From Cyanophora paradoxa CCMP329 (lineage: Eukaryota > Plantae > Glaucophyta), in assembly GCA_004431415.1 (NCBI GenBank), contig QPMI01000189.1:62001-126000 (forward strand): a stretch of DNA of 64,000 nt. Direction: 5' to 3'. The notes under the pieces were generated by a model. The model saw only the letters and a program-made list of their open reading frames with translations. It did not search any database and was not told where the DNA came from. The translations under genes were made by a program, and so were the position numbers. The number at the start of each line of letters is the position of its first letter. Position 1 is the first letter of the stretch. Shown piece by piece: positions 1-64,000 of the stretch.

Positions 1-1395
1 CAGATCCGGGAGCTCTCGGCCGCGGGGCGGGGCCGGCGGGAGGCCGACGAGGAGTCGTCGCTCGCCTCCTGGAGCGCTGCCTCAGAGGCCGCCCCCCGCC
101 TCCCCTCGCAGCGCCGCCGGGCACCGCCGGCGGCAGCCCCGGGGGCGCGGCAGGGCCGCGCGGGGCCGCTCCTCACCTCCTCGGAGATCGAGCTGGCGAA
201 CTGCCAGGCCGAGGTGCTCCCCCCGGCGCTCGGCCGGCCGCTCGCCTGCGCGGGGCCGACGCGTGGCGGGGCAGATGGCGGAGGTGGCGGGGGCGGCGGG
301 GGCGATGCGGGGCCAGGTGGCGGCCTGCGCGGCCGAGCTGCGCGCCCTCCAGCCGAGCTTGCCGCCCTCAAGGCCGCCCCCCGGCCCGCCCCGGCCCCGC
401 CCCGCCTGGGCGGCCCCCGGGCCTCGAGCACCTCGCCCAGTACCCCCTCGCGCATCGCGCCTCCTTCGACTCTGCTTACGGCACCGCCGCCCCGCTGCCC
501 CGCCCCCGCCCCGGCCGCGCCCCCTCCGCCGCCCCCGCCGCCGCCTCCGCCGCTGCAGCCGCAGCCGCAGCAGCGGGCGCCGGCGCTCGCGTGGCCCGAG
601 GCGGAGGTGCGGTGGTCGGCGCCAGAGCGCCCCTGGCGGCCCGCGGAGGCTGCGCGCGCCCACTACGCGGAGCCGCCCCCGCCGGCCTCCTTCGCAGGTC
701 TCCCAGCCCCCAGCGGGGCGCCCCACGAAGCTCCGTGGGGAGGGGAGGCGTGGCCATCGGCGCGGGGGTCGCGCAGCGGGCGGGAGGAGGCTGGAGGCGG
801 GTCGGAGGGCGGCTCGTGGGTGTCCGGCGCGGCGCGGCTGCCGGAGGCGGAGCGGCGCCGGCTGGACGGGGCGATCGAGTCCCTCTACGCTTCCCTGCGC
901 GCCAAGCTCCACCGCGCCGACCGCCGCGCCCGCTCCGCCGAGCGCCGCGCCTCCGAGGCCGCCACGCAGACCGCCCCCGCCGTCTCCATCGCCGTCCAGA
1001 CCAGCAGCGCCGCCGCCCGCGCCGCCACCCCGGCCCGCAGCTCCAGCCGGCCCCGCAGCACTGGCCGCACCAGTGCCGGCCCCGCCCCGGCCCCAGCGGC
1101 GTCCGTGCCGGCTTGGCGGCCGGCCGCCAAGGCCACCTGCTCGCGGCACCGCCACCACCACGAGCCGAAGGCGGCGGAGGCGGCCCGCAAGCCGGCGCCC
1201 CGCCCCTCGTCCTCGAGTGCGCCCGAGCGCGAGCGGCAGTGGACGGTGATGGGGGACCCCGTGAGGGCGGCCCCGCCGCCCACCCCCGAGATGGTGGCGG
1301 CAGCCGCGATGGCCGCCTACCAGCGTGACGCCCGCCGCGAGGGGACCTCCGGTGCCGGCCGCCCGTACACCGTCGTCGTCCGAGAGCACCGGTAG
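1..1395 (+). CDS. 3' part of a multi-exon gene of unknown function (coiled-coil plus Pro/Ser-rich low complexity); 5' end lies outside the window
   Basis: Protein-like blocks (QMAEVAGAAGAMRGQVAACAAELRALQ; ERRRLDGAIESLYASLRAKLHRADRRARSAERRASEAATQT) end in TAG at 1393-1395, followed by an AT-richer 3' region. No family motif recognised. Confidence 0.55.
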   Translation, partial: QIRELSAAGRGRREADEESSLASWSAASEAAPRLPSQRRRAPPAAAPGARQGRAGPLLTSSEIELANCQAEVLPPALGRPLACAGPTRGGADGGGGGGGGGDAGPGGGLRGRAARPPAELAALKAAPRPAPAPPRLGGPRASSTSPSTPSRIAPPSTLLTAPPPRCPAPAPAAPPPPPPPPPPPLQPQPQQRAPALAWPEAEVRWSAPERPWRPAEAARAHYAEPPPPASFAGLPAPSGAPHEAPWGGEAWPSARGSRSGREEAGGGSEGGSWVSGAARLPEAERRRLDGAIESLYASLRAKLHRADRRARSAERRASEAATQTAPAVSIAVQTSSAAARAATPARSSSRPRSTGRTSAGPAPAPAASVPAWRPAAKATCSRHRHHHEPKAAEAARKPAPRPSSSSAPERERQWTVMGDPVRAAPPPTPEMVAAAAMAAYQRDARREGTSGAGRPYTVVVREHR

Positions 1396-1542
1396 CCATC
1401 GTGCTATTATAGATAGTAGCTGCGCCTTTCACAATTGCATAAACTATGCCTTTGGTGATGGAGGGGGGCTCAAGCCTCAGGGGCGCGGAGGAGGCCGAGG
1501 GGTAGCGAACGCTCGACCTTCGAATTTGATCGATCGGCGCAC

Positions 1543-3433
1543 ATGTCGTCGACGTCGACGTCAGCCGCCGCCGCGCCGCCTGCGACCGTGCGGGTGCGTC
1601 GAATTCGATCGCAATGTCTGAACCACGCGCAAGGGGCGCCTGATCATCGAGGCAGGTGCCGATCTCGGTCGTTTGCCAAGGGACACACGCGGGCGAGTGC
1701 ATTTGGGCGCTCACTCGCACCGGAGGCTGGAAGCTGACCACCGCCGTGAGGCTTGAAACGTCTCCCGAACTGTTGAGCATGCGGCTCTTCGCGCTCTTTC
1801 GAACTTCGGAATTGCAAACCTGCGCATATGCACGCCCGTTTGCTATCTCATCCGCTCTCTCACATCGCGGCTCGCGCTGCGGAAGGTGGCCTCTTTGGTA
1901 CGGGGAGCTACAGGTCGACGGCAGCCACGGCGACGCCTCCTCAGGCAAGGCCAAGGGCGCCCTCTTTGAATACAAGCTTTGCATCGCGCGGGAGAGCTCG
2001 ATGAACTCTCCCAACGAGTGGCGCTGGGAGAGGTAACTCCTGGCTGGCGAGGCGCCGGCATTGCCGGCTTTCCTGATCCGGAGCGCAGGATCGAGGGCAA
2101 CCGCACCATGCCGCTCGACAATCTCGACGCCGGACAGGTCCTGGTTCAGTTCGGGTCGCGCGCATCCCGTGCGCCTCTTGGCCTTTCGCGCATGCTCTCC
2201 CTGGGCCTGAACGGGCTGCAGCGCCGGAGATCTGCTCGCACTTCCCCGGCCCCGTGCTGAGCAGCATGCGGCTGGCGCTCTCCGCCTCGCAGCGGACGGC
2301 GGCGGGACTTGCGAAGGACCTCGAGGCGCTGCGGGTCGAAGTCCGCGCCCTCCGCGCCGCCGCGGAAGCCGCGGGAGCCTCTCCGCAGCAGGAGCAGCCC
2401 GCAGCGCAGCCCGAGGCCGTGGACAAGAGGCGCGCGGATGATGCCGCAGCACCGCGGCGGCGGGAGCCTGCTGCTGCCGAGAGCGCGCCGCCTCCACCGC
2501 CGCCTGCGGCCCCTTCCGTTCCGAACGGCATCGGTGGGGCGCAGCAGTCACGCACGACGCCGCGCTCGCCGCTCCCCCGTGCGCCGCCGCCCCGCGCGCA
2601 CGCGGCGAGCCGGTAGTGCCTGCGCCGACGGAGAAGGCGCGCGGGGTGCAGCGCCCGGGCCGGAGGAGGAGGCGGCGGAGGAGGGGCGCGGGGAGGAGGA
2701 GAGCGCGGGGGAGGCGGCGGTGGCGGGGCTGGCGGAGCGGCTGTGGCGGGAGATCGCGCGCGGCTCGCGGCCCTCCTCCCGCTCCTCCTCCCTCGACTCC
2801 TCCTCCGAGTCCCTCGCCCCGCCCGCGCGAGCTACCTCGCCGCCGGCCCGCCCCGCCCGCCCCACCCTGCCCCCGCGCCGCGGCTGACGGGGGCGGCAGC
2901 GAGCGTGGCCCCGCGGGGCGGGGCGGCGGAGGCGGCGATGACGGGCGAGGCGGCCCGCGCGGAGCGCTTCTCCTTCCGCATCGACGTGCGCCGCGGCGAG
3001 GGGCCGGCGGGGCAGGCGGCGGGGCGGGGCCGGCGGGGCCGTGGCACGAGGGCGGGAGGTGGCGCTGCAGAAGGGCCGCGCCTTCGAGCGGCTGCTCGCC
3101 TGCTCGAAGCTCGCGCTGGAGGGCGCCGGGCCCTCGCCCCGCCCGCCGGCCCCGGCCCGCCGAGGCCGTCCTCCGCGACCACGAGCAGGTCCCGCCCCTC
3201 CACCGCCCCGCCCCGCCCCGCCCCGCTCCCACCGACGCCCCCGCCAGGTCCGGCGCTGCGCCGCCGCGGTCGAGTCGGCGCTGAGGGCGCGGGGCGAGAC
3301 GTCGGCGTTCCGGCTGCGCGTTTGGCCGTCCGGCGAGGACGAGGAGCGGGCGGCGGAGGTCGCCTGGCGCCTGCAGCTGCGGCAAGGGCCGACCGCCACC
3401 CTCGCTCGTCTTCAACCCCCCGCATCTCCCTGA
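1543..3433 (+). CDS. CBM20 (starch-binding)-like domain plus coiled-coil protein, multi-exon
   Basis: Spliced N-terminus MSSTSTSAAAAPPATVR|VPISVVCQGTHAGECIWALTRTGGWKLTTAVRLETSPEL|WPLWYGELQV...FEYKLCIARESS..WRWER|IEGNRT follows the CBM20 pattern (T..GE, W..AV.L, P.W, FEYK, WE..NR). Coiled coil follows (LAKDLEALRVEVRALRAAAE). Stop at 3431-3433. Confidence 0.6.
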
Positions 3434-3907
3434 GCGCCACCCCGTCCCGCACCTTGGGCAGTTGGTGCGAAAATACTGAGCACCGATCACCACCGCCTTC
3501 GCGCTCTCGTTCTCCGAATGAGGCTCATGTCAAAATGCATCGATCACGATTTCATTGCCAAGTTGAACAGGAAGGGCATACAGCATACGACGGCAGACCT
3601 CAGAGATGCACGCAATGTCTGCATTAATAATCTATCTGGCATCTAGAACTCAGAAATGCAGGACCTCCGCAGGTCCATTTCCTATATAAACGGCTATACA
3701 GCTACTGCATTCAGACACTAGTCACGGACCGTGGTCAAAATAGTCAAAGTAGTTGAGCTAACCACCACTAGGCTAGACGAGCTCAGAAAGAAGAGCAATA
3801 CAAATGTGGAAACCCAATACAAATGCCGAATTCAAACCAGAAAGCTGCGATAAAAAAAAAGGAGCCCTGATCGGCTCCACATGCAAAAATGCCGGCAGCG
3901 AGTGGTA

Positions 3908-4264
3908 CTAGTGCCTCAAAACCTTACGGGGCGCGGTCAACGGGATCCGAGGGCTCGCGCTTCGCGACTCGTCTCGGAAGAGGCGGGCCGCCAGACTCCC
4001 CTTTCTGTGAAGAGGCTCGTCACTGAACAAGGGCTTCCTCTGACCCGAGACGCGCTCCTCGAGCTCGGCGAGGGCGCCCGCGAGCTGCCGCCAGTCCAGC
4101 GACGCGCTGAAGCCGCTGGAGGCGCTAGACGGCGAGGAGGAGCTCGGGGAGAGCATCATGCTCGGAGGTTCGGTCAGGTCGAACAAGGCGAACGGCGACG
4201 CCGAGCCCCTCGGAGATCCCCAGCTGGGTGAGAGGCTCGCGGGGCTGCACGTTGGGCTTGTCAT
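3908..4264 (-). CDS. Small intronless Ser/Pro-rich hypothetical protein
   Basis: ATG at 4264 (MTSPTCSPASLSP...DWRQLAGALAELEERV...) forms a GC-rich island between AT-richer spacers. No homology recognised. Confidence 0.35.
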   Translation of the reverse strand: MTSPTCSPASLSPSWGSPRGSASPFALFDLTEPPSMMLSPSSSSPSSASSGFSASLDWRQLAGALAELEERVSGQRKPLFSDEPLHRKGSLAARLFRDESRSASPRIPLTAPRKVLRH

Positions 4265-4693
4265 CGCGCAGTTCACACCTTGGCCTGCCAGCGGTCAGGC
4301 GGGTCACAACTTCGGACGACCTGGGCGAGACGAACCACGCGGAGTCCGGGAGACTGAAGACTGTGAACGTAAATGTGCTTCTGCAATCAGTAGTAGGTTG
4401 TTAATGTTCCTGCTGCTGCTGTTCGACGAAGCTACGGCGGGGCTAGTACCTTGAAGAGGCCTAGCCTAGGAGTAAGCTGCTGCTGCTAGCGCTGCTCAGC
4501 CTGCCAGCGCTGCGCACTGCGGCATGCCGCAGATGCAGTGGCGGCAGCTGCAGTGCGCGTGCACGTGCAACTCCGAAGTCCGGTACGGTACGCGTGCTGC
4601 TAGCGGTGTACTACGGTACCCCCCCCACGAAACTGGACCGTTTATGATCATGCATATATCTAATTAAAAAAACGATGGACTCAATTGCAAATT

Positions 4694-4857
4694 TAGCGCA
4701 GTGGTATAAGGTCGTGCTACGACCTCCCGGATTCCCGGGTTCGGTTCCTGCTGTTTCCGCTACGTTGTACTTCGAATCCTTGTGATTCCCGATACCGTGA
4801 CTTGTATCCTCGTTGTGTACTACGAGTGGGCACGCCCACCGTAGATCTTTAAAAAAA
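4694..4857 (+). mobile_element. tRNA-derived SINE (or tRNA retropseudogene) with A-tail and 11-bp TSD
   Basis: Pol III A-box TAGCGCAGTGG (4694-4704) and B-box-like GGTTCGGTTCC (4738-4748) at tRNA spacing. Ends in an A run (about 4851-4859). Flanked by the direct repeat AATTGCAAATT at 4683-4693 and 4858-4868. Confidence 0.6.
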
Positions 4858-5607
4858 AATTGCAAATTATGAGCCAAACGTCATTTGAATCCGTACGTCA
4901 GTTCATTCGGCGTCATGTTCAGCTGAGCTTGACCAATCAGGCCCTGGCCGCCATTCGGATCCGGATCGATCCGGATATCGATGCTCCGGTCCTGCGCATG
5001 CACGTGCACGTGCAACGTCGACGTCGATATCGATCGTGCGCATGCATCCACCGTGATCCACGTGCACGTACGTAAAAAGCGTGTACGTAGTACGTACGTG
5101 CGTACGTCGAAGTTAACTTATAATTGGTGACGTGCATGCGCACGTGCGAATTTCCGCGAAATTTCAAAAAGCACGTGCACCTTGCTACCTCACCCGATCG
5201 CATATGCAGTGCCGATGATCATCCTTCATATGCATGATCGCGCATATGATCATGATTATGCATGTACGTACGTCGGACGTCCATGGCCACGTGCCGCACT
5301 GCGGCAGTGCAGTCGCTGCACTGCGGCAGCGCTAGCTGGCCATGCATATGGCCCACTGCTGCATGCCATGATGGGCCCGGCGCCGGGCCGCAGAACCTCA
5401 GCAAGGCCTCGAGCTCCGGGCGCCTCCCCTTGCTATAGGAGCCTCAGCCTGGCAGGGCCTCATGATCAGAGCCCCCCTGACTCTTCTGCTTCAATTGCCA
5501 AGCTGTAAATTTGCTCAGGGGGGCGGGGGTATCGATGCAAATGGGAGCGCGGGGGATGCGGCAGTGCCTAGAAGGTGCGGGCTTGATCATGAGGGAAAGG
5601 GGCTTGA

Positions 5608-8600
5608 CTAGAAAAGGAGGAAGTTTCGGGAGAAGAACTCGTGGGAGCGGACACACTCTAGGAACTGCCGCAGGCTCATCGCCCGTGGCGCCCCCGCCTC
5701 GCGGTCCGGGGGCCCCTCGCCGGCACCGGTGGCCTGCGCGAAGATGGCGGCGCACTGGGCCGGGGAGAGGCGGGGGACGAGCTCCCCGCAGACGAGCTCG
5801 AGGAAGGCCTCGAGGGGCAGGCCGCCGCCGCTGGCCTTGGCGCGCTGCTCGAAGCGGGTGCGCGCCTGGCGCACGAAGAGGGCGTGCTGCTCCGCGAACT
5901 CCTCGACGAGGAGCTCCAGCAGGCGGCCCAGCTCCACGCGGCGCGCCCCGCCCTGCCGCGACCCCCCCGCCACGACCGTCACCGCCACGCTCACGCTGCC
6001 GCCCGTCTCGGGCCGCGAGCCCGGCGCCCGCCGCAGCGCCGTGCCTCCGCCGAGGGCGCCCCCCGAGGGGATCTTCGGGGCGGGGCGCCAGGCGGCGGGG
6101 AGGTTGCCGCTGACGTCCGCGAGGCCGGACATGGCCTGCACGCCCGGCAGCCTGCCGCGGGGTCAGCGCAGCGGGCGCCGGCGGAGGAGACAGGACAGCG
6201 CACGCGGCGGAGGAGGTCGAGGGGCGGGAGGGGCCGGCGGGGGTGCCCCCGCGCAAACCCTCCACCAGGGCCGACCCCGAGCCGCTCGGAGCCGTCCCGG
6301 GCTGGGGGGCGGGAAGGGGCGGGGCGGGGAGCGGGGCGGGCGGGGCCCGGGGAGTGTGCGGGGGCGGGGAGGGAGGGGGGCGAGGCGGCGTCGGCGATGC
6401 GGGCGAGGAGGGCGGCGACGTCCTCCTCCTGGAGGGGCTCGAAGAGGGCCCGCGCCACCTCGCACGCCCGCTCCACCGCCACCGCGCGCGGCACGAGGGG
6501 GTCGGCGAGGGCGCCGGGGGGGGCCTCGGCGGCGGCGTCGGGCCCCTCGGCGAGGAGGGCGCGGGCGTAGAGGTAGAAGGAGAGCTCCTGGGGCCCGTGC
6601 TCCTCCGCGAGGAAGCGCCCGAAGGCGCGCACCTCGGGGGCCCCCGCCGCGTAGAACTCCACCCCCGCGTACTGCCCCCGCCCGCACCTCAGAGGAGGAG
6701 GGGGGGGGGGTGGAGGGGAGGGGGGGGCCACGGGGCGCGCACGATGTCCCAGGCGGCGGCGTCGACGAGGGAGCGGAGGCCGTAGCGGTTGGAGAGCCAG
6801 GCGTAGAGGTACTCGGGGAGGGGCTCCCGGGGCAGCCCCGCCCGCAGCTCCGCCGCGTCCGCCATCAGCTTGTCGTCCAGCACGTACCGGATCGTGCGCA
6901 GCAGCCAGTGCAGCGGCTTCGCCGGGCGCCCGCCCCGCCCCCGCGCCCCGTCCCCCGCCCGGTACTCCAGGTAGCGCGGCCTCTGGCGCCGCCCGGCGGG
7001 GCTCCCGGGGGCGGGCCCCGGGGAGCGGCGGCCGCCGGCGGAGACGAGGAGGGAGCCGGCCTCGGCGGACGTCACGTACGAGCCGCCCTCCGTCTGCGTC
7101 ACCGCGTCCGCCTGCGCCGCCCCGCCGGCCACCCGCTCCCGCAGGTACGACCGCAGCTGCCGGCCCGGTCACGGGGGCGCGAGGGAGGGGCGCGGGCACG
7201 GGTGGGGGCGCACGTAGTTGCGCTGCTCGCGCTCCCAGTCGATGCGCTCCCAGCGCTCCTCCTCGAGCTCGCGCTGCAGCGCCTCCACGGCGCGCTCGCG
7301 GGCCCCAGCTCGCCCTCCGCCCCCGCCGCCCGCCCCTCGGAGGCCGCCAGCGCCGCCTCGAGGCGGGCGCGCTCCTGCTCCCAGGCGCCGCCGGCGAGGC
7401 GGGCGCGCTCGACGGCCTCGGCCTCGCGGGCGCGGGCGGCGCGGTAGAGGGCGAGGGCGGCGGCCGGCTCGTCCCCGCGGAGCGCCTCCCGCAGGCGCCC
7501 CTCCTCCTCGTCCCGCGCCTCGAAGTCCGCCCCCGCTCCCGCCGCCCGCCCGCTCCCGCTCCAGCGCCTCCAGCCGCCCCACCTCCGCCTCCGCCTCCTC
7601 CGCCCGCCGCTCCGCCTCCTCCGCCCGCCGCTCCGCCGCCGCCGCCGCCTCCTCGGCGCGGCGCAGGGCGGCCTCGGCCTCGGCGGCGGCCTCGGCGGCG
7701 GCGGCGGCGGCGGCCTCGGCGCCCTCCTCGGAGGAGGCGGCGGCGAGCTCGTGGGCGCGCCGCAGCGTCGCCTCGCTCTCGGCGAGCGCCGCGGCGCGCC
7801 CCGTCAGCCGCTCCACCTCCGCCCCGAGCTCCGCCACCCGCTCCCGCAGCGCCGCCACCTCCGCCGCCGCCGCGTCCCGCGCCCGCGCCGCCTCGTCCCG
7901 CTCCGCCAGCGCCGCGTCCCGCTCCCGCACCGCCGCCTCCAGCTCCTCCGACGCGGGGCCCGCCGCCGCCGCCCCCGCCGCCTCCCCGCCGCCAGCACGC
8001 CCAGCGAGGCCGGGCGCGAGGCCGGGCGCGAGGCGGGCGGGAGGCGGGGCGGGAGCTGGGGGCGAGGCCTCGTCGGGGGCGTCGGGGGCGCTCCTCGGCG
8101 GGGCCTCCGGGAGGGGCGGGAGGGGCTGGAGGTCACCGCCGGCGCCGCCGTCGGCCTCGGCGACGAGGCGGGCGAGGTCCTCCTCGGCCGCCGAGAGCCG
8201 CCGCGCCCGCGCGAAGGCCCCCCGCTGCGCCTCGACCTCGCCCCGGGCCGCCGCCAGCTGCCCCCGCAGCTCCTCCAGCGCCTCCTCCAGCGCCGCCCGC
8301 TCGACGGCGGCCTCGGCGCGGCACTCGGCGGCGGCCTCGGAGCGCGCCCTCTCGGCGGCCGTCGCGATGGCGTTCTTGGCGCCGTCGGCGTGCTCCCGCA
8401 GCTGCCGCTCCAGCCCGGCCACCTGCTCCGTGAGGCGCGCCACCTCGCCCCGCAGCCGCACGTGCTCCTCCCGGTACGCCTCGTCCACGGCCCGCACGCC
8501 GGCCTCGGCCTCGGCCCGCATCTCGGCGCGCAGGTCGGCGAGCTCCTGCTTGCGCAGCATCTCCTTCGCACGGTCGTCCCCCGTGAGGGCCTCCTCCCGC

Positions 8601-11600
8601 AGCCGCAGCTCCCGCCGCAGCCGCTCCTCCCGCTCCGCTGCCGCCGCCGCCGCCTCCTCCTTGGCCGCGGCGGCCGCCTTGGCGTCCTCCTCGAGGACGC
8701 GGCGCAGCACGGCGGCCCCCTCGAGCTGCTTGCGCGTCTCCAGCAGCGCCGCCTCGGACTCGGCGAGCCGCCGCTCCAGCGTCCCGCACCGCGCCAGCGC
8801 CTCGGCGGCCGCGCCGGCCTCCTCCGCCGCCGCCAGCGCCTCCGAGGCGCGCGCGCGCTCGGCCTCGAGGTCGGCGCGGGCGGCGGCGAGGTCCGCCTCC
8901 CGCTGCGCCGCCTGCTTCTCGAGCGCTTGCCTCGCCGCCACGGCCGCCGCGAGCTGCCGCCGCGCCTCGGCGCCCTTCTCCTCGGCCTCCTTGCGGGCGG
9001 CCTGCTCGGCCTCGAGGCGCTGCGCGGCGCGCTCCTGCTCGCCGGCCGCCTCGGCGAGGAGGCGGGCGTGCTCGGCGCTGCCGGCGGCGGCGGAGGTCTC
9101 GGCCTGGGCGAGGAAGGCGTGGGCGCGGGAGGCGCGCTCCTTGGCCTCCCCGTACGCGTCCTCCAGCCGCCGCCGCGTGTCTTTCAGCTCCCCCTTCAGC
9201 GCCTCGACCTCCTCCTCCCGCATCCGCAGCTGCCGCCCCGCCTCGACCGGCGCCGGCGGCGGGGGGCGGGCGCGGCGGGGCGGGAGGGGCGCACGCTGCT
9301 GAGGGCGGCGATGTGCTCGTTCGAGGCGGCCTGCGCCGTCTCCTCCATCTGCCCCCCCGCGTCGGGGGCGCCGGGGCGGGGCGGGGCGGGCGGGGCGGGG
9401 CGGGGCGGACGCGTTTGATGCGCTCCTCGAGGCGGGCGGCGTCGGCCTCCTTGCGGCGGACCTCCTCGCCGCGGCGGACCTTCTCGTGCCGCTCCTGCGC
9501 CACCTCCTTCTTCGCCTCCGCGAGCTCCCCGTCCAGCACCCCCAGCCGCCGCTCCAGCGAGGCCACCGCCGCCCGCGCCTCCCCCAGCGCCCGCTCCCGC
9601 TCCGCGAGCTCCACCCGCAGCGCCGCCTGCTGCGCCGCCGCCGCCCGCTCCGCGTCCGCGATCGCCTCGTCCCGGATCCGGATCTCCTCCTGCGCCGCGG
9701 CCGGCTCAGCGGGGGCGGGGAGGGCGGGCGGGGGCGGCGGACGGGGAACTTGTAGTCGACGAGGAGCTGGAGCTCGTTGCAGCGGGCCTGGAGCGAGATG
9801 AGGCGCTCCCGCAGGTTCGCCAGCAGCACCTTGAAGCCCGTCGCCTTGAAGCGCTTCGCCGCCTGCCACTCCCGCCGCAGCCGCGCCCGCTCCTCCTCGT
9901 CCAGGTCGTCGGGGTACACGGGCTCCTCCTCCGTCTCCGCGCCGTCGCCCTCGCCGTCGGGCTCGGCGCCGCCCATCATCCTGTCGATGCGCTTGAGGAG
10001 GGCGTCGGTGTCGGAGACGGAGAGCCGCCGCTCCGCCGTCTTCCGCGCCGACGCCATCCGGTCCGCGCCGCCCCCGCCCTCCGCCCCGGGCGGCGCCAGC
10101 GTCCCCAGCGCGAGGCCGAAGGGCCGCGGCGCGGCGCGCGGCGCCAGCAGCGGGGAGCGCGTGGGCGAGGCCGGGGCGTTGCCGGCGCCGGGGGCGGGGC
10201 GCCCGTGAGGTCCGTCTGCGCCTCGGCGTCGCGCCGGGCGCGCTGCCGCTCCACGGGGACGGCAGCACGAAGGCCGGCGGCGTGAAGGACGGCACGGGGC
10301 CGCCGCCCGCCGCCTCGCCGGGGCCCGGGGTGCGGGGCGAGGGGGCGGCGGGGTCGGGGTCGGCGACGAGGGCGCGGGCCTGGGAGAGGAGGCGGGAGAC
10401 GGCCTCGTAGTGGACGATCGTCTGGAGCGCCGTCTCCAGCTCGTCCCGCAGCGCCAAGACCGACCGCTCCAGCTCCTCCACCCGCCGCTGCGCCGCCTTC
10501 TCCCCTCCTCCGCCTCCCGCCGCCCGTCGGCCGCCTCGGCGGTGCGGGCGGCGGAGGCGGCGGCCTCCTCGGCAGCGCGGGCGGCGGCGCGCTCGGCGTC
10601 GGCGGCCTCGGCGCGGGCGAACTGCGCGGCGCGCTGCATCTCCTCGCCCTCGGCCCGCCGCTCGGCGAGCTGCCGCTCGAGCTCGAAGATGCGGCGGTTG
10701 AGGCGGGCGATCTCGGCGGCGAGGGGCGAGTCGGGGCGGTGGCCCTCGAGGCCCCGGCCCCGAGGCCGACGCCCACCTCGCCGGCCGCTGCCGCCAGCAC
10801 CTCCGCCAGCGGGCTCTGCGCCCCGTCCCGCGCCCCCGCGACCGCCGCGACGTCCCCGCGCCCTCCGCCCCGCCCCCGGCCCCCGCCCCCGCCCCGGCCC
10901 GGCCGCGGCGGCGGCGGCGCGGTTGAGGGCAGGCGCATGCCGGGGAGGCCGCGAGCGGAGGAGCCCGGGGCGCGCGGCGTGGCGGCCTCCTCCTCGCGCC
11001 CGGGGGGGCCTCCTCGGGGGCCGGGGCGGGCCAGCGCGGGCCGGCTCGAGGGCGCGGAGGCGGGCGAGGACGGTCTCGAGGAGCTGGCCCCGCTCCGCGC
11101 ACTGCACCGTCACCTGCCGCCCGGGGCGCCTCAGGGGGGCCCGCCAGGCGCGCGGGGGCGGCGGGGACCTGGCGGAGGAGCTCGGCGAGGACGCCGTCGT
11201 AGATGGAGGCCTCCCAGCGGGCCACGGCGCGGGGCGAGATGGCGCCGCCGCGCTGGCGGCCGCGGAGCTCCTCGAGCATGGCGTTCATCGCCTGCACGAG
11301 GGCGCGGACCTCCTTGCGGGAGACGGGGTGCAGCGAGGGGAACTCGTGCGCCAGCCAGCGCCCGTCGCGCAGCTCGATCGCCCGGCCCGCCCCCTCGGGG
11401 TCCACCGCCACCACCAGCGGCGCCCGCCGGTGGAACTGCTCCGGGATCGCCCCCGCGCCGCCCCCGCCCCCGCCCCGCCCCGCCCTCGCCGGCCAGCACC
11501 CCCGGCGCCGGCCTCACCCCCGCCATCCCCTTCGTCCCGCGGCGCGCGGGGCCCTGGCCGGCCTGCGGGCCGGGGCCGGCGGCTCCGCGGGGGCCGGCTC

Positions 11601-12243
11601 GAGCTGCAGCAGCGCCGCCTGCTGCTCGTCCAGCCTGCCCGGCCGGCGCGTCGGGGAGGGAGGGGCGGCGGGCGACGCGGAAGGGGCCTCTCGCACATAG
11701 CGGCGGCCTTGGTCGGGGGCAGGACGTTGCGCGGGTGGGCCCAGGCGACGGGGGCGAGCTGCTGGGTGCTCTTGCGCAGGATGGGGAGGCTCTGCCAGGA
11801 GGAGGAGAGGAGCTGCTCGACGCCGGGGCCCCAGTGCTGCACGATCGCCGCCGGCACGTGCGTCCCCGGCGTCCTCGCGCCCCGCGGGCCGGCCGCCCCC
11901 TCCACCTGCCCCTCCACCTCCTGCCGCCCCGCTCGCCCCCGCCCCCCGCCCCGCGCCCCCGGCCCCCCGCGCACCTCCATCTCGGGGATGGGCTGCCCCG
12001 TCAGGTCCCCCGGCCCCGCCGTCGTCGGCGGGCTCCGGTTAGCCCGCACCGGCGGCAGCCGCACGCCCCCGTCCCCTGCGCCTCCGCCCCGCCGTCAGCG
12101 GCGCCAAGTCCGCGCGTGAGAGGCGCGGCGGCGCGCTCTCACCGGCTCTGCGCGTCAAGAAACGCGCGCAGGCGACCGGGTTCCGTCAGCAGGAGGCGGG
12201 CGGGCGTGGGCTGGGAGCGGCGCGGCGCACTCTGCGCGGCCAT
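5608..12243 (-). CDS. Large flagellar-type coiled-coil protein with an N-terminal axonemal dynein light chain (p28/AXDND1-like) domain, long coiled coil, TSNAXIP1-like region and EF-hand-like C-terminus; multi-exon
   Basis: PVSRKEVRALVQAMNAMLEEL...IYDGVLAELLRQ|VTVQCAERGQLLETV matches the Ax_dynein_light signature (ELIRQVTxxCxERGxLL). Also LHWLLRTIRYVLDDK..EYLYAWLSNRYGL..EVRAFGRFL and LEAFLELV..AQCAAIF..MSLRQFLECV. Probable start MAAQSAPRR at 12243, followed by a GTGAG donor. Confidence 0.7.
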
Positions 12244-12577
12244 CGGTGCCCGTGTACGGCCTGTACACGTCGGGCCCGAGCCCGGCGATCGTGTTTTGGG
12301 CAGTTTCCTGAGAGGCGCGCGGGGCGTGAGCGGGCGCTCCCGGTAGCTAATAGCTAAGACAACAGGCCCACCAACACTTCCGCCACCGAAGCAATATCCT
12401 TCCCCATCTGCGGGCGGATTGTGAGCGTCAAAGCTAAGCTGCACTCAAGTAGCTAACGCACCAGGCCGCTGCTCATGAGCGGTCCCGCCAGGCTCGGAGG
12501 CCGGCCGACGCCACGAGCAAACTTAGAAGCAGGGGGCTGCAGTCCGGCGCGAGGGGGCAGCTGCATGGACCGTGCTG

Positions 12578-14199
12578 ATGGCGCCGAAGATCCCACAGCC
12601 GGCTGCGGCAGCTGTCCGAGAGCCTTGGCGGGTGGCGGACCGTGCAGGAAGCCCGCAGATAGCGACTTCGTGTTTAGCCCACCGAGCTCTGGAGGCTGTG
12701 CATCCTGGCCTACTGGGCCAGATATACTCCTCAGCATCGCCGTGGCTATACAATCTTTCTCAGGTTGGCTCCTTCGAGGGGTACGCAAAACGGAAACCAT
12801 GGCGCGCAGCCGCAGGAAGCCGGCGCAGGGTGCGCTCGTGTGCTGCCCGCTACCGGAAAACTCACTGGAGCTATTTCGCAGATCCGGCGGCCGCGGACGC
12901 CTCAGGAAATTCAACTGAACCGCCGCTCGTCCCGCTCGCGGAGGACACGGAGGCCGCGAACGCGGATCTTTCCCTGATCGTCGCTGCTGCTCCTCAGGAT
13001 GTTGAGGAACCGGCTGCCCCCGCGGTGAGCCCGTAAGCGCTGGCGAGCCGCTGTGGTTGAGATTTGATCTCTCTGCTTAGCCGAAGCGGACGAGGCGAGC
13101 CACGAGCTGCAGTGCAAAAGTGTCCGAAAAGGATGAATCAAGCAGTTCAGATGCCCTCTCGGCGCTGCCCGCGATCCCCGAGCCCACGACGCCGGCGCCG
13201 GCGTCCGCAGCGGGCCCCTCCACAGTTCTCGGCGATCGCCTGGCGGTTCCCATCAAGCGGGAGCGGCGCGACGAGGACGAGGGGCGCGACCCGAAGGCGG
13301 GCGGCGCGGCGGTCGCGGCCGGCGAGGAGGAGTTCCCGCTCACGCAGGGCATCCTGCGCTTCGACCTCTCGGCGGCCGTCGAGGAGGAGCTGCGGCGCGC
13401 CCTCGCGGAAAACAAGCGCCTGCGTGCCGCGCTGGACGAGGAGAAGAAGATGAGCGCACGCCTGGTCTCCGAGGCTGTGTCGGGCGGGCAGCGGATCGCC
13501 TCCCTCGAGCGCGAGGTAGCGACGCTGCGGGCCGAGGTCCAGCGCTGCGGCGGTGCGCGCGGCCGTCGCGGATCTAGAGCATGGCCAGTGCGCCGACTGC
13601 AGCGCTCGCAGAGGTCCAGGCGCGCAGCTCGCGGGCGAGGCAGCAGCAGACCCAGGACCTGCGCCGTCAGTACCGCAAGCAGCGTGGTGCGGCTGCCCCG
13701 CCGCCATCCACGCGCTGGCGGCCCGGCGCGACGCTCCGTGCTCGCAGCTCTGGCGCAGCAGGCGGAGTTCAAGCTGGGGGTGGCGCAGAAGGAGCTGGAG
13801 CGGGTGAAGTCGGCCGGCTTCGACTCGGACATGCAGGCCGGCATGCTCCAGCGCGAGGTCGCCCAGCTCCGCGCCGCCGTGCAGAAGCAGAAGGGCGCGC
13901 CGGCCGCCCGCCCCGCGGATCCCGCTGGCGCTGGCCTCACAGCTGTGCGCAGCGGCGGAGGAGCGGGGCGAGCGAGAGGTGGCGCGCCTCGCCGACGCGA
14001 ACAAGGCCCTCCTGCAGCGCGTCATGGAGCTCAGCTCGGCCGAGCGTCAGGGACGGGCGCCGGCCACCCCCGCCCCCGTGCACAGCCATCCGGCGCCCCG
14101 GCAGCCGCAGCCGCAGCAGCAGCACGGGCAGCTCGTCCCGGGGGCGGGGCGTGCGCAGGCCTCACCCTCATCGCAGCAGCGCGGGTGCGGGCACGGGAG

Positions 14200-14238
<39 letters not shown>

Positions 14239-14464
14239 CCAGCAGCCGTACGGCGGCGGCTCCTCCAGCCAGCTGTGGATGCAGGCGCCGCCGGCGCCCG
14301 CGCAGCAGTACGAGGCGGGGTACGGGCAGGGCGCCTCGAGCTCGCAGTACGGGCAGCACGGGTCCGGCCACGCGGTGCGTGCTTCCTGGGGCCGGCGTTT
14401 CTCGTGCCCCGGCCGCCTCATCTGACCCTTCCTGCAGAATTACGGGGCCCGCCAGTTCTACTAA
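12578..14464 (+). CDS. Coiled-coil protein with a Q/G/Y/S-rich prion-like C-terminus, multi-exon; start uncertain
   Basis: EELRRALAENKRLRAALDEEKK..IASLEREVATLRAEV; AQKELERVKS..LQREVAQLRAAV; tail GSQ12YQQPYGGGSSS..YEAGYGQGASSSQYGQHGSGHA|NYGARQFY* with TAA at 14462-14464. Confidence 0.6.
14201..14236 (+). repeat. (CAG)12 coding microsatellite (polyQ)
   Basis: Twelve perfect CAG units read directly from the sequence. Confidence 0.95.
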
Positions 14465-14946
14465 GACAAGACATGCAGGGGGAAACGATATGCACGAAAC
14501 CAGCCGCTGGCCATCATGATCATGCCATGGAACAGCATGCACAGCGTAGATAGATCTAGAGGGGATGAACAGGCGGTGGGTGTACAGTACGTACTACTAC
14601 GGTAGCTATAGATTCAACCAGTCCGGCCGCCAGGCCCTCCGAACCTGAATCTTTCATGTGAACTTCTCACAGCGTGTTTGGGGGTTGAGAATCACCGTGG
14701 CACATCGCATTTTGAAAAAAGCTCAAAGGCAATAAGCTTACGAACACCAACGACTGTCTGTGTGGGTACCTATCTTTCTAAATCTGTCTGCCGGGAACTC
14801 GGAACCTTAATGTCATGGACACTCACTTGAATATTGATGGCTGAGGAAGGGGGAAAAGCAAAACTGTGCGGGCAGCACCCCAGAGGGGGGGTCTCTGCAC
14901 CGGAGAGAGCACTGTGGCACGAAAGGGGGCAACGCGGCCGGCCAGG

Positions 14947-16418
14947 CTACGCCTTGGGCTGGGCGTCCTCGGCGTCGGGGGCCGGGGCCGGGGCCGGGGC
15001 GTCGGCGACTTTCGAGGCCTGGACGGCGAGGTACACGGCCCAGACGAGGCTGACGGTGTTGAGGAAGAGGGCGCGGAAGGGGGGCGGCACGAGGAAGAAG
15101 TTGGCCGTCTGCGCGGCCGGCCAGAGGCGCCAGTTGGCGAGCATCGCCGACGGCATGTCCTGCCTCAGCTTCTGCGCGATGTACGCGGGGCCGCGGCCCT
15201 GCCCGATGGCCACCACCTGCAGGCGCCGCCCGGCCCCTCAGGCCCTGCCCCGCGGGCGCGGCACCGGAGCGCCGCGCTCGCACCGTGAAGAACGTCGCGA
15301 TGGCCGCCGGCGCGTACATCGTCTGCCGGCCGGGCGCGTGAGCGGGGCGGACTGCGGTCGCAGGGACGCCCCGGCCGGGGGCGGGCACCTGGTCGAGGAG
15401 GAGCTTCTTGAAGACGGCGCCGGGGGTGCGCCCGGGGAAGGTCCCGTCGAGGAAGCCGTACCACATGTGGATGCTGGCGGCGGGGCGGCGGGGGGCGTCG
15501 GGGGCGCAGGAGAGGGGCGGGGGGGCTGCGGTGGCGGACCTGGGCCCGTGCAGGCACTGGCCGACGAGGGCCATCATGGCGGTGCGCTGGGGCTTGTAGG
15601 CCGCCACGCGCTCCACGACGAGCTGCGCGAAGAGGTCCGAGAGCATGAAGAACACCGCCGACGTCGCCCCCTTCGTCACCATCGGCCTCGCCTCCAGCGC
15701 CCGCCCGTACGCCTCGAAGAACCGCTGCAGCGCGCCCGAGCCCTTGCTCGAGCCGGTCGCCTCGCCCGCGCCCTCCCCCGCTCCGTCCTCCTCTTCTTCC
15801 TCCCCCGACCTGCGGTGCAGAGTTTGCTGCTGCCGCCGCGGGGCGGCGGCGGCGGCGGACGCACCCCCCGAGTGCGACGACCCGGGGCGGCCGCGTGCCT
15901 GCGCGGAGGGGCCTCAGCGCGCCGTAGCTAAGCTTCCGCGAACGATTTCTGCAAACAAAATGCACCGTCCCCGCCGCTGGACTGCGCCTTGGGCTCCGCT
16001 GGTGTCGACGAGCCCTCGAAACTGACCGACCTGTCGGCACCGCCCGAGGCCGGCGGCGGGGATCTGCTGGCCCGAAGCTCAGCGATGCGCCGGCGAAGTG
16101 CGTCCTCGTCCACGTCAAACTCGATGATCCGGCGGGCCGGTGCCCGCGGCGAGGCAAGCCTCGCGAGGAACTCGCGGCGATTCGTCGCAGCCGCTTTCCT
16201 CGGCCGAACCCGCGCCGCCGGCTGCGCGACCAACTCAGATGCGTTCAGTGCATCTAATCGTGTAGGGAAACGAGCGGCCCGGGCTCGGCGCGCCGCCCAG
16301 GATTGCGAACCTCTGGCGCGATCCGGGCGCAGACGGGGCACGACGCCCGCACCAAACCCCGCAGAAGAGGCCGCTGCTGCTGAGCCGCAGGAGCCGCCGG
16401 GCCCGCGAAGCACTCCAT
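14947..16418 (-). CDS. Mpv17/PMP22 family membrane protein with an N-terminal extension (putative plastid transit peptide)
   Basis: YGRALEARPMVTKGATSAVFFMLSDLFAQ...HMWYGFLD..KKLLLDQ|TMYAP...ANWRLWPAAQTANFFLVPPPFRALFLNTVSLVWAVYL is the classic Mpv17 motif set. Putative start MECFAGP at 16418. Confidence 0.85.
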
Positions 16419-16865
16419 GATTCGGATCAGATGCTGCTACTATTATGCGGTATCCCTGCCGGCCACCGGGTGGCCGGGATCCGGAGTTCGAGCAAAGCGC
16501 AACAACAGCGGCGAGGCGAGCAAATCTTGCTAAGCTCTGATCCCTTTGTGACCGTAAGCGCCGCGCCGAGCTCCCGGCGGCAAACGGCGCGGACGCATGC
16601 GCGCACGTGCAGCCGCGCGGCAGCAACATTAATTGCAATGCGGCCGCCGGGCCACGCTGTACATGTGCAGCTGTGAGACCAACCGCCTCGCACGGACCGC
16701 GGGACTCCGGCTAGCTTGTAAGCCTCGGGCTCGGGGGGCCCGGCGGAGTCTCGAGAGCTGCATGATCATTCAATTAAAAACGGACCTAGGGTGGCGACGG
16801 CGACATCAAACTAAAGTGGAAACGCCAGGGGAGAGGGGGCGGGGCGGGGGGGGGCGGCCCGGGGG

Positions 16866-18402
16866 TTATTGGGAGGGCTTGCGGGCGATGAGCCAGGAGG
16901 CGGGGCTGTGGATGTCGGGGATGGCGGTGGGTGGCTCGAGGCCGGCGTCGTGGAGGATGGCGTCGAGCTCGGGGCGCGTGAAGGTCCGCCCCGAGCGCGT
17001 CCACGCCCGCAGCGAGAGCTCCAGCAGCCGCGCGAACGGGTTCCGGTCCTGGTACCCGGCGGGGCTCTCGTCCCGCACGAACGCGTAGGCGACGAGGAGG
17101 CCGCCCGGGCGCAGGCGGGCGGCGAGGCGGCGGAGGAGGCGGCGGTTGCGGGGCCCGTCGGAGAGGTGCACGGCGTGCGCGACGACGACGACGTCGTACC
17201 CGGAGCCGAGCTCGGGCTCCTCGGCGCCCTCGGGGGCGTCGGCGAGGGCGAGGAGCGCGCCCTCGCGGAAGGAGACGCGCGAGGCGATCGCCGCCTCCAC
17301 GCGCTCCATCTGCTGCTCCGCGTGCCGCCGGAACTCCGCCGGCACCAGCAGCGTCACCACCGCCTTCGGATGCACCTTCGCGTACCCGAACCTGCCGCCC
17401 CCGCTCAGCGCCCCGCCCCGCGCGGGCGGCGGCGCGGGGCGGGGGCGGCACCCGTAGGAGCCGACGCCGCCGGCGACGTCGAGGACGGTGACGCTCTCGT
17501 TGACGGGGAAGGTCTGCGAGAGCAGCAGGGGCAGCGCCTGGCCCGGGTCCACCCCCCGGTAGAACGCCTGGCGCGCCCGTCAGCCCGCCGCGAGCACGCC
17601 GCCCTGGCCCGCCCCGAGCGCGGCGGCGCACCTGCGAGTAGTAGTGGTCCCAGAAGGGCCTGTCGTAGAACTCGTTCGTCTCGTTCGCCTGCGGGCTCCC
17701 GCCCGCCTTCACCGCCTCCTCCAGGCTCATGTAGCCCAGCGTCTGCCCCGCCGACGGCGTGAGCGGCGAGGCGCCTGCGCTCGGAGCCGGCCTCCGCGCA
17801 CCACCGGCCGGCTGGACACGAGCTCGAAGAGAGGGCCGAGGAAGCCCACCTTGTTCCGAACCTGCGCGCGTTCCGCTCAGCGGCGGGCCCGAGCGGTTCG
17901 GCGGAGCAACGGTCGGCCATGCGCGAGGGATGCGGCGCGGCGCGCTCACCAGGTGCTCCGAGGAGGTCTTGGTCAGCGCATACTTGCCGTTCGATCCGAG
18001 GGACACAAGGTCGTTGAGCGCGAGGGCTTCCAGCAGTGCGTGCGTCGCGCCGGCATCCAGCTTCTTCGCCTCGGCCACCTCCTGGGCTGTCGACGGATTC
18101 TGCTCCAGCATGTCGAAGATGCCGAGATCGAGGCTCGCCCGCAGCGACGCCGTGATCAGGGCGCCGTGCATGTAGCTGTAGAGCCGCTCCTCCCGCGCCG
18201 GCGTGTAGTAGTTGTAGTAGTAGTGTTGCACAAGCCCGCTCGCGGCGATCATCACGATGATGCCGATGAGCGTCGCCACGATGGCCCCGACGACTGCGCA
18301 GATGGTCACACCGCTGCCCATGTTCTTGAAAACCGCGGCGAGCGGCGGCTCCTTTTTTGCGGCCTGCTTCTTGGCCTGTTGGCCGCCATCGGCCGGCGCC
18401 AT
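16866..18402 (-). CDS. SAM-dependent O-methyltransferase (family 2, ASMT/CrtF-like dimerisation domain) with an N-terminal TM helix
   Basis: LRASLDLGIFDML..TAQEVAEAKKLDAGATHALLEALALNDLV..GKYALT dimerisation domain; motif I VLDVAGGVGSYG; YDVVVVAHAVH..LRPGGLLV..GRTFTRPELDAILHDAGL. Hydrophobic helix VTICAVVGAIVATLIGIIVMIAASG. Confidence 0.85.
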
Positions 18403-18826
18403 TTTGCCCGGCGCTGCTTTAGTTGCTTGCTACGGCTTGTTTGAAGAGCGCGGAAGATAACTGTACCCTAGAGAGTCCAAGCCTGGCAAGCCGCCTCGGC
18501 TCCAAGCCACAGTTTTCGGTCCTCTGCAGCGAATCCGCGCTCTCTCTCTCTCGCCTCCCCGCAGACTCCAGCCTCGCAGGAAACCAGCCTGATTCCGGAT
18601 CCCAGGCTGGGCGCGCCTGCCGTGCCGGTTCGTATCGCGTGACGCAGCGCGCGCGAGGGCGTGCTACCCCCCAATTGCGCAAGGAAAGGAAGCTTGAGGC
18701 AAACCAAGTTCGGTGCGCTCCGCGCATGCGGGCCACTCCATACCTTCCTGTTCGGTCGGCTCGCGCTCACAGCACTCGCCCGCTATGGCCCAGCCCTCGT
18801 TCGCAGGCCAGCCGACACCTCGCGCA

Positions 18827-19552
18827 ATGACAGACGACGATCACCACCACGACGCCTCGAAGTCCTTCTGGACGCAGTACGGTGAGCGCAGCCGCGGCGC
18901 ACGCCTGGGAGGGCCCTGCGGCCAGGCCCGCCCTGTCGCTCAAGCTTGCGCTCCCGCAGGCAGTGGCCGCTTCGCCGTGTGCGCGGATGAGGTTATCCTA
19001 GAGTCGGCGAAGGGGTTCGGCCTCGCTTTCACTTTCGGTGCGCGCCGGCGCCGGTTTGCCAGGACGCGCACGCGTCGGTCGGCCTCGCTGATCCAGCCGC
19101 GGCGCAGCGGGAGTGTGCGAGCGGTTGTTCGGTGCGAGCTGGAGGGGAGGCGGGAATATTTCATGCCGCTGACAGGGCTGCGCAGGAAAGAAATTCCCGA
19201 CGTTCGCGCGGCTCTCCCCGACGCTGCGGTTCTACTCCGTGCTGGGTCCGCGCGCGCGCCGGTGCTGTCGCTCAACCTTCCGCGTGTCGGGCTGACGGGC
19301 GGTGTGGGGGGGTGGGTACAGCGGTGGGCATGGTGGGGTTCTCCTACTGGGGCGAGACCGCGATGCAGGTTCGCGGTCCGAGCCGCTGGAAACAGCGGGG
19401 CGTGGGGAGGGGGGCGACCCCCTTCCCGCCTTGTTCCCTCCCTTTCTGAGACGGCGGTGCAGGAGTGCGCGATCCGGAGACAGTACGAGGAGCAGGCGCT
19501 GCGCAAGAAGGCGAAGGAGGCCGCCGCCCTCGCTGCCAGCGCCGCCAAGTAG
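18827..19552 (+). CDS. Small two-TM protein, ENOD93/RCF2-N-terminal (mitochondrial inner membrane)-like, multi-exon
   Basis: Spliced MTDDDHHHDASKSFWTQYG|SGRFAVCADEVILESAKGFGLAFTF...KKFPTFARLSPTLRFYSVL|AVGMVGFSYWGETAMQ|ECAIRRQYEEQ... The family call is from resemblance only. Confidence 0.5.
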   Translation: MTDDDHHHDASKSFWTQYGERSRGARLGGPCGQARPVAQACAPAGSGRFAVCADEVILESAKGFGLAFTFGARRRRFARTRTRRSASLIQPRRSGSVRAVVRCELEGRREYFMPLTGLRRKEIPDVRAALPDAAVLLRAGSARAPVLSLNLPRVGLTGGVGGWVQRWAWWGSPTGARPRCRFAVRAAGNSGAWGGGRPPSRLVPSLSETAVQECAIRRQYEEQALRKKAKEAAALAASAAK

Positions 19553-19800
19553 CGCCCGGAGCCCCCCAGCAGCGTAGTCTAGGGCAGCTTATCTAGCGTT
19601 AGATAGGAGGCAGCTTAGCTAGCTACACCCCCCCGCCCCCCCCCCCCCCCCCCTGCAGAAAAAAACTCGACTGGAGTTTCCCTAGGAATATTCACAGTTG
19701 CAAGCCCCGCTCGCGTCGGATCCAGCTTTCTTGCACTCACGGGCGATTCCTCGTGCTAGACAAATCAAACTGTACAGAGCGGGGCGGGCAAGGGCGGGGG

Positions 19801-19963
19801 TCACTTCTTGCCGCCGCCGCGGAAGCCGCCCCAGCCGCCGCGGGCGGCGTTCTGCTGGAAGTCCCGAACGGTTTCCTGCTGCGTTTGGTACTCCCGGCGC
19901 GCTCCAGCCCCCGCGCTCCCGGGCCGGCCCCCGCCACCGCCACCGCCGCCGCCGCCGCCGCCT

Positions 19964-20024
<61 letters not shown>

Positions 20025-21609
20025 TCCCGCGGCCGCCACCGCCGCGGGCCGACTGCGGGCGGCCGCCGCCCCCGCCGCCCCGGCCGCCGCCGCCGAAACC
20101 GCCGCCGCCGCCTCCGGCGGAGCGCTGCTTCCAGTCGGGCATGAGGTCACGGGCCGAGGGCCGTAGCTCGTTCACCCGCCCGCCGCGGTCGGGGACCTGC
20201 CCCGTGCTCAGCGCCGCCCCGCCCGCCCCGCCCGCCCCTCGGCGGACCTTGCCGATGAGGACGTGCATGATGGAGGACTTGACGGGGGTCTCGCTGGTGC
20301 GCTGCGGGGCGGTGAGGGGGCCGGCGAGGTGGGGGGTGGGGGGATGGGGCGGGGCGGGGCGCCTGGATGGCGGCGATGGCCTCCGTGGCGGCGAAGACCT
20401 CCTCCTCCCCGAACGCCCGCCCCTCCCCTGCGCCCCGCTCCAGCCCCCGCCCCCGCGGCGCCGGCGGGGCCCGGGGCGGGTCACCGAGGAGGCGCTTGGC
20501 GCGCTGGATGGTGTCCCGGACCTCCGCCTCCTTGTCCCGCACGCGGGGCGACCACAGGAACGAGTCCAGCGTCACGTCCAGCCGCTGCAGCAGCATCTCC
20601 CGCCGCATCCCGTACTCCTCCCGCAGCGCCCCCGCGATCGCCCCGAGCTCCCCCTGCCCCGCCCCCCGTCGGGGCGGGGTGCTGGGCGGGGGGCGGGGGC
20701 GGGGCGGACGAGCTGCTTGGGGGAGAAGGCGGCGCGGTCGAGGAGGGGGCCGAGGTACGTGGGCGGCAGGGAGGGGAGGAGGCCCTCCACCTTCCCCCCG
20801 CCCCCCGTCGGCCCCCCGCCCGCGCCACGCCCACCGGCACGGGCCGCACCTTGGCCTTGCACGCGAGCACGAGCTGCGGGGCGCTGGGGCCGGCCTCCGC
20901 GACCGCCACCGCCAGCGCGTCGCACGCCGCCCGCAGCTTCGCCCCGAGCACCTCGCCCTGCGCCCCGCCCCCGCTCTCATCGGCCCGCCGCGCGGCCGGC
21001 GCCGGACGTCCACGGCGCGCACGGGCGACGGCTCGACCTCCATCGGCGTGGGTGCCGAGAGGGACTGCGCCGCCAGCAGGCGGCTCGCCTGCACCTCGCT
21101 GGCCAGGAAGTCTGCGCCCCGCGCGGCGGGGGTCGGCGCACGCGGGAAGCGATCGTTCCGCCGGGGCCCGCACCGAGGAGGTTGATGCGTGCCTGCGGCG
21201 CCCCGTTCATGTTCGCGTCGCCGGCGTAGTCTGGTTGTCCCGCGCTCCAGTCAGCGGCGCGTCCGGGCTCAGGCTTGAGACTCAGGCCATTCTCACCGAG
21301 GTTGGGCAGCACGTTTGCGAGGGAACGCTCGAACTGGCTCGGCGGGTTGATCGGTACAGGCTGGACGTCGAGCGAGTTCAGCGCCAGGATCTCGTTGGAC
21401 AGGCGGGCGCAGAGCCTCCTGAACAGCTCCGACTTTGCTCCCGACTTCACCGCCTTCGCAACCTCGTCGTAGGTCGCGTCCTTGTCGCCGAAGCTGCACG
21501 GACCCGTCAGATGAAGCGGCGCCCTCGACGCCGGTACACCGGCTTACGCAATGTCCTCGAGGCGATCACAGAAGTTGTTCAGAGCCGTATCGAACGCGTC
21601 GGCGGCCAT
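19801..21609 (-). CDS. FAM98: FAM98 family protein (tRNA ligase complex-associated) with an RGG/poly-Gly tail
   Basis: LL|DFLASEVQASRL; LREEYGMRREMLLQRLDVTLDSFLWSPR; SSIMHVLIGK|VPDRGGRVNEL...MPDWKQRS followed by a Gly/RGG tail. These are diagnostic FAM98A/B motifs. Confidence 0.9.
19933..20023 (-). repeat. (GGC)n coding microsatellite, poly-Gly of FAM98
   Basis: About 30 near-perfect GCC units on the + strand. Confidence 0.9.
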
Positions 21610-22067
21610 TTTGGCCCACGACTGCTGCGCCTGCGCGGCGTGCGTAAGACAAAGCTCTGAGCCGATTTGAGCGTGTCCAAGCGCACCGCGGACCGCCGCT
21701 GCAAGGATTTCGCTGCCGCGCGACACTTTCACTGGGGGATACGCAATTAGCCGAGAGAGAAGCTGCACGAGCATTGGGGCTCGACGCAGGCAACGCAGCG
21801 GTTTCGCGCAGTGCGCGCGCGGTAGTAATGTGAACAAAATCGAGTCCTCGCAGTGGCGCGAAGTAGGTCCGGTCAAACGCGGCGTTGCATCGCGCCGTCG
21901 CGTAAGCAAGCGCACTCTGGCCCTTTCTTTGACCTAAATCCAACGTCTGCTCGCCCTCGCGGTGCGCCCGAAGGCGCCAGTGGCCCGTTCTCTCAGCAGT
22001 TGTCCTCGAGGCGAACGCGAATTCGACCCGCAGCTCAGCCTCAGCGGCGTCCCCGAGAGTGATCTTG

Positions 22068-25000
22068 ATGTCGCAGCTCGCGCAGCAGCAGCGGCAGCAG
22101 CAGGCAGCGGCGCCGAGCGCGCCGCCTGATGCCAGTGTCCTCTTGGGAATACTTCAGCAAGCCGGCGCCGCCGTGCCACAGGCCGTCGCGGCGCCGAGTG
22201 CACCTTCTCTTGCGACGATCTTCAATGCGCAACAGGCGCACGCGGCATTGCCGGCGCCCCACAACACCAACCCGGCTGCTTTATTGAGCTTAATAGCGAG
22301 GCTCTCGCAGCCGCAGCCGGCCCCGGTCCCAAACGCAGCCGTGCCGGGCGCAGCTGGGCCCGCCTCGATCGGCACTACTTCGCAGACCATGACTGCCGCG
22401 AAGCAAATCTACGACCTGCTTATGAAGCCGGATTTGGAGATGGTGCGGCGGCACCACATCGAGCAGCTGCGGAGCCCGGCTGCAACGGAGCCGGAGCTCG
22501 CCCGCGCCTCCGCCCGCTTCGTCAAGGTGCGCTGCATCCCGCCGCCTCTCACCCCGCTGCCCTGCAATTTGACACGCGATTGCGATCCACAGGCGCTCAT
22601 TGTGTCGCCCCGTTGCGTCCGCCGCCCGCCCCGCCTCGCCTCCGCCCCGTGCACGCGCGCCGCGCGCTGACCGCGAGGGGCGCGTGGACGGGGCCGGCAG
22701 AGACGACGCAGGGGGAGCTGGATGAGCACGAGGTCGTGGAGGCGCTGTGCGCGGCGGCGAAGGCGGAGTCGGAGGAGGGCGAGGAGAGGTCGGACCTGCG
22801 GCGCGCCGCCGTCCACGCCCTCCAGCGCGCCGCCGCCGACGCCCTCTGCGAATACGTCGCCCGTGCGACGCCTCCCGCCCGCCGCTGCGCGCGCGGGGCG
22901 AGGGCGGCGGGTGAGCGCGGGGGCAGGCTTCGGGGGCACGATGGCGGGCGGGCTGGTGCAGTGGCGGGAGGTGCGCGCCGCGCTGCTCGCCGCCGTCGAC
23001 CCCGTCGCCGAGCGCCGCAAGCCCTCGGCCCTCGTCCGCCTCCTCGCCGCCCTCCGCGTCGCCCTCGGCGCCCTCTCCCGTGCGGCCCCCCCGGCCCGCC
23101 TCGGGCCGGCGGCAGCGGGCGGCGGCTGAGGCGGGGGATGGGCAGAGGGGGCCGGCGGGGCGCCGGGGAACAGCCGGGAGCTGTACGCGGCGGTAGAGGC
23201 GGCGCGGAGGAGCGGGGAGGGGACGAGGAGGTGGAGGCGGCGGCGGCGGGCGTGCTGCAGGCCGCCAAGCTCTCCGACCTCGCCGGTGCCCGCAAGCGCC
23301 TCGCCCCGGGGGCGAACCGCCCGGCCCCGCCGCCTCCTCCTCCTCCGCCCCGCCCGAGTCCGGCGCGAGCTCCTCGGTGCGCCCCCTACCCCGGACCCCG
23401 CGCCGGGCCCTCACGCGGGCAAGGCCGGGGAGGGCGGGCGCGGGGCGAAGGCGGCGCGGCGGGAGCGGGACGAGACGCCGTCGCCCCCCGGCAACGCCGC
23501 TTCCGGCAGCGGCGGCGAGGCAGCGGCCGCCCCGCCGGCCCTGGCGGCGCCCGCGCCGGCCCCGGGATCTGGGGCGGAGGATGTCCTCGCGGAGGCGCAG
23601 GCGCTGCTGGGGGCGCTGCGGGCGTGCGCGCCGGACGCGGTGCGGGGGGAGGCGCCGGCGCACAACATCCCCGCGCGGGTGGCGGCGTTCGTGCTGCGGA
23701 AGCTCGTGGGGACGGAGCGGATGGAGTGGGAGGCGCCGCTCCTCCAAGAGCTCGAGTTCTTCGCCAGGCGGGGCGTCCCCATCCCCCCCGTCGCCGCCCC
23801 CGCCGACCCCCGCCCCGGCCTCCCCCGCGTGCCTCCCTCGGCCCGGCCGCCGGCGCGCAGGGGCGACGTGGCTAAGGGGCGGCGTGGCAGGTGAACCGGG
23901 CGACGCTGACGAAGGAGTTCCGGGGGGCGATGGAGCGGAGCCTGGAGGCGCTGCTCGCCGCCCTGCGCGCCGCCCGCGCCGACGCCGACGACCTCCGCCG
24001 CCAGCTCACCGCCGCCCGCGGCCTCCACGAGGCCCTCGAGGCCGAGGCGAGGGCCGCGCAGAGGCGCGCGGCGGAGGCCGAGGCCGAGGCGAGGGCGGGC
24101 AGAGGCGGGTGGCGGAGGCGGAGGCGAGCGCGGGGCGGCTCGCGATGGAGCGCGACAGGCTGCGCGACGAGAGCCTCGAGGGGCAGCGCGCCGTGTGCCC
24201 CGGGCCTTCGAAGGCGCCCCCGCCCCACCCGCCCCGCCCCTCTGACCGGGCGCCAGATGAGCGTGCTGCGGACGCTGCACGAGGCGAAGGGCTGCGGCCC
24301 CGTGAGCGCGCGGGCGGAGATCTGCCCGGCCCTCGGCATCCCGCACGCCGCCCTCGGGCGCCGCTCCTCCTGCGGCCCGCCCCCGGCCTCCTCGTGCCCC
24401 CGCCGCGGGTCCCGAGAGGGGCGGCCCCGCACGGCGCGCAGGCGGGGCCGAGGCCTCGGGGAGAAGCGGCGGCGCTCGGGGTCGCGGAGCCCGCCGCCGG
24501 GGCACTCCGACGCCGCCGCCGCGAGCTCGACGCCCTCGCGAGGGAGCGCGTGCGCCCGCCCCGCCCCGCCCCGCCCCGCCCCAGCCCGCCCCGACCCCGA
24601 CCCCGCCCAGGAGGCCGTGCGCGGGGAGGTGGAGAAGCTGCGGGGGAGGTGGCGCGGCTGCGTGCGGCGCTGCGGAGGAATCGGAGCGGCTCGCGCTGGC
24701 GCAGGAGCGGACGGCCGCCGAGCGGGGCGAGCTGGAGGAGGCGAGGGCCGCGAGGGAGCGCGCCGAGGCGAAGAAGAGGGCCGCCGAGGCGGCCCGCGAC
24801 GAGGCCGAGGCGGCCCGGCGCGAGGCGGCCCGGGAGGCGGCGCGGCTGAAGGAGGAGGCCGGGGCGGCGGCGGCCCGGCGCGGGAGGAGGCGGGGCGGAT
24901 GAGGGAGGAGGCGGCGCTCTTCGCCGCCCGCGCTCGCGAGGAGGCGGCGCGCGTGAGGGAGGAGGCGGGGCGGATGAGGGAGGAGGCGGGGCAGGAGGCG

Positions 25001-26344
25001 GCGCGGGCGCGGGAGGAGCTACGGGAGGCGCAGCTGATGCGGGACGCGCTCGAGTCGTTCGGGGACCTGCCGGGGGCGCCGGCCCCGCCCGCCCGCCCCC
25101 GCCCCGCCGCCACCCGGCGGAGGAGCTGCGCGCCGAGCTCGCCGCGCTGCGCGCCGGCCACCCCGCCGCCAGGAGCCTCTTCCCCGTGCGGCCCCTGCCC
25201 CCGCTTGCGCCGCCGCCGCCGCCGCCGCCGACGGCGCCGGGGGCAGCTGCCGGACCTGCGGAGGGCGGCGGCGGGCCGGGGCCGGAGGCGGTGCACGCGC
25301 TCCTCGGGGCCCTCGAGGCTGCGGGGTCCGCCGAGATCCTCGCCCCGTCCGCCTCGTGGCCCGCCCCGCTGGCCGCCCCTGGAGCCTGCGCGCCGCCGAG
25401 GCGGCGTCGCCGGCGGCGGAGGTGCGGGCGGCGCTGCGGGCGGCGCAGGAGGCGGCGGTGGCGGAGGCGACAGGGCTGCTGGAGGCGGGCCCCAGGGGCT
25501 GCTCGCCGGTGTCATGCCGAGCCGCAGCGGCGCCCTCGACCGCGACCGCCGCCGCACCCTCCTCCGCGGCCTCGGCGCCGTCCGCCATTCCCCTCCCCTC
25601 CCCTCCCCCCCCCCCCCCCCCCTCCCCCCCCCCCCCCCCCCCCCCGCCCCCGGTTCATAGATTCCAAGCGTCGAACTCGGCACTAGGGCACTAGGTCTAG
25701 GTCGTGTAGAGTGGGACTCGCACTGGGGTCCCCACCCTGCGTGGGCTGATTTCGATGGCGCAGCTGCTGGGGCGGTGCGTGGCGGAGGGGGCGCCCGTGC
25801 ACGCCGACCTCGCCCCGCTCCTCGCCTTCGCCCTTCTCGTGCGCCCCCGCCCCCGCGGCCCGCCCCGCCCCGCGCCGCCCGCTGCAGCGCCGCGCAGAGG
25901 GACGGGGAGGCGGAGGAGCACGAGGCGCTGCAGCGGCAGCTCCTGGAGGAGATGCGCGGGCGCCAGGTCCGCCTCAAGGACCTCGGCGCCATCCTCGAGG
26001 CCCCCGGGGGGGCCCCCGCGCACGCCGAGCTCGCCCGCCTCGCGCGCGCCCTCATCGGCGAGGCCCTCCCCGGCGGGGCCCGCGCCCTCGTCTCCCACCT
26101 GCAGCTCGTCTCTCCCTCGCTGTGCCGGGAGGGGGCCGAGGCGGTGCGGGGCGGGCTGCGGGGCGCGGCCCCGAGCTCGCCGCGCGGCTCGACGCGGTGC
26201 GGGCGGCGCGCCGCCTCGCCGCCGCCGACCTCGCCGCCCTCCTCCTCCCCGGCCTCCCCCCGCCCTGACCCCGCCCCGCCCCGCCCGGAGCCCCCGCCGC
26301 GGCCCTCCCAGAGGGGCCCCATGTCAGCTACACACAGGCCATAG
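22068..26344 (+). CDS. Large multi-exon alpha-helical/coiled-coil protein of unknown function with a Q/A/P-rich N-terminus
   Basis: Coherent exon blocks: MSQLAQQQ..AAKQIYDLLMKPDLEMVRRHHIEQL; HNIPARVAAFVLRKLVG..WEAPLLQELEFF; VNRATLTKEFRGAMERSLEALL; LQRQLLEEMRGRQVRLKDLGAIL. Separated by short C-rich/G-rich introns. The 3' end is uncertain. Confidence 0.6.
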
Positions 26345-26592
26345 CTAGAACTTCGCGTTAGGACTTCTTCTAGGATTTTCAGAACTTGGAGCTCCGGGAG
26401 GGAATTTAATTTCGTTGAATTTTCGAACCGTGAAGCTCTATTGCAAGCTTAAGGCCGCCGGGCTTCGGAAACGAGCTCGAGCTCGACGTCCGACGATCAG
26501 TGATCATGATCACGAGGGGCGGCCCGAGTGCACAGAGCCTGCCGCAGTGCTTACTACGCTGCTTAGAGCTTGCCGCTCGCCGCGTTGCACGG

Positions 26593-27429
26593 ACGAAAAG
26601 AACGAAAGTTGGACGAAAGTTGGACGAAAGTTGGACGAAAGTTGGACGAAAGTTTGGACGATTCACGATTGCAGTACCCCTTCACGCCCGCAGAACGGAC
26701 AGCTGCAGGGCCCTGCGCGAGCCGGCTACGCCGACCACGCCGGAAAACAGCGCTACAGTGAGCCTCCCCGCGCACTGCGCCTTTCAACCCCGCTCACGCC
26801 CCGCACGGCCAGCCTCCCGCGAACGACCAGGAATGAACACGGTGCGCCGCACGAAATCGCGCGTGCTGCGATACAAACGAGCACGATCTGGCAGGCCACC
26901 CAATCCCTCTGTGCGCTCTTCGGCGAGCAGCACTCACATTGGGCACCAGTGCGCTCCGGATCCGGATCCCTTCGATTTCGATTTCGTTTAAAATTTTGAT
27001 TTAATTTCGCGCGCGCGGCGTCGCGCAGGCGATCCGCACGGATTGCGATGGCCCCAGTACCCCAGCTTCGATCCGACGCGACGCGATGCGGCTCCACCTT
27101 ACGCACCTCCGGGGGCGGGGGAGGCCCGGTACCGGTCTCCCGGTCCGGGGCTCGTGGGGGTTTCGGCCCCCTCGGGCAGTATTCCTCCTCCTTAGCGGCC
27201 AGTCCGTGGCGGGAACGGGCGAGCCTTCGGGCACGGCCCGCACCTTTGATCCTATGATCTTAAGCCCGTAGGGTAAGTAGACCTAGGGTTTCGATCTCGA
27301 GCTTCGGTATTCGATTTCGATTTTCGACGTCACTTGCCTATCTGATTGAGCCCATGGATTCGACCGGCGGCCCACTGCTAGCCAAACAGCTGCTAGGGCT
27401 AGTCCAGATGTTGTCGGTCGTCTCTGAAA
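26593..27429 (-). mobile_element. Non-autonomous interspersed element, copy A (two conserved ~225-bp arms, 316-bp unique interior, 11-bp tandem tail)
   Basis: 26665-26886 is the reverse complement of about 37529-37750, and 27203-27428 is the reverse complement of about 36986-37211. Flanked by the direct repeat TGCACGG (26586-26592 and 27430-27436). Confidence 0.8.
26602..26661. repeat. 11-bp tandem repeat (GAAAGTTGGAC) x ~5
   Basis: acgaaagttggacgaaagttggacgaaagttggacgaaagttggacgaaagtttggacga, abutting the end of element copy A. Confidence 0.95.
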
Positions 27430-27502
27430 TGCACGGTCCGACGTTTGCGAGATTTAAGTTCGAACTAGTGCACCAGTGAAGCCTTGCTTCCGAAGTTCGA
27501 AG

Positions 27503-27582
27503 CTTCAAGGCTTGAAAATCTTCAAGGCTTGAAGCTGCCAGGCTGCCCCAGGCTGCCAGGCTGCCCCAGGCTGCCAGGCTGG
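27503..27582. repeat. Short tandem repeats (CTTCAAGGCTTGAA x2; GCTGCCAGGCTGCCCCAG-type 20-bp unit x2.5)
   Basis: Read directly from the sequence. Confidence 0.75.
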
Positions 27583-27893
27583 GTGCTGCAGGCCGCGCCT
27601 CGGGGCCTCCAAGGCTCAGGCCCGACGGTCCAAGATGCTCACGCTTACTGTGAGTCAGAGACCTCCCAGATCTGGAGCTCTCGAGTCCCCCCAGTAGACC
27701 AAGCACGAGCCACTTCTCCCCTGGAAACCGATCGCGATAGCCCATTCCCCGGGCCAGCGGGCCCTCGCTGGGCCGGCAGTCCGAGTCGAGCCAGCTTCAC
27801 CTCAAGGCCACGAGCTCTGACCCCCAAGGCTTCTCGAATTCCGGGACAGCGCCAGGCCTGCCGGGGAGGCGGGGGCAAGCGGGGTGCCTGCGG

Positions 27894-34841
<6,948 letters not shown>

Positions 34842-34889
34842 CGCGCTTGAATTTCGGGGGGTATCGTTATCGAAGAACGCTTGGCCTCG

Positions 34890-36931
34890 ATGCTGCGTCT
34901 CCACGCGCGAATCGTTGCCGTCAAGCGCGTGGAAGTAGCTGTGGGACGAACGCGTTACGCGTACGAGATCCGCACGCAGGTCGGCGCGCCTCCTCGCTTC
35001 GGCCGCCCGCTTCCCACCCGAGGCGCTGATGCGGCGAGCAGGAGTTTAATGGACAGCGAGAAGCGCGGCGCACCGCGACCGTAGTTCGCAAGTTCAAGGA
35101 GTGAGCTCAAACAGCGCCGCCACTCACCTGGCTCGAGCTTCGAGGCTCACGACATCGCACGCGCGCAGCTTCTCCACGCTAGCTGACGTCATCTACACGC
35201 ACTTTCCCTGGGCCCTGCTCCCGCATCCGGTATCGCGCGTCGCCGCCTGCTGCATCATCGCGTCGCCGCGTACGCGTGCTTCAATGAACGGCGGATTCAA
35301 AAGCGCGTGTGATCGCAGAGCAAGACGGAAGCGATTCTCTCGAATGCGAACGCGAAGCACCGTACGCGTTCAAGAGAATCGCCTCTGTCTTGAGTTGCGT
35401 ACGCGTTACTGTTTATTAGTGTACGCGAGCTCGGCGCTGCCCGGGATCCCCTTCTGGAGACAAGACGATGAAGTTATTCGTGCGCCCCGCGTCGAATCTG
35501 GATTTGCGGCGCAGCCTCCCAGGCCCACGACCGAGCGCAGCGGACGAAGAGGCGGGGGTGGCGTCGGTGCTGGAGAACAGGAGGCGGGCGCTGCAGTGCC
35601 TCCTGGACGCGCTCGTGGAGCATCCCGACGTCGGCTGCAGCAGGTTCGGCCCTATCGGCACCTGCCACACGCGCGCTTGATCGGACTGGCCCCACGCCCG
35701 GCAGCGTCCTCGAGGAGTTCCTCGGCCTTCGCGGTGCGCCAGCGCCGCCAGGCCGCGCAGGCAGGCGCGAGGCACCTGGGCGGGCGCGCGTGAGCGGGGC
35801 GGGGCGGGGCGCAGAGGTGAAGCACCACCACCTGGAGCTGCCGGAGCTGCGGGCGGAGCTCCTCAACCTGGAGGCCGCCGTGCGGGTCCTCCCCTTCCGC
35901 GACCGCCCGCTCCCGGACCGCTCCTTCGACGCCGCGTGGGAGCGCCTCGAGCGCGCTGGCGCCGCCCTCGCCGCCCTCGAGGCCGCCCGCCGTCGCACCG
36001 CCCGCGACGCCGCCGAGGGCGCCCGCGCTGCCGAGGACGTCAGCACCGAGGTGCGCCGGGGCGGGCGGGGCGGGCGGGGCGGTGCGAGGCGGGCGGGGCA
36101 GATGCAGGGGCTGGCGGGCGTGGAGCTGCTCTTCCGCGGCGACTCCTTCGACGAGAGCGTCGTCGAGGGCCCGCCCCACTTCCTCTCGCGCACGTCCCCC
36201 CGCGCCGCCTCACTCGGGGCGCAGCGACGCGCGCGGCGACGCGCGCGCTGCCGGCGCTGCTGCGGCTCGCCCCGCTGCAGGCCGCCGGCGACAGCGGCGC
36301 CCTACAGGACTTCTGCGCCGTCTACTCCCGCGCCGCAGCCTCCGCGAAGGCCCGCCCCGGCCCGGCCCGCCCCCCCCCCCCCCCCCCCCCCGCGCCGAGC
36401 GGCTGCAGGGCGCCGAAGTGTACCGGCGGCTGCTGGAGCTGCGCTTCCTGCGCGCAGTCGCCCCCTACCAGGCCAAGGCCGGCCGCCCGCTGCGCCGCCC
36501 CCCCGCCCCTCTTGCGGGGGGCGAGGGGCGCGCAGATGCACGAGGCGCACCAGCTGCTGGAGAAGGAGCGGCACCACGCCCTCGCCGTCGCCCACGACGC
36601 GCGCCCCCTGGCGCTCCCCTGCGCCGCGCTGCATCTCACCGGCCGGCCCGCGCAGGAGGAGGCGGAGCAGATGCACGTCGTGCACGCGTTCCGGCGGCGG
36701 CTCGCGGCGACGGAGGAGAAGGCGAAGGAGCTGGAGGCGCGGGCTTTGCAGGCGGAGGGCCAGTACCGGGACTACTGCCGGCGGCTGCGGGGCGAGCTGG
36801 GGCGGCTGGAGCGGGCGCAGGCGCGGGACCTGGTGGCGGCGCTGCGCACCTTCGCCAGCGTCCAGCGCGAGTTCCACCGCCGCTCCGCCCAGCTCTGGGG
36901 CGGCCTCCAGCTCCCCGTCCCCGCCGACTGA
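34890..36931 (+). CDS. PX-BAR sorting nexin (Vps5/SNX-like), multi-exon
   Basis: MLRLHARIVAVKRVEVAVGRTRYAYEIRTQ|...TVVRKFK|DFSTLADVIYTHFPWALLPHP...LENRRRALQCLLDALVEHPDVGC..LEEFL is a PX domain. C-terminus ELGRLERAQARDLVAALRTFASVQREFHRRSAQLW is a BAR end. Internal exon joins are not fully resolved. Confidence 0.85.
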
Positions 36932-36985
36932 CCCCGCCCCCGCCCCCTGCTATAGCGATGCACGTGTACAGTTTGCATTTCCGAG

Positions 36986-37753
36986 TTCAGAGACGACCGA
37001 CAACATCTGGACTAGCCCTAGTAGCTGTTTGGCTAGCAGTGGGCCGCCGGTCGAATCGTAAGGGCTCAGACAGATAGGCAAGCGACGTCGAAAATCGAAA
37101 TCGAATACCGAAGCTCGAGATCGAAACCTAGGTCTACTTACCCTACGGGCTTAAGATCATAGGATCAAAGGTGCGGGCCGTGCCCGGAGGCTCGCCCGTT
37201 CCCGCCACGGATGGTCTGGTCTGGATGGTCTGGATGGCGGCGACGATGGTCTGGAGGGCGGCGATGCAGTGAACCACGGCGATGGCGTAGCACGCGTTGC
37301 CCTCGTTCATGAACCCGAGGCGGGGCCCCAGGACGGCGGCACCCCAGACGGCGGGGCCGATCTGGCGCCGGGGGCGGGGGGGGGGCGCACGTCAGTCGGG
37401 CAAAGGCGAAAGCAAGAGGCGACCGCGGTCGATCGAGCGGGCAGATGCGAAAGCAGCCGGGATGGCGTCGGGCCAGATCGCGCGAGAGCGGGGCGAGGCG
37501 AGCGCTAGCATACGTGCGCTAGCGGGGGTCGTGCTCGTTTTTATCGCAGCACGCGCGCTTTCGTGCGGCGCACCGTGTTCATTCCTGGTCGTTCGCGGGA
37601 GGCTGGCCGTGCGGGGCGTGAGCGGGGTTGAAAGGCGCAGTGCGCGGGGAGGCTCACTGTAGCGCTGTTTTCCGGCGTGGTCGGCGTAGCCGGCTCGAGC
37701 AGGGCCCTGCAGCTGTCCGTTCTGCGGGCGTGGAGGGGTACTGCAATCGTCCA
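36986..37753 (+). mobile_element. Non-autonomous interspersed element, copy B (same arms as copy A, inverted; 317-bp different interior)
   Basis: Arms 36986-37211 and 37529-37753 match copy A with few mismatches. Possible 5-bp TSD AGTTC (36984-36988 and 37754-37758). Confidence 0.8.
37212..37361 (-). pseudogene. Captured exon fragment of a ubiquitin-specific protease (C19/USP Cys box)
   Basis: Minus strand reads ..GPRLGFMNEGNACYAIAVVHCIAAL, matching G-x-x-N-x-G-N-x-C-Y-x-x-A-V. Preceded by an intron-like CTGAC...CCAG acceptor. Confidence 0.6.
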
Positions 37754-38183
37754 AGTTCTGCGTAGCGCTCCCGGAGTCCCGGCTCCGGCTGTGGCTGCGG
37801 GTGCGACCCCGGCTGGAGCTCGGGCCTGGGCTCGGGCTCGGGATTCTGCCTCTGCTGCGGGCGCGAGCGTGGCTACGACTGCGATCGCGGCGGCGGCGGC
37901 GGCCCTGGCTGTCGTCGCCGCTACTGCTCCCGCTGCGGCTGCGGCTGCTGCTCCGCACCCTGCGCCGCGACTCTGGCGGTGTACAGTTTGCAACAGGCCA
38001 GGACGCGGACGCGCTGGCCGCGAGAGAGCGCTAGCTAGGCGCGCAGCACAGGCTGGCGACGGGCAGCGAAACAAGCTCCTGTGCCTTCTTCAAAATCATG
38101 CGACTGAAATCCGCCTGCTACTAAACACACGAAGCCTAGCCCAGCAAAAAAAGGAAGCCCGATAGAAAAGGGAGGAGGGTGGT

Positions 38184-40069
38184 TTACCACTGCTGAAGGG
38201 GGTGAGCGTGGCCGGGGCGAGGGGGGGAGGGGGGGGGGGCGAGGGGCGGACCTTGACGGTGGGGAAGAGGATGTTGCCGGGGCCGCCCTGCTGGCCCTTG
38301 TTCGGGAGGGTCGAGGTGCCCGGGGTCGGCGGGGGGCCCACTTGGGGCGAGACTATCGGCTGCGAGGGCCCCGTCGCGATGCCCACGTTGTAGTTGCCCC
38401 CCGAGGCGCCCACGCGGTCCGGCTGGAAGCCGGCCGCCACGACGGTCACGCGCATCTTCCCCTTGAGCGACTCGTCGATCACCGCGCCGAAGATGATGTT
38501 TGCCTGCGCGCCGCCGCGTCGGGCGCCGCCCGGGCGGGGCGGAGGGCGGGGGTGGGGCCGCGTGGGGGCACCTCAGAGTCCGCCATCTCGTAGATCTTCT
38601 CAGCGGCGCGCTGCACCTCGTGCAGCGTGAGGTCCGAGCCGCCCGAGACGTTGACGACGATGCCCGAGGCGCGCGAGAGCGGGAACTCGAGCAGGGGCGA
38701 CGAGATCGCCGTCTCCGCGGCGTCCTGCGCCCGCGACTTGCCGCTGCTGGTGCCGACGCCGAGGAGCGCGTGGCCCGAGTTCTCCAGGATGGACCGCACG
38801 TCCGCGAAGTCGACGTTCACGAGCCCCGGCACCGTGATGATGTCCGAGATGCCCTGCACGCCCTGCCGCAGCACGTCGTCCGCAACGTAGAAAGCCTCCT
38901 GCGCGCCCCCGAGCGAGCGAGCCCGCCGCGTCAGCGCCGGCAAACGCGCCCTGCGCGCTAGGAGCGCGGAGCGGCACCTGCACGGGGGTGTTGTCCTGCA
39001 CGGTGCGCATGAGCTTGTCGTTCGAGATGACAATGACCGCGTCGACGTGCGTCCGCAGCTCCTCCATCGCCTCGAGCGCCTGACGAGGAGTCAGCACCCA
39101 GAAAGAAAGGACGAAGAGAGAAGACGGGAAGAGAAAGTTGGGCACCTGCCGTTGCCGCCTCCGGCCCTCGAAGCTGAAAGGAACAGTGACGATGCCGACG
39201 GTGAGCTTGCCCATCTCGCGAGCCAACCGCGCGATGACCGGCGCAGCGCCGCTGCCCGTGCCGCCGCCCATGCCAGCTGTGATGAAGATGAGGTCCGAGC
39301 CCTCAATAGCTTGGCTGAGCTCCTCGCGTGACTCCTCCGCAGACTTGGCGCCGAGGGTCGGGTCGCCGCCGGTGCCTGCGAATGCGCCGTCGGGAATTGC
39401 GACGCAGCGGCGTCACATCCGACGAACGCACCGAGGCCACGAGTAAGCTTAGAGCCGATCTGAAGGCGGTTGCTAGCCGCGGACGACAGAAGCGCCTGGG
39501 CATCGGTGTTGATAGCCCAGAAGTCGACGCCCTGAATCTCGCAAGCAATCATACGGTTGACAGCGTTGCTGCCGCCGCCGCCGACGCCAAGAACTTTGAT
39601 CTTCACCTTCTCCGCGAACGGGGAGTCGCCGCTGAGCATGGACATCGCATCAGAGACGGGCTCGGCTGACGGCTCCAGGCTGAGGAAGTCATGGCTGCCG
39701 GCCTGGGTTGAGACGGTTGCTGCTGACTTCTTGCTGCGAGTCTGGAAGCGGTCGAAAGCGGGGATGCCAGCTGAGCGAGCGACGAACTGCCCGCGACGAG
39801 TCGCCTGCAGCTTTGCGGAGTTGGCCGCCTTCTTTGAATACGAAAACTGAGCCCGTGCTTCAGCCTTGCATCCCTGCTGCTGCGTGCCGCGAAAGGCGCG
39901 CGCCGAGACGCGGAGCACCCAAGTCAGTAATTGATGGGAGTCGGCGCCTTCAAAAAGGAACGGACGAGGCACCGCTTACCGGAGAAACCAGGGACTGGCT
40001 GTTAACGGCTGCGACGCCGCCGTTCGGGACAGCCGGGCGGACGGCGCCGACTGCGAACGCCGACTCCAT
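38184..40069 (-). CDS. ftsZ: Plastid division protein FtsZ (cyanobacterial type) with a transit peptide, multi-exon
   Basis: [26 protein letters not shown], tubulin signature [20 protein letters not shown]7 loop [21 protein letters not shown]-terminus [12 protein letters not shown].. is Ala/Ser-rich. Terminal exon W* at 38189-38184. Confidence 0.97.
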
Positions 40070-40524
40070 TGATGCACTGCGGGAGAGCATGTCCATCAGA
40101 TCACTATCCGTACGCATTGGATGCCCGCTCGCCTTTGGGGGGGACGGCGGACCTGGCTGACTTCGAACTTCCCGCCGATATCGCTACCGAACCCACTCCG
40201 CTTACGTACCCCCCAGAAGCCTGAAGTCAACAACAAGCGTGCGACTGCGGTCCTCTGCGTCGATTCAATACAAGTTGATAAACACCATTAGTCGGATCCG
40301 CCGGAAACCCAGCGCCGGGCTTGACCCGCCGAGGCGGCCGCCTGTGGGCTCGCCCAGCCGCTCGGTCTACGCCGAGCGGGGCGCCAGAAAGGGCACGCTG
40401 TGCAGGAAGCCGCCAGCCCGACTCTCACGCACAAGCGCGCACGTCCTGGGCGACGGGACGCTCCCCTGGGCGACGTGCGGGGCTCCTAGCGCCGGCGTGA
40501 CGATCGTCTAGACGATCGGAGAGG

Positions 40525-43417
40525 ATGTTCGTGCCGTGCGCCCTGCCGGTACGTCTCTTCAGGCAGTGAAAGATCCAGCCACACGACTTGATTGGGACCC
40601 GCAGGCCCACCAGCACAGCCGCGATGTCCTTGCGGACTCCCTGTGCGAGCGGGTTACTAGCTACCGCTTCGAGCCGCAGCGCCGCGGCCCGCTTAGCTGG
40701 CCGAGCCGACGGCTGCTGCGGCCCAGCTGCACGCCCCTCACGTGTACGCGCCCCCCTCCCCGCGGCGCGCCCTTTGCCTCTGCGTGAATGCCGGCGCAGT
40801 CCACGCGAGGAGAGCGCGGCACAAGTGGCGTGCGGTGGTGCGCGCGTCGGCGGACGACCTTCCGACGCCGCCGCCGCGCGACGCTGCGGTGGAAGCGGCG
40901 GACTACGAGGCGGAGGAGCGGCCGGCGCTGCGGCGCGCGGCGACGCAGCGACCGCAGCCGCGGGAGAGCCTCGAGCCGACCGACGTGCGCGGCGCGTACA
41001 CCTGGAAGAAGAGCGAGCCCAGTGCGCCCCGCTCCGCGCCGCCCGGCAGGGCGGGGTGCCCGCGCGTGCCGACGGGGCGGGGCAGTCGTGGTGCAGCCGC
41101 GGCGGAGGCCGCGGGGCGCGCCGCCGTTCTTCAAGCTGGCGGCGGTGAACAGCGAGATCATGGCGGCGGGGCGGGCGGGGGACCCCGTCCGCGTCGTCGC
41201 CCTCCTCGAGCGCCACCGCGACGAGATGCACGCCCAGCGCCGCCCCGCCCCGCCCCGCCCCCCGCCCCCGGCGCTGAGGCGGGGGCGGGGCAGCAACTTC
41301 GTGAACCTCTCGACGGCGGTCTTCCAGCTGGGGCGCGCGGTGACGGCCGGCGCCTGCTCCCGCGAGTGGGTCCTCGCCCACTTCGAGACCCTCATCCGCC
41401 CCAAGTTCCACGAGGCCCGCCCCGCCCCCCGCCGCCCCCGCCGCCCCGCCCCCTCCCCCGAGCCGGCCCCGCGCAGCTGCTCGACACGGCGACGAGCCGC
41501 GGGGTGGCGAGCCTCTGCTACGGCCTCGCCCGCTGGTCCGCCCTCCTTTCGCCCTCGTCGCCGCGCGCGCGCGGGGCCGACGGGGGCGGGGCGGGGCGGG
41601 CAGCGGGATCCGGGACGGGGAGATGCTGGAGGCGCTGGCGGGGGCGGCGGAGGAGCGGATCCGGTCGTTCAACGCGCAGGAGATCTGCAACGTGGCGTGG
41701 GCGCTGGCGACGCTGCAGGAGCGCAACGGGCCGCTGCTGGAGGCCCTCTCGCGGCGCGCCCTCGAGGTCCTCCCCGACTTCTCCACCCAGGGCCTCTCCA
41801 ACCTCGCGTCCGCCCCGCGCCCCCGCCAGCCCCCACCTCCCGAGGCCGCCCGCCCTGAGCGCGGCCCCGGCCGGCGCGCAGCTGGGCCTTCGCGAAGCTG
41901 CAGGCGCACGACCCGGCGCTCTTCTCGGCGGTGGCGGGGGCGGCGGCCAGCGTCCTCCCGCACTTCTCCTCGCAGGGCCTCTCCAACCTGCTCTGGGCCT
42001 TCGCCGCCGTGCAGCACCGCGACGAGGAGCTGCTGCGGCGGGCGGCCGCCGAGCTCTGCACCCGCATGGACGACCTGCTCGTCGCCGAGGCGGGGCCGCC
42101 GGAGGGCCCCGGGGCGGGGCGCATCCAGAGCCAGAACATCGCGAACATCGCGTGGGCGTTCGCGAAGCTGGGCGTGCGGGACGAGGCGATGATGGCCCGC
42201 GTCAAGGAGGTCGCCCTCCCCCGCCTCCCCCTCTGCTCCCCGCAGGCCGTCGCCAACCTCGGTCGGCCCCGCCCCGCCCTCCTCGCCCCCGCCCCCCCGC
42301 CCCGCCTCACCGGGGCCGCGGGGCGCAGCGTGGTCCTTCGGGACGCTCAAGGTGGCGGACCGGGAGATGTTCCGGGCGCTGGCGGCGGCCGCCGGGGGCA
42401 TGCTCCCGCAGTTCACCTCGCAGGGCCTCTCGAACCTGGCCTGGGCCTGCGCGACGGTCTCCTTCATGGACGGGCCCTTCCTGCGCGCCCTCGCCGAGGA
42501 GGCCGCCGCCCGCATCGCCGAGTTCAACCCGCAGGAGCTCTCCAACACGGCCTGGGCCCTCGCCTCGCTCGGCTACGACGAGCCGGGGGCCTTCGACGCG
42601 ATCACCGCGGCGGCGCGGGCGTCGGCGGGGGAGATGACGGGGCAGGGCCTGTCGAACATCCTCCTCGCGGTGGCCAACGTGCAGCACGGGACGGAGGCCG
42701 GCTTCGTGGAGGCCCTCGTCGAGGCCGCCCTCGCCCGCCCCGACATCACCACCCAGGGCTTCGCCAACTGCTGCTTCGCCCTCACCATGCTCGCCCGCAC
42801 CGACCTCCTCGAGCGCTTCCTGCGCGAGCAGCGCGCGGCGCTGCGGCCCGAGGAGCTCGTCAAGGAGGACTGCGTGCAGCTCGGCATCGTGCGGCTGGCG
42901 CTGCGGCTGCAGGCCCCCGAGCTGCTGCCCCTCCTCCCCCCGGAGGTCTGCGCCCGCATCGACGAGCAGCACGCGGCGATGGCCCTCACCCCGCCGGCCT
43001 CCTCGGAGCTGCACGTGGCGATCGCGGCGGAGGTGGAGGGGGTGCGGGCGGGGGCGGTGCACGAGTTCTTCCTCGAGGGCTACTTCCTCGACCTCGTCTT
43101 CCCCGGCCACCGCACCGCCCTCGAGGTCGACGGGTCCGCCCGCCCCCAGACCCCCCGGCCCCCCCCGCCCCCCGCCTCACCCCGCGCCCCGCAGGCCGGC
43201 CCACTACCTCACGAGCGGGCGGGTGAACGGGGCGACGGAGCTCAAGCGGCGCCTCCTCGCCGCCCTCGGCTGGCGCGTCCTCACCGTCGAGTACCGCGAG
43301 TGGGCCGCCCTCCGCTCCCGCACCGCCCGCCACGCCTTCCTCGAGCACCTCCTCGCCGACGCCCCGCCCCCGCCCCCCGCCGACCCCGCCCCCGCCCCCC
43401 AGTCCACCCACGGCTAG
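40525..43417 (+). CDS. RAP-domain helical-repeat (OPR/HPR/FASTK-like) RNA-binding protein, probably plastid-targeted
   Basis: ~37-38-aa repeats FNAQEICNVAWALATL / FSTQGLSNLAWAFAKL / FTSQGLSNLAWACAT / FNPQELSNTAWALASL. C-terminal RAP: LDLVF..ALEVDGP.HY...GATELKRRLLAALGWRVLTVEYREW. Putative start MFVPCALP| at 40525. Confidence 0.9.
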
Positions 43418-43518
43418 CCCCGCGCAAACTGCCCGCGCGCCACAGCTGCGAATACGAACAATACACGGAAAAAGGAAGAGCACTGGGGGCGGGGGAAGGG
43501 GGGTGGGAGGGGTGCGGG

Positions 43519-46500
43519 CTAGCCGGTGAAGGCGGAGAAGAGGCCGCCGAGGCGGGAGGCGGGGCGGCGGACGCGGGCGAGCTCCTCGGGCGAGAAGGCG
43601 AGCACCGTGGCGATCGCCGGCAGCAGCGCCTCGTGCTCCCCCGTCTCCATGTACTGCCGCCCCCGGCCCCACGTCAGCCGGCCCCGGCGGGCGGGGCGCC
43701 GGGGGCGGGGGCGGGCCTTCAGGATGATGTTCTTGAGGTAGGTGAGGTCCACGCGGGAGCGCTCCACCGTCAGGCTCCGCACCTGCGCGCCGGTGTGAGG
43801 CGAGGACTGGCTCTGCGGCGGGGGCGAGGGCGCTGGGGCGGGGCCGGGGGGCGGGGGCGGGCCTCGTCCTTGAGCATCTTCTGCTGCTCGAAGAGGAGCG
43901 CCTCGAGGGCCTCCTTCTCCCGGATCGTCTCCTCCCGCTCCCGCAGCGCAGCCTCCGCCGCCGCCAGCGCCCCCTGCAGCCGCTCGACCTCCTGCCCCCG
44001 CCCTCAGCCCCGCCCCGCCCCAGGCTCGCGGGCGGCGGGCGGGCCTGGGCGGCGCGGAGGACGTCGGCGCTCTCGCGGAGGGCGTCCCGCCGGCGGGCGG
44101 GCGCTGGCGCGGGCGAGGATCCCCTCCAGGATCTCCGCGTCCCTCCCCATCACGCCGCCCTGCCCCGCCCCTCCGACCCTGCCGCCCCTCACGCGGCGCC
44201 CAGGGGCGGGCCCAGAGGCGCCCCGCACCGGCGAAGCTCGCGGAGCGCCCGACGGCCTCGCGCTCGGCGCCGGGACGGGCGAGGCGGCGGCGGCGGCGGC
44301 GGCGGCGTGCGCGTGGGCGACCTGCACGGTGGCCGCCCCGAGCTGCCGCTCCGCCGCGAGGAGCCGCGCCTGCTGCCGCGCGCTCTCCACGGTCAGCTGC
44401 TTGTTCGCCCGCTGCAGCTCCGCCATCCGCTCCTCCAGCTCCGCCACCGCCGCCTCCCGCCGCCCCGCCTCCGCCTCCACCTGCTCCCGCGCCGCCGCCG
44501 CCTCGCGCCGCGCCGCCTCGAGCTCGACCTCCGCTGCGGCGGCCGGCTCGCGGGGCGGGCGGAGGGAAGAGGGGGGAGGGGCGGGGGGGACCGTCGGCCT
44601 TGGCGCGGAGGGCGGCCTCGCGGGCGCGCTCGAGGGCGGCGAGGCGGGCCTGCGTCTCCTCGTGCGCGCGCCGCTCCTCGCCCTTGCGGCGCTCCTCCCG
44701 CTCCTCGTGCTCCCGCACCGCCCGCCGCAGCCGCTCGACCTCCAGGCCCACCCCGCCCTCGTACTCCTCCTTCACGCGCGACAGCTGCCGCACCTGCCCG
44801 CCACCCGCGTCGGCGCGCAGCGGGGCCGACGAGGGCGACACCACCCCGGCCCCGCCTCGCTGCGTGTCCCGCGCTCCGACCCACCCTGCGGGCGGGCGGA
44901 CCTGGGCCTGGGCGGCGTCGAGCTCGTCCTGGAGGGAGCGGAGGGCGGTGGAGAGCTGCTGCTCCTTCTGGCTCAGCGCCAGCTGCGCCTTGGCCTTGTA
45001 GCGCCGCAGCTCCTCGTCGGCCACCTGCGCGTCGCGGCGGGCCTGCGCGAGGGCCCCCTCCGAGACGTAGGCGGCCAGCTCGAGCTCCCGCACGCGGTCC
45101 TGCATCCGCTGCCCCGCCTCCTCCCGCTCCCGCGCCGCCGCGATCCGCTCCGCCTCCACCCGCGCCTCCGCCTCCGCCAGCGCCACCTCCCCCTCCCGCC
45201 CCCGCGCCTCCCCGCCCGCCCCTCAGCCCCCCCGGCAAGGAACACCCGACACGCCCCCCGCCGCACCTTGGCCTCGGCGAGGGCGGCCTCGGCGGCGGCC
45301 CGGGCGGCCTCGGCGGCGGCGAGGGCGGCGGCGGAGTCGGCGGCGGCCTTCTCGGCGGCGGTGGCGCGGGCGGTGAGCTCCGTCATCTTGACCTGCGAGA
45401 ACTTCTTGAACTTGTCGAGCGTCGCCTGCTTCTCCCCGCCGCCTTCTGCAGGCCCGTCACCTCGCCCTCCAGCTCCGCCACCCGCCCCATCTGCTCCGCC
45501 AGCCGCTCCGACGCCCCCGCCAGCTCCCCTCCAGCTCCCGCACCCGCGCCGCCGCCGCCTCCCGCCCGCCTCGCCCTCCTCCGTCAGCGCCGGCATGCCC
45601 GGTCCACCGAGCGGGGCGCCGCCGCCCGCGCTGCCTCCAGCTCGCTTCGCAGAGCCGCGAGGGCCCGCTCGTGCGCCGCGGCGGCCGCCGCCTTGGCCCG
45701 CCGCTCCTCCTCGAGGCGCCCCGTCAGCTCCTGCGCCTCGTGCCGCAGAGCCCTGGCGCCCTGTCAGGCCCCTCCGCCCGGGGGCACTCGCGCGGGAGGG
45801 ACGGGAGCGCACTCGAGCTCAGCCGCCGCTGAGGCGGCCCCCGCCTCCGCCGTCGCTGCGGAGCGCTTCCGCGCCGCCTCCGCCTCGCGCTTGGCCGCCT
45901 CGAGCTGCTGCTGCGCCGCCGCCGCCTTCGCCTCCGCCTCCTCCCACGCCTTGCTCACCTGCGCGCCGCGTCGCGCCCCGCCGCCCTCTCGGGAGGCAGC
46001 GGAAGGGAAGCGAGGGGGCACCATGGCGAGGCTCTCCTCCATCTCCTGGACGCGCGCCTGGGCGGCGGGGCCCTGGGCGCCGCGCGCGTGCTTCCCGGCG
46101 GCCGCGTCGGCGCGCAGGGCGGCGAGCTCGTCGCGGCGGCGGCGAGGTCGGCGCGGGCGCGGGCCGCGTCGGCGTGGGCGGCCTCGAGGTCGGCCTCGGC
46201 GGCGTCGGCGCGGCCCTCGAGCTGCTGGCACGCCGCCTGCAGCGACGCCACCTCCGACTCCAGCTGCCCCGCCCGCACCCCCTCCCCGCCTCCGCCCCGC
46301 GCCCGCCGCCGCCGCCGCGCGCGCCTCGTCCCGCTCCCGCGTCAGCTCGGCAATCTGCGCCTCCAGACCCGCGAACTTCTTTTTGGAGAGGAGCTTCAGC
46401 TTCTCGAGCTGCGCCCGCGCCTCCCCGCTCTCCTTCTGCGCCGCCGCCGCCGCCGCCTCCAGCTCCGCAGCGCGCTCGCCGCCGCCCGAGCCGGCAGCCT

Positions 46501-49500
46501 CGCGCGCCTCGACGGCCTCCGCGAGGGCGGCCCGCAGGCGCGTCGCCTCGGCCGCCCCCTCCCCTAGTTCGCCCCGCAGCCGCGCCACCTCGGCCTCCAG
46601 ACCGGCGACTTGGCCCTCGTACTCCGCGTTCATCGCCCGCGCCCCTGCCGCCGCCTCCTCTTGCGCACGCACAGCGGCCGCCTCCGCCTCCTCCCGCGCC
46701 TTGGTCGCCGCCGCGAGCTCGCCCTCCAGCGCGCTCACGCGCTCCTGCAGCTGCTCGGCCACCTCGCCGGCGCCCGCCGCCGCTGCCACGCGCGCCTCCG
46801 CCTCCTCCCGCGCCTTGGTCGCCGCCGCGAGCTCGCCCTCCAGCGCGCTCACGCGCTCCTGCAGCTGCTCGGCCACCTCGCCGGCGCCCGCCGCCGCTGC
46901 CACGCGCGCCTCCGCCTCCTCCCGCGCCTTGGTCGCCGCCGCGAGCTCGCCCTCCAGCGCGTTCACGCGCTCCTGCAGCTGCTCGGCCGCCTCGCCGGCG
47001 CCCGCCGCCGCTGCCACGCGCGCCTCCGCCTCCTCCCGCGCCTTGGTCGCCGCCGCGAGCTCGCCCTCCAGCGCGCTCACGCGCTCCTGCAGCTGCTCGG
47101 CCGCCTCGCCGGCGCCCGCCGCCGCTGCCACGCGCGCCTCCGCCTCCTCCCGCGCCTTGGTCGCCGCCGCGAGCTCGCCCTCCAGTGCGCTCACGCGCTC
47201 CTGCAGCTGCTCGGCCGCCTCGCCGGCGCCCGCCGCCGCTGCCACGCGCGCCTCCGCCTCCTCCCGCGCCTTGGTCGCCGCCGCGAGCTCGGCCTCCAGC
47301 GCGCTCACGCGCTCCTGCAGCTGCTCGGCCGCCTCGCCGGCGCCCGCCGCCGCTGCCACGCGCGCCTCCGCCTCCTCCCGCGCCTTGGTCGCCGCCGCGA
47401 GCTCGCCCTCCAGTGCGCTCACGCGCTCCTGCAGCTGCTCGGCCGCCTCGCCGGCGCCCGCCGCCGCTGCCACGCGCGCCTCCGCCTCCTCCCGCGCCTT
47501 GGTCGCCGCCGCGAGCTCGGCCTCCAGCGCGCTCACGCGCTCCTGCAGCTGCTCGGCCGCCTCGCCGGCGCCCGCCGCCGCTGCCACGCGCGCCTCCGCC
47601 TCCTCCCGCGCCTTGGTCGCCGCCGCGAGCTCGCCCTCCAGTGCGCTCACGCGCTCCTGCAGCTGCTCGGCCGCCTCGCCGGCGCCCGCCGCCGCTGCCA
47701 CGCGCGCCTCCGCCTCCTCCCGCGCCTTGGTCGCCGCCGCGAGCTCGGCCTCCAGCGCGCTCACGCGCTCCTGCAGCTGCTCGGCCACCTCGCCGGCGCC
47801 CGCCGCCGCTGCCACGCGCGCCTCCGCCTCCTCCCGCGCCTTGGTCGCCGCCGCGAGCTCGCCCTCCAGTGCGCTCACGCGCTCCTGCAGCTGCTCGGCC
47901 GCCTCGCCGGCGCCCGCCGCCGCTGCCACGCGCGCCTCCGCCTCCTCCCGCGCCTTGGTCGCCGCCGCGAGCTCGCCCTCCAGTGCGCTCACGCGCTCCT
48001 GCAGCTGCTCGGCCGCCTCGCCGGCGCCCGCCGCCGCTGCCACGCGCGCCTCCGCCTCCTCCCGCGCCTTGGTCGCCGCCGCGAGCTCGCCCTCCAGCGC
48101 GCTCACGCGCTCCTGCAGCTGCTCGGCCGCCTCGCCGGCGCCCGCCGCCGCTGCCACGCGCGCCTCCGCCTCCTCCCGCGCCTTGGTCGCCGCCGCGAGC
48201 TCGCCCTCCAGTGCGCTCACGCGCTCCTGCAGCTGCTCGGCCGCCTCGCCGGCGCCCGCCGCCGCTGCCACGCGCGCCTCCGCCTCCTCCCGCGCCTTGG
48301 TCGCCGCCGCGAGCTCGCCCTCCAGTGCGCTCACGCGCTCCTGCAGCTGCTCGGCCGCCTCGCCGGCGCCCGCCGCCGCTGCCACGCGCGCCTCCGCCTC
48401 CTCCCGCGCCTTGGTCGCCGCCGCGAGCTCGCCCTCCAGCGCGCTCACGCGCTCCTGCAGCTGCTCGGCCGCCTCGCCGGCGCCCGCCGCCGCTGCCACG
48501 CGCGCCTCCGCCTCCTCCCGCGCCTTGGTCGCCGCCGCGAGCTGCTCTTCCAGGCTCGACGCTCGCTTCGACGCCTCCGCCGCCGCCGCTTCTGCGGCCG
48601 ATGCGCTGGCCTTGCTCTGGGCGCGCGCCGCCTCCAGCTCGCTCTCGAGCTTGGCGATCTGCACCGCCGGCGGGTTAGCCACGGCCGGCGGCAGTGCGGG
48701 CAACGGACACACGGTCGCCTGGAGCGCGGCGCTGGCAGTCTGGGCGTCGGCGTCGGCCTGCTGCGCGGCGCGGAGCTGCTCCTCGAAGGCGTGGGCCTGC
48801 CGCCGCGAGTCGGGCGCCGGTCGCGGCGGCAGAAGGCGGGCCCCCGCGCACCTTCGCAATCGCCTCCTCGGCGTGCGACTTGGCCTCTGCGAGCGCCGCC
48901 TCCAGCGCCTGGGCCTGCGGGGGTGCTCAAGGAGGGGGGCGGAGGCGGCGGGGGCGCCCCGCGCGCACCCGCTCGGCCTTGGCTGCGGTGAGCTCCTCCT
49001 CCAACGAAGCCGCCTTTGCTTCGGCCGCTTCCCGCAGCCGGAGCAGCTCCGCCGCCCGCTCGGCCGCCTCGCGCAGCGTCCCCTGCACTGCCTCCGCGCT
49101 CTTCGCGGCCGCCTCGAGCTCCTCTCCCCGCTTCTGCGCCTCCGACAGGGCCGCCGTACGATCTTCGATGGTCTTCTGCGCTGCTGCAATCTCTGATGCC
49201 GCCGCCTCGAGCTTCGCTGTGAGCGCCTGGACGATGTGTGCCGACTTGTCGACTTCAGCCTTGAGAGCGTCCCGCTCCTCCCGCAGGCCCGCCGCCTCAT
49301 TCTTCACCGCTTCAAGTTCCGCCGTCAACGCGCTGCTTGCGCTGTCTCCGCCCGAACCAGCCGCGCCCTGGGTTGCCACCACTCGAGCCGCCTCCAACTC
49401 CTTCGTCAAGTCCGCGATTTGGGTTTCGAGCGTCTTGAACTTGTTCTTGGCCACAACTTTGAAGCGCTCTAGCTGAGCCTTCGCCTCTGTGCATTCCTTC

Positions 49501-49707
49501 TGCGAGGTCGCCAAGGCGGCGGCCAGATCTGTGTGGCGCGTTGGCGGGGGCGCGTCTGCGCTAGAGCGTCATCGCGGCGCACCGCCGGACCCATCGGACG
49601 CGTTTATGTCCTGCCATCCGTCGCCGTCCTGTGAAAACCAGGCCGTGAGACGTCGCGTGGTCGAATCGATGCGCTATAGCAACCTATCGTTCCGAACGCA
49701 CCGCCAT
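43519..49707 (-). CDS. GRIP-domain golgin (long coiled coil, trans-Golgi tether), multi-exon
   Basis: C-terminus VDLTYLKNIILK|YMETGEHEALLPAIATVLAFSPEE is a GRIP domain. Start MA|DGDGWQDINASDGSG|DLAAALATSQKE. Continuous heptad-rich sequence in between. Confidence 0.9.
46680..48542 (-). repeat. Exonic tandem array, 114-bp (38-aa) unit x16 plus a partial unit
   Basis: The TTGGTC anchor recurs every 114 bp from 46701 to 48525. Unit LAAATKAREEAEARVAAAAGAGEAAEQLQERVSALEGE. Confidence 0.97.
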
Positions 49708-49936
49708 CGGCGGAAAGCAGCGCTTCAGACGGGCTGAGACGGGCTACTCAGACGGCCAAACGGGGGGTACCCTCATCAACTGTTGCCACAGTTTTGGCTT
49801 CCTCGAGCTCGGATAGCAGCGTTTCCCACCGCAGCCGAGTTTCTTGGTGAGCTGCGACAGAGGCTAACTGTTTTGAAGAGAGAGATTCTGATCGGCGCCC
49901 AGAGCAAGAACAAGCACGCGACAGTCACTCGTAGCC

Positions 49937-51896
49937 ATGGGAGATGATGCGCCACCTATCTCGAACTACAAGGCAAACATCGCCGCCTCGCCCGACCGCG
50001 CTGGCCCCTGCAGCTAAACCTGGCGCAGGGGGTCATGTTGTGCGACAGGCCCAGCGGCGATGGCGGCGCGTACGGACGGTGCGCCGTAGTCTTGCCTATG
50101 GCGCCATTCATAGACTCAACGCGCTGCGCTCGCAGGTCCGGAAGGGAAGGAGGGCCGACGGCTTTCGTGAGCCGGGTCACGCCGCACGAGCCCATAGGCT
50201 GGAATCCCGTAAAGAAGGAGAACCCACACTTAGAAGAACCGAAGAAGAAGACTAGCGGTGCGTGCGACTCGGTTGCAGCCCTATGCGGCCACTGAGGACC
50301 TGCAGGTTCGGTGGACGCTCTGACGAGGCACAAGAAGTGGCTTCGGGAGTTGCGGGAATACAAAAGGAGGTTAGCTGTGGAGGAGGAGCTGATGCAGAAT
50401 GAGGCGGAGGAGAAGAGGAAGAAGGTCGGCGCGACCCGTCCGCGTGGCCTTCCTCATCCTGACGCCGGCGCAGTTCACGGAGTACCAGAAGCAGATGCGG
50501 GATCTGATCAGGAAGGGAAAGAGCATCGTGAAGGGGAAAGGTGGGCAGCGGCAGGGCGACGCGGCGCGGGCTGGCTGGCGGGGCGGGGCGCGAGCCGGCG
50601 GGGCGCAGAGCCGGAGCTGGACCCGGAGGAGCTTGTGCGGCAGGCGCAGGAGCAGCTGGGGATGGGGAGTCTGGCGGCGGACGTGGTGGCCGACGTGCTG
50701 GCCGAGGCGCCGACGGTGCCGGCGAGGAAGGCGGAGAAGAAGGGGAAGAAGGAGAAGAAGGAGCGGCCGGCGTGGGCGCTCACCGAGGGCGAGCTGGCCC
50801 GCCAGGAGGAGGACGAGGCGGACGACCTCATCAACTTCGCCACCGGTCTCGACTTCGACCGCTGTCCGCTCCACTCCCCGGCCTCCTCCTGCGCTGCTCT
50901 CGCTCTGCTGAGCGGCGGGGCAGACATGGAGGACATGGAGGTGCGGCAGAAGATCAAGCAGATCCGGCAGCGCGTCAAGGAGCTCGCCGAGGAGCGCAAG
51001 GCCGAGCACCTCGCCGCCGCCGCCGCAGCAGCAGCAGCAGACGACGCCAGCGGCGGCGAGGGCGCCTCGGGCAGCAGCGGCGGCGAGGGCGGCGCCTCGG
51101 AGGGCGAGGCACCCGCCTACGCCCGCCCCACGCACAGTGCGCCGGCCCGAGCGCGTGTGCGCGCAAGGCGTCGCCTGCGCGCTGCCTGACCCCGCCTGCC
51201 TCGTCCAGCGTCGGCCTCGCGCGTGCGGACAGCAGCGGCGACGGCGCCGCCGCCGCCGGCGACGGCGGGCGAGGGGACGCGGTGCGGGGGCGGGGCGGGG
51301 GGCGGGGGCGGGTCTGAGGCGGGGCGGGGCGGGGCGCAGGCGGCGGCGGGGAAGCTGGCGGAGCGAAAGGAGGCGGAGCGCATCCTGCAGAGCTCCCACG
51401 TGCGCCCGCGCCGCCCCTCTCTCGAAGCCTCCCGCCCTCCCGGGGCTGAGGGCGGCGAGCGCAGAAGCTGCGGAGCGTGCACTCGCCGGCCTCCATCAAG
51501 AGCATCATGGAGGAGATCAAAGAGAAGAAGGCCAAGTGCGCGGCGACCCCCCGCCCCCCCCCCCCCCCCGCGCCGCTCTTTTCCGCACGGCCGACAAGAG
51601 GCGGCAGGCAGCCCTCGCAGCCGGCTATTCCCGAGGAGCCCAACGTCCTTGTACTACCCGAGGTGCGCCCAGGCCCGCCCGCACCCGGCCCGCCCGCCCG
51701 GCGCCCCTCAGGAGTGGCGCGTAGGGTGTGCGGGCGTGACCGCGCCTGACGGCGGCGGGCGGGCGGCGCGCAGCGGGACAAGTCGCCGCCGAAGTACGTG
51801 CGGGTGGAGAAGAAGGAGGGGGCGGCGGCCGGGCGAGCTGCCGCCGCCAGGGACGGCTCCAACCTCCCCTTCCTCCACAGGCACCCCGGCGTCTGA
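49937..51896 (+). CDS. Conserved uncharacterised protein of the type seen in flagellated protists, multi-exon
   Basis: MGDDAPPISNYK|GVMLCDRP (GC-AG intron); ALTRHKKWLREL; RPAWALTE..EEDEADDLINFATGLDFD..DMEVR; KLRSVHSPASIK; C-terminus SNLPFLHRHPGV*. The family is recognised from memory, not verified. Confidence 0.7.
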
Positions 51897-53019
51897 GCGC
51901 CCGGGTCCCCTGCTCCCGTTTGGAAGCACCAATTCATTCCCGGGTTCCTGCGGTGTCGTCCAGTGCCTGGGGAGATCTAGATGGACACATCCGGGGGAGC
52001 CCGTGTCGCATCCCCCTTCAGCCTTGCCCCGCGAGCCCCGTGCCCGTGGGGGACCACGGGGGGACAGTGGGGGTTCCTTTGGCTCCCAGCCACGTGCAGT
52101 CACGTGCGAGGCCTGCGGATCGCCCAACGACGCCCACATCCAGATCCGATGCGTATCACACTGTGACAGTCTTGCGAATTCCAATTCCATGCAGTTTGCG
52201 CACTGAGCAGTGAGCATGCATGTGGATCATGATTCAGGAATTATAAGGATACGTCGTGTACTAGTCGGTTCGGTACGTATACGTATACGGGTCGATTTGC
52301 GACTCTAGATGGCTCCGGGATCCTGGCAGCCTCTCCGCCGGACCGCCGCGGCCCTCGAGCTCCGCCGGGCCCGGGCCTCCGGAGGCTCCGGAGCCTGCAA
52401 TTGTGCAGGCCCGGCAAATTGGGGCGGCAATTCGATATTCATGGAATATGCCATATCGACATGCGTTTGAAGCTGGAGGGGCGCGGCGCCGGCAAGCGAA
52501 ACTGAAACGTTAAGCCGCGCTTTGCGCCTGTTCGATTCGTTGTGCTCGTACCCCTCAATTCATCCCCCCTGATCGAAGAGCGTGGGCGCCAGGTTCAAGC
52601 CTTGAAGAAAAAGGAAGGCGCCGCGGCGGCCAGGGTCAGGAGAAGCGACCAGCGCAGCGGCCAGGACCAGGAAGATCAGCACCGCGCACCAAGGTAACTG
52701 CCCCGCTGGTGCATCGTGTGGCGCTTCCCGACGAGTTCCGGCAGTTCTGGTTTGAATCCTCCATCCAATCTTGCGACTTTCTTCGCTCCCAACAATGCAG
52801 GTTGCCGGTGAGTGCGAGAGCTCCGCAATGGATCAGCGCGTCCGCGCGCGTTCGTTCCAGCGTTGGCCCGCCCCGTCTGTTTAAATGTGATGTATAACTT
52901 CTCTTGCATCGGATTTTGATCTTATACGCCGCGCCAAAATTCCCCGTGTCGCCTTGAGGATGCGGCCAAATGGACGCGCGCCTGGGGCTGGCTGACGCTC
53001 GTGAGCGATTGCAGGATCA

Positions 53020-54134
53020 ATGCATGGTTTGGCGAGCAGCTTCAAGCCCCGCCCCGCCGCCCTGATCACCGAGGATGGCCGAGGATTCCGGACGGGCAAG
53101 TCGGCTTGGTGCAAAGTGCCAGGTCGTGGCCGTCGTCGATCGCGCGATGAAGGAGTCATCTGCGGCACTCGGGATCACACACTCCTGGAGATCGCCGACT
53201 CGAACAAGCAAGACGCGCCCGAGATCTGGCTCCTCAATTCATGCAAGAAGCTTCGCGGGGCAGAGAATGCCGCGCGGGGCGCGTCGGGGGTGAGTCTGCG
53301 TCCCGTTGACGCGCCGCGCGTGCCGGTTGGGAGTTCCTGACGGGATGACCGCAGGCGCGATCGCCTGACCCCGCCCGCGAGATCGCGGCGCGGTGCTTCA
53401 CGCCCGTCGCCTTCTCTCCGGCGCTGGCCTCGCCTGCGCGGGGCCTCCCGCCGCGGCCGCCCTCCTCGTCCGCCTCGCTCTGCGCCTCGGCGCACTCGAC
53501 CCCCGGGCGCTCCCCCGCGCGCCGATCCCGCCACGAGTCCACCCCGCCCTCCCCTCTCTTCGGGCACGCCTCCGACTGCAGCCCCTCGCGCCGCCCCTGC
53601 AGCCCGGCGTACCCCCCGCCCAGCAGCCCCCTCATGCGCCGGCCCTGCAGCCCGGCGCCGCGCCCGCCGTGCAGCCCGGCTCGGGGCGGGCGCTCGGGGC
53701 GGAGCGTGACGCCGCAGCGGCTCTTCGGCTCGACGGCCTTCGGGCTGCACGGGTTCCTCGCCTCGCTCGGCCACGTGCGCGCCCCAACCGCCCCCCCCCC
53801 CCCCCGCCTCACCCGCCCGCCCCCTCAGGACGACGACGAGCTGCTCGGCATCGACGGCCCCTCGGACGAGCGCCTCGCCACGCCGCCCTTCGACACCGGC
53901 CGCCGCTGGTCCGACCTCTCCCTCGCCCGCGAGGCCGGCCCCATGTTCTCCGTGCGCCCCCCGCCTTCCCCGCCCGGCCCCTCGGAGCGCCGCTGACGCG
54001 AACCGCAGCCGCCGGCGCTCGACGCCGACAGCGCCGCGAAGCTGCGCGGCGGCCTACAGCTGCACGCCCCCGTCGCCATCCGCCGTCCGCCGCCTTCTGC
54101 CCCGCCCCCCGCGACCTCGACCCTCAAGCATTGA
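53020..54134 (+). CDS. Ser/Pro/Arg-rich hypothetical protein (many SP/TP sites), multi-exon; 5' end uncertain
   Basis: Exon blocks ARSPDPAREIAARCFTPVAFSP..RRPCSP repeats..LGH|DDDELLGIDGP..MFS|PPALDAD..TLKH* with typical short introns. Confidence 0.45.
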
Positions 54135-54949
54135 GCACGGCGAGACCCCGTATGAGATTTAGGCCATGACTCGTCTTTTTTGAATTCGTCTCGATCCTCT
54201 TTTTCAAGGAACTTCGCTCTTTTTAAAGGACCTCGCGTCCACCTCTTGTACAGCACAGGCGCCGCCAGTCAGTGCGAAGTCCAGTAGGCTTCGATATCAC
54301 TTTATATGCATAAGCTTCCCGACATTCAATCGGAGCTAGGTTTGTAGGTTTTTGCTTCCCGCTTACTTGTGTAGTTGATCACACAGCCGCTGAATTGCGG
54401 TTGAGCCTTGAGTCGTTCCCTGAGTGTATGCATGCTCGATCTATCTAGATCTGTACTTGCAATATGTATTCCGCATCTTGGTGTTAACGTTGGCGGATAA
54501 GGTAATCAAATTCGATCGCAAAGATCAAATCGAAGCTTAAGCCATCTACCCGGCGGGGTACGGCGTCGGAAAGGCGTGTGGCCGCTCGAACTTGATCCGG
54601 AGCTTGTCCTGCTTGAGCTGCACAGCGCGAAAGCCCCGAGCTAGCGAGGCTGCTTAGTGCGAGCTACGAGTTATCCGGTCGATGCCCGCACAACAGGGCA
54701 CAGCCAGGAGCGGGCGGCTCGCGCGAGCGCCAGCGAGGCGATTCAATTGCACATTCCAGTGCACCGATGATGTTCCGATCGTAGCCTGCCCTCCCCAGAC
54801 GCTACTGGAGGTTCGCTGTCCGAGCGCGCGCGCGGTGGGCTAGCGCGGTAGCTTTAGCTGGAGCCGTTAGCATCCGCGAAGAGCCCGAGAACGTCGCACG
54901 GGATGCGATCGTATGCGATCGGGATGCGTCGCACCAATCGACCCGTACG

Positions 54950-57523
54950 CAGATCGGCTGGCGCGCGCCACGGGAGGGGAGGTCGAGGCGCGGCTGGGGC
55001 CGGCGATCTGGCAGAGGGGGAGAGGCACAGGAAGCGGAGCGCGAAGGATGGCTGAGCTCCGCGCTGGGGGTGCTCGGGGAGGGCTGGGCGCGCTGGAGCC
55101 TGACGTGCGCGCTGGTCATCGGCGCCTTCTACCTGCTCGGCTGCACGCCCATCGGTCCGCCCCCGCACCCCGCGCCCCCTGCGCCGCCCCCGACGGCGCC
55201 CCGCCCCAGGGAAGCGCTTCTGGCGGACGGCGGACTTCTGGAAGCGGGCGCTCCCGGTCTTCTTCGCGTACAAGGCGCGCGCGCGCGCGCCGGGCGGGGC
55301 AGGGGGCGGGGGCGAGGGGCGGGGGGGCAGGGGACGCAGCGGCGGGTGCGGGAGATGGACGGGGAGAAGGCGAACGCGGAGTGGGAGGCGACGCACGAGC
55401 GCGGCTCGAAGGAGCTCTACCAGCTCTGCGTCGACGCCCGCGGCATGTTCATCAAGGCCCGCCCGCCCCGCCCCCCGCCCCGCCGGCGCGGCGCCCCGGG
55501 GCGAGGCGCGCGCAGGCGGCGCAGGTCTTCGGGGCGCGCACGGACATGCTGCCGCCGGCGTACACGACGAAGCTGCGGACGCTGTACGACCAGGTGCCCC
55601 CGCAGGAGCCGGCGACCATCCGGCGCGTCATCGAGCGCGAGCTCGGCAAGCCGCTCGAGGAGCTCTTCGAGTCGTTCGACCCCGAGCCCCTCGGCAGCGG
55701 TGCGCCCCGCCGGCCCCGCCCCGCCGGCGAGGCCCGGGCGAGGGCGGGGCGGGGCGGGCGGCAGCGTCGATCGCGCAGGTGCACAGCGCGGTGACGCGGG
55801 ACGGGGAGCGCGTGGCGGTGAAGGTCCAGCACGAGGGCGCCGAGGAGATCATGGCCCTCGGCCCGCCCCCGCCCGCCCCGCCCGCCCCGCACCGCCCCCT
55901 CACCGCCGCCCCCGCAGACCTGGGGAATCTGGAGCTGCTGGGGCGGCTCATCCAGCGCGAGGACCTCGTGCGCGGCCCGCCGGCCCCGCCCCGCGCCGCC
56001 GCGCCGGCCCCTCACCCCCGGCGGCGGCCCAGGGCTTCGACCTCGTCTCCGCGGTGCGGGAGCTCAAGGAGCAGCTGCCCCTCGAGTTCGACTTCCAGCG
56101 GCCCGCCCCTGCCCCCGCCCGCTGCCGCCCCCGCCCGCTCACTCGCGCCGGCGCAGGGAGGCCGAGATGATGTCCCGCATGCGCGAGAGCCTCGCGGTGC
56201 GCACGCCCGCCCACCCGGCCCGCCCCCTCCCTCGCTTCCCCGCCTCACGCCCGCGCCGCGCCCCCCGCAGAACCACCTGCCGGGTGCCTCCGCTGCGCGC
56301 CGCCCCCTCCCCGGGCGGCGTGGGGGGCTGAGGGCGGGGGTCAGGGATCGTGCTGCCGCGGCCGGTGGCGGCGGCGAAGCGCTGCCTGGTGATGTCCTTC
56401 CTCGACGGCACCCGCATCCTCGACGTCCGCCCGCCCCGCCCCCCGCGCCCCCGCCGCCCCGCCGCGCCCCGGCCGAGGGGGCGGGGGCAGGCGGCGCCGC
56501 ACATGGCGCCCGGGGCGGTGGGGAAGCACATGGAGGCGCTGTGCGCGCTGCTGGGGCACCAGCTCTTCATCGACGGCGTCTTTCACGCCGACCCGCACCC
56601 GGGAAACCTCCTCATCCTCCACGACGGCCGCCTCGGCCTCCTCGACTTCGGCCAGTGCAAGGAGCTCGCCCTGCCCCTGCGCCAGGCCTTCGCCCGCCAC
56701 GTCCTCGCCCTCGCCAACAACGCCCGTCGCCCCTCCCCTCCCCCCACCTCTCCCCGCTGAGGCGCGGCGGGGCGCAGGACGCGGGGGAGATCGTGACGAC
56801 GTTCCACGCCCTCGGCATCGAGACCGCCTACGACGGTGCCCCCCGCCACGCCGCCTGCTCCTCGCCGGCCGCCTGCGACCGGCTCCTCCCGCCGCAGACA
56901 TGCCCTTCCTCGTGCCGATCATCGCCCGCACGATGTTCGACACGGCGCCCATGCCCTGGGACGTGCGCCCGCCCCGGCCCCCGCCCCGCTCCGCCGGCCC
57001 GAGCCGTGGTGAGGGCGGCGGGGCAGGACGTGTCGCCCTTCTCGCCGAACAACGCGTCGAAGCGGAACCCGGTGAAGCACTTTCCCCCGGAGCTCTTCAT
57101 GGTGCTGCGTGCCAACCAGATCATGCGCGGCCTCTTCCACTCCCTCAACGTCGACGTCTCCGTCGTCAAGATCTGGGCCAAGTACGCCAAGAAGGTGCCC
57201 GGGGGGGCGCGGGGCGGGGGAGGGGGCGTAGCTGCGCTGAGCCGGGCGTCGCGCCCGCGCAGCTGCTCTTCCCCGATGCCGGGAGCATCGGGGCGTCGCT
57301 GCGGAGCCTCTTCTCCTCCTTCATGCGCTCGCCCGCGAAGAGCGAGTCAGGGCCGGGGACGCCCGACCCCGAGCCCGTCTCCCTCGGCTCCCCGCAGCTC
57401 GCGGCGGCCGCCTCGCCGGGGCCCGACGCCCCCTCCCCCAAGGACACGCCCCTCGAGCCCGCCCCCCCGCGCTCCCCCGCCCCGGGCTCCCCCGCCGCCG
57501 TCCACCGCTACAGCCTCAAATGA
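54950..57523 (+). CDS. ABC1/UbiB (ABC1K/ADCK) atypical kinase, at least 14 introns; start uncertain
   Basis: GMFIK|AAQ..RTDMLP..L..LYDQVP; [11 protein letters not shown]|ASIAQVH; VAVKVQH; LEFDFQR|EA; LVMSFLDG; [18 protein letters not shown]; LRANQIMRG. Confidence 0.93.
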
Positions 57524-58439
57524 GCGGCCGCCCCGCCGCCGCACCGCGCCGCTTCGATTTTGGCAGGGGCCCGGCCCCTGCGTCCCTGCGGTTTTTATCC
57601 GTGTTACAAGTTAGTCACTGAGTCATCAAGGTTATAATTAGCGGGGGGTTAGTTGTAGTCTGTGGGGTGTCGAGGTGTGGCGCGCTTTCATGGCTTGGAC
57701 GCCGTGACGCCTGTTGAATCACGATCATCGGATATTGAGGCCTTTCAATCATTGAATTTCGCGATCCTATGATCGCTATCGTCGGGATCAACTTGGCAAC
57801 GGATCTGACACTGTGTGACAGGGGCTCAGCGGCTGGGATTTTGATTTAGCCTGCGCAGCTGCTATTTTCAAATCTAGATCTAAAGTCGACGTCGACGTCT
57901 CAGATCTTATCCTTGAACTTCAAGCTTCGGATCGACTTACTACTAAGTTACTGATCATGCCATGATGTGTTTAAAATCGCGACTCACGATCATGATCAGT
58001 GAAACAGTGTGCACGTACTTGTATTTCAAGTTTTCTTATCCTAGCACTACGTCTACTGGAACTCAACGACTAGCTACAGCGCTAGCCTAGTAGCGCTCTT
58101 CAAGCGCTTGAAATGCGAAACCGCGAGCGGTAGTCGCTACGCTAGCGCTAGCGTTATCTACAGCTAATTATAACCGAGCGACCGACTCGGCGAGCCTTGC
58201 AATGAAGGCCTCGCGATCCGATGATCGAAATAAAAGCGGTGACATGCATATGCATGATCATGAACATGCATATGCCAGCTGGTATGAACGGAGCTGTCAT
58301 AGTATATAGCTGCCACCGTGCGTGGAAGGCCGGACCCCACTGTCGGAGCTAGCCGACTAGCTATATATAGGCGATCCGGCGATGTGCATGGAGGCAGGGC
58401 GGGGAGGGTCGGAGGGGATAACGGGAGGGAGGATGACGA

Positions 58440-59776
58440 TCACTGGGAGAAGCCCTTGCCGGCGTCGATGAGCTTCTCGTCGGGCTTGAGCTTGAGAGCG
58501 ATGCCGGCGACGTGCCGCCCCTGGAAGCGCGCCGCGTCGAGCTCCACCGCCGACGGCATCCGCTCCCCGCTCGCCCCCGCGACTGACGCCGCCGTCAGGG
58601 GCGAGCTCGAGCTGCAGGCGCGGGCGGGGGGCTCTAGCGGGGGGCCGCACTGGTGGAGGCGCCGTAGGGGGAGCCGCCCTTGACCTCCTCGACGCCCATC
58701 TGTCCCTGGAAGGCGTAGGGGAGGCCGACGAAGGCGAGGCCGTGGTGAAGGAAGAAGGGCATGACGTTGAGGATGGTGCTCTCCTGGCCCCCGTGCTGCG
58801 TCCCGCTCGACGTGATCACGCTCGCCACCTGCGAGACGTCAGAGCCGGCACGCGGCACGCCACGCGGAGGGCACTCGGCGGCCGCTACAGCTGTCTAGAT
58901 CTAGGTCTCGAGGCCGCGGGGCGGACCTTGCCGACGAGCTTGCCCTGCGCCCAGAGGGCCCCCGTGGCGTCCAGGAAGGACTGGATCTGCGAGGGCTGGC
59001 CCCCGAAGCGCGTCGGGCACCCCAGGATGATCGCCTGCGAGCCCGCGCGTCGGTGAGCTCGAGCGCGCTTAGAGTTCACAGGGGAGGAGGCGCACGTCAT
59101 AGCTAACGAGCTCCGCGGGGTCCGCCACGGGGATGGACGCCTGCGGAGCACGAGGCGCGGCCGGTGTCGGCGGCGAGCGGGCGGCAAGCAACCTTAATAA
59201 TCGTGGTTATACGTGCACGCGCGCGCACCTGCTTCGTCTGGGCCTCGAGGGCTCCCATCTTCTCGAGAACCTGCCGCCGGCCGTCAGACCAAGACGTCGA
59301 CAAGCACTCGCCAGGGCCCCAAGCGGGCCGCACCTCGCGCGGCAGGGTCTCGGGGACGCGCTTCAGTGAGACGAGCGCGCCGGCGCTCTTCGCGCCTTCC
59401 GCAGCCGCCTCACACATGGCCTTCATGTGCCCGTACGTGGAGTAGTACAGCACAAGAACCTGCGGCGCGCAGAACGTAAGAACAAAGAACAAGAATAAGT
59501 AAATAACAAAGAACAAGTAAAGAACATCTAGCTCAAGCCTTGCGACTAAGTGGGGCGCGCCGCGCGCGGCTCGCACGTGCACGTGCAAGGCCTAGGCTCG
59601 CGACGCACCTTCGCGACCTTCGGCGCTGCCGCCGGCGCAGCGGCCTGCCAGGCTGGCGGCGGAGGAGCCGGAGCAGCGGCTGCGTAGGTTGACGCGGCGG
59701 GAGGCTGCGGCGGCTGTGCGGGGTCCTGCCGCGCCGCTCTCTTCGCGCTCTTCTTGGCGCAAGGTCCGATGCCCAT
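58440..59776 (-). CDS. wrbA: WrbA/FQR1 flavodoxin-like NAD(P)H:quinone oxidoreductase with an N-terminal extension
   Basis: [20 protein letters not shown]; [27 protein letters not shown]; [25 protein letters not shown]. Start MGIGPC (possible N-myristoylation/palmitoylation). Confidence 0.95.
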
Positions 59777-60171
59777 TTCTTCGAAGCTTTCAGATTTCTC
59801 GCGCGTTTGCGTTTGCAGTGCGGGGCTGGAGGCGATGCTTTCACGCTGGCGCTGCTAGACGACTTTTACGGCCACCGAGCCGCACCGCGACGTACGTCGA
59901 TGAGCTTCTAACGTCGGTTGCGTGATAGTTTTTTTCGCTACTCGAAAAAACAGGGTGGGTACACGTTGAATTTCGTTTCAAGTTCCCGATCAATAATTAA
60001 TTATGACGTAAACCACTAGCTAGCGCTAGCGGCAGCGCCGGCAGCCTAGCGCTCGCGATCAGCGCGCCATCTGCAGCTGCAGCTCGCTGGGGCGCGCAGC
60101 CTGGCTCCGGGATCCGGCGCCAACTGCATGACCAGCCGTGCAACGGCGCACACGACGTGCACGAGCTAGGC

Positions 60172-61074
60172 CTAGGTGCCGACGGGGAGGGGTGCTCTAG
60201 AAAAAGTTCGGGGGGAGGGGCGTTCTTCGGCCCCCCCCGGCCGCGGGGCAGTGCCAGCGGCCGCGCCCGCGGCCGAGGGTGGATCTGTAGCTATAGCCCG
60301 GGGAGGCTGGCGCCGACCGGCCACATGCACACGTGCACCGCCCGGGGCAGCGACGTCGAGCTCGGGGACATCGAGGTCCACGACTCGATCCGGATGCTGT
60401 AACGGCGCCGGCGGCTGCAGAGGGCTGGCGCCGGCGCGGCGCCAGCCGGAGCCCTCCCCGAGGAGCCGCTCCATGGCGGCGGCCGCGCGACGCCCCGCGC
60501 CGTTGCCGCGCAGCTCCACCGACACCAGCGCCCCGCTCGCCTGCCGCCGCGCTCAGGCGAGGGCGCCGGGCGGGCCACGGCCCTGGCAAAGACCAAGCAT
60601 GCGCAGACCCTCAGAGAGGAGAGCACATCTTACACTCCGTCGTCCTCGAGCTGGTTCCCACTGCGCGGGCACGTGCACGGGGTCAGGCGGGCGGGAGGGG
60701 TCGAGGCGTGGGGCGGGGGCGGGGCGGGGGCGCCTGAGATCGAGGGCGGTAAGGCGGGGGTTGGCGGCGAGGGGCGCGGCGGCGAGGCGGGCGAAGGGCC
60801 GGCGGAGGCCGCAGGCGCGCAGGCGGAGGCAGGCGAGGGCGGAGGGGCCGGCGAGGAGCCCCGCGAGGGCGCCCCCCGCCTCGTCCTCCCGAAGCCGTTC
60901 ACGGAGAGGTCCAGCTCCCGCAGCGCCCCGCCCCCCGCGCCCCGCACGAAGGCCAGCAGCGGGCCCAGCGCCGGCCCCCGCAGCCCGCAGCGCGCCAGCG
61001 AGAGGCACAGCAGCGGCGCCGCGCCCGCCCGCGCACGCGCCGGGGAGCCCAGCGCCTCCAGCAGGAGCCCGAGC
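60172..61074 (-). CDS. 3' exons of an RNI-like leucine-rich-repeat protein; the upstream intron is interrupted by the AT-rich element
   Basis: LCLSLARCGL, LRELDLSVNGFG, LACLRLRACGL, LTALDLS|GNQLEDDGV, LVSVELRGNGAG. Acceptor GCGCAG ends at 61075 and a CTCAC branch-like site lies at 61089-61085. One apparent homopolymer frameshift near 60890. Confidence 0.75.
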
Positions 61075-61097
61075 CTGCGCGGGCGTGAGGGTACGGG

Positions 61098-61168
61098 ACA
61101 CATATAAAAACAAATATTATTATCCCTCGCGTTCCGCTCAGGATAATAATATTTGTTTTTATATGTGT
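61098..61168. repeat. Perfect 28-bp inverted repeat with a 15-nt loop at the element terminus
   Basis: ACACATATAAAAACAAATATTATTATCC (61098-61125) - CTCGCGTTCCGCTCA - GGATAATAATATTTGTTTTTATATGTGT (61141-61168). Confidence 0.97.
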
Positions 61169-61423
61169 GTTACTATAAGTTATATAAAGATATTAGCATT
61201 TTTATCATAGTGTATATCGATATGTGATATGTATTCTATCGGTAGTTCGTAAATGAATCAATAAAAATAATATAAGTATCGTGGAATCTTTGTAAACTAT
61301 GTATATATAATATGTAATCGCGATATAGCCGATATGTGTTTACGATGCGCGATGTGTATCTAAAACAACTACAATGTGCTGCTTGGGACGCGCCTCATAT
61401 AGTCATGTGTATCACCTACGTAG

Positions 61424-62450
61424 CTTCGATAGGGTGGGGCGGGTGGGGTGAGGTGGGGCATTTTTTTGAATTCCCTAAAATGTTTCACTCCCAAAAATTC
61501 TTGGTCAAAAAAGACCCCACCCAACCCCACTTACCCCACCCTGTATTATTCTCTTTATCTATGATTGATTTCAATGTAATTTAAATATAAATATGTATGA
61601 TTGAGTATGTTAAATTAATACTGGGTGGGGTGTGAGGGTGGGGTGTGAGTGGTATCGGTATGGTAGTCCAATCTAAGATGGCACACATAAAATCATGATG
61701 TGTTATTTTTACTTCCGGTTTGATACTTATCGGACTTCGATAACTTCGATAGGGTGGGGCGGGTGGGGTGAGGTTGGGCATTTTTTTGAATTCCCTAAAA
61801 TAATTCCCCCTCAAAAATTCTTGGTCAAAAAAGACCCCACCCAACCCCACTTACCCCACCCTGTATCTTTTATTATATTTATGATTGATTTCAATGTTAT
61901 TAATGTATAAAGTATAGAGATTATGTATGTTAAATTAATACCGGGTGGGGTGTGAGGGTGGGGTGTGAAAGTGGTATCAGCCAACCATTTAATAATTACG
62001 ATATTGAACCGACGTGATACCGACGAGATATGATATATTCAGATCGTATTAGAACGGCGCGATCACTAAGAAAAACAAGTATCATGTGCTGTATATTTCG
62101 CGATCCCTGAATCGCGAATCGATAGGGTGGGGTGAGAAAGTGGGGCACCACCCTCACTGTATACACTGTGATATGATCGCAATCCCGATGTAGCCTACTA
62201 TGATATCGTGCGGACTTCGATAGGGTGGGGTAAGTGGGGTGAGGTGGGGCATTTTTTTGAATCCCTTCAATTTTTGGGGGGTCAAATATTTTTGGGCAAA
62301 AAAGACCCCACCCAACCCCACCCTCCCCACCCTGTATTACTTATCGATACACCTCACTTATTTCAATGTATAAACTTTATTAAATTAGATAGTAAATATG
62401 TATAGAAATAACGAGATTGTAGTATAGGGTGGGGTGTAGGGTGGGGGCAA
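61424..62450. repeat. Three long direct repeats (starts 61424, 61744, 62215; collapsed copy about 62120-62161), each containing a ~115-bp imperfect G-tract/C-tract palindrome
   Basis: CTTCGATAGGGTGGGG..GTGGGGTGAGG..GGGCATTTTTTTGAA...AAAAAAGACCCCACCCAACCCCAC..CCCCACCCTGTA, each followed by an AT-rich stretch and GGGTGGGGTGT(G)AGGGTGGGG. The first two units have a 320-bp period. Confidence 0.95.
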
Positions 62451-62489
62451 AATGCAAACTGAATCAGTGCGATATAATTTAGTGAACAC

Positions 62490-62535
62490 AAAGTGGATAT
62501 GAAGTGGATACGAAGTGGATACGAAGGGGATAAGT
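62490..62535. repeat. 11-bp tandem repeat (GAAGTGGATAC) x ~4
   Basis: aagtggatatgaagtggatacgaagtggatacgaaggggataagtg. Confidence 0.85.
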
Positions 62536-62624
62536 GCGCCCCGCCCACTATGCAAGATACATGCCTTTCTTATGCATGATCTATGAAAAATAACAATAAA
62601 CCCCTCTCTCATTCTTCGAATTCT

Positions 62625-62888
62625 TTACATAGAAGCACTCACAGTAATTTCGCTTGCCTTTCGAACAGTCCCCCGATTAAATGCTTGCTCTACAATCGCT
62701 TCCTTTGTGAGTGGAATCGGAATTCCAGCAGAAATACACGATTTAACTTCTTTGTCCACAATCTCATCAATCGCAATTCTCGCCCTATTATGAGCAGCAT
62801 TATCGATCCAATCCTGAACAGAGTAGGCACAGTATTCCATTCCCAGTTTTTCAGTATCAGTTAGAACCACTTGATAGATGTTCGACAT
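62625..62888 (-). CDS. 87-aa viral protein of a family typically found next to tail-fibre/C1q genes in aquatic phages and algal viruses
   Basis: Intron-less, AT-rich ORF with LTDTEKLGMEYCAYSVQDWIDNAAHNRARIAIDEIV. The motif is recalled from phage/virus hypothetical proteins, not verified by search. Confidence 0.7.
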   Translation of the reverse strand: MSNIYQVVLTDTEKLGMEYCAYSVQDWIDNAAHNRARIAIDEIVDKEVKSCISAGIPIPLTKEAIVEQAFNRGTVRKASEITVSASM

Positions 62889-62925
62889 TTCTAATCTTAC
62901 TATTTATGAAGAAAATAATCAATTG

Positions 62926-63987
62926 CTAACAGCAAAGATGATATATGTATAAGGTAGATCGATTATCAATTGTTACAGCTCCATTGGAAAGCCCTGTCCA
63001 TCCCCTGAAATATATTGTATCATTTGCAGCCAAGTTTAATATATACGTTGCATTCATAGCCGCATCTACATTAATAGCTGTATATGCACCCCCTGTCCAA
63101 TTAGAATGATCATTTGTTGCTCCATTATAGACAAAGGTTACACCAGTTACAGTAGCTGATTCAGTATTTGTAAACCTCAGATGAACATTGAATAAATATT
63201 TTCCAGATGCAGGAGCTGTAAATTTATACGTCGTTGTATTAAAAGCACTTCCACCTGAGCTTGAAATCACGTTATTGAATGGAATATTGAATATACCGAT
63301 ACTTGCTGTTGAAGATGTTGCTGATCGAACTCGCCAGTAAGAATGATTTGGAAGAGCAAGATAGCTATCCGTTCCATTAATTGTTAAACCTCTAAATGTC
63401 GTTGTGGCACTATTATTAGTTACAGTGGATGTGAAAGTAGAAGCAATATTAGCCCCATCTCGTTTAATGACCACTTCTGAGTTTCCTCCTGAGTCGATTG
63501 AATTCGTTTTAACCCCACCACTCGCTGTAAGAAGCCCTGAAAAAGTCCCAGTGCTTCCACTAACACCACCATTTGCTGTGAGTAATCCAGTAAATGAGCC
63601 CGTCCCACTAACTGTCGCATTCCCATTGACCCCTAAGCCAGTCCCAATCCATGCCCCGCCACTAACTACTTGAAAAGCCGCGGAATTCCTATTAGCCGGA
63701 TTGAAATCCGTTTGATAATCCGGTTGACCTTCATATAGATTATCTTTGGTAAACAGATCCCCTGTTTTTGCGGGTCGATTAGATACGATCATTTGAGTAG
63801 CTTTAACGATTCCACCAGCCTTGTCGGCTCTGAGTTCTTTGACTCTGAGAATGGAGTTCTCATTGAAAGAATCGGATTTCGCTGTTTCAGTCGAAGGGAA
63901 TGACTCGTTTAGATCATAGACTGTGTGTTGAACATTATGGACAGCACTGGCTGATAAGGAAAACACAGGTGTGAATACAGTCGACAT
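62926..63987 (-). CDS. 353-aa viral fibre/adhesin-like protein with a Gly/Thr-rich shaft and C-terminal C1q-like domain
   Basis: Shaft: AFQVVSGGAWIGTGLGVNGN, TGSFTGLLTANGG/TGTFSGLLTASGG. C1q-like head: IPFNNVI...FNTTTYKFTAPASGKYLFNVHL...YILNLAANDTIYF. No introns. Confidence 0.8.
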   Translation of the reverse strand: MSTVFTPVFSLSASAVHNVQHTVYDLNESFPSTETAKSDSFNENSILRVKELRADKAGGIVKATQMIVSNRPAKTGDLFTKDNLYEGQPDYQTDFNPANRNSAAFQVVSGGAWIGTGLGVNGNATVSGTGSFTGLLTANGGVSGSTGTFSGLLTASGGVKTNSIDSGGNSEVVIKRDGANIASTFTSTVTNNSATTTFRGLTINGTDSYLALPNHSYWRVRSATSSTASIGIFNIPFNNVISSSGGSAFNTTTYKFTAPASGKYLFNVHLRFTNTESATVTGVTFVYNGATNDHSNWTGGAYTAINVDAAMNATYILNLAANDTIYFRGWTGLSNGAVTIDNRSTLYIYHLCC

Positions 63988-64000
63988 CTTTTGATTGTTC

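What the first reader, a model, noticed from the sequence alone, without database searches (positions are those of the whole stretch)
61091..64000. AT-rich endogenous DNA virus integrated inside an intron of a host LRR gene
Seen: host GC-rich sequence stops a few bases beyond the branch site and acceptor of an LRR-gene intron. It is replaced by AT-rich DNA with structured non-coding repeats and two intron-less, closely spaced ORFs (a C1q-tipped fibre and a small phage-like protein). Established: Polinton-like viruses, Mavericks and virophages integrate as AT-rich islands with long terminal repeats in GC-rich protist genomes and often carry fibre genes near the ends. Inference: this is one terminus of an apparently intact provirus that leaves the host splice acceptor untouched, so the host gene might survive by splicing out the whole virus.
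Basis: partly seen in the sequence, partly recalled or inferred. Interest (0 to 1): 0.85.

Follow-up and report, generated by a model that had tools for sequence, protein, structure and literature searches.

The report
Hairpin-ended endogenous virus inside host intron
This is one end of an AT-rich, virus-like element repeated in the genome, sitting 23 bases before a splice acceptor of a host gene and carrying a phage-type fibre gene pair whose tip likely differs between copies; it is likely a Polinton-like virus or virophage, a common kind, and it more likely breaks the host gene than gets spliced out.

Summary
The junction is real, but the element starts at 61098, not 61091. Every 31-mer across it occurs in run contigs. 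The terminus has 22-28 times host depth in 3 of 3 DNA runs laid and joins other host flanks, so it marks a dispersed family (about 14 elements if both ends match). It opens with a perfect 28-bp palindrome, then three hairpin-like repeats, an 87-aa gene and a 353-aa C1q-tipped fibre gene. The 87-aa protein's context-bearing relatives lie in tailed phages, 42 of 53 directly behind a C1q-like gene. The fibre's N-terminus is multi-copy, its tip single-copy. Best reading (0.65): the left terminal repeat of a Polinton-like virus or virophage of the palindrome-ended kind. Capsid, ATPase, integrase, far end, target duplication and upstream LRR exons lie outside the window and could not be tested, so 'intact provirus' is unshown. 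Splicing out the virus is unlikely: neighbouring introns are 56-73 nt, the viral genes lie in the LRR gene's sense, and intronic virophage insertions are already reported. New detail: the phage-type C1q gene pair with copy-specific tips in a eukaryotic endogenous virus. Interest 0.42.

The parts
61098..64000 (.). Left end of a multi-copy AT-rich virus-like element; continues beyond the window
   Evidence: GC 39.5%; multi-copy contig begins exactly at 61098; 5, 5 and 2 contigs run over the ends of the laid stretch and summed depth stays high up to 64000
61098..61168 (.). Terminal palindrome: perfect 28-bp arms (61098-61125, 61141-61168), 15-nt loop; predicted hairpin, possibly a replication primer
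   Evidence: role inferred from 10.64898/2026.07.28.741278 section 7
61098..62562 (.). Putative terminal inverted repeat (at least 1.45 kb), non-coding
   Evidence: contigs at 22-29 times host depth; variants diverge at 62533 (table 7); far end not visible, so TIR is inferred
61421..61660 (.). Subterminal repeat 1: G-tract arm, C-tract arm, further G-tracts
   Evidence: D1, D4, I5; fold z -4.55; no Rfam family at gathering score
61741..61985 (.). Subterminal repeat 2 (89% to repeat 1 over 171 nt)
   Evidence: fold z -2.78
62212..62450 (.). Subterminal repeat 3 (67% to repeat 1 ungapped)
   Evidence: fold z -4.92
62481..62535 (.). Short 11-nt tandem repeat
   Evidence: D5
62625..62888 (-). 87-aa helical protein of an unnamed phage family; likely partner or assembly helper of the fibre
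   Evidence: function inferred from gene order only
62926..63987 (-). 353-aa fibre: shared N-terminal domain (about 1-120), G/T-rich stalk, C1q tip (234-339)
   Evidence: residues 135-353 lie in a single-copy contig, N-terminal part multi-copy
61075..61097 (-). Surviving 3' end of a host intron: CTCAC branch-like site at 61089, acceptor AG at 61076-61075
   Evidence: sequence; same signature as RNA-supported introns of neighbouring genes
60734..61074 (-). Host LRR-type exon; the frame break at 60887 is an error of the window's assembly
   Evidence: (table 4)
60661..60733 (-). 73-nt GC-AG intron of the LRR gene
   Evidence: inferred from the reading frame
60175..60660 (-). Remaining 3' exons of the LRR gene; exact exon borders unresolved

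Best explanation
61098-64000 is one end of an integrated, multi-copy DNA element with a terminal palindrome and a phage-type fibre gene pair; it is likely a Polinton-like virus or virophage that inserted without sequence preference into a short intron of a host LRR gene and likely disrupts that gene. Steps. (1) Shown: about 27 termini begin at the same base and join different host flanks. (2) Inferred: they are both ends of about 14 elements with terminal inverted repeats of at least 1.45 kb, placed by an element-encoded integrase. (3) Inferred from a published model: after excision the palindrome would fold back and prime replication, so a primase-helicase-type rather than a protein-primed polymerase is predicted. 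(4) Shown: the fibre has a shared N-terminus and a single-copy tip, and a second single-copy contig lies between the same flanks. Inferred: the N-terminus anchors the fibre on the capsid, the C1q tip binds the host cell or a helper giant virus, and the 87-aa protein helps the tip assemble; the pair was likely taken from a tailed phage. (5) Inferred: a 60-70-nt intron became at least 40 times longer and now holds same-strand viral genes, so LRR transcripts would likely end early or mis-splice.
For: Junction: a single-copy contig 59202-61125 (depth 72.8, 98.8, 54.3) runs into the terminus in 3 of 3 DNA runs; in X9 overlapping records cover every 31-mer from host into element. Copy number: terminus/host depth 26.9, 27.6, 21.7, while the equally AT-rich tip contig gives 0.75, 1.1, 0.85, so GC bias does not explain it. 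Other sites: a 2152-nt single-copy contig ends in the terminus with a different flank, and four classes of flanking base carry about 11, 3, 3 and 3 copies (8 of 12 pieces shown). Summed depth in the fibre at 63703-63714 is 13-14 times host, half the terminus. A contig joining 62729 to 63524 with 30 letters a side at single-copy depth in 3 of 3 runs fits another copy with another tip. Palindrome; parallel in virophage subtypes 1, 2, 5, 6 and PLV subtype 4 of Halocafeteria. Known class traits: low GC, no introns, TIRs 0.2-2.3 kb, no site specificity (PMC8547959), phage-like fibres with adjacent chaperones (PMC12220804). Gene pair: C1q-like ORF directly upstream of 42 of 53 phage relatives, against 116 of 981 ORFs overall; 9 of 9 directly upstream genes tested have Pfam C1q. 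Constant N-terminus with variable C1q tip is also reported for pelagiphages (PMC3909814).
Against: No capsid, ATPase, polymerase or integrase gene is visible and no genome is held, so class membership is untested. Contigs do not link this flank to this copy's inner genes; that rests on the window's assembly. The runs may be the source strain and are not independent. Depth is a rough measure; the 13-14-fold figure is a sum over contigs at 90% likeness or more and may be off. The four real relatives of the fibre N-terminus have no genomic context and none was found in IMG/VR or JGI contigs. My C1q profile was seeded with 11 proteins of the same loci. The terminus reads 5'-AC, not the Maverick 5'-AG (recalled). 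Loss of the LRR gene was not observed, only argued.
Confidence: 0.65

Rival explanations
1. One reading: an intact provirus is removed from the pre-mRNA as one giant intron, so the LRR gene keeps working.
For: Branch site and acceptor are intact; the exon behind them is an open frame once the assembly indel is allowed for; the host contig runs unbranched through 61091-61097 in 3 of 3 DNA runs, so no common empty allele is assembled.
Against: Neighbouring introns are 56, 62, 64, 68, 68 and 73 nt, four of them backed by RNA contigs. Viral genes lie in the LRR sense and point at the acceptor. A recent insertion also leaves an open exon. The one other flank read shows no intron signal. Contigs drop rare alleles.
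Confidence: 0.1
2. The visible end belongs to a deleted or non-autonomous derivative: repeats and fibre cargo without core genes, moved in trans by full-length relatives.
For: Only termini and accessory genes are visible; partial elements are common (105 of 138 Cafeteria elements were not complete, PMC8547959).
Against: Both ORFs are open and full length against relatives; inner sequence is multi-copy up to the window's end.
Confidence: 0.12
3. The element is another kind of linear DNA virus or plasmid: a giant-virus (Nucleocytoviricota) or mirusvirus insertion, or a transpoviron-like replicon with hairpin ends.
For: Hairpin ends and phage-like fibres also occur in large DNA viruses (recalled); no marker gene fixes the class.
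Against: About 27 near-identical termini at dispersed sites with a 1.45-kb shared end fit 15-30-kb integrating viruses (PMC10120064) better than rare giant insertions.
Confidence: 0.11
4. Chimeric assembly of host DNA with a contaminating tailed phage.
For: The 87-aa protein's relatives with context are all in phage-type contigs.
Against: The junction 31-mers are in short-read contigs at host depth, the terminus joins at least two different host flanks, and its depth tracks host depth in 3 of 3 runs.
Confidence: 0.02

Closest known systems
Palindrome-ended endogenous virophages (subtypes 1, 2, 5, 6) and PLV subtype 4 of Halocafeteria seosinensis (bioRxiv 10.64898/2026.07.28.741278; passages and section 7 read, supplements closed)
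   Same: Palindrome at the very end of the element, next to host DNA; low GC; many copies per genome
   Different: Here 28-bp arms with a 15-nt loop (71 nt) against 52 nt for their subtype 5; 'fiber' does not occur in that main text; core genes here untested
Endogenous mavirus-like elements (EMALEs) of Cafeteria burkhardae (PMC8547959; passages read)
   Same: AT-rich island in a 70% GC host, intron-less genes, TIRs 0.2-2.3 kb, no site specificity, insertions in genes including 2 in introns
   Different: No sequence link to mavirus shown here; target duplication and core genes not testable
Protist PLVs with phage-like fibres (PMC12220804; section 13 part 1 of 2, passages, and a word search of its two supplements; PMC10120064, passages)
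   Same: Modular phage-type fibre with an adjacent small helper gene; expansion by repeated insertion
   Different: Their fibre inventory names S74 chaperone, LamG, collagen, PTR, BppL, discoidin; 'C1q' has 0 occurrences in text and supplements. The 87-aa partner has no Pfam match at cut-off (0 of 50 members)
C1q receptor-binding proteins of pelagiphages and cyanophages (PMC3909814, passages; Synechococcus phage S-SRM01, Limnohabitans phage DC33)
   Same: C1q tip at the C-terminus, constant N-terminus with variable tip, same small gene directly downstream
   Different: Here the pair sits in an element integrated in a eukaryotic genome; the N-terminal domain was not found in any of the phage loci
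Maverick/Polinton transposons
   Same: Large integrated DNA element with long terminal repeats
   Different: Terminus 5'-AC rather than 5'-AG (recalled; source paper not held); pPolB is predicted to be absent but untested

Membership tests
Polinton-like viruses / virophages | Double-jelly-roll major capsid protein | not testable with these tools
   window ends 2.9 kb into the element; no genome held
Polinton-like viruses / virophages | A32/FtsK packaging ATPase and minor capsid protein | not testable with these tools
   outside the window
Polinton-like viruses / virophages | RVE integrase or tyrosine recombinase | not testable with these tools
   outside the window
Polinton-like viruses / virophages | Terminal inverted repeats of hundreds of bases to 2 kb | tested here: inconclusive
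   61098-62562 at 22-29 times host depth, fibre interior at 13-14 times: the 2:1 ratio expected of TIRs, but the far end is not seen
Polinton-like viruses / virophages | Target-site duplication and length of 14-40 kb | not testable with these tools
   needs the far end
Polinton-like viruses / virophages | Dispersed multi-copy integration without site specificity | tested here: met
   second host flank and four flank-base classes in X9; depth ratios in 3 of 3 runs
Polinton-like viruses / virophages | Low GC against host; compact, intron-less genes | tested here: met
   39.5% vs 73.6% GC, 37-nt gap between ORFs
Palindrome-ended virophages/PLVs (Halocafeteria type) | Palindrome of 20 nt or more at the extremity, adjoining host DNA | tested here: met
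   28-bp perfect arms starting at the first element base
Palindrome-ended virophages/PLVs (Halocafeteria type) | Non-pPolB replication gene with RVE integrase | not testable with these tools
   outside the window
Maverick/Polinton | pPolB plus RVE integrase | not testable with these tools
   outside the window
Maverick/Polinton | 5'-AG terminus (recalled, not from a call) | tested here: not met
   element begins 5'-AC at 61098
Phage C1q fibre + small partner module | C-terminal C1q domain on a fibre-like protein | tested here: met
   Pfam C1q 25.6 bits, cut-off 23.7; phrog_15750
Phage C1q fibre + small partner module | Small-gene family directly downstream, same strand | tested here: met
   42 of 53 phage cases with an upstream ORF; window gap 37 nt
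Phage C1q fibre + small partner module | Chaperone or structural role of the small protein | not testable with these tools
   gene order only; no Pfam family at cut-off; best fold match Z 4.7, rmsd 2.5, 50 aligned, not significant

The most novel reading that the evidence does not exclude
The genome stores a family of about 14 hairpin-primed endogenous viruses that keep one capsid anchor and one phage-derived helper gene but swap C1q receptor tips like marine phages do, and this copy is tolerated because the host splices the whole virus out as an intron hundreds of times its normal size, keeping the LRR gene alive. The tip-swapping half alone has about even odds; the splicing half is the long shot.
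Probability: 0.08. Interest if true: 0.8.

Novelty: new variant of a known kind. Interest (0 to 1): 0.42.

Why it matters
Endogenous PLVs and virophages are common in protist genomes (PMC10120064), so the insertion itself is ordinary. Two details are useful. First, the family offers a test case for the recently proposed hairpin-primed replication of palindrome-ended elements: it predicts a non-pPolB replication gene. Second, a two-gene phage module (C1q tip plus an uncharacterised 87-aa partner) with copy-specific tips suggests that these elements vary their attachment protein within one genome; I found no report of C1q fibres in PLVs or virophages. If spliced LRR mRNA were found across the virus, it would show that a short-intron genome can neutralise a provirus by splicing, which would be surprising.

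Tried and rejected
Whole genome: none held. Context for the element: terminal 25-mer absent from IMG/VR; repeat pattern absent from JGI metagenomes; a looser repeat pattern gave 47 IMG/VR loci, none with the fibre, C1q or small gene; L143 had two inverted matches but is an unrelated 60%-GC primase element. Full fibre: 0 of 7159 candidates, 0 loci; N-terminal profile: 0 loci in IMG/VR and JGI. P0054 and P0055 were dropped as repeat or low-complexity matches. Atlas search of the N-terminus: best 0.88, a lead only; the Atlas search of the small protein did not complete. Fold of the N-terminus failed (pLDDT 35). Fold of the small protein was good (pLDDT 88.6) but gave no significant match; many top rows are ribbon-helix-helix proteins at Z 4.7 or less. 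Complex prediction of tip trimer with three small proteins: no verdict, score 0.00, alignments not used. Rfam: 27 matches, all far below gathering score, generic hairpins. RNA: no RNA holder listed; the one RNA? run laid (X15, 1 of 10) shows no listed piece on the LRR exons, and depth-3 pieces on a terminus and on a fibre paralogue that may be DNA; none of this is used as evidence. Tree of 68 small proteins (quick method; careful search unfinished): the window's protein is on a long branch, no donor can be named. Host lineage: an FtsZ search of prokaryote genomes was uninformative; lineage left open. A 14-mer shared by the palindrome loop and a host intron end at 17867 was set aside as likely chance. 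Earlier findings: 4 look-ups, nothing. The original Polinton paper is not held.
Full report
Observation. The window is GC-rich eukaryotic DNA (73.6% up to 61097) that changes within a few bases to 39.5% GC. On the minus strand the host side is the 3' part of an LRR-type gene: 23 nt of intron end (61097-61075, CTCAC at 61089, acceptor GCAG), an exon 61074-60734, a 73-nt GC-AG intron and further exons. The LRR label rests on four LxxLxLxxN/C motifs; Pfam gives only E 0.24. The apparent frameshift at 60887 is an error of the window: 3 of 3 DNA runs carry one more base there.

Is the junction real? No whole genome is held. Fourteen DNA? runs of one organism hold 81-83% of the sampled words; I laid 3 of them and 1 of 10 RNA? 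runs, then one DNA run on the junction alone. In all three DNA runs a single-copy contig covers 59202-61125. It holds only 28 letters of the element, short of the tool's 31-letter rule for a bridge, but in X9 the records 61096-61126, 61097-61127 and 61098 onward overlap it, so every 31-mer across the junction is present. These runs may be the source strain, so they check the assembly and are not independent biology. Contigs cannot link this flank to this copy's inner genes.

Where the element starts, and how many there are. The high-depth contig begins exactly at 61098 in all three runs, at 26.9, 27.6 and 21.7 times the depth of the host contig, while an equally AT-rich contig over the fibre tip has 0.75-1.1 times. 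In X9 the terminus is entered from several sides: a 2152-nt single-copy contig with a different host flank, and flank-base classes of about 11, 3, 3 and 3 copies (8 of 12 pieces shown). So 61091-61097 is host DNA, and the terminus belongs to a dispersed family of about 27 ends. The stretch to 62562 stays at 22-29 times; inside the fibre gene at 63703-63714 summed depth is 13-14 times. That 2:1 ratio is what terminal inverted repeats on about 14 elements would give, but summed depth is rough and the far end is unseen.

Anatomy of the end. The first 71 bases are a perfect palindrome with 28-bp arms, far beyond chance (z -13.7; longest 11 bp in 30 shuffles, 13 bp in the host part). Three longer repeats follow, each with G-tract and C-tract arms; none is an Rfam family. 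[quoted passage not shown] This is the closest described parallel.

The two genes. The 353-aa protein ends in a C1q domain. Its first 120 residues have four credible relatives among 1.84 billion representatives (P0050-P0053, 36-59% identity; two further hits dropped), and two of these also end in C1q; none has context. Residues 135-353 lie in a single-copy contig, whereas the N-terminal part is multi-copy with many variants; a further single-copy contig joins 62729 to 63524 with 30 letters a side in 3 of 3 runs, as another copy with a different tip would. The same pattern of constant N-terminus and variable C1q tip is described for pelagiphage receptor-binding proteins (PMC3909814, passages). 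The 87-aa protein has 49 relatives, 81 loci in all from IMG/VR and phage records. Among 60 distinct relatives, 53 have an ORF of 100 aa or more directly upstream and 42 of these are C1q-like, against 116 of 981 ORFs overall (the profile was seeded with 11 proteins of these loci; Pfam independently gave C1q for 9 of 9 directly upstream genes and 11 of 13 proteins sent). Ten of the other 11 are 120-128-aa ORFs, the one tested being a tail-fibre assembly protein. I scanned 51 of 139 long ORFs from 19 of these loci against PHROGs: named hits were phage tail, head, terminase, lysis, replication and metabolic functions. The protein folds as four helices with no significant match. A helper role for the fibre is inferred from gene order alone, and the direction phage-to-element from the distribution of relatives; the tree names no donor.

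Fate of the host gene. Introns of the neighbouring genes are 56, 62, 64, 68 (ABC1 kinase), 68 (flavodoxin-like gene) and 73 nt (LRR); four are backed by RNA contigs, the three ABC1 introns summing exactly to the 182 nt missing from the RNA contig. The element makes such an intron at least 40 times longer, several hundred times if it has the usual 15-30 kb (PMC10120064, passages). Both viral genes lie on the LRR strand and point at the acceptor. Sparing the acceptor needs no special mechanism. In Cafeteria 15 virophage sites lay in genes, 2 in introns, with no site specificity (PMC8547959, passages). In favour of survival: the exon is still open, and no empty allele is assembled. I put splice-out at about 0.1; it was not testable. 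A search for such a case listed 15 of 23 papers, with 'spliced out' in none of the virus papers (listing only).

Class and novelty. Works like: an integrating mid-size DNA virus with long terminal repeats, hairpin ends and a variable attachment fibre. Membership of the Polinton-like viruses or virophages is likely but untested, as every defining gene lies outside the window; the Maverick 5'-AG end (recalled) is not met. PLVs with phage-like fibres and adjacent chaperones are well described (PMC12220804, section 13 part 1 of 2), but C1q does not occur in that text or its two supplements, nor in the 20 of 291 virophage and polinton papers listed. I therefore rate it a new variant of a known kind, interest 0.42. 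The host lineage was not established; an intron-containing FtsZ with a plastid-type motif (recalled) points to an alga.

Noticed in passing
window 61103-60630 (minus): An ATG inside the terminal palindrome (61103-61101) is in frame through the 23-nt intron remnant into the LRR exon, so the element's end could supply a start codon for a truncated LRR protein; may be chance.
   Followed up: no
window 62907-62901 (minus): ATAAATA lies between the fibre stop and the small gene's start; the same motif is within 40 nt upstream in 26 of 53 phage loci. It resembles T4-type and poxvirus-type late promoters (recalled). Post hoc, in AT-rich DNA.
   Followed up: partly
window 61421-62450: GGGTGGGG occurs 12 times on one strand and 7 on the other in 1.5 kb, against 4 and 3 in the 61-kb host part: possible protein-binding iterons or G-quadruplex sites in the terminal repeat.
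   Followed up: partly
window 38100-39700 (minus): Intron-containing FtsZ gene with the motif [11 protein letters not shown], plastid/cyanobacterial type by recall; suggests an algal host.
   Followed up: partly
window 43500-49600 (minus): GRIP-domain coiled-coil gene with a near-perfect 114-nt tandem array at about 46700-48500.
   Followed up: no
window 56000-60733: GC-AG introns seem frequent: 2 of the 6 introns delimited here start with GC.
   Followed up: partly
window 26745-26812 (+) and 37603-37672 (-): An identical 70-nt or longer sequence occurs twice in opposite orientation; possibly a small host repeat or transposon end.
   Followed up: no
L004:7027-10267, L002, L078 and other cyanophage-type loci: The C1q gene plus small gene unit is repeated in tandem in some phage genomes; the small family has no Pfam model.
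   Followed up: partly
window 28600-33100 and 20150-21250 (minus): Host BRWD/PHIP-like gene (WD40, ancillary domain, bromodomain) and a DUF2465 gene.
   Followed up: no
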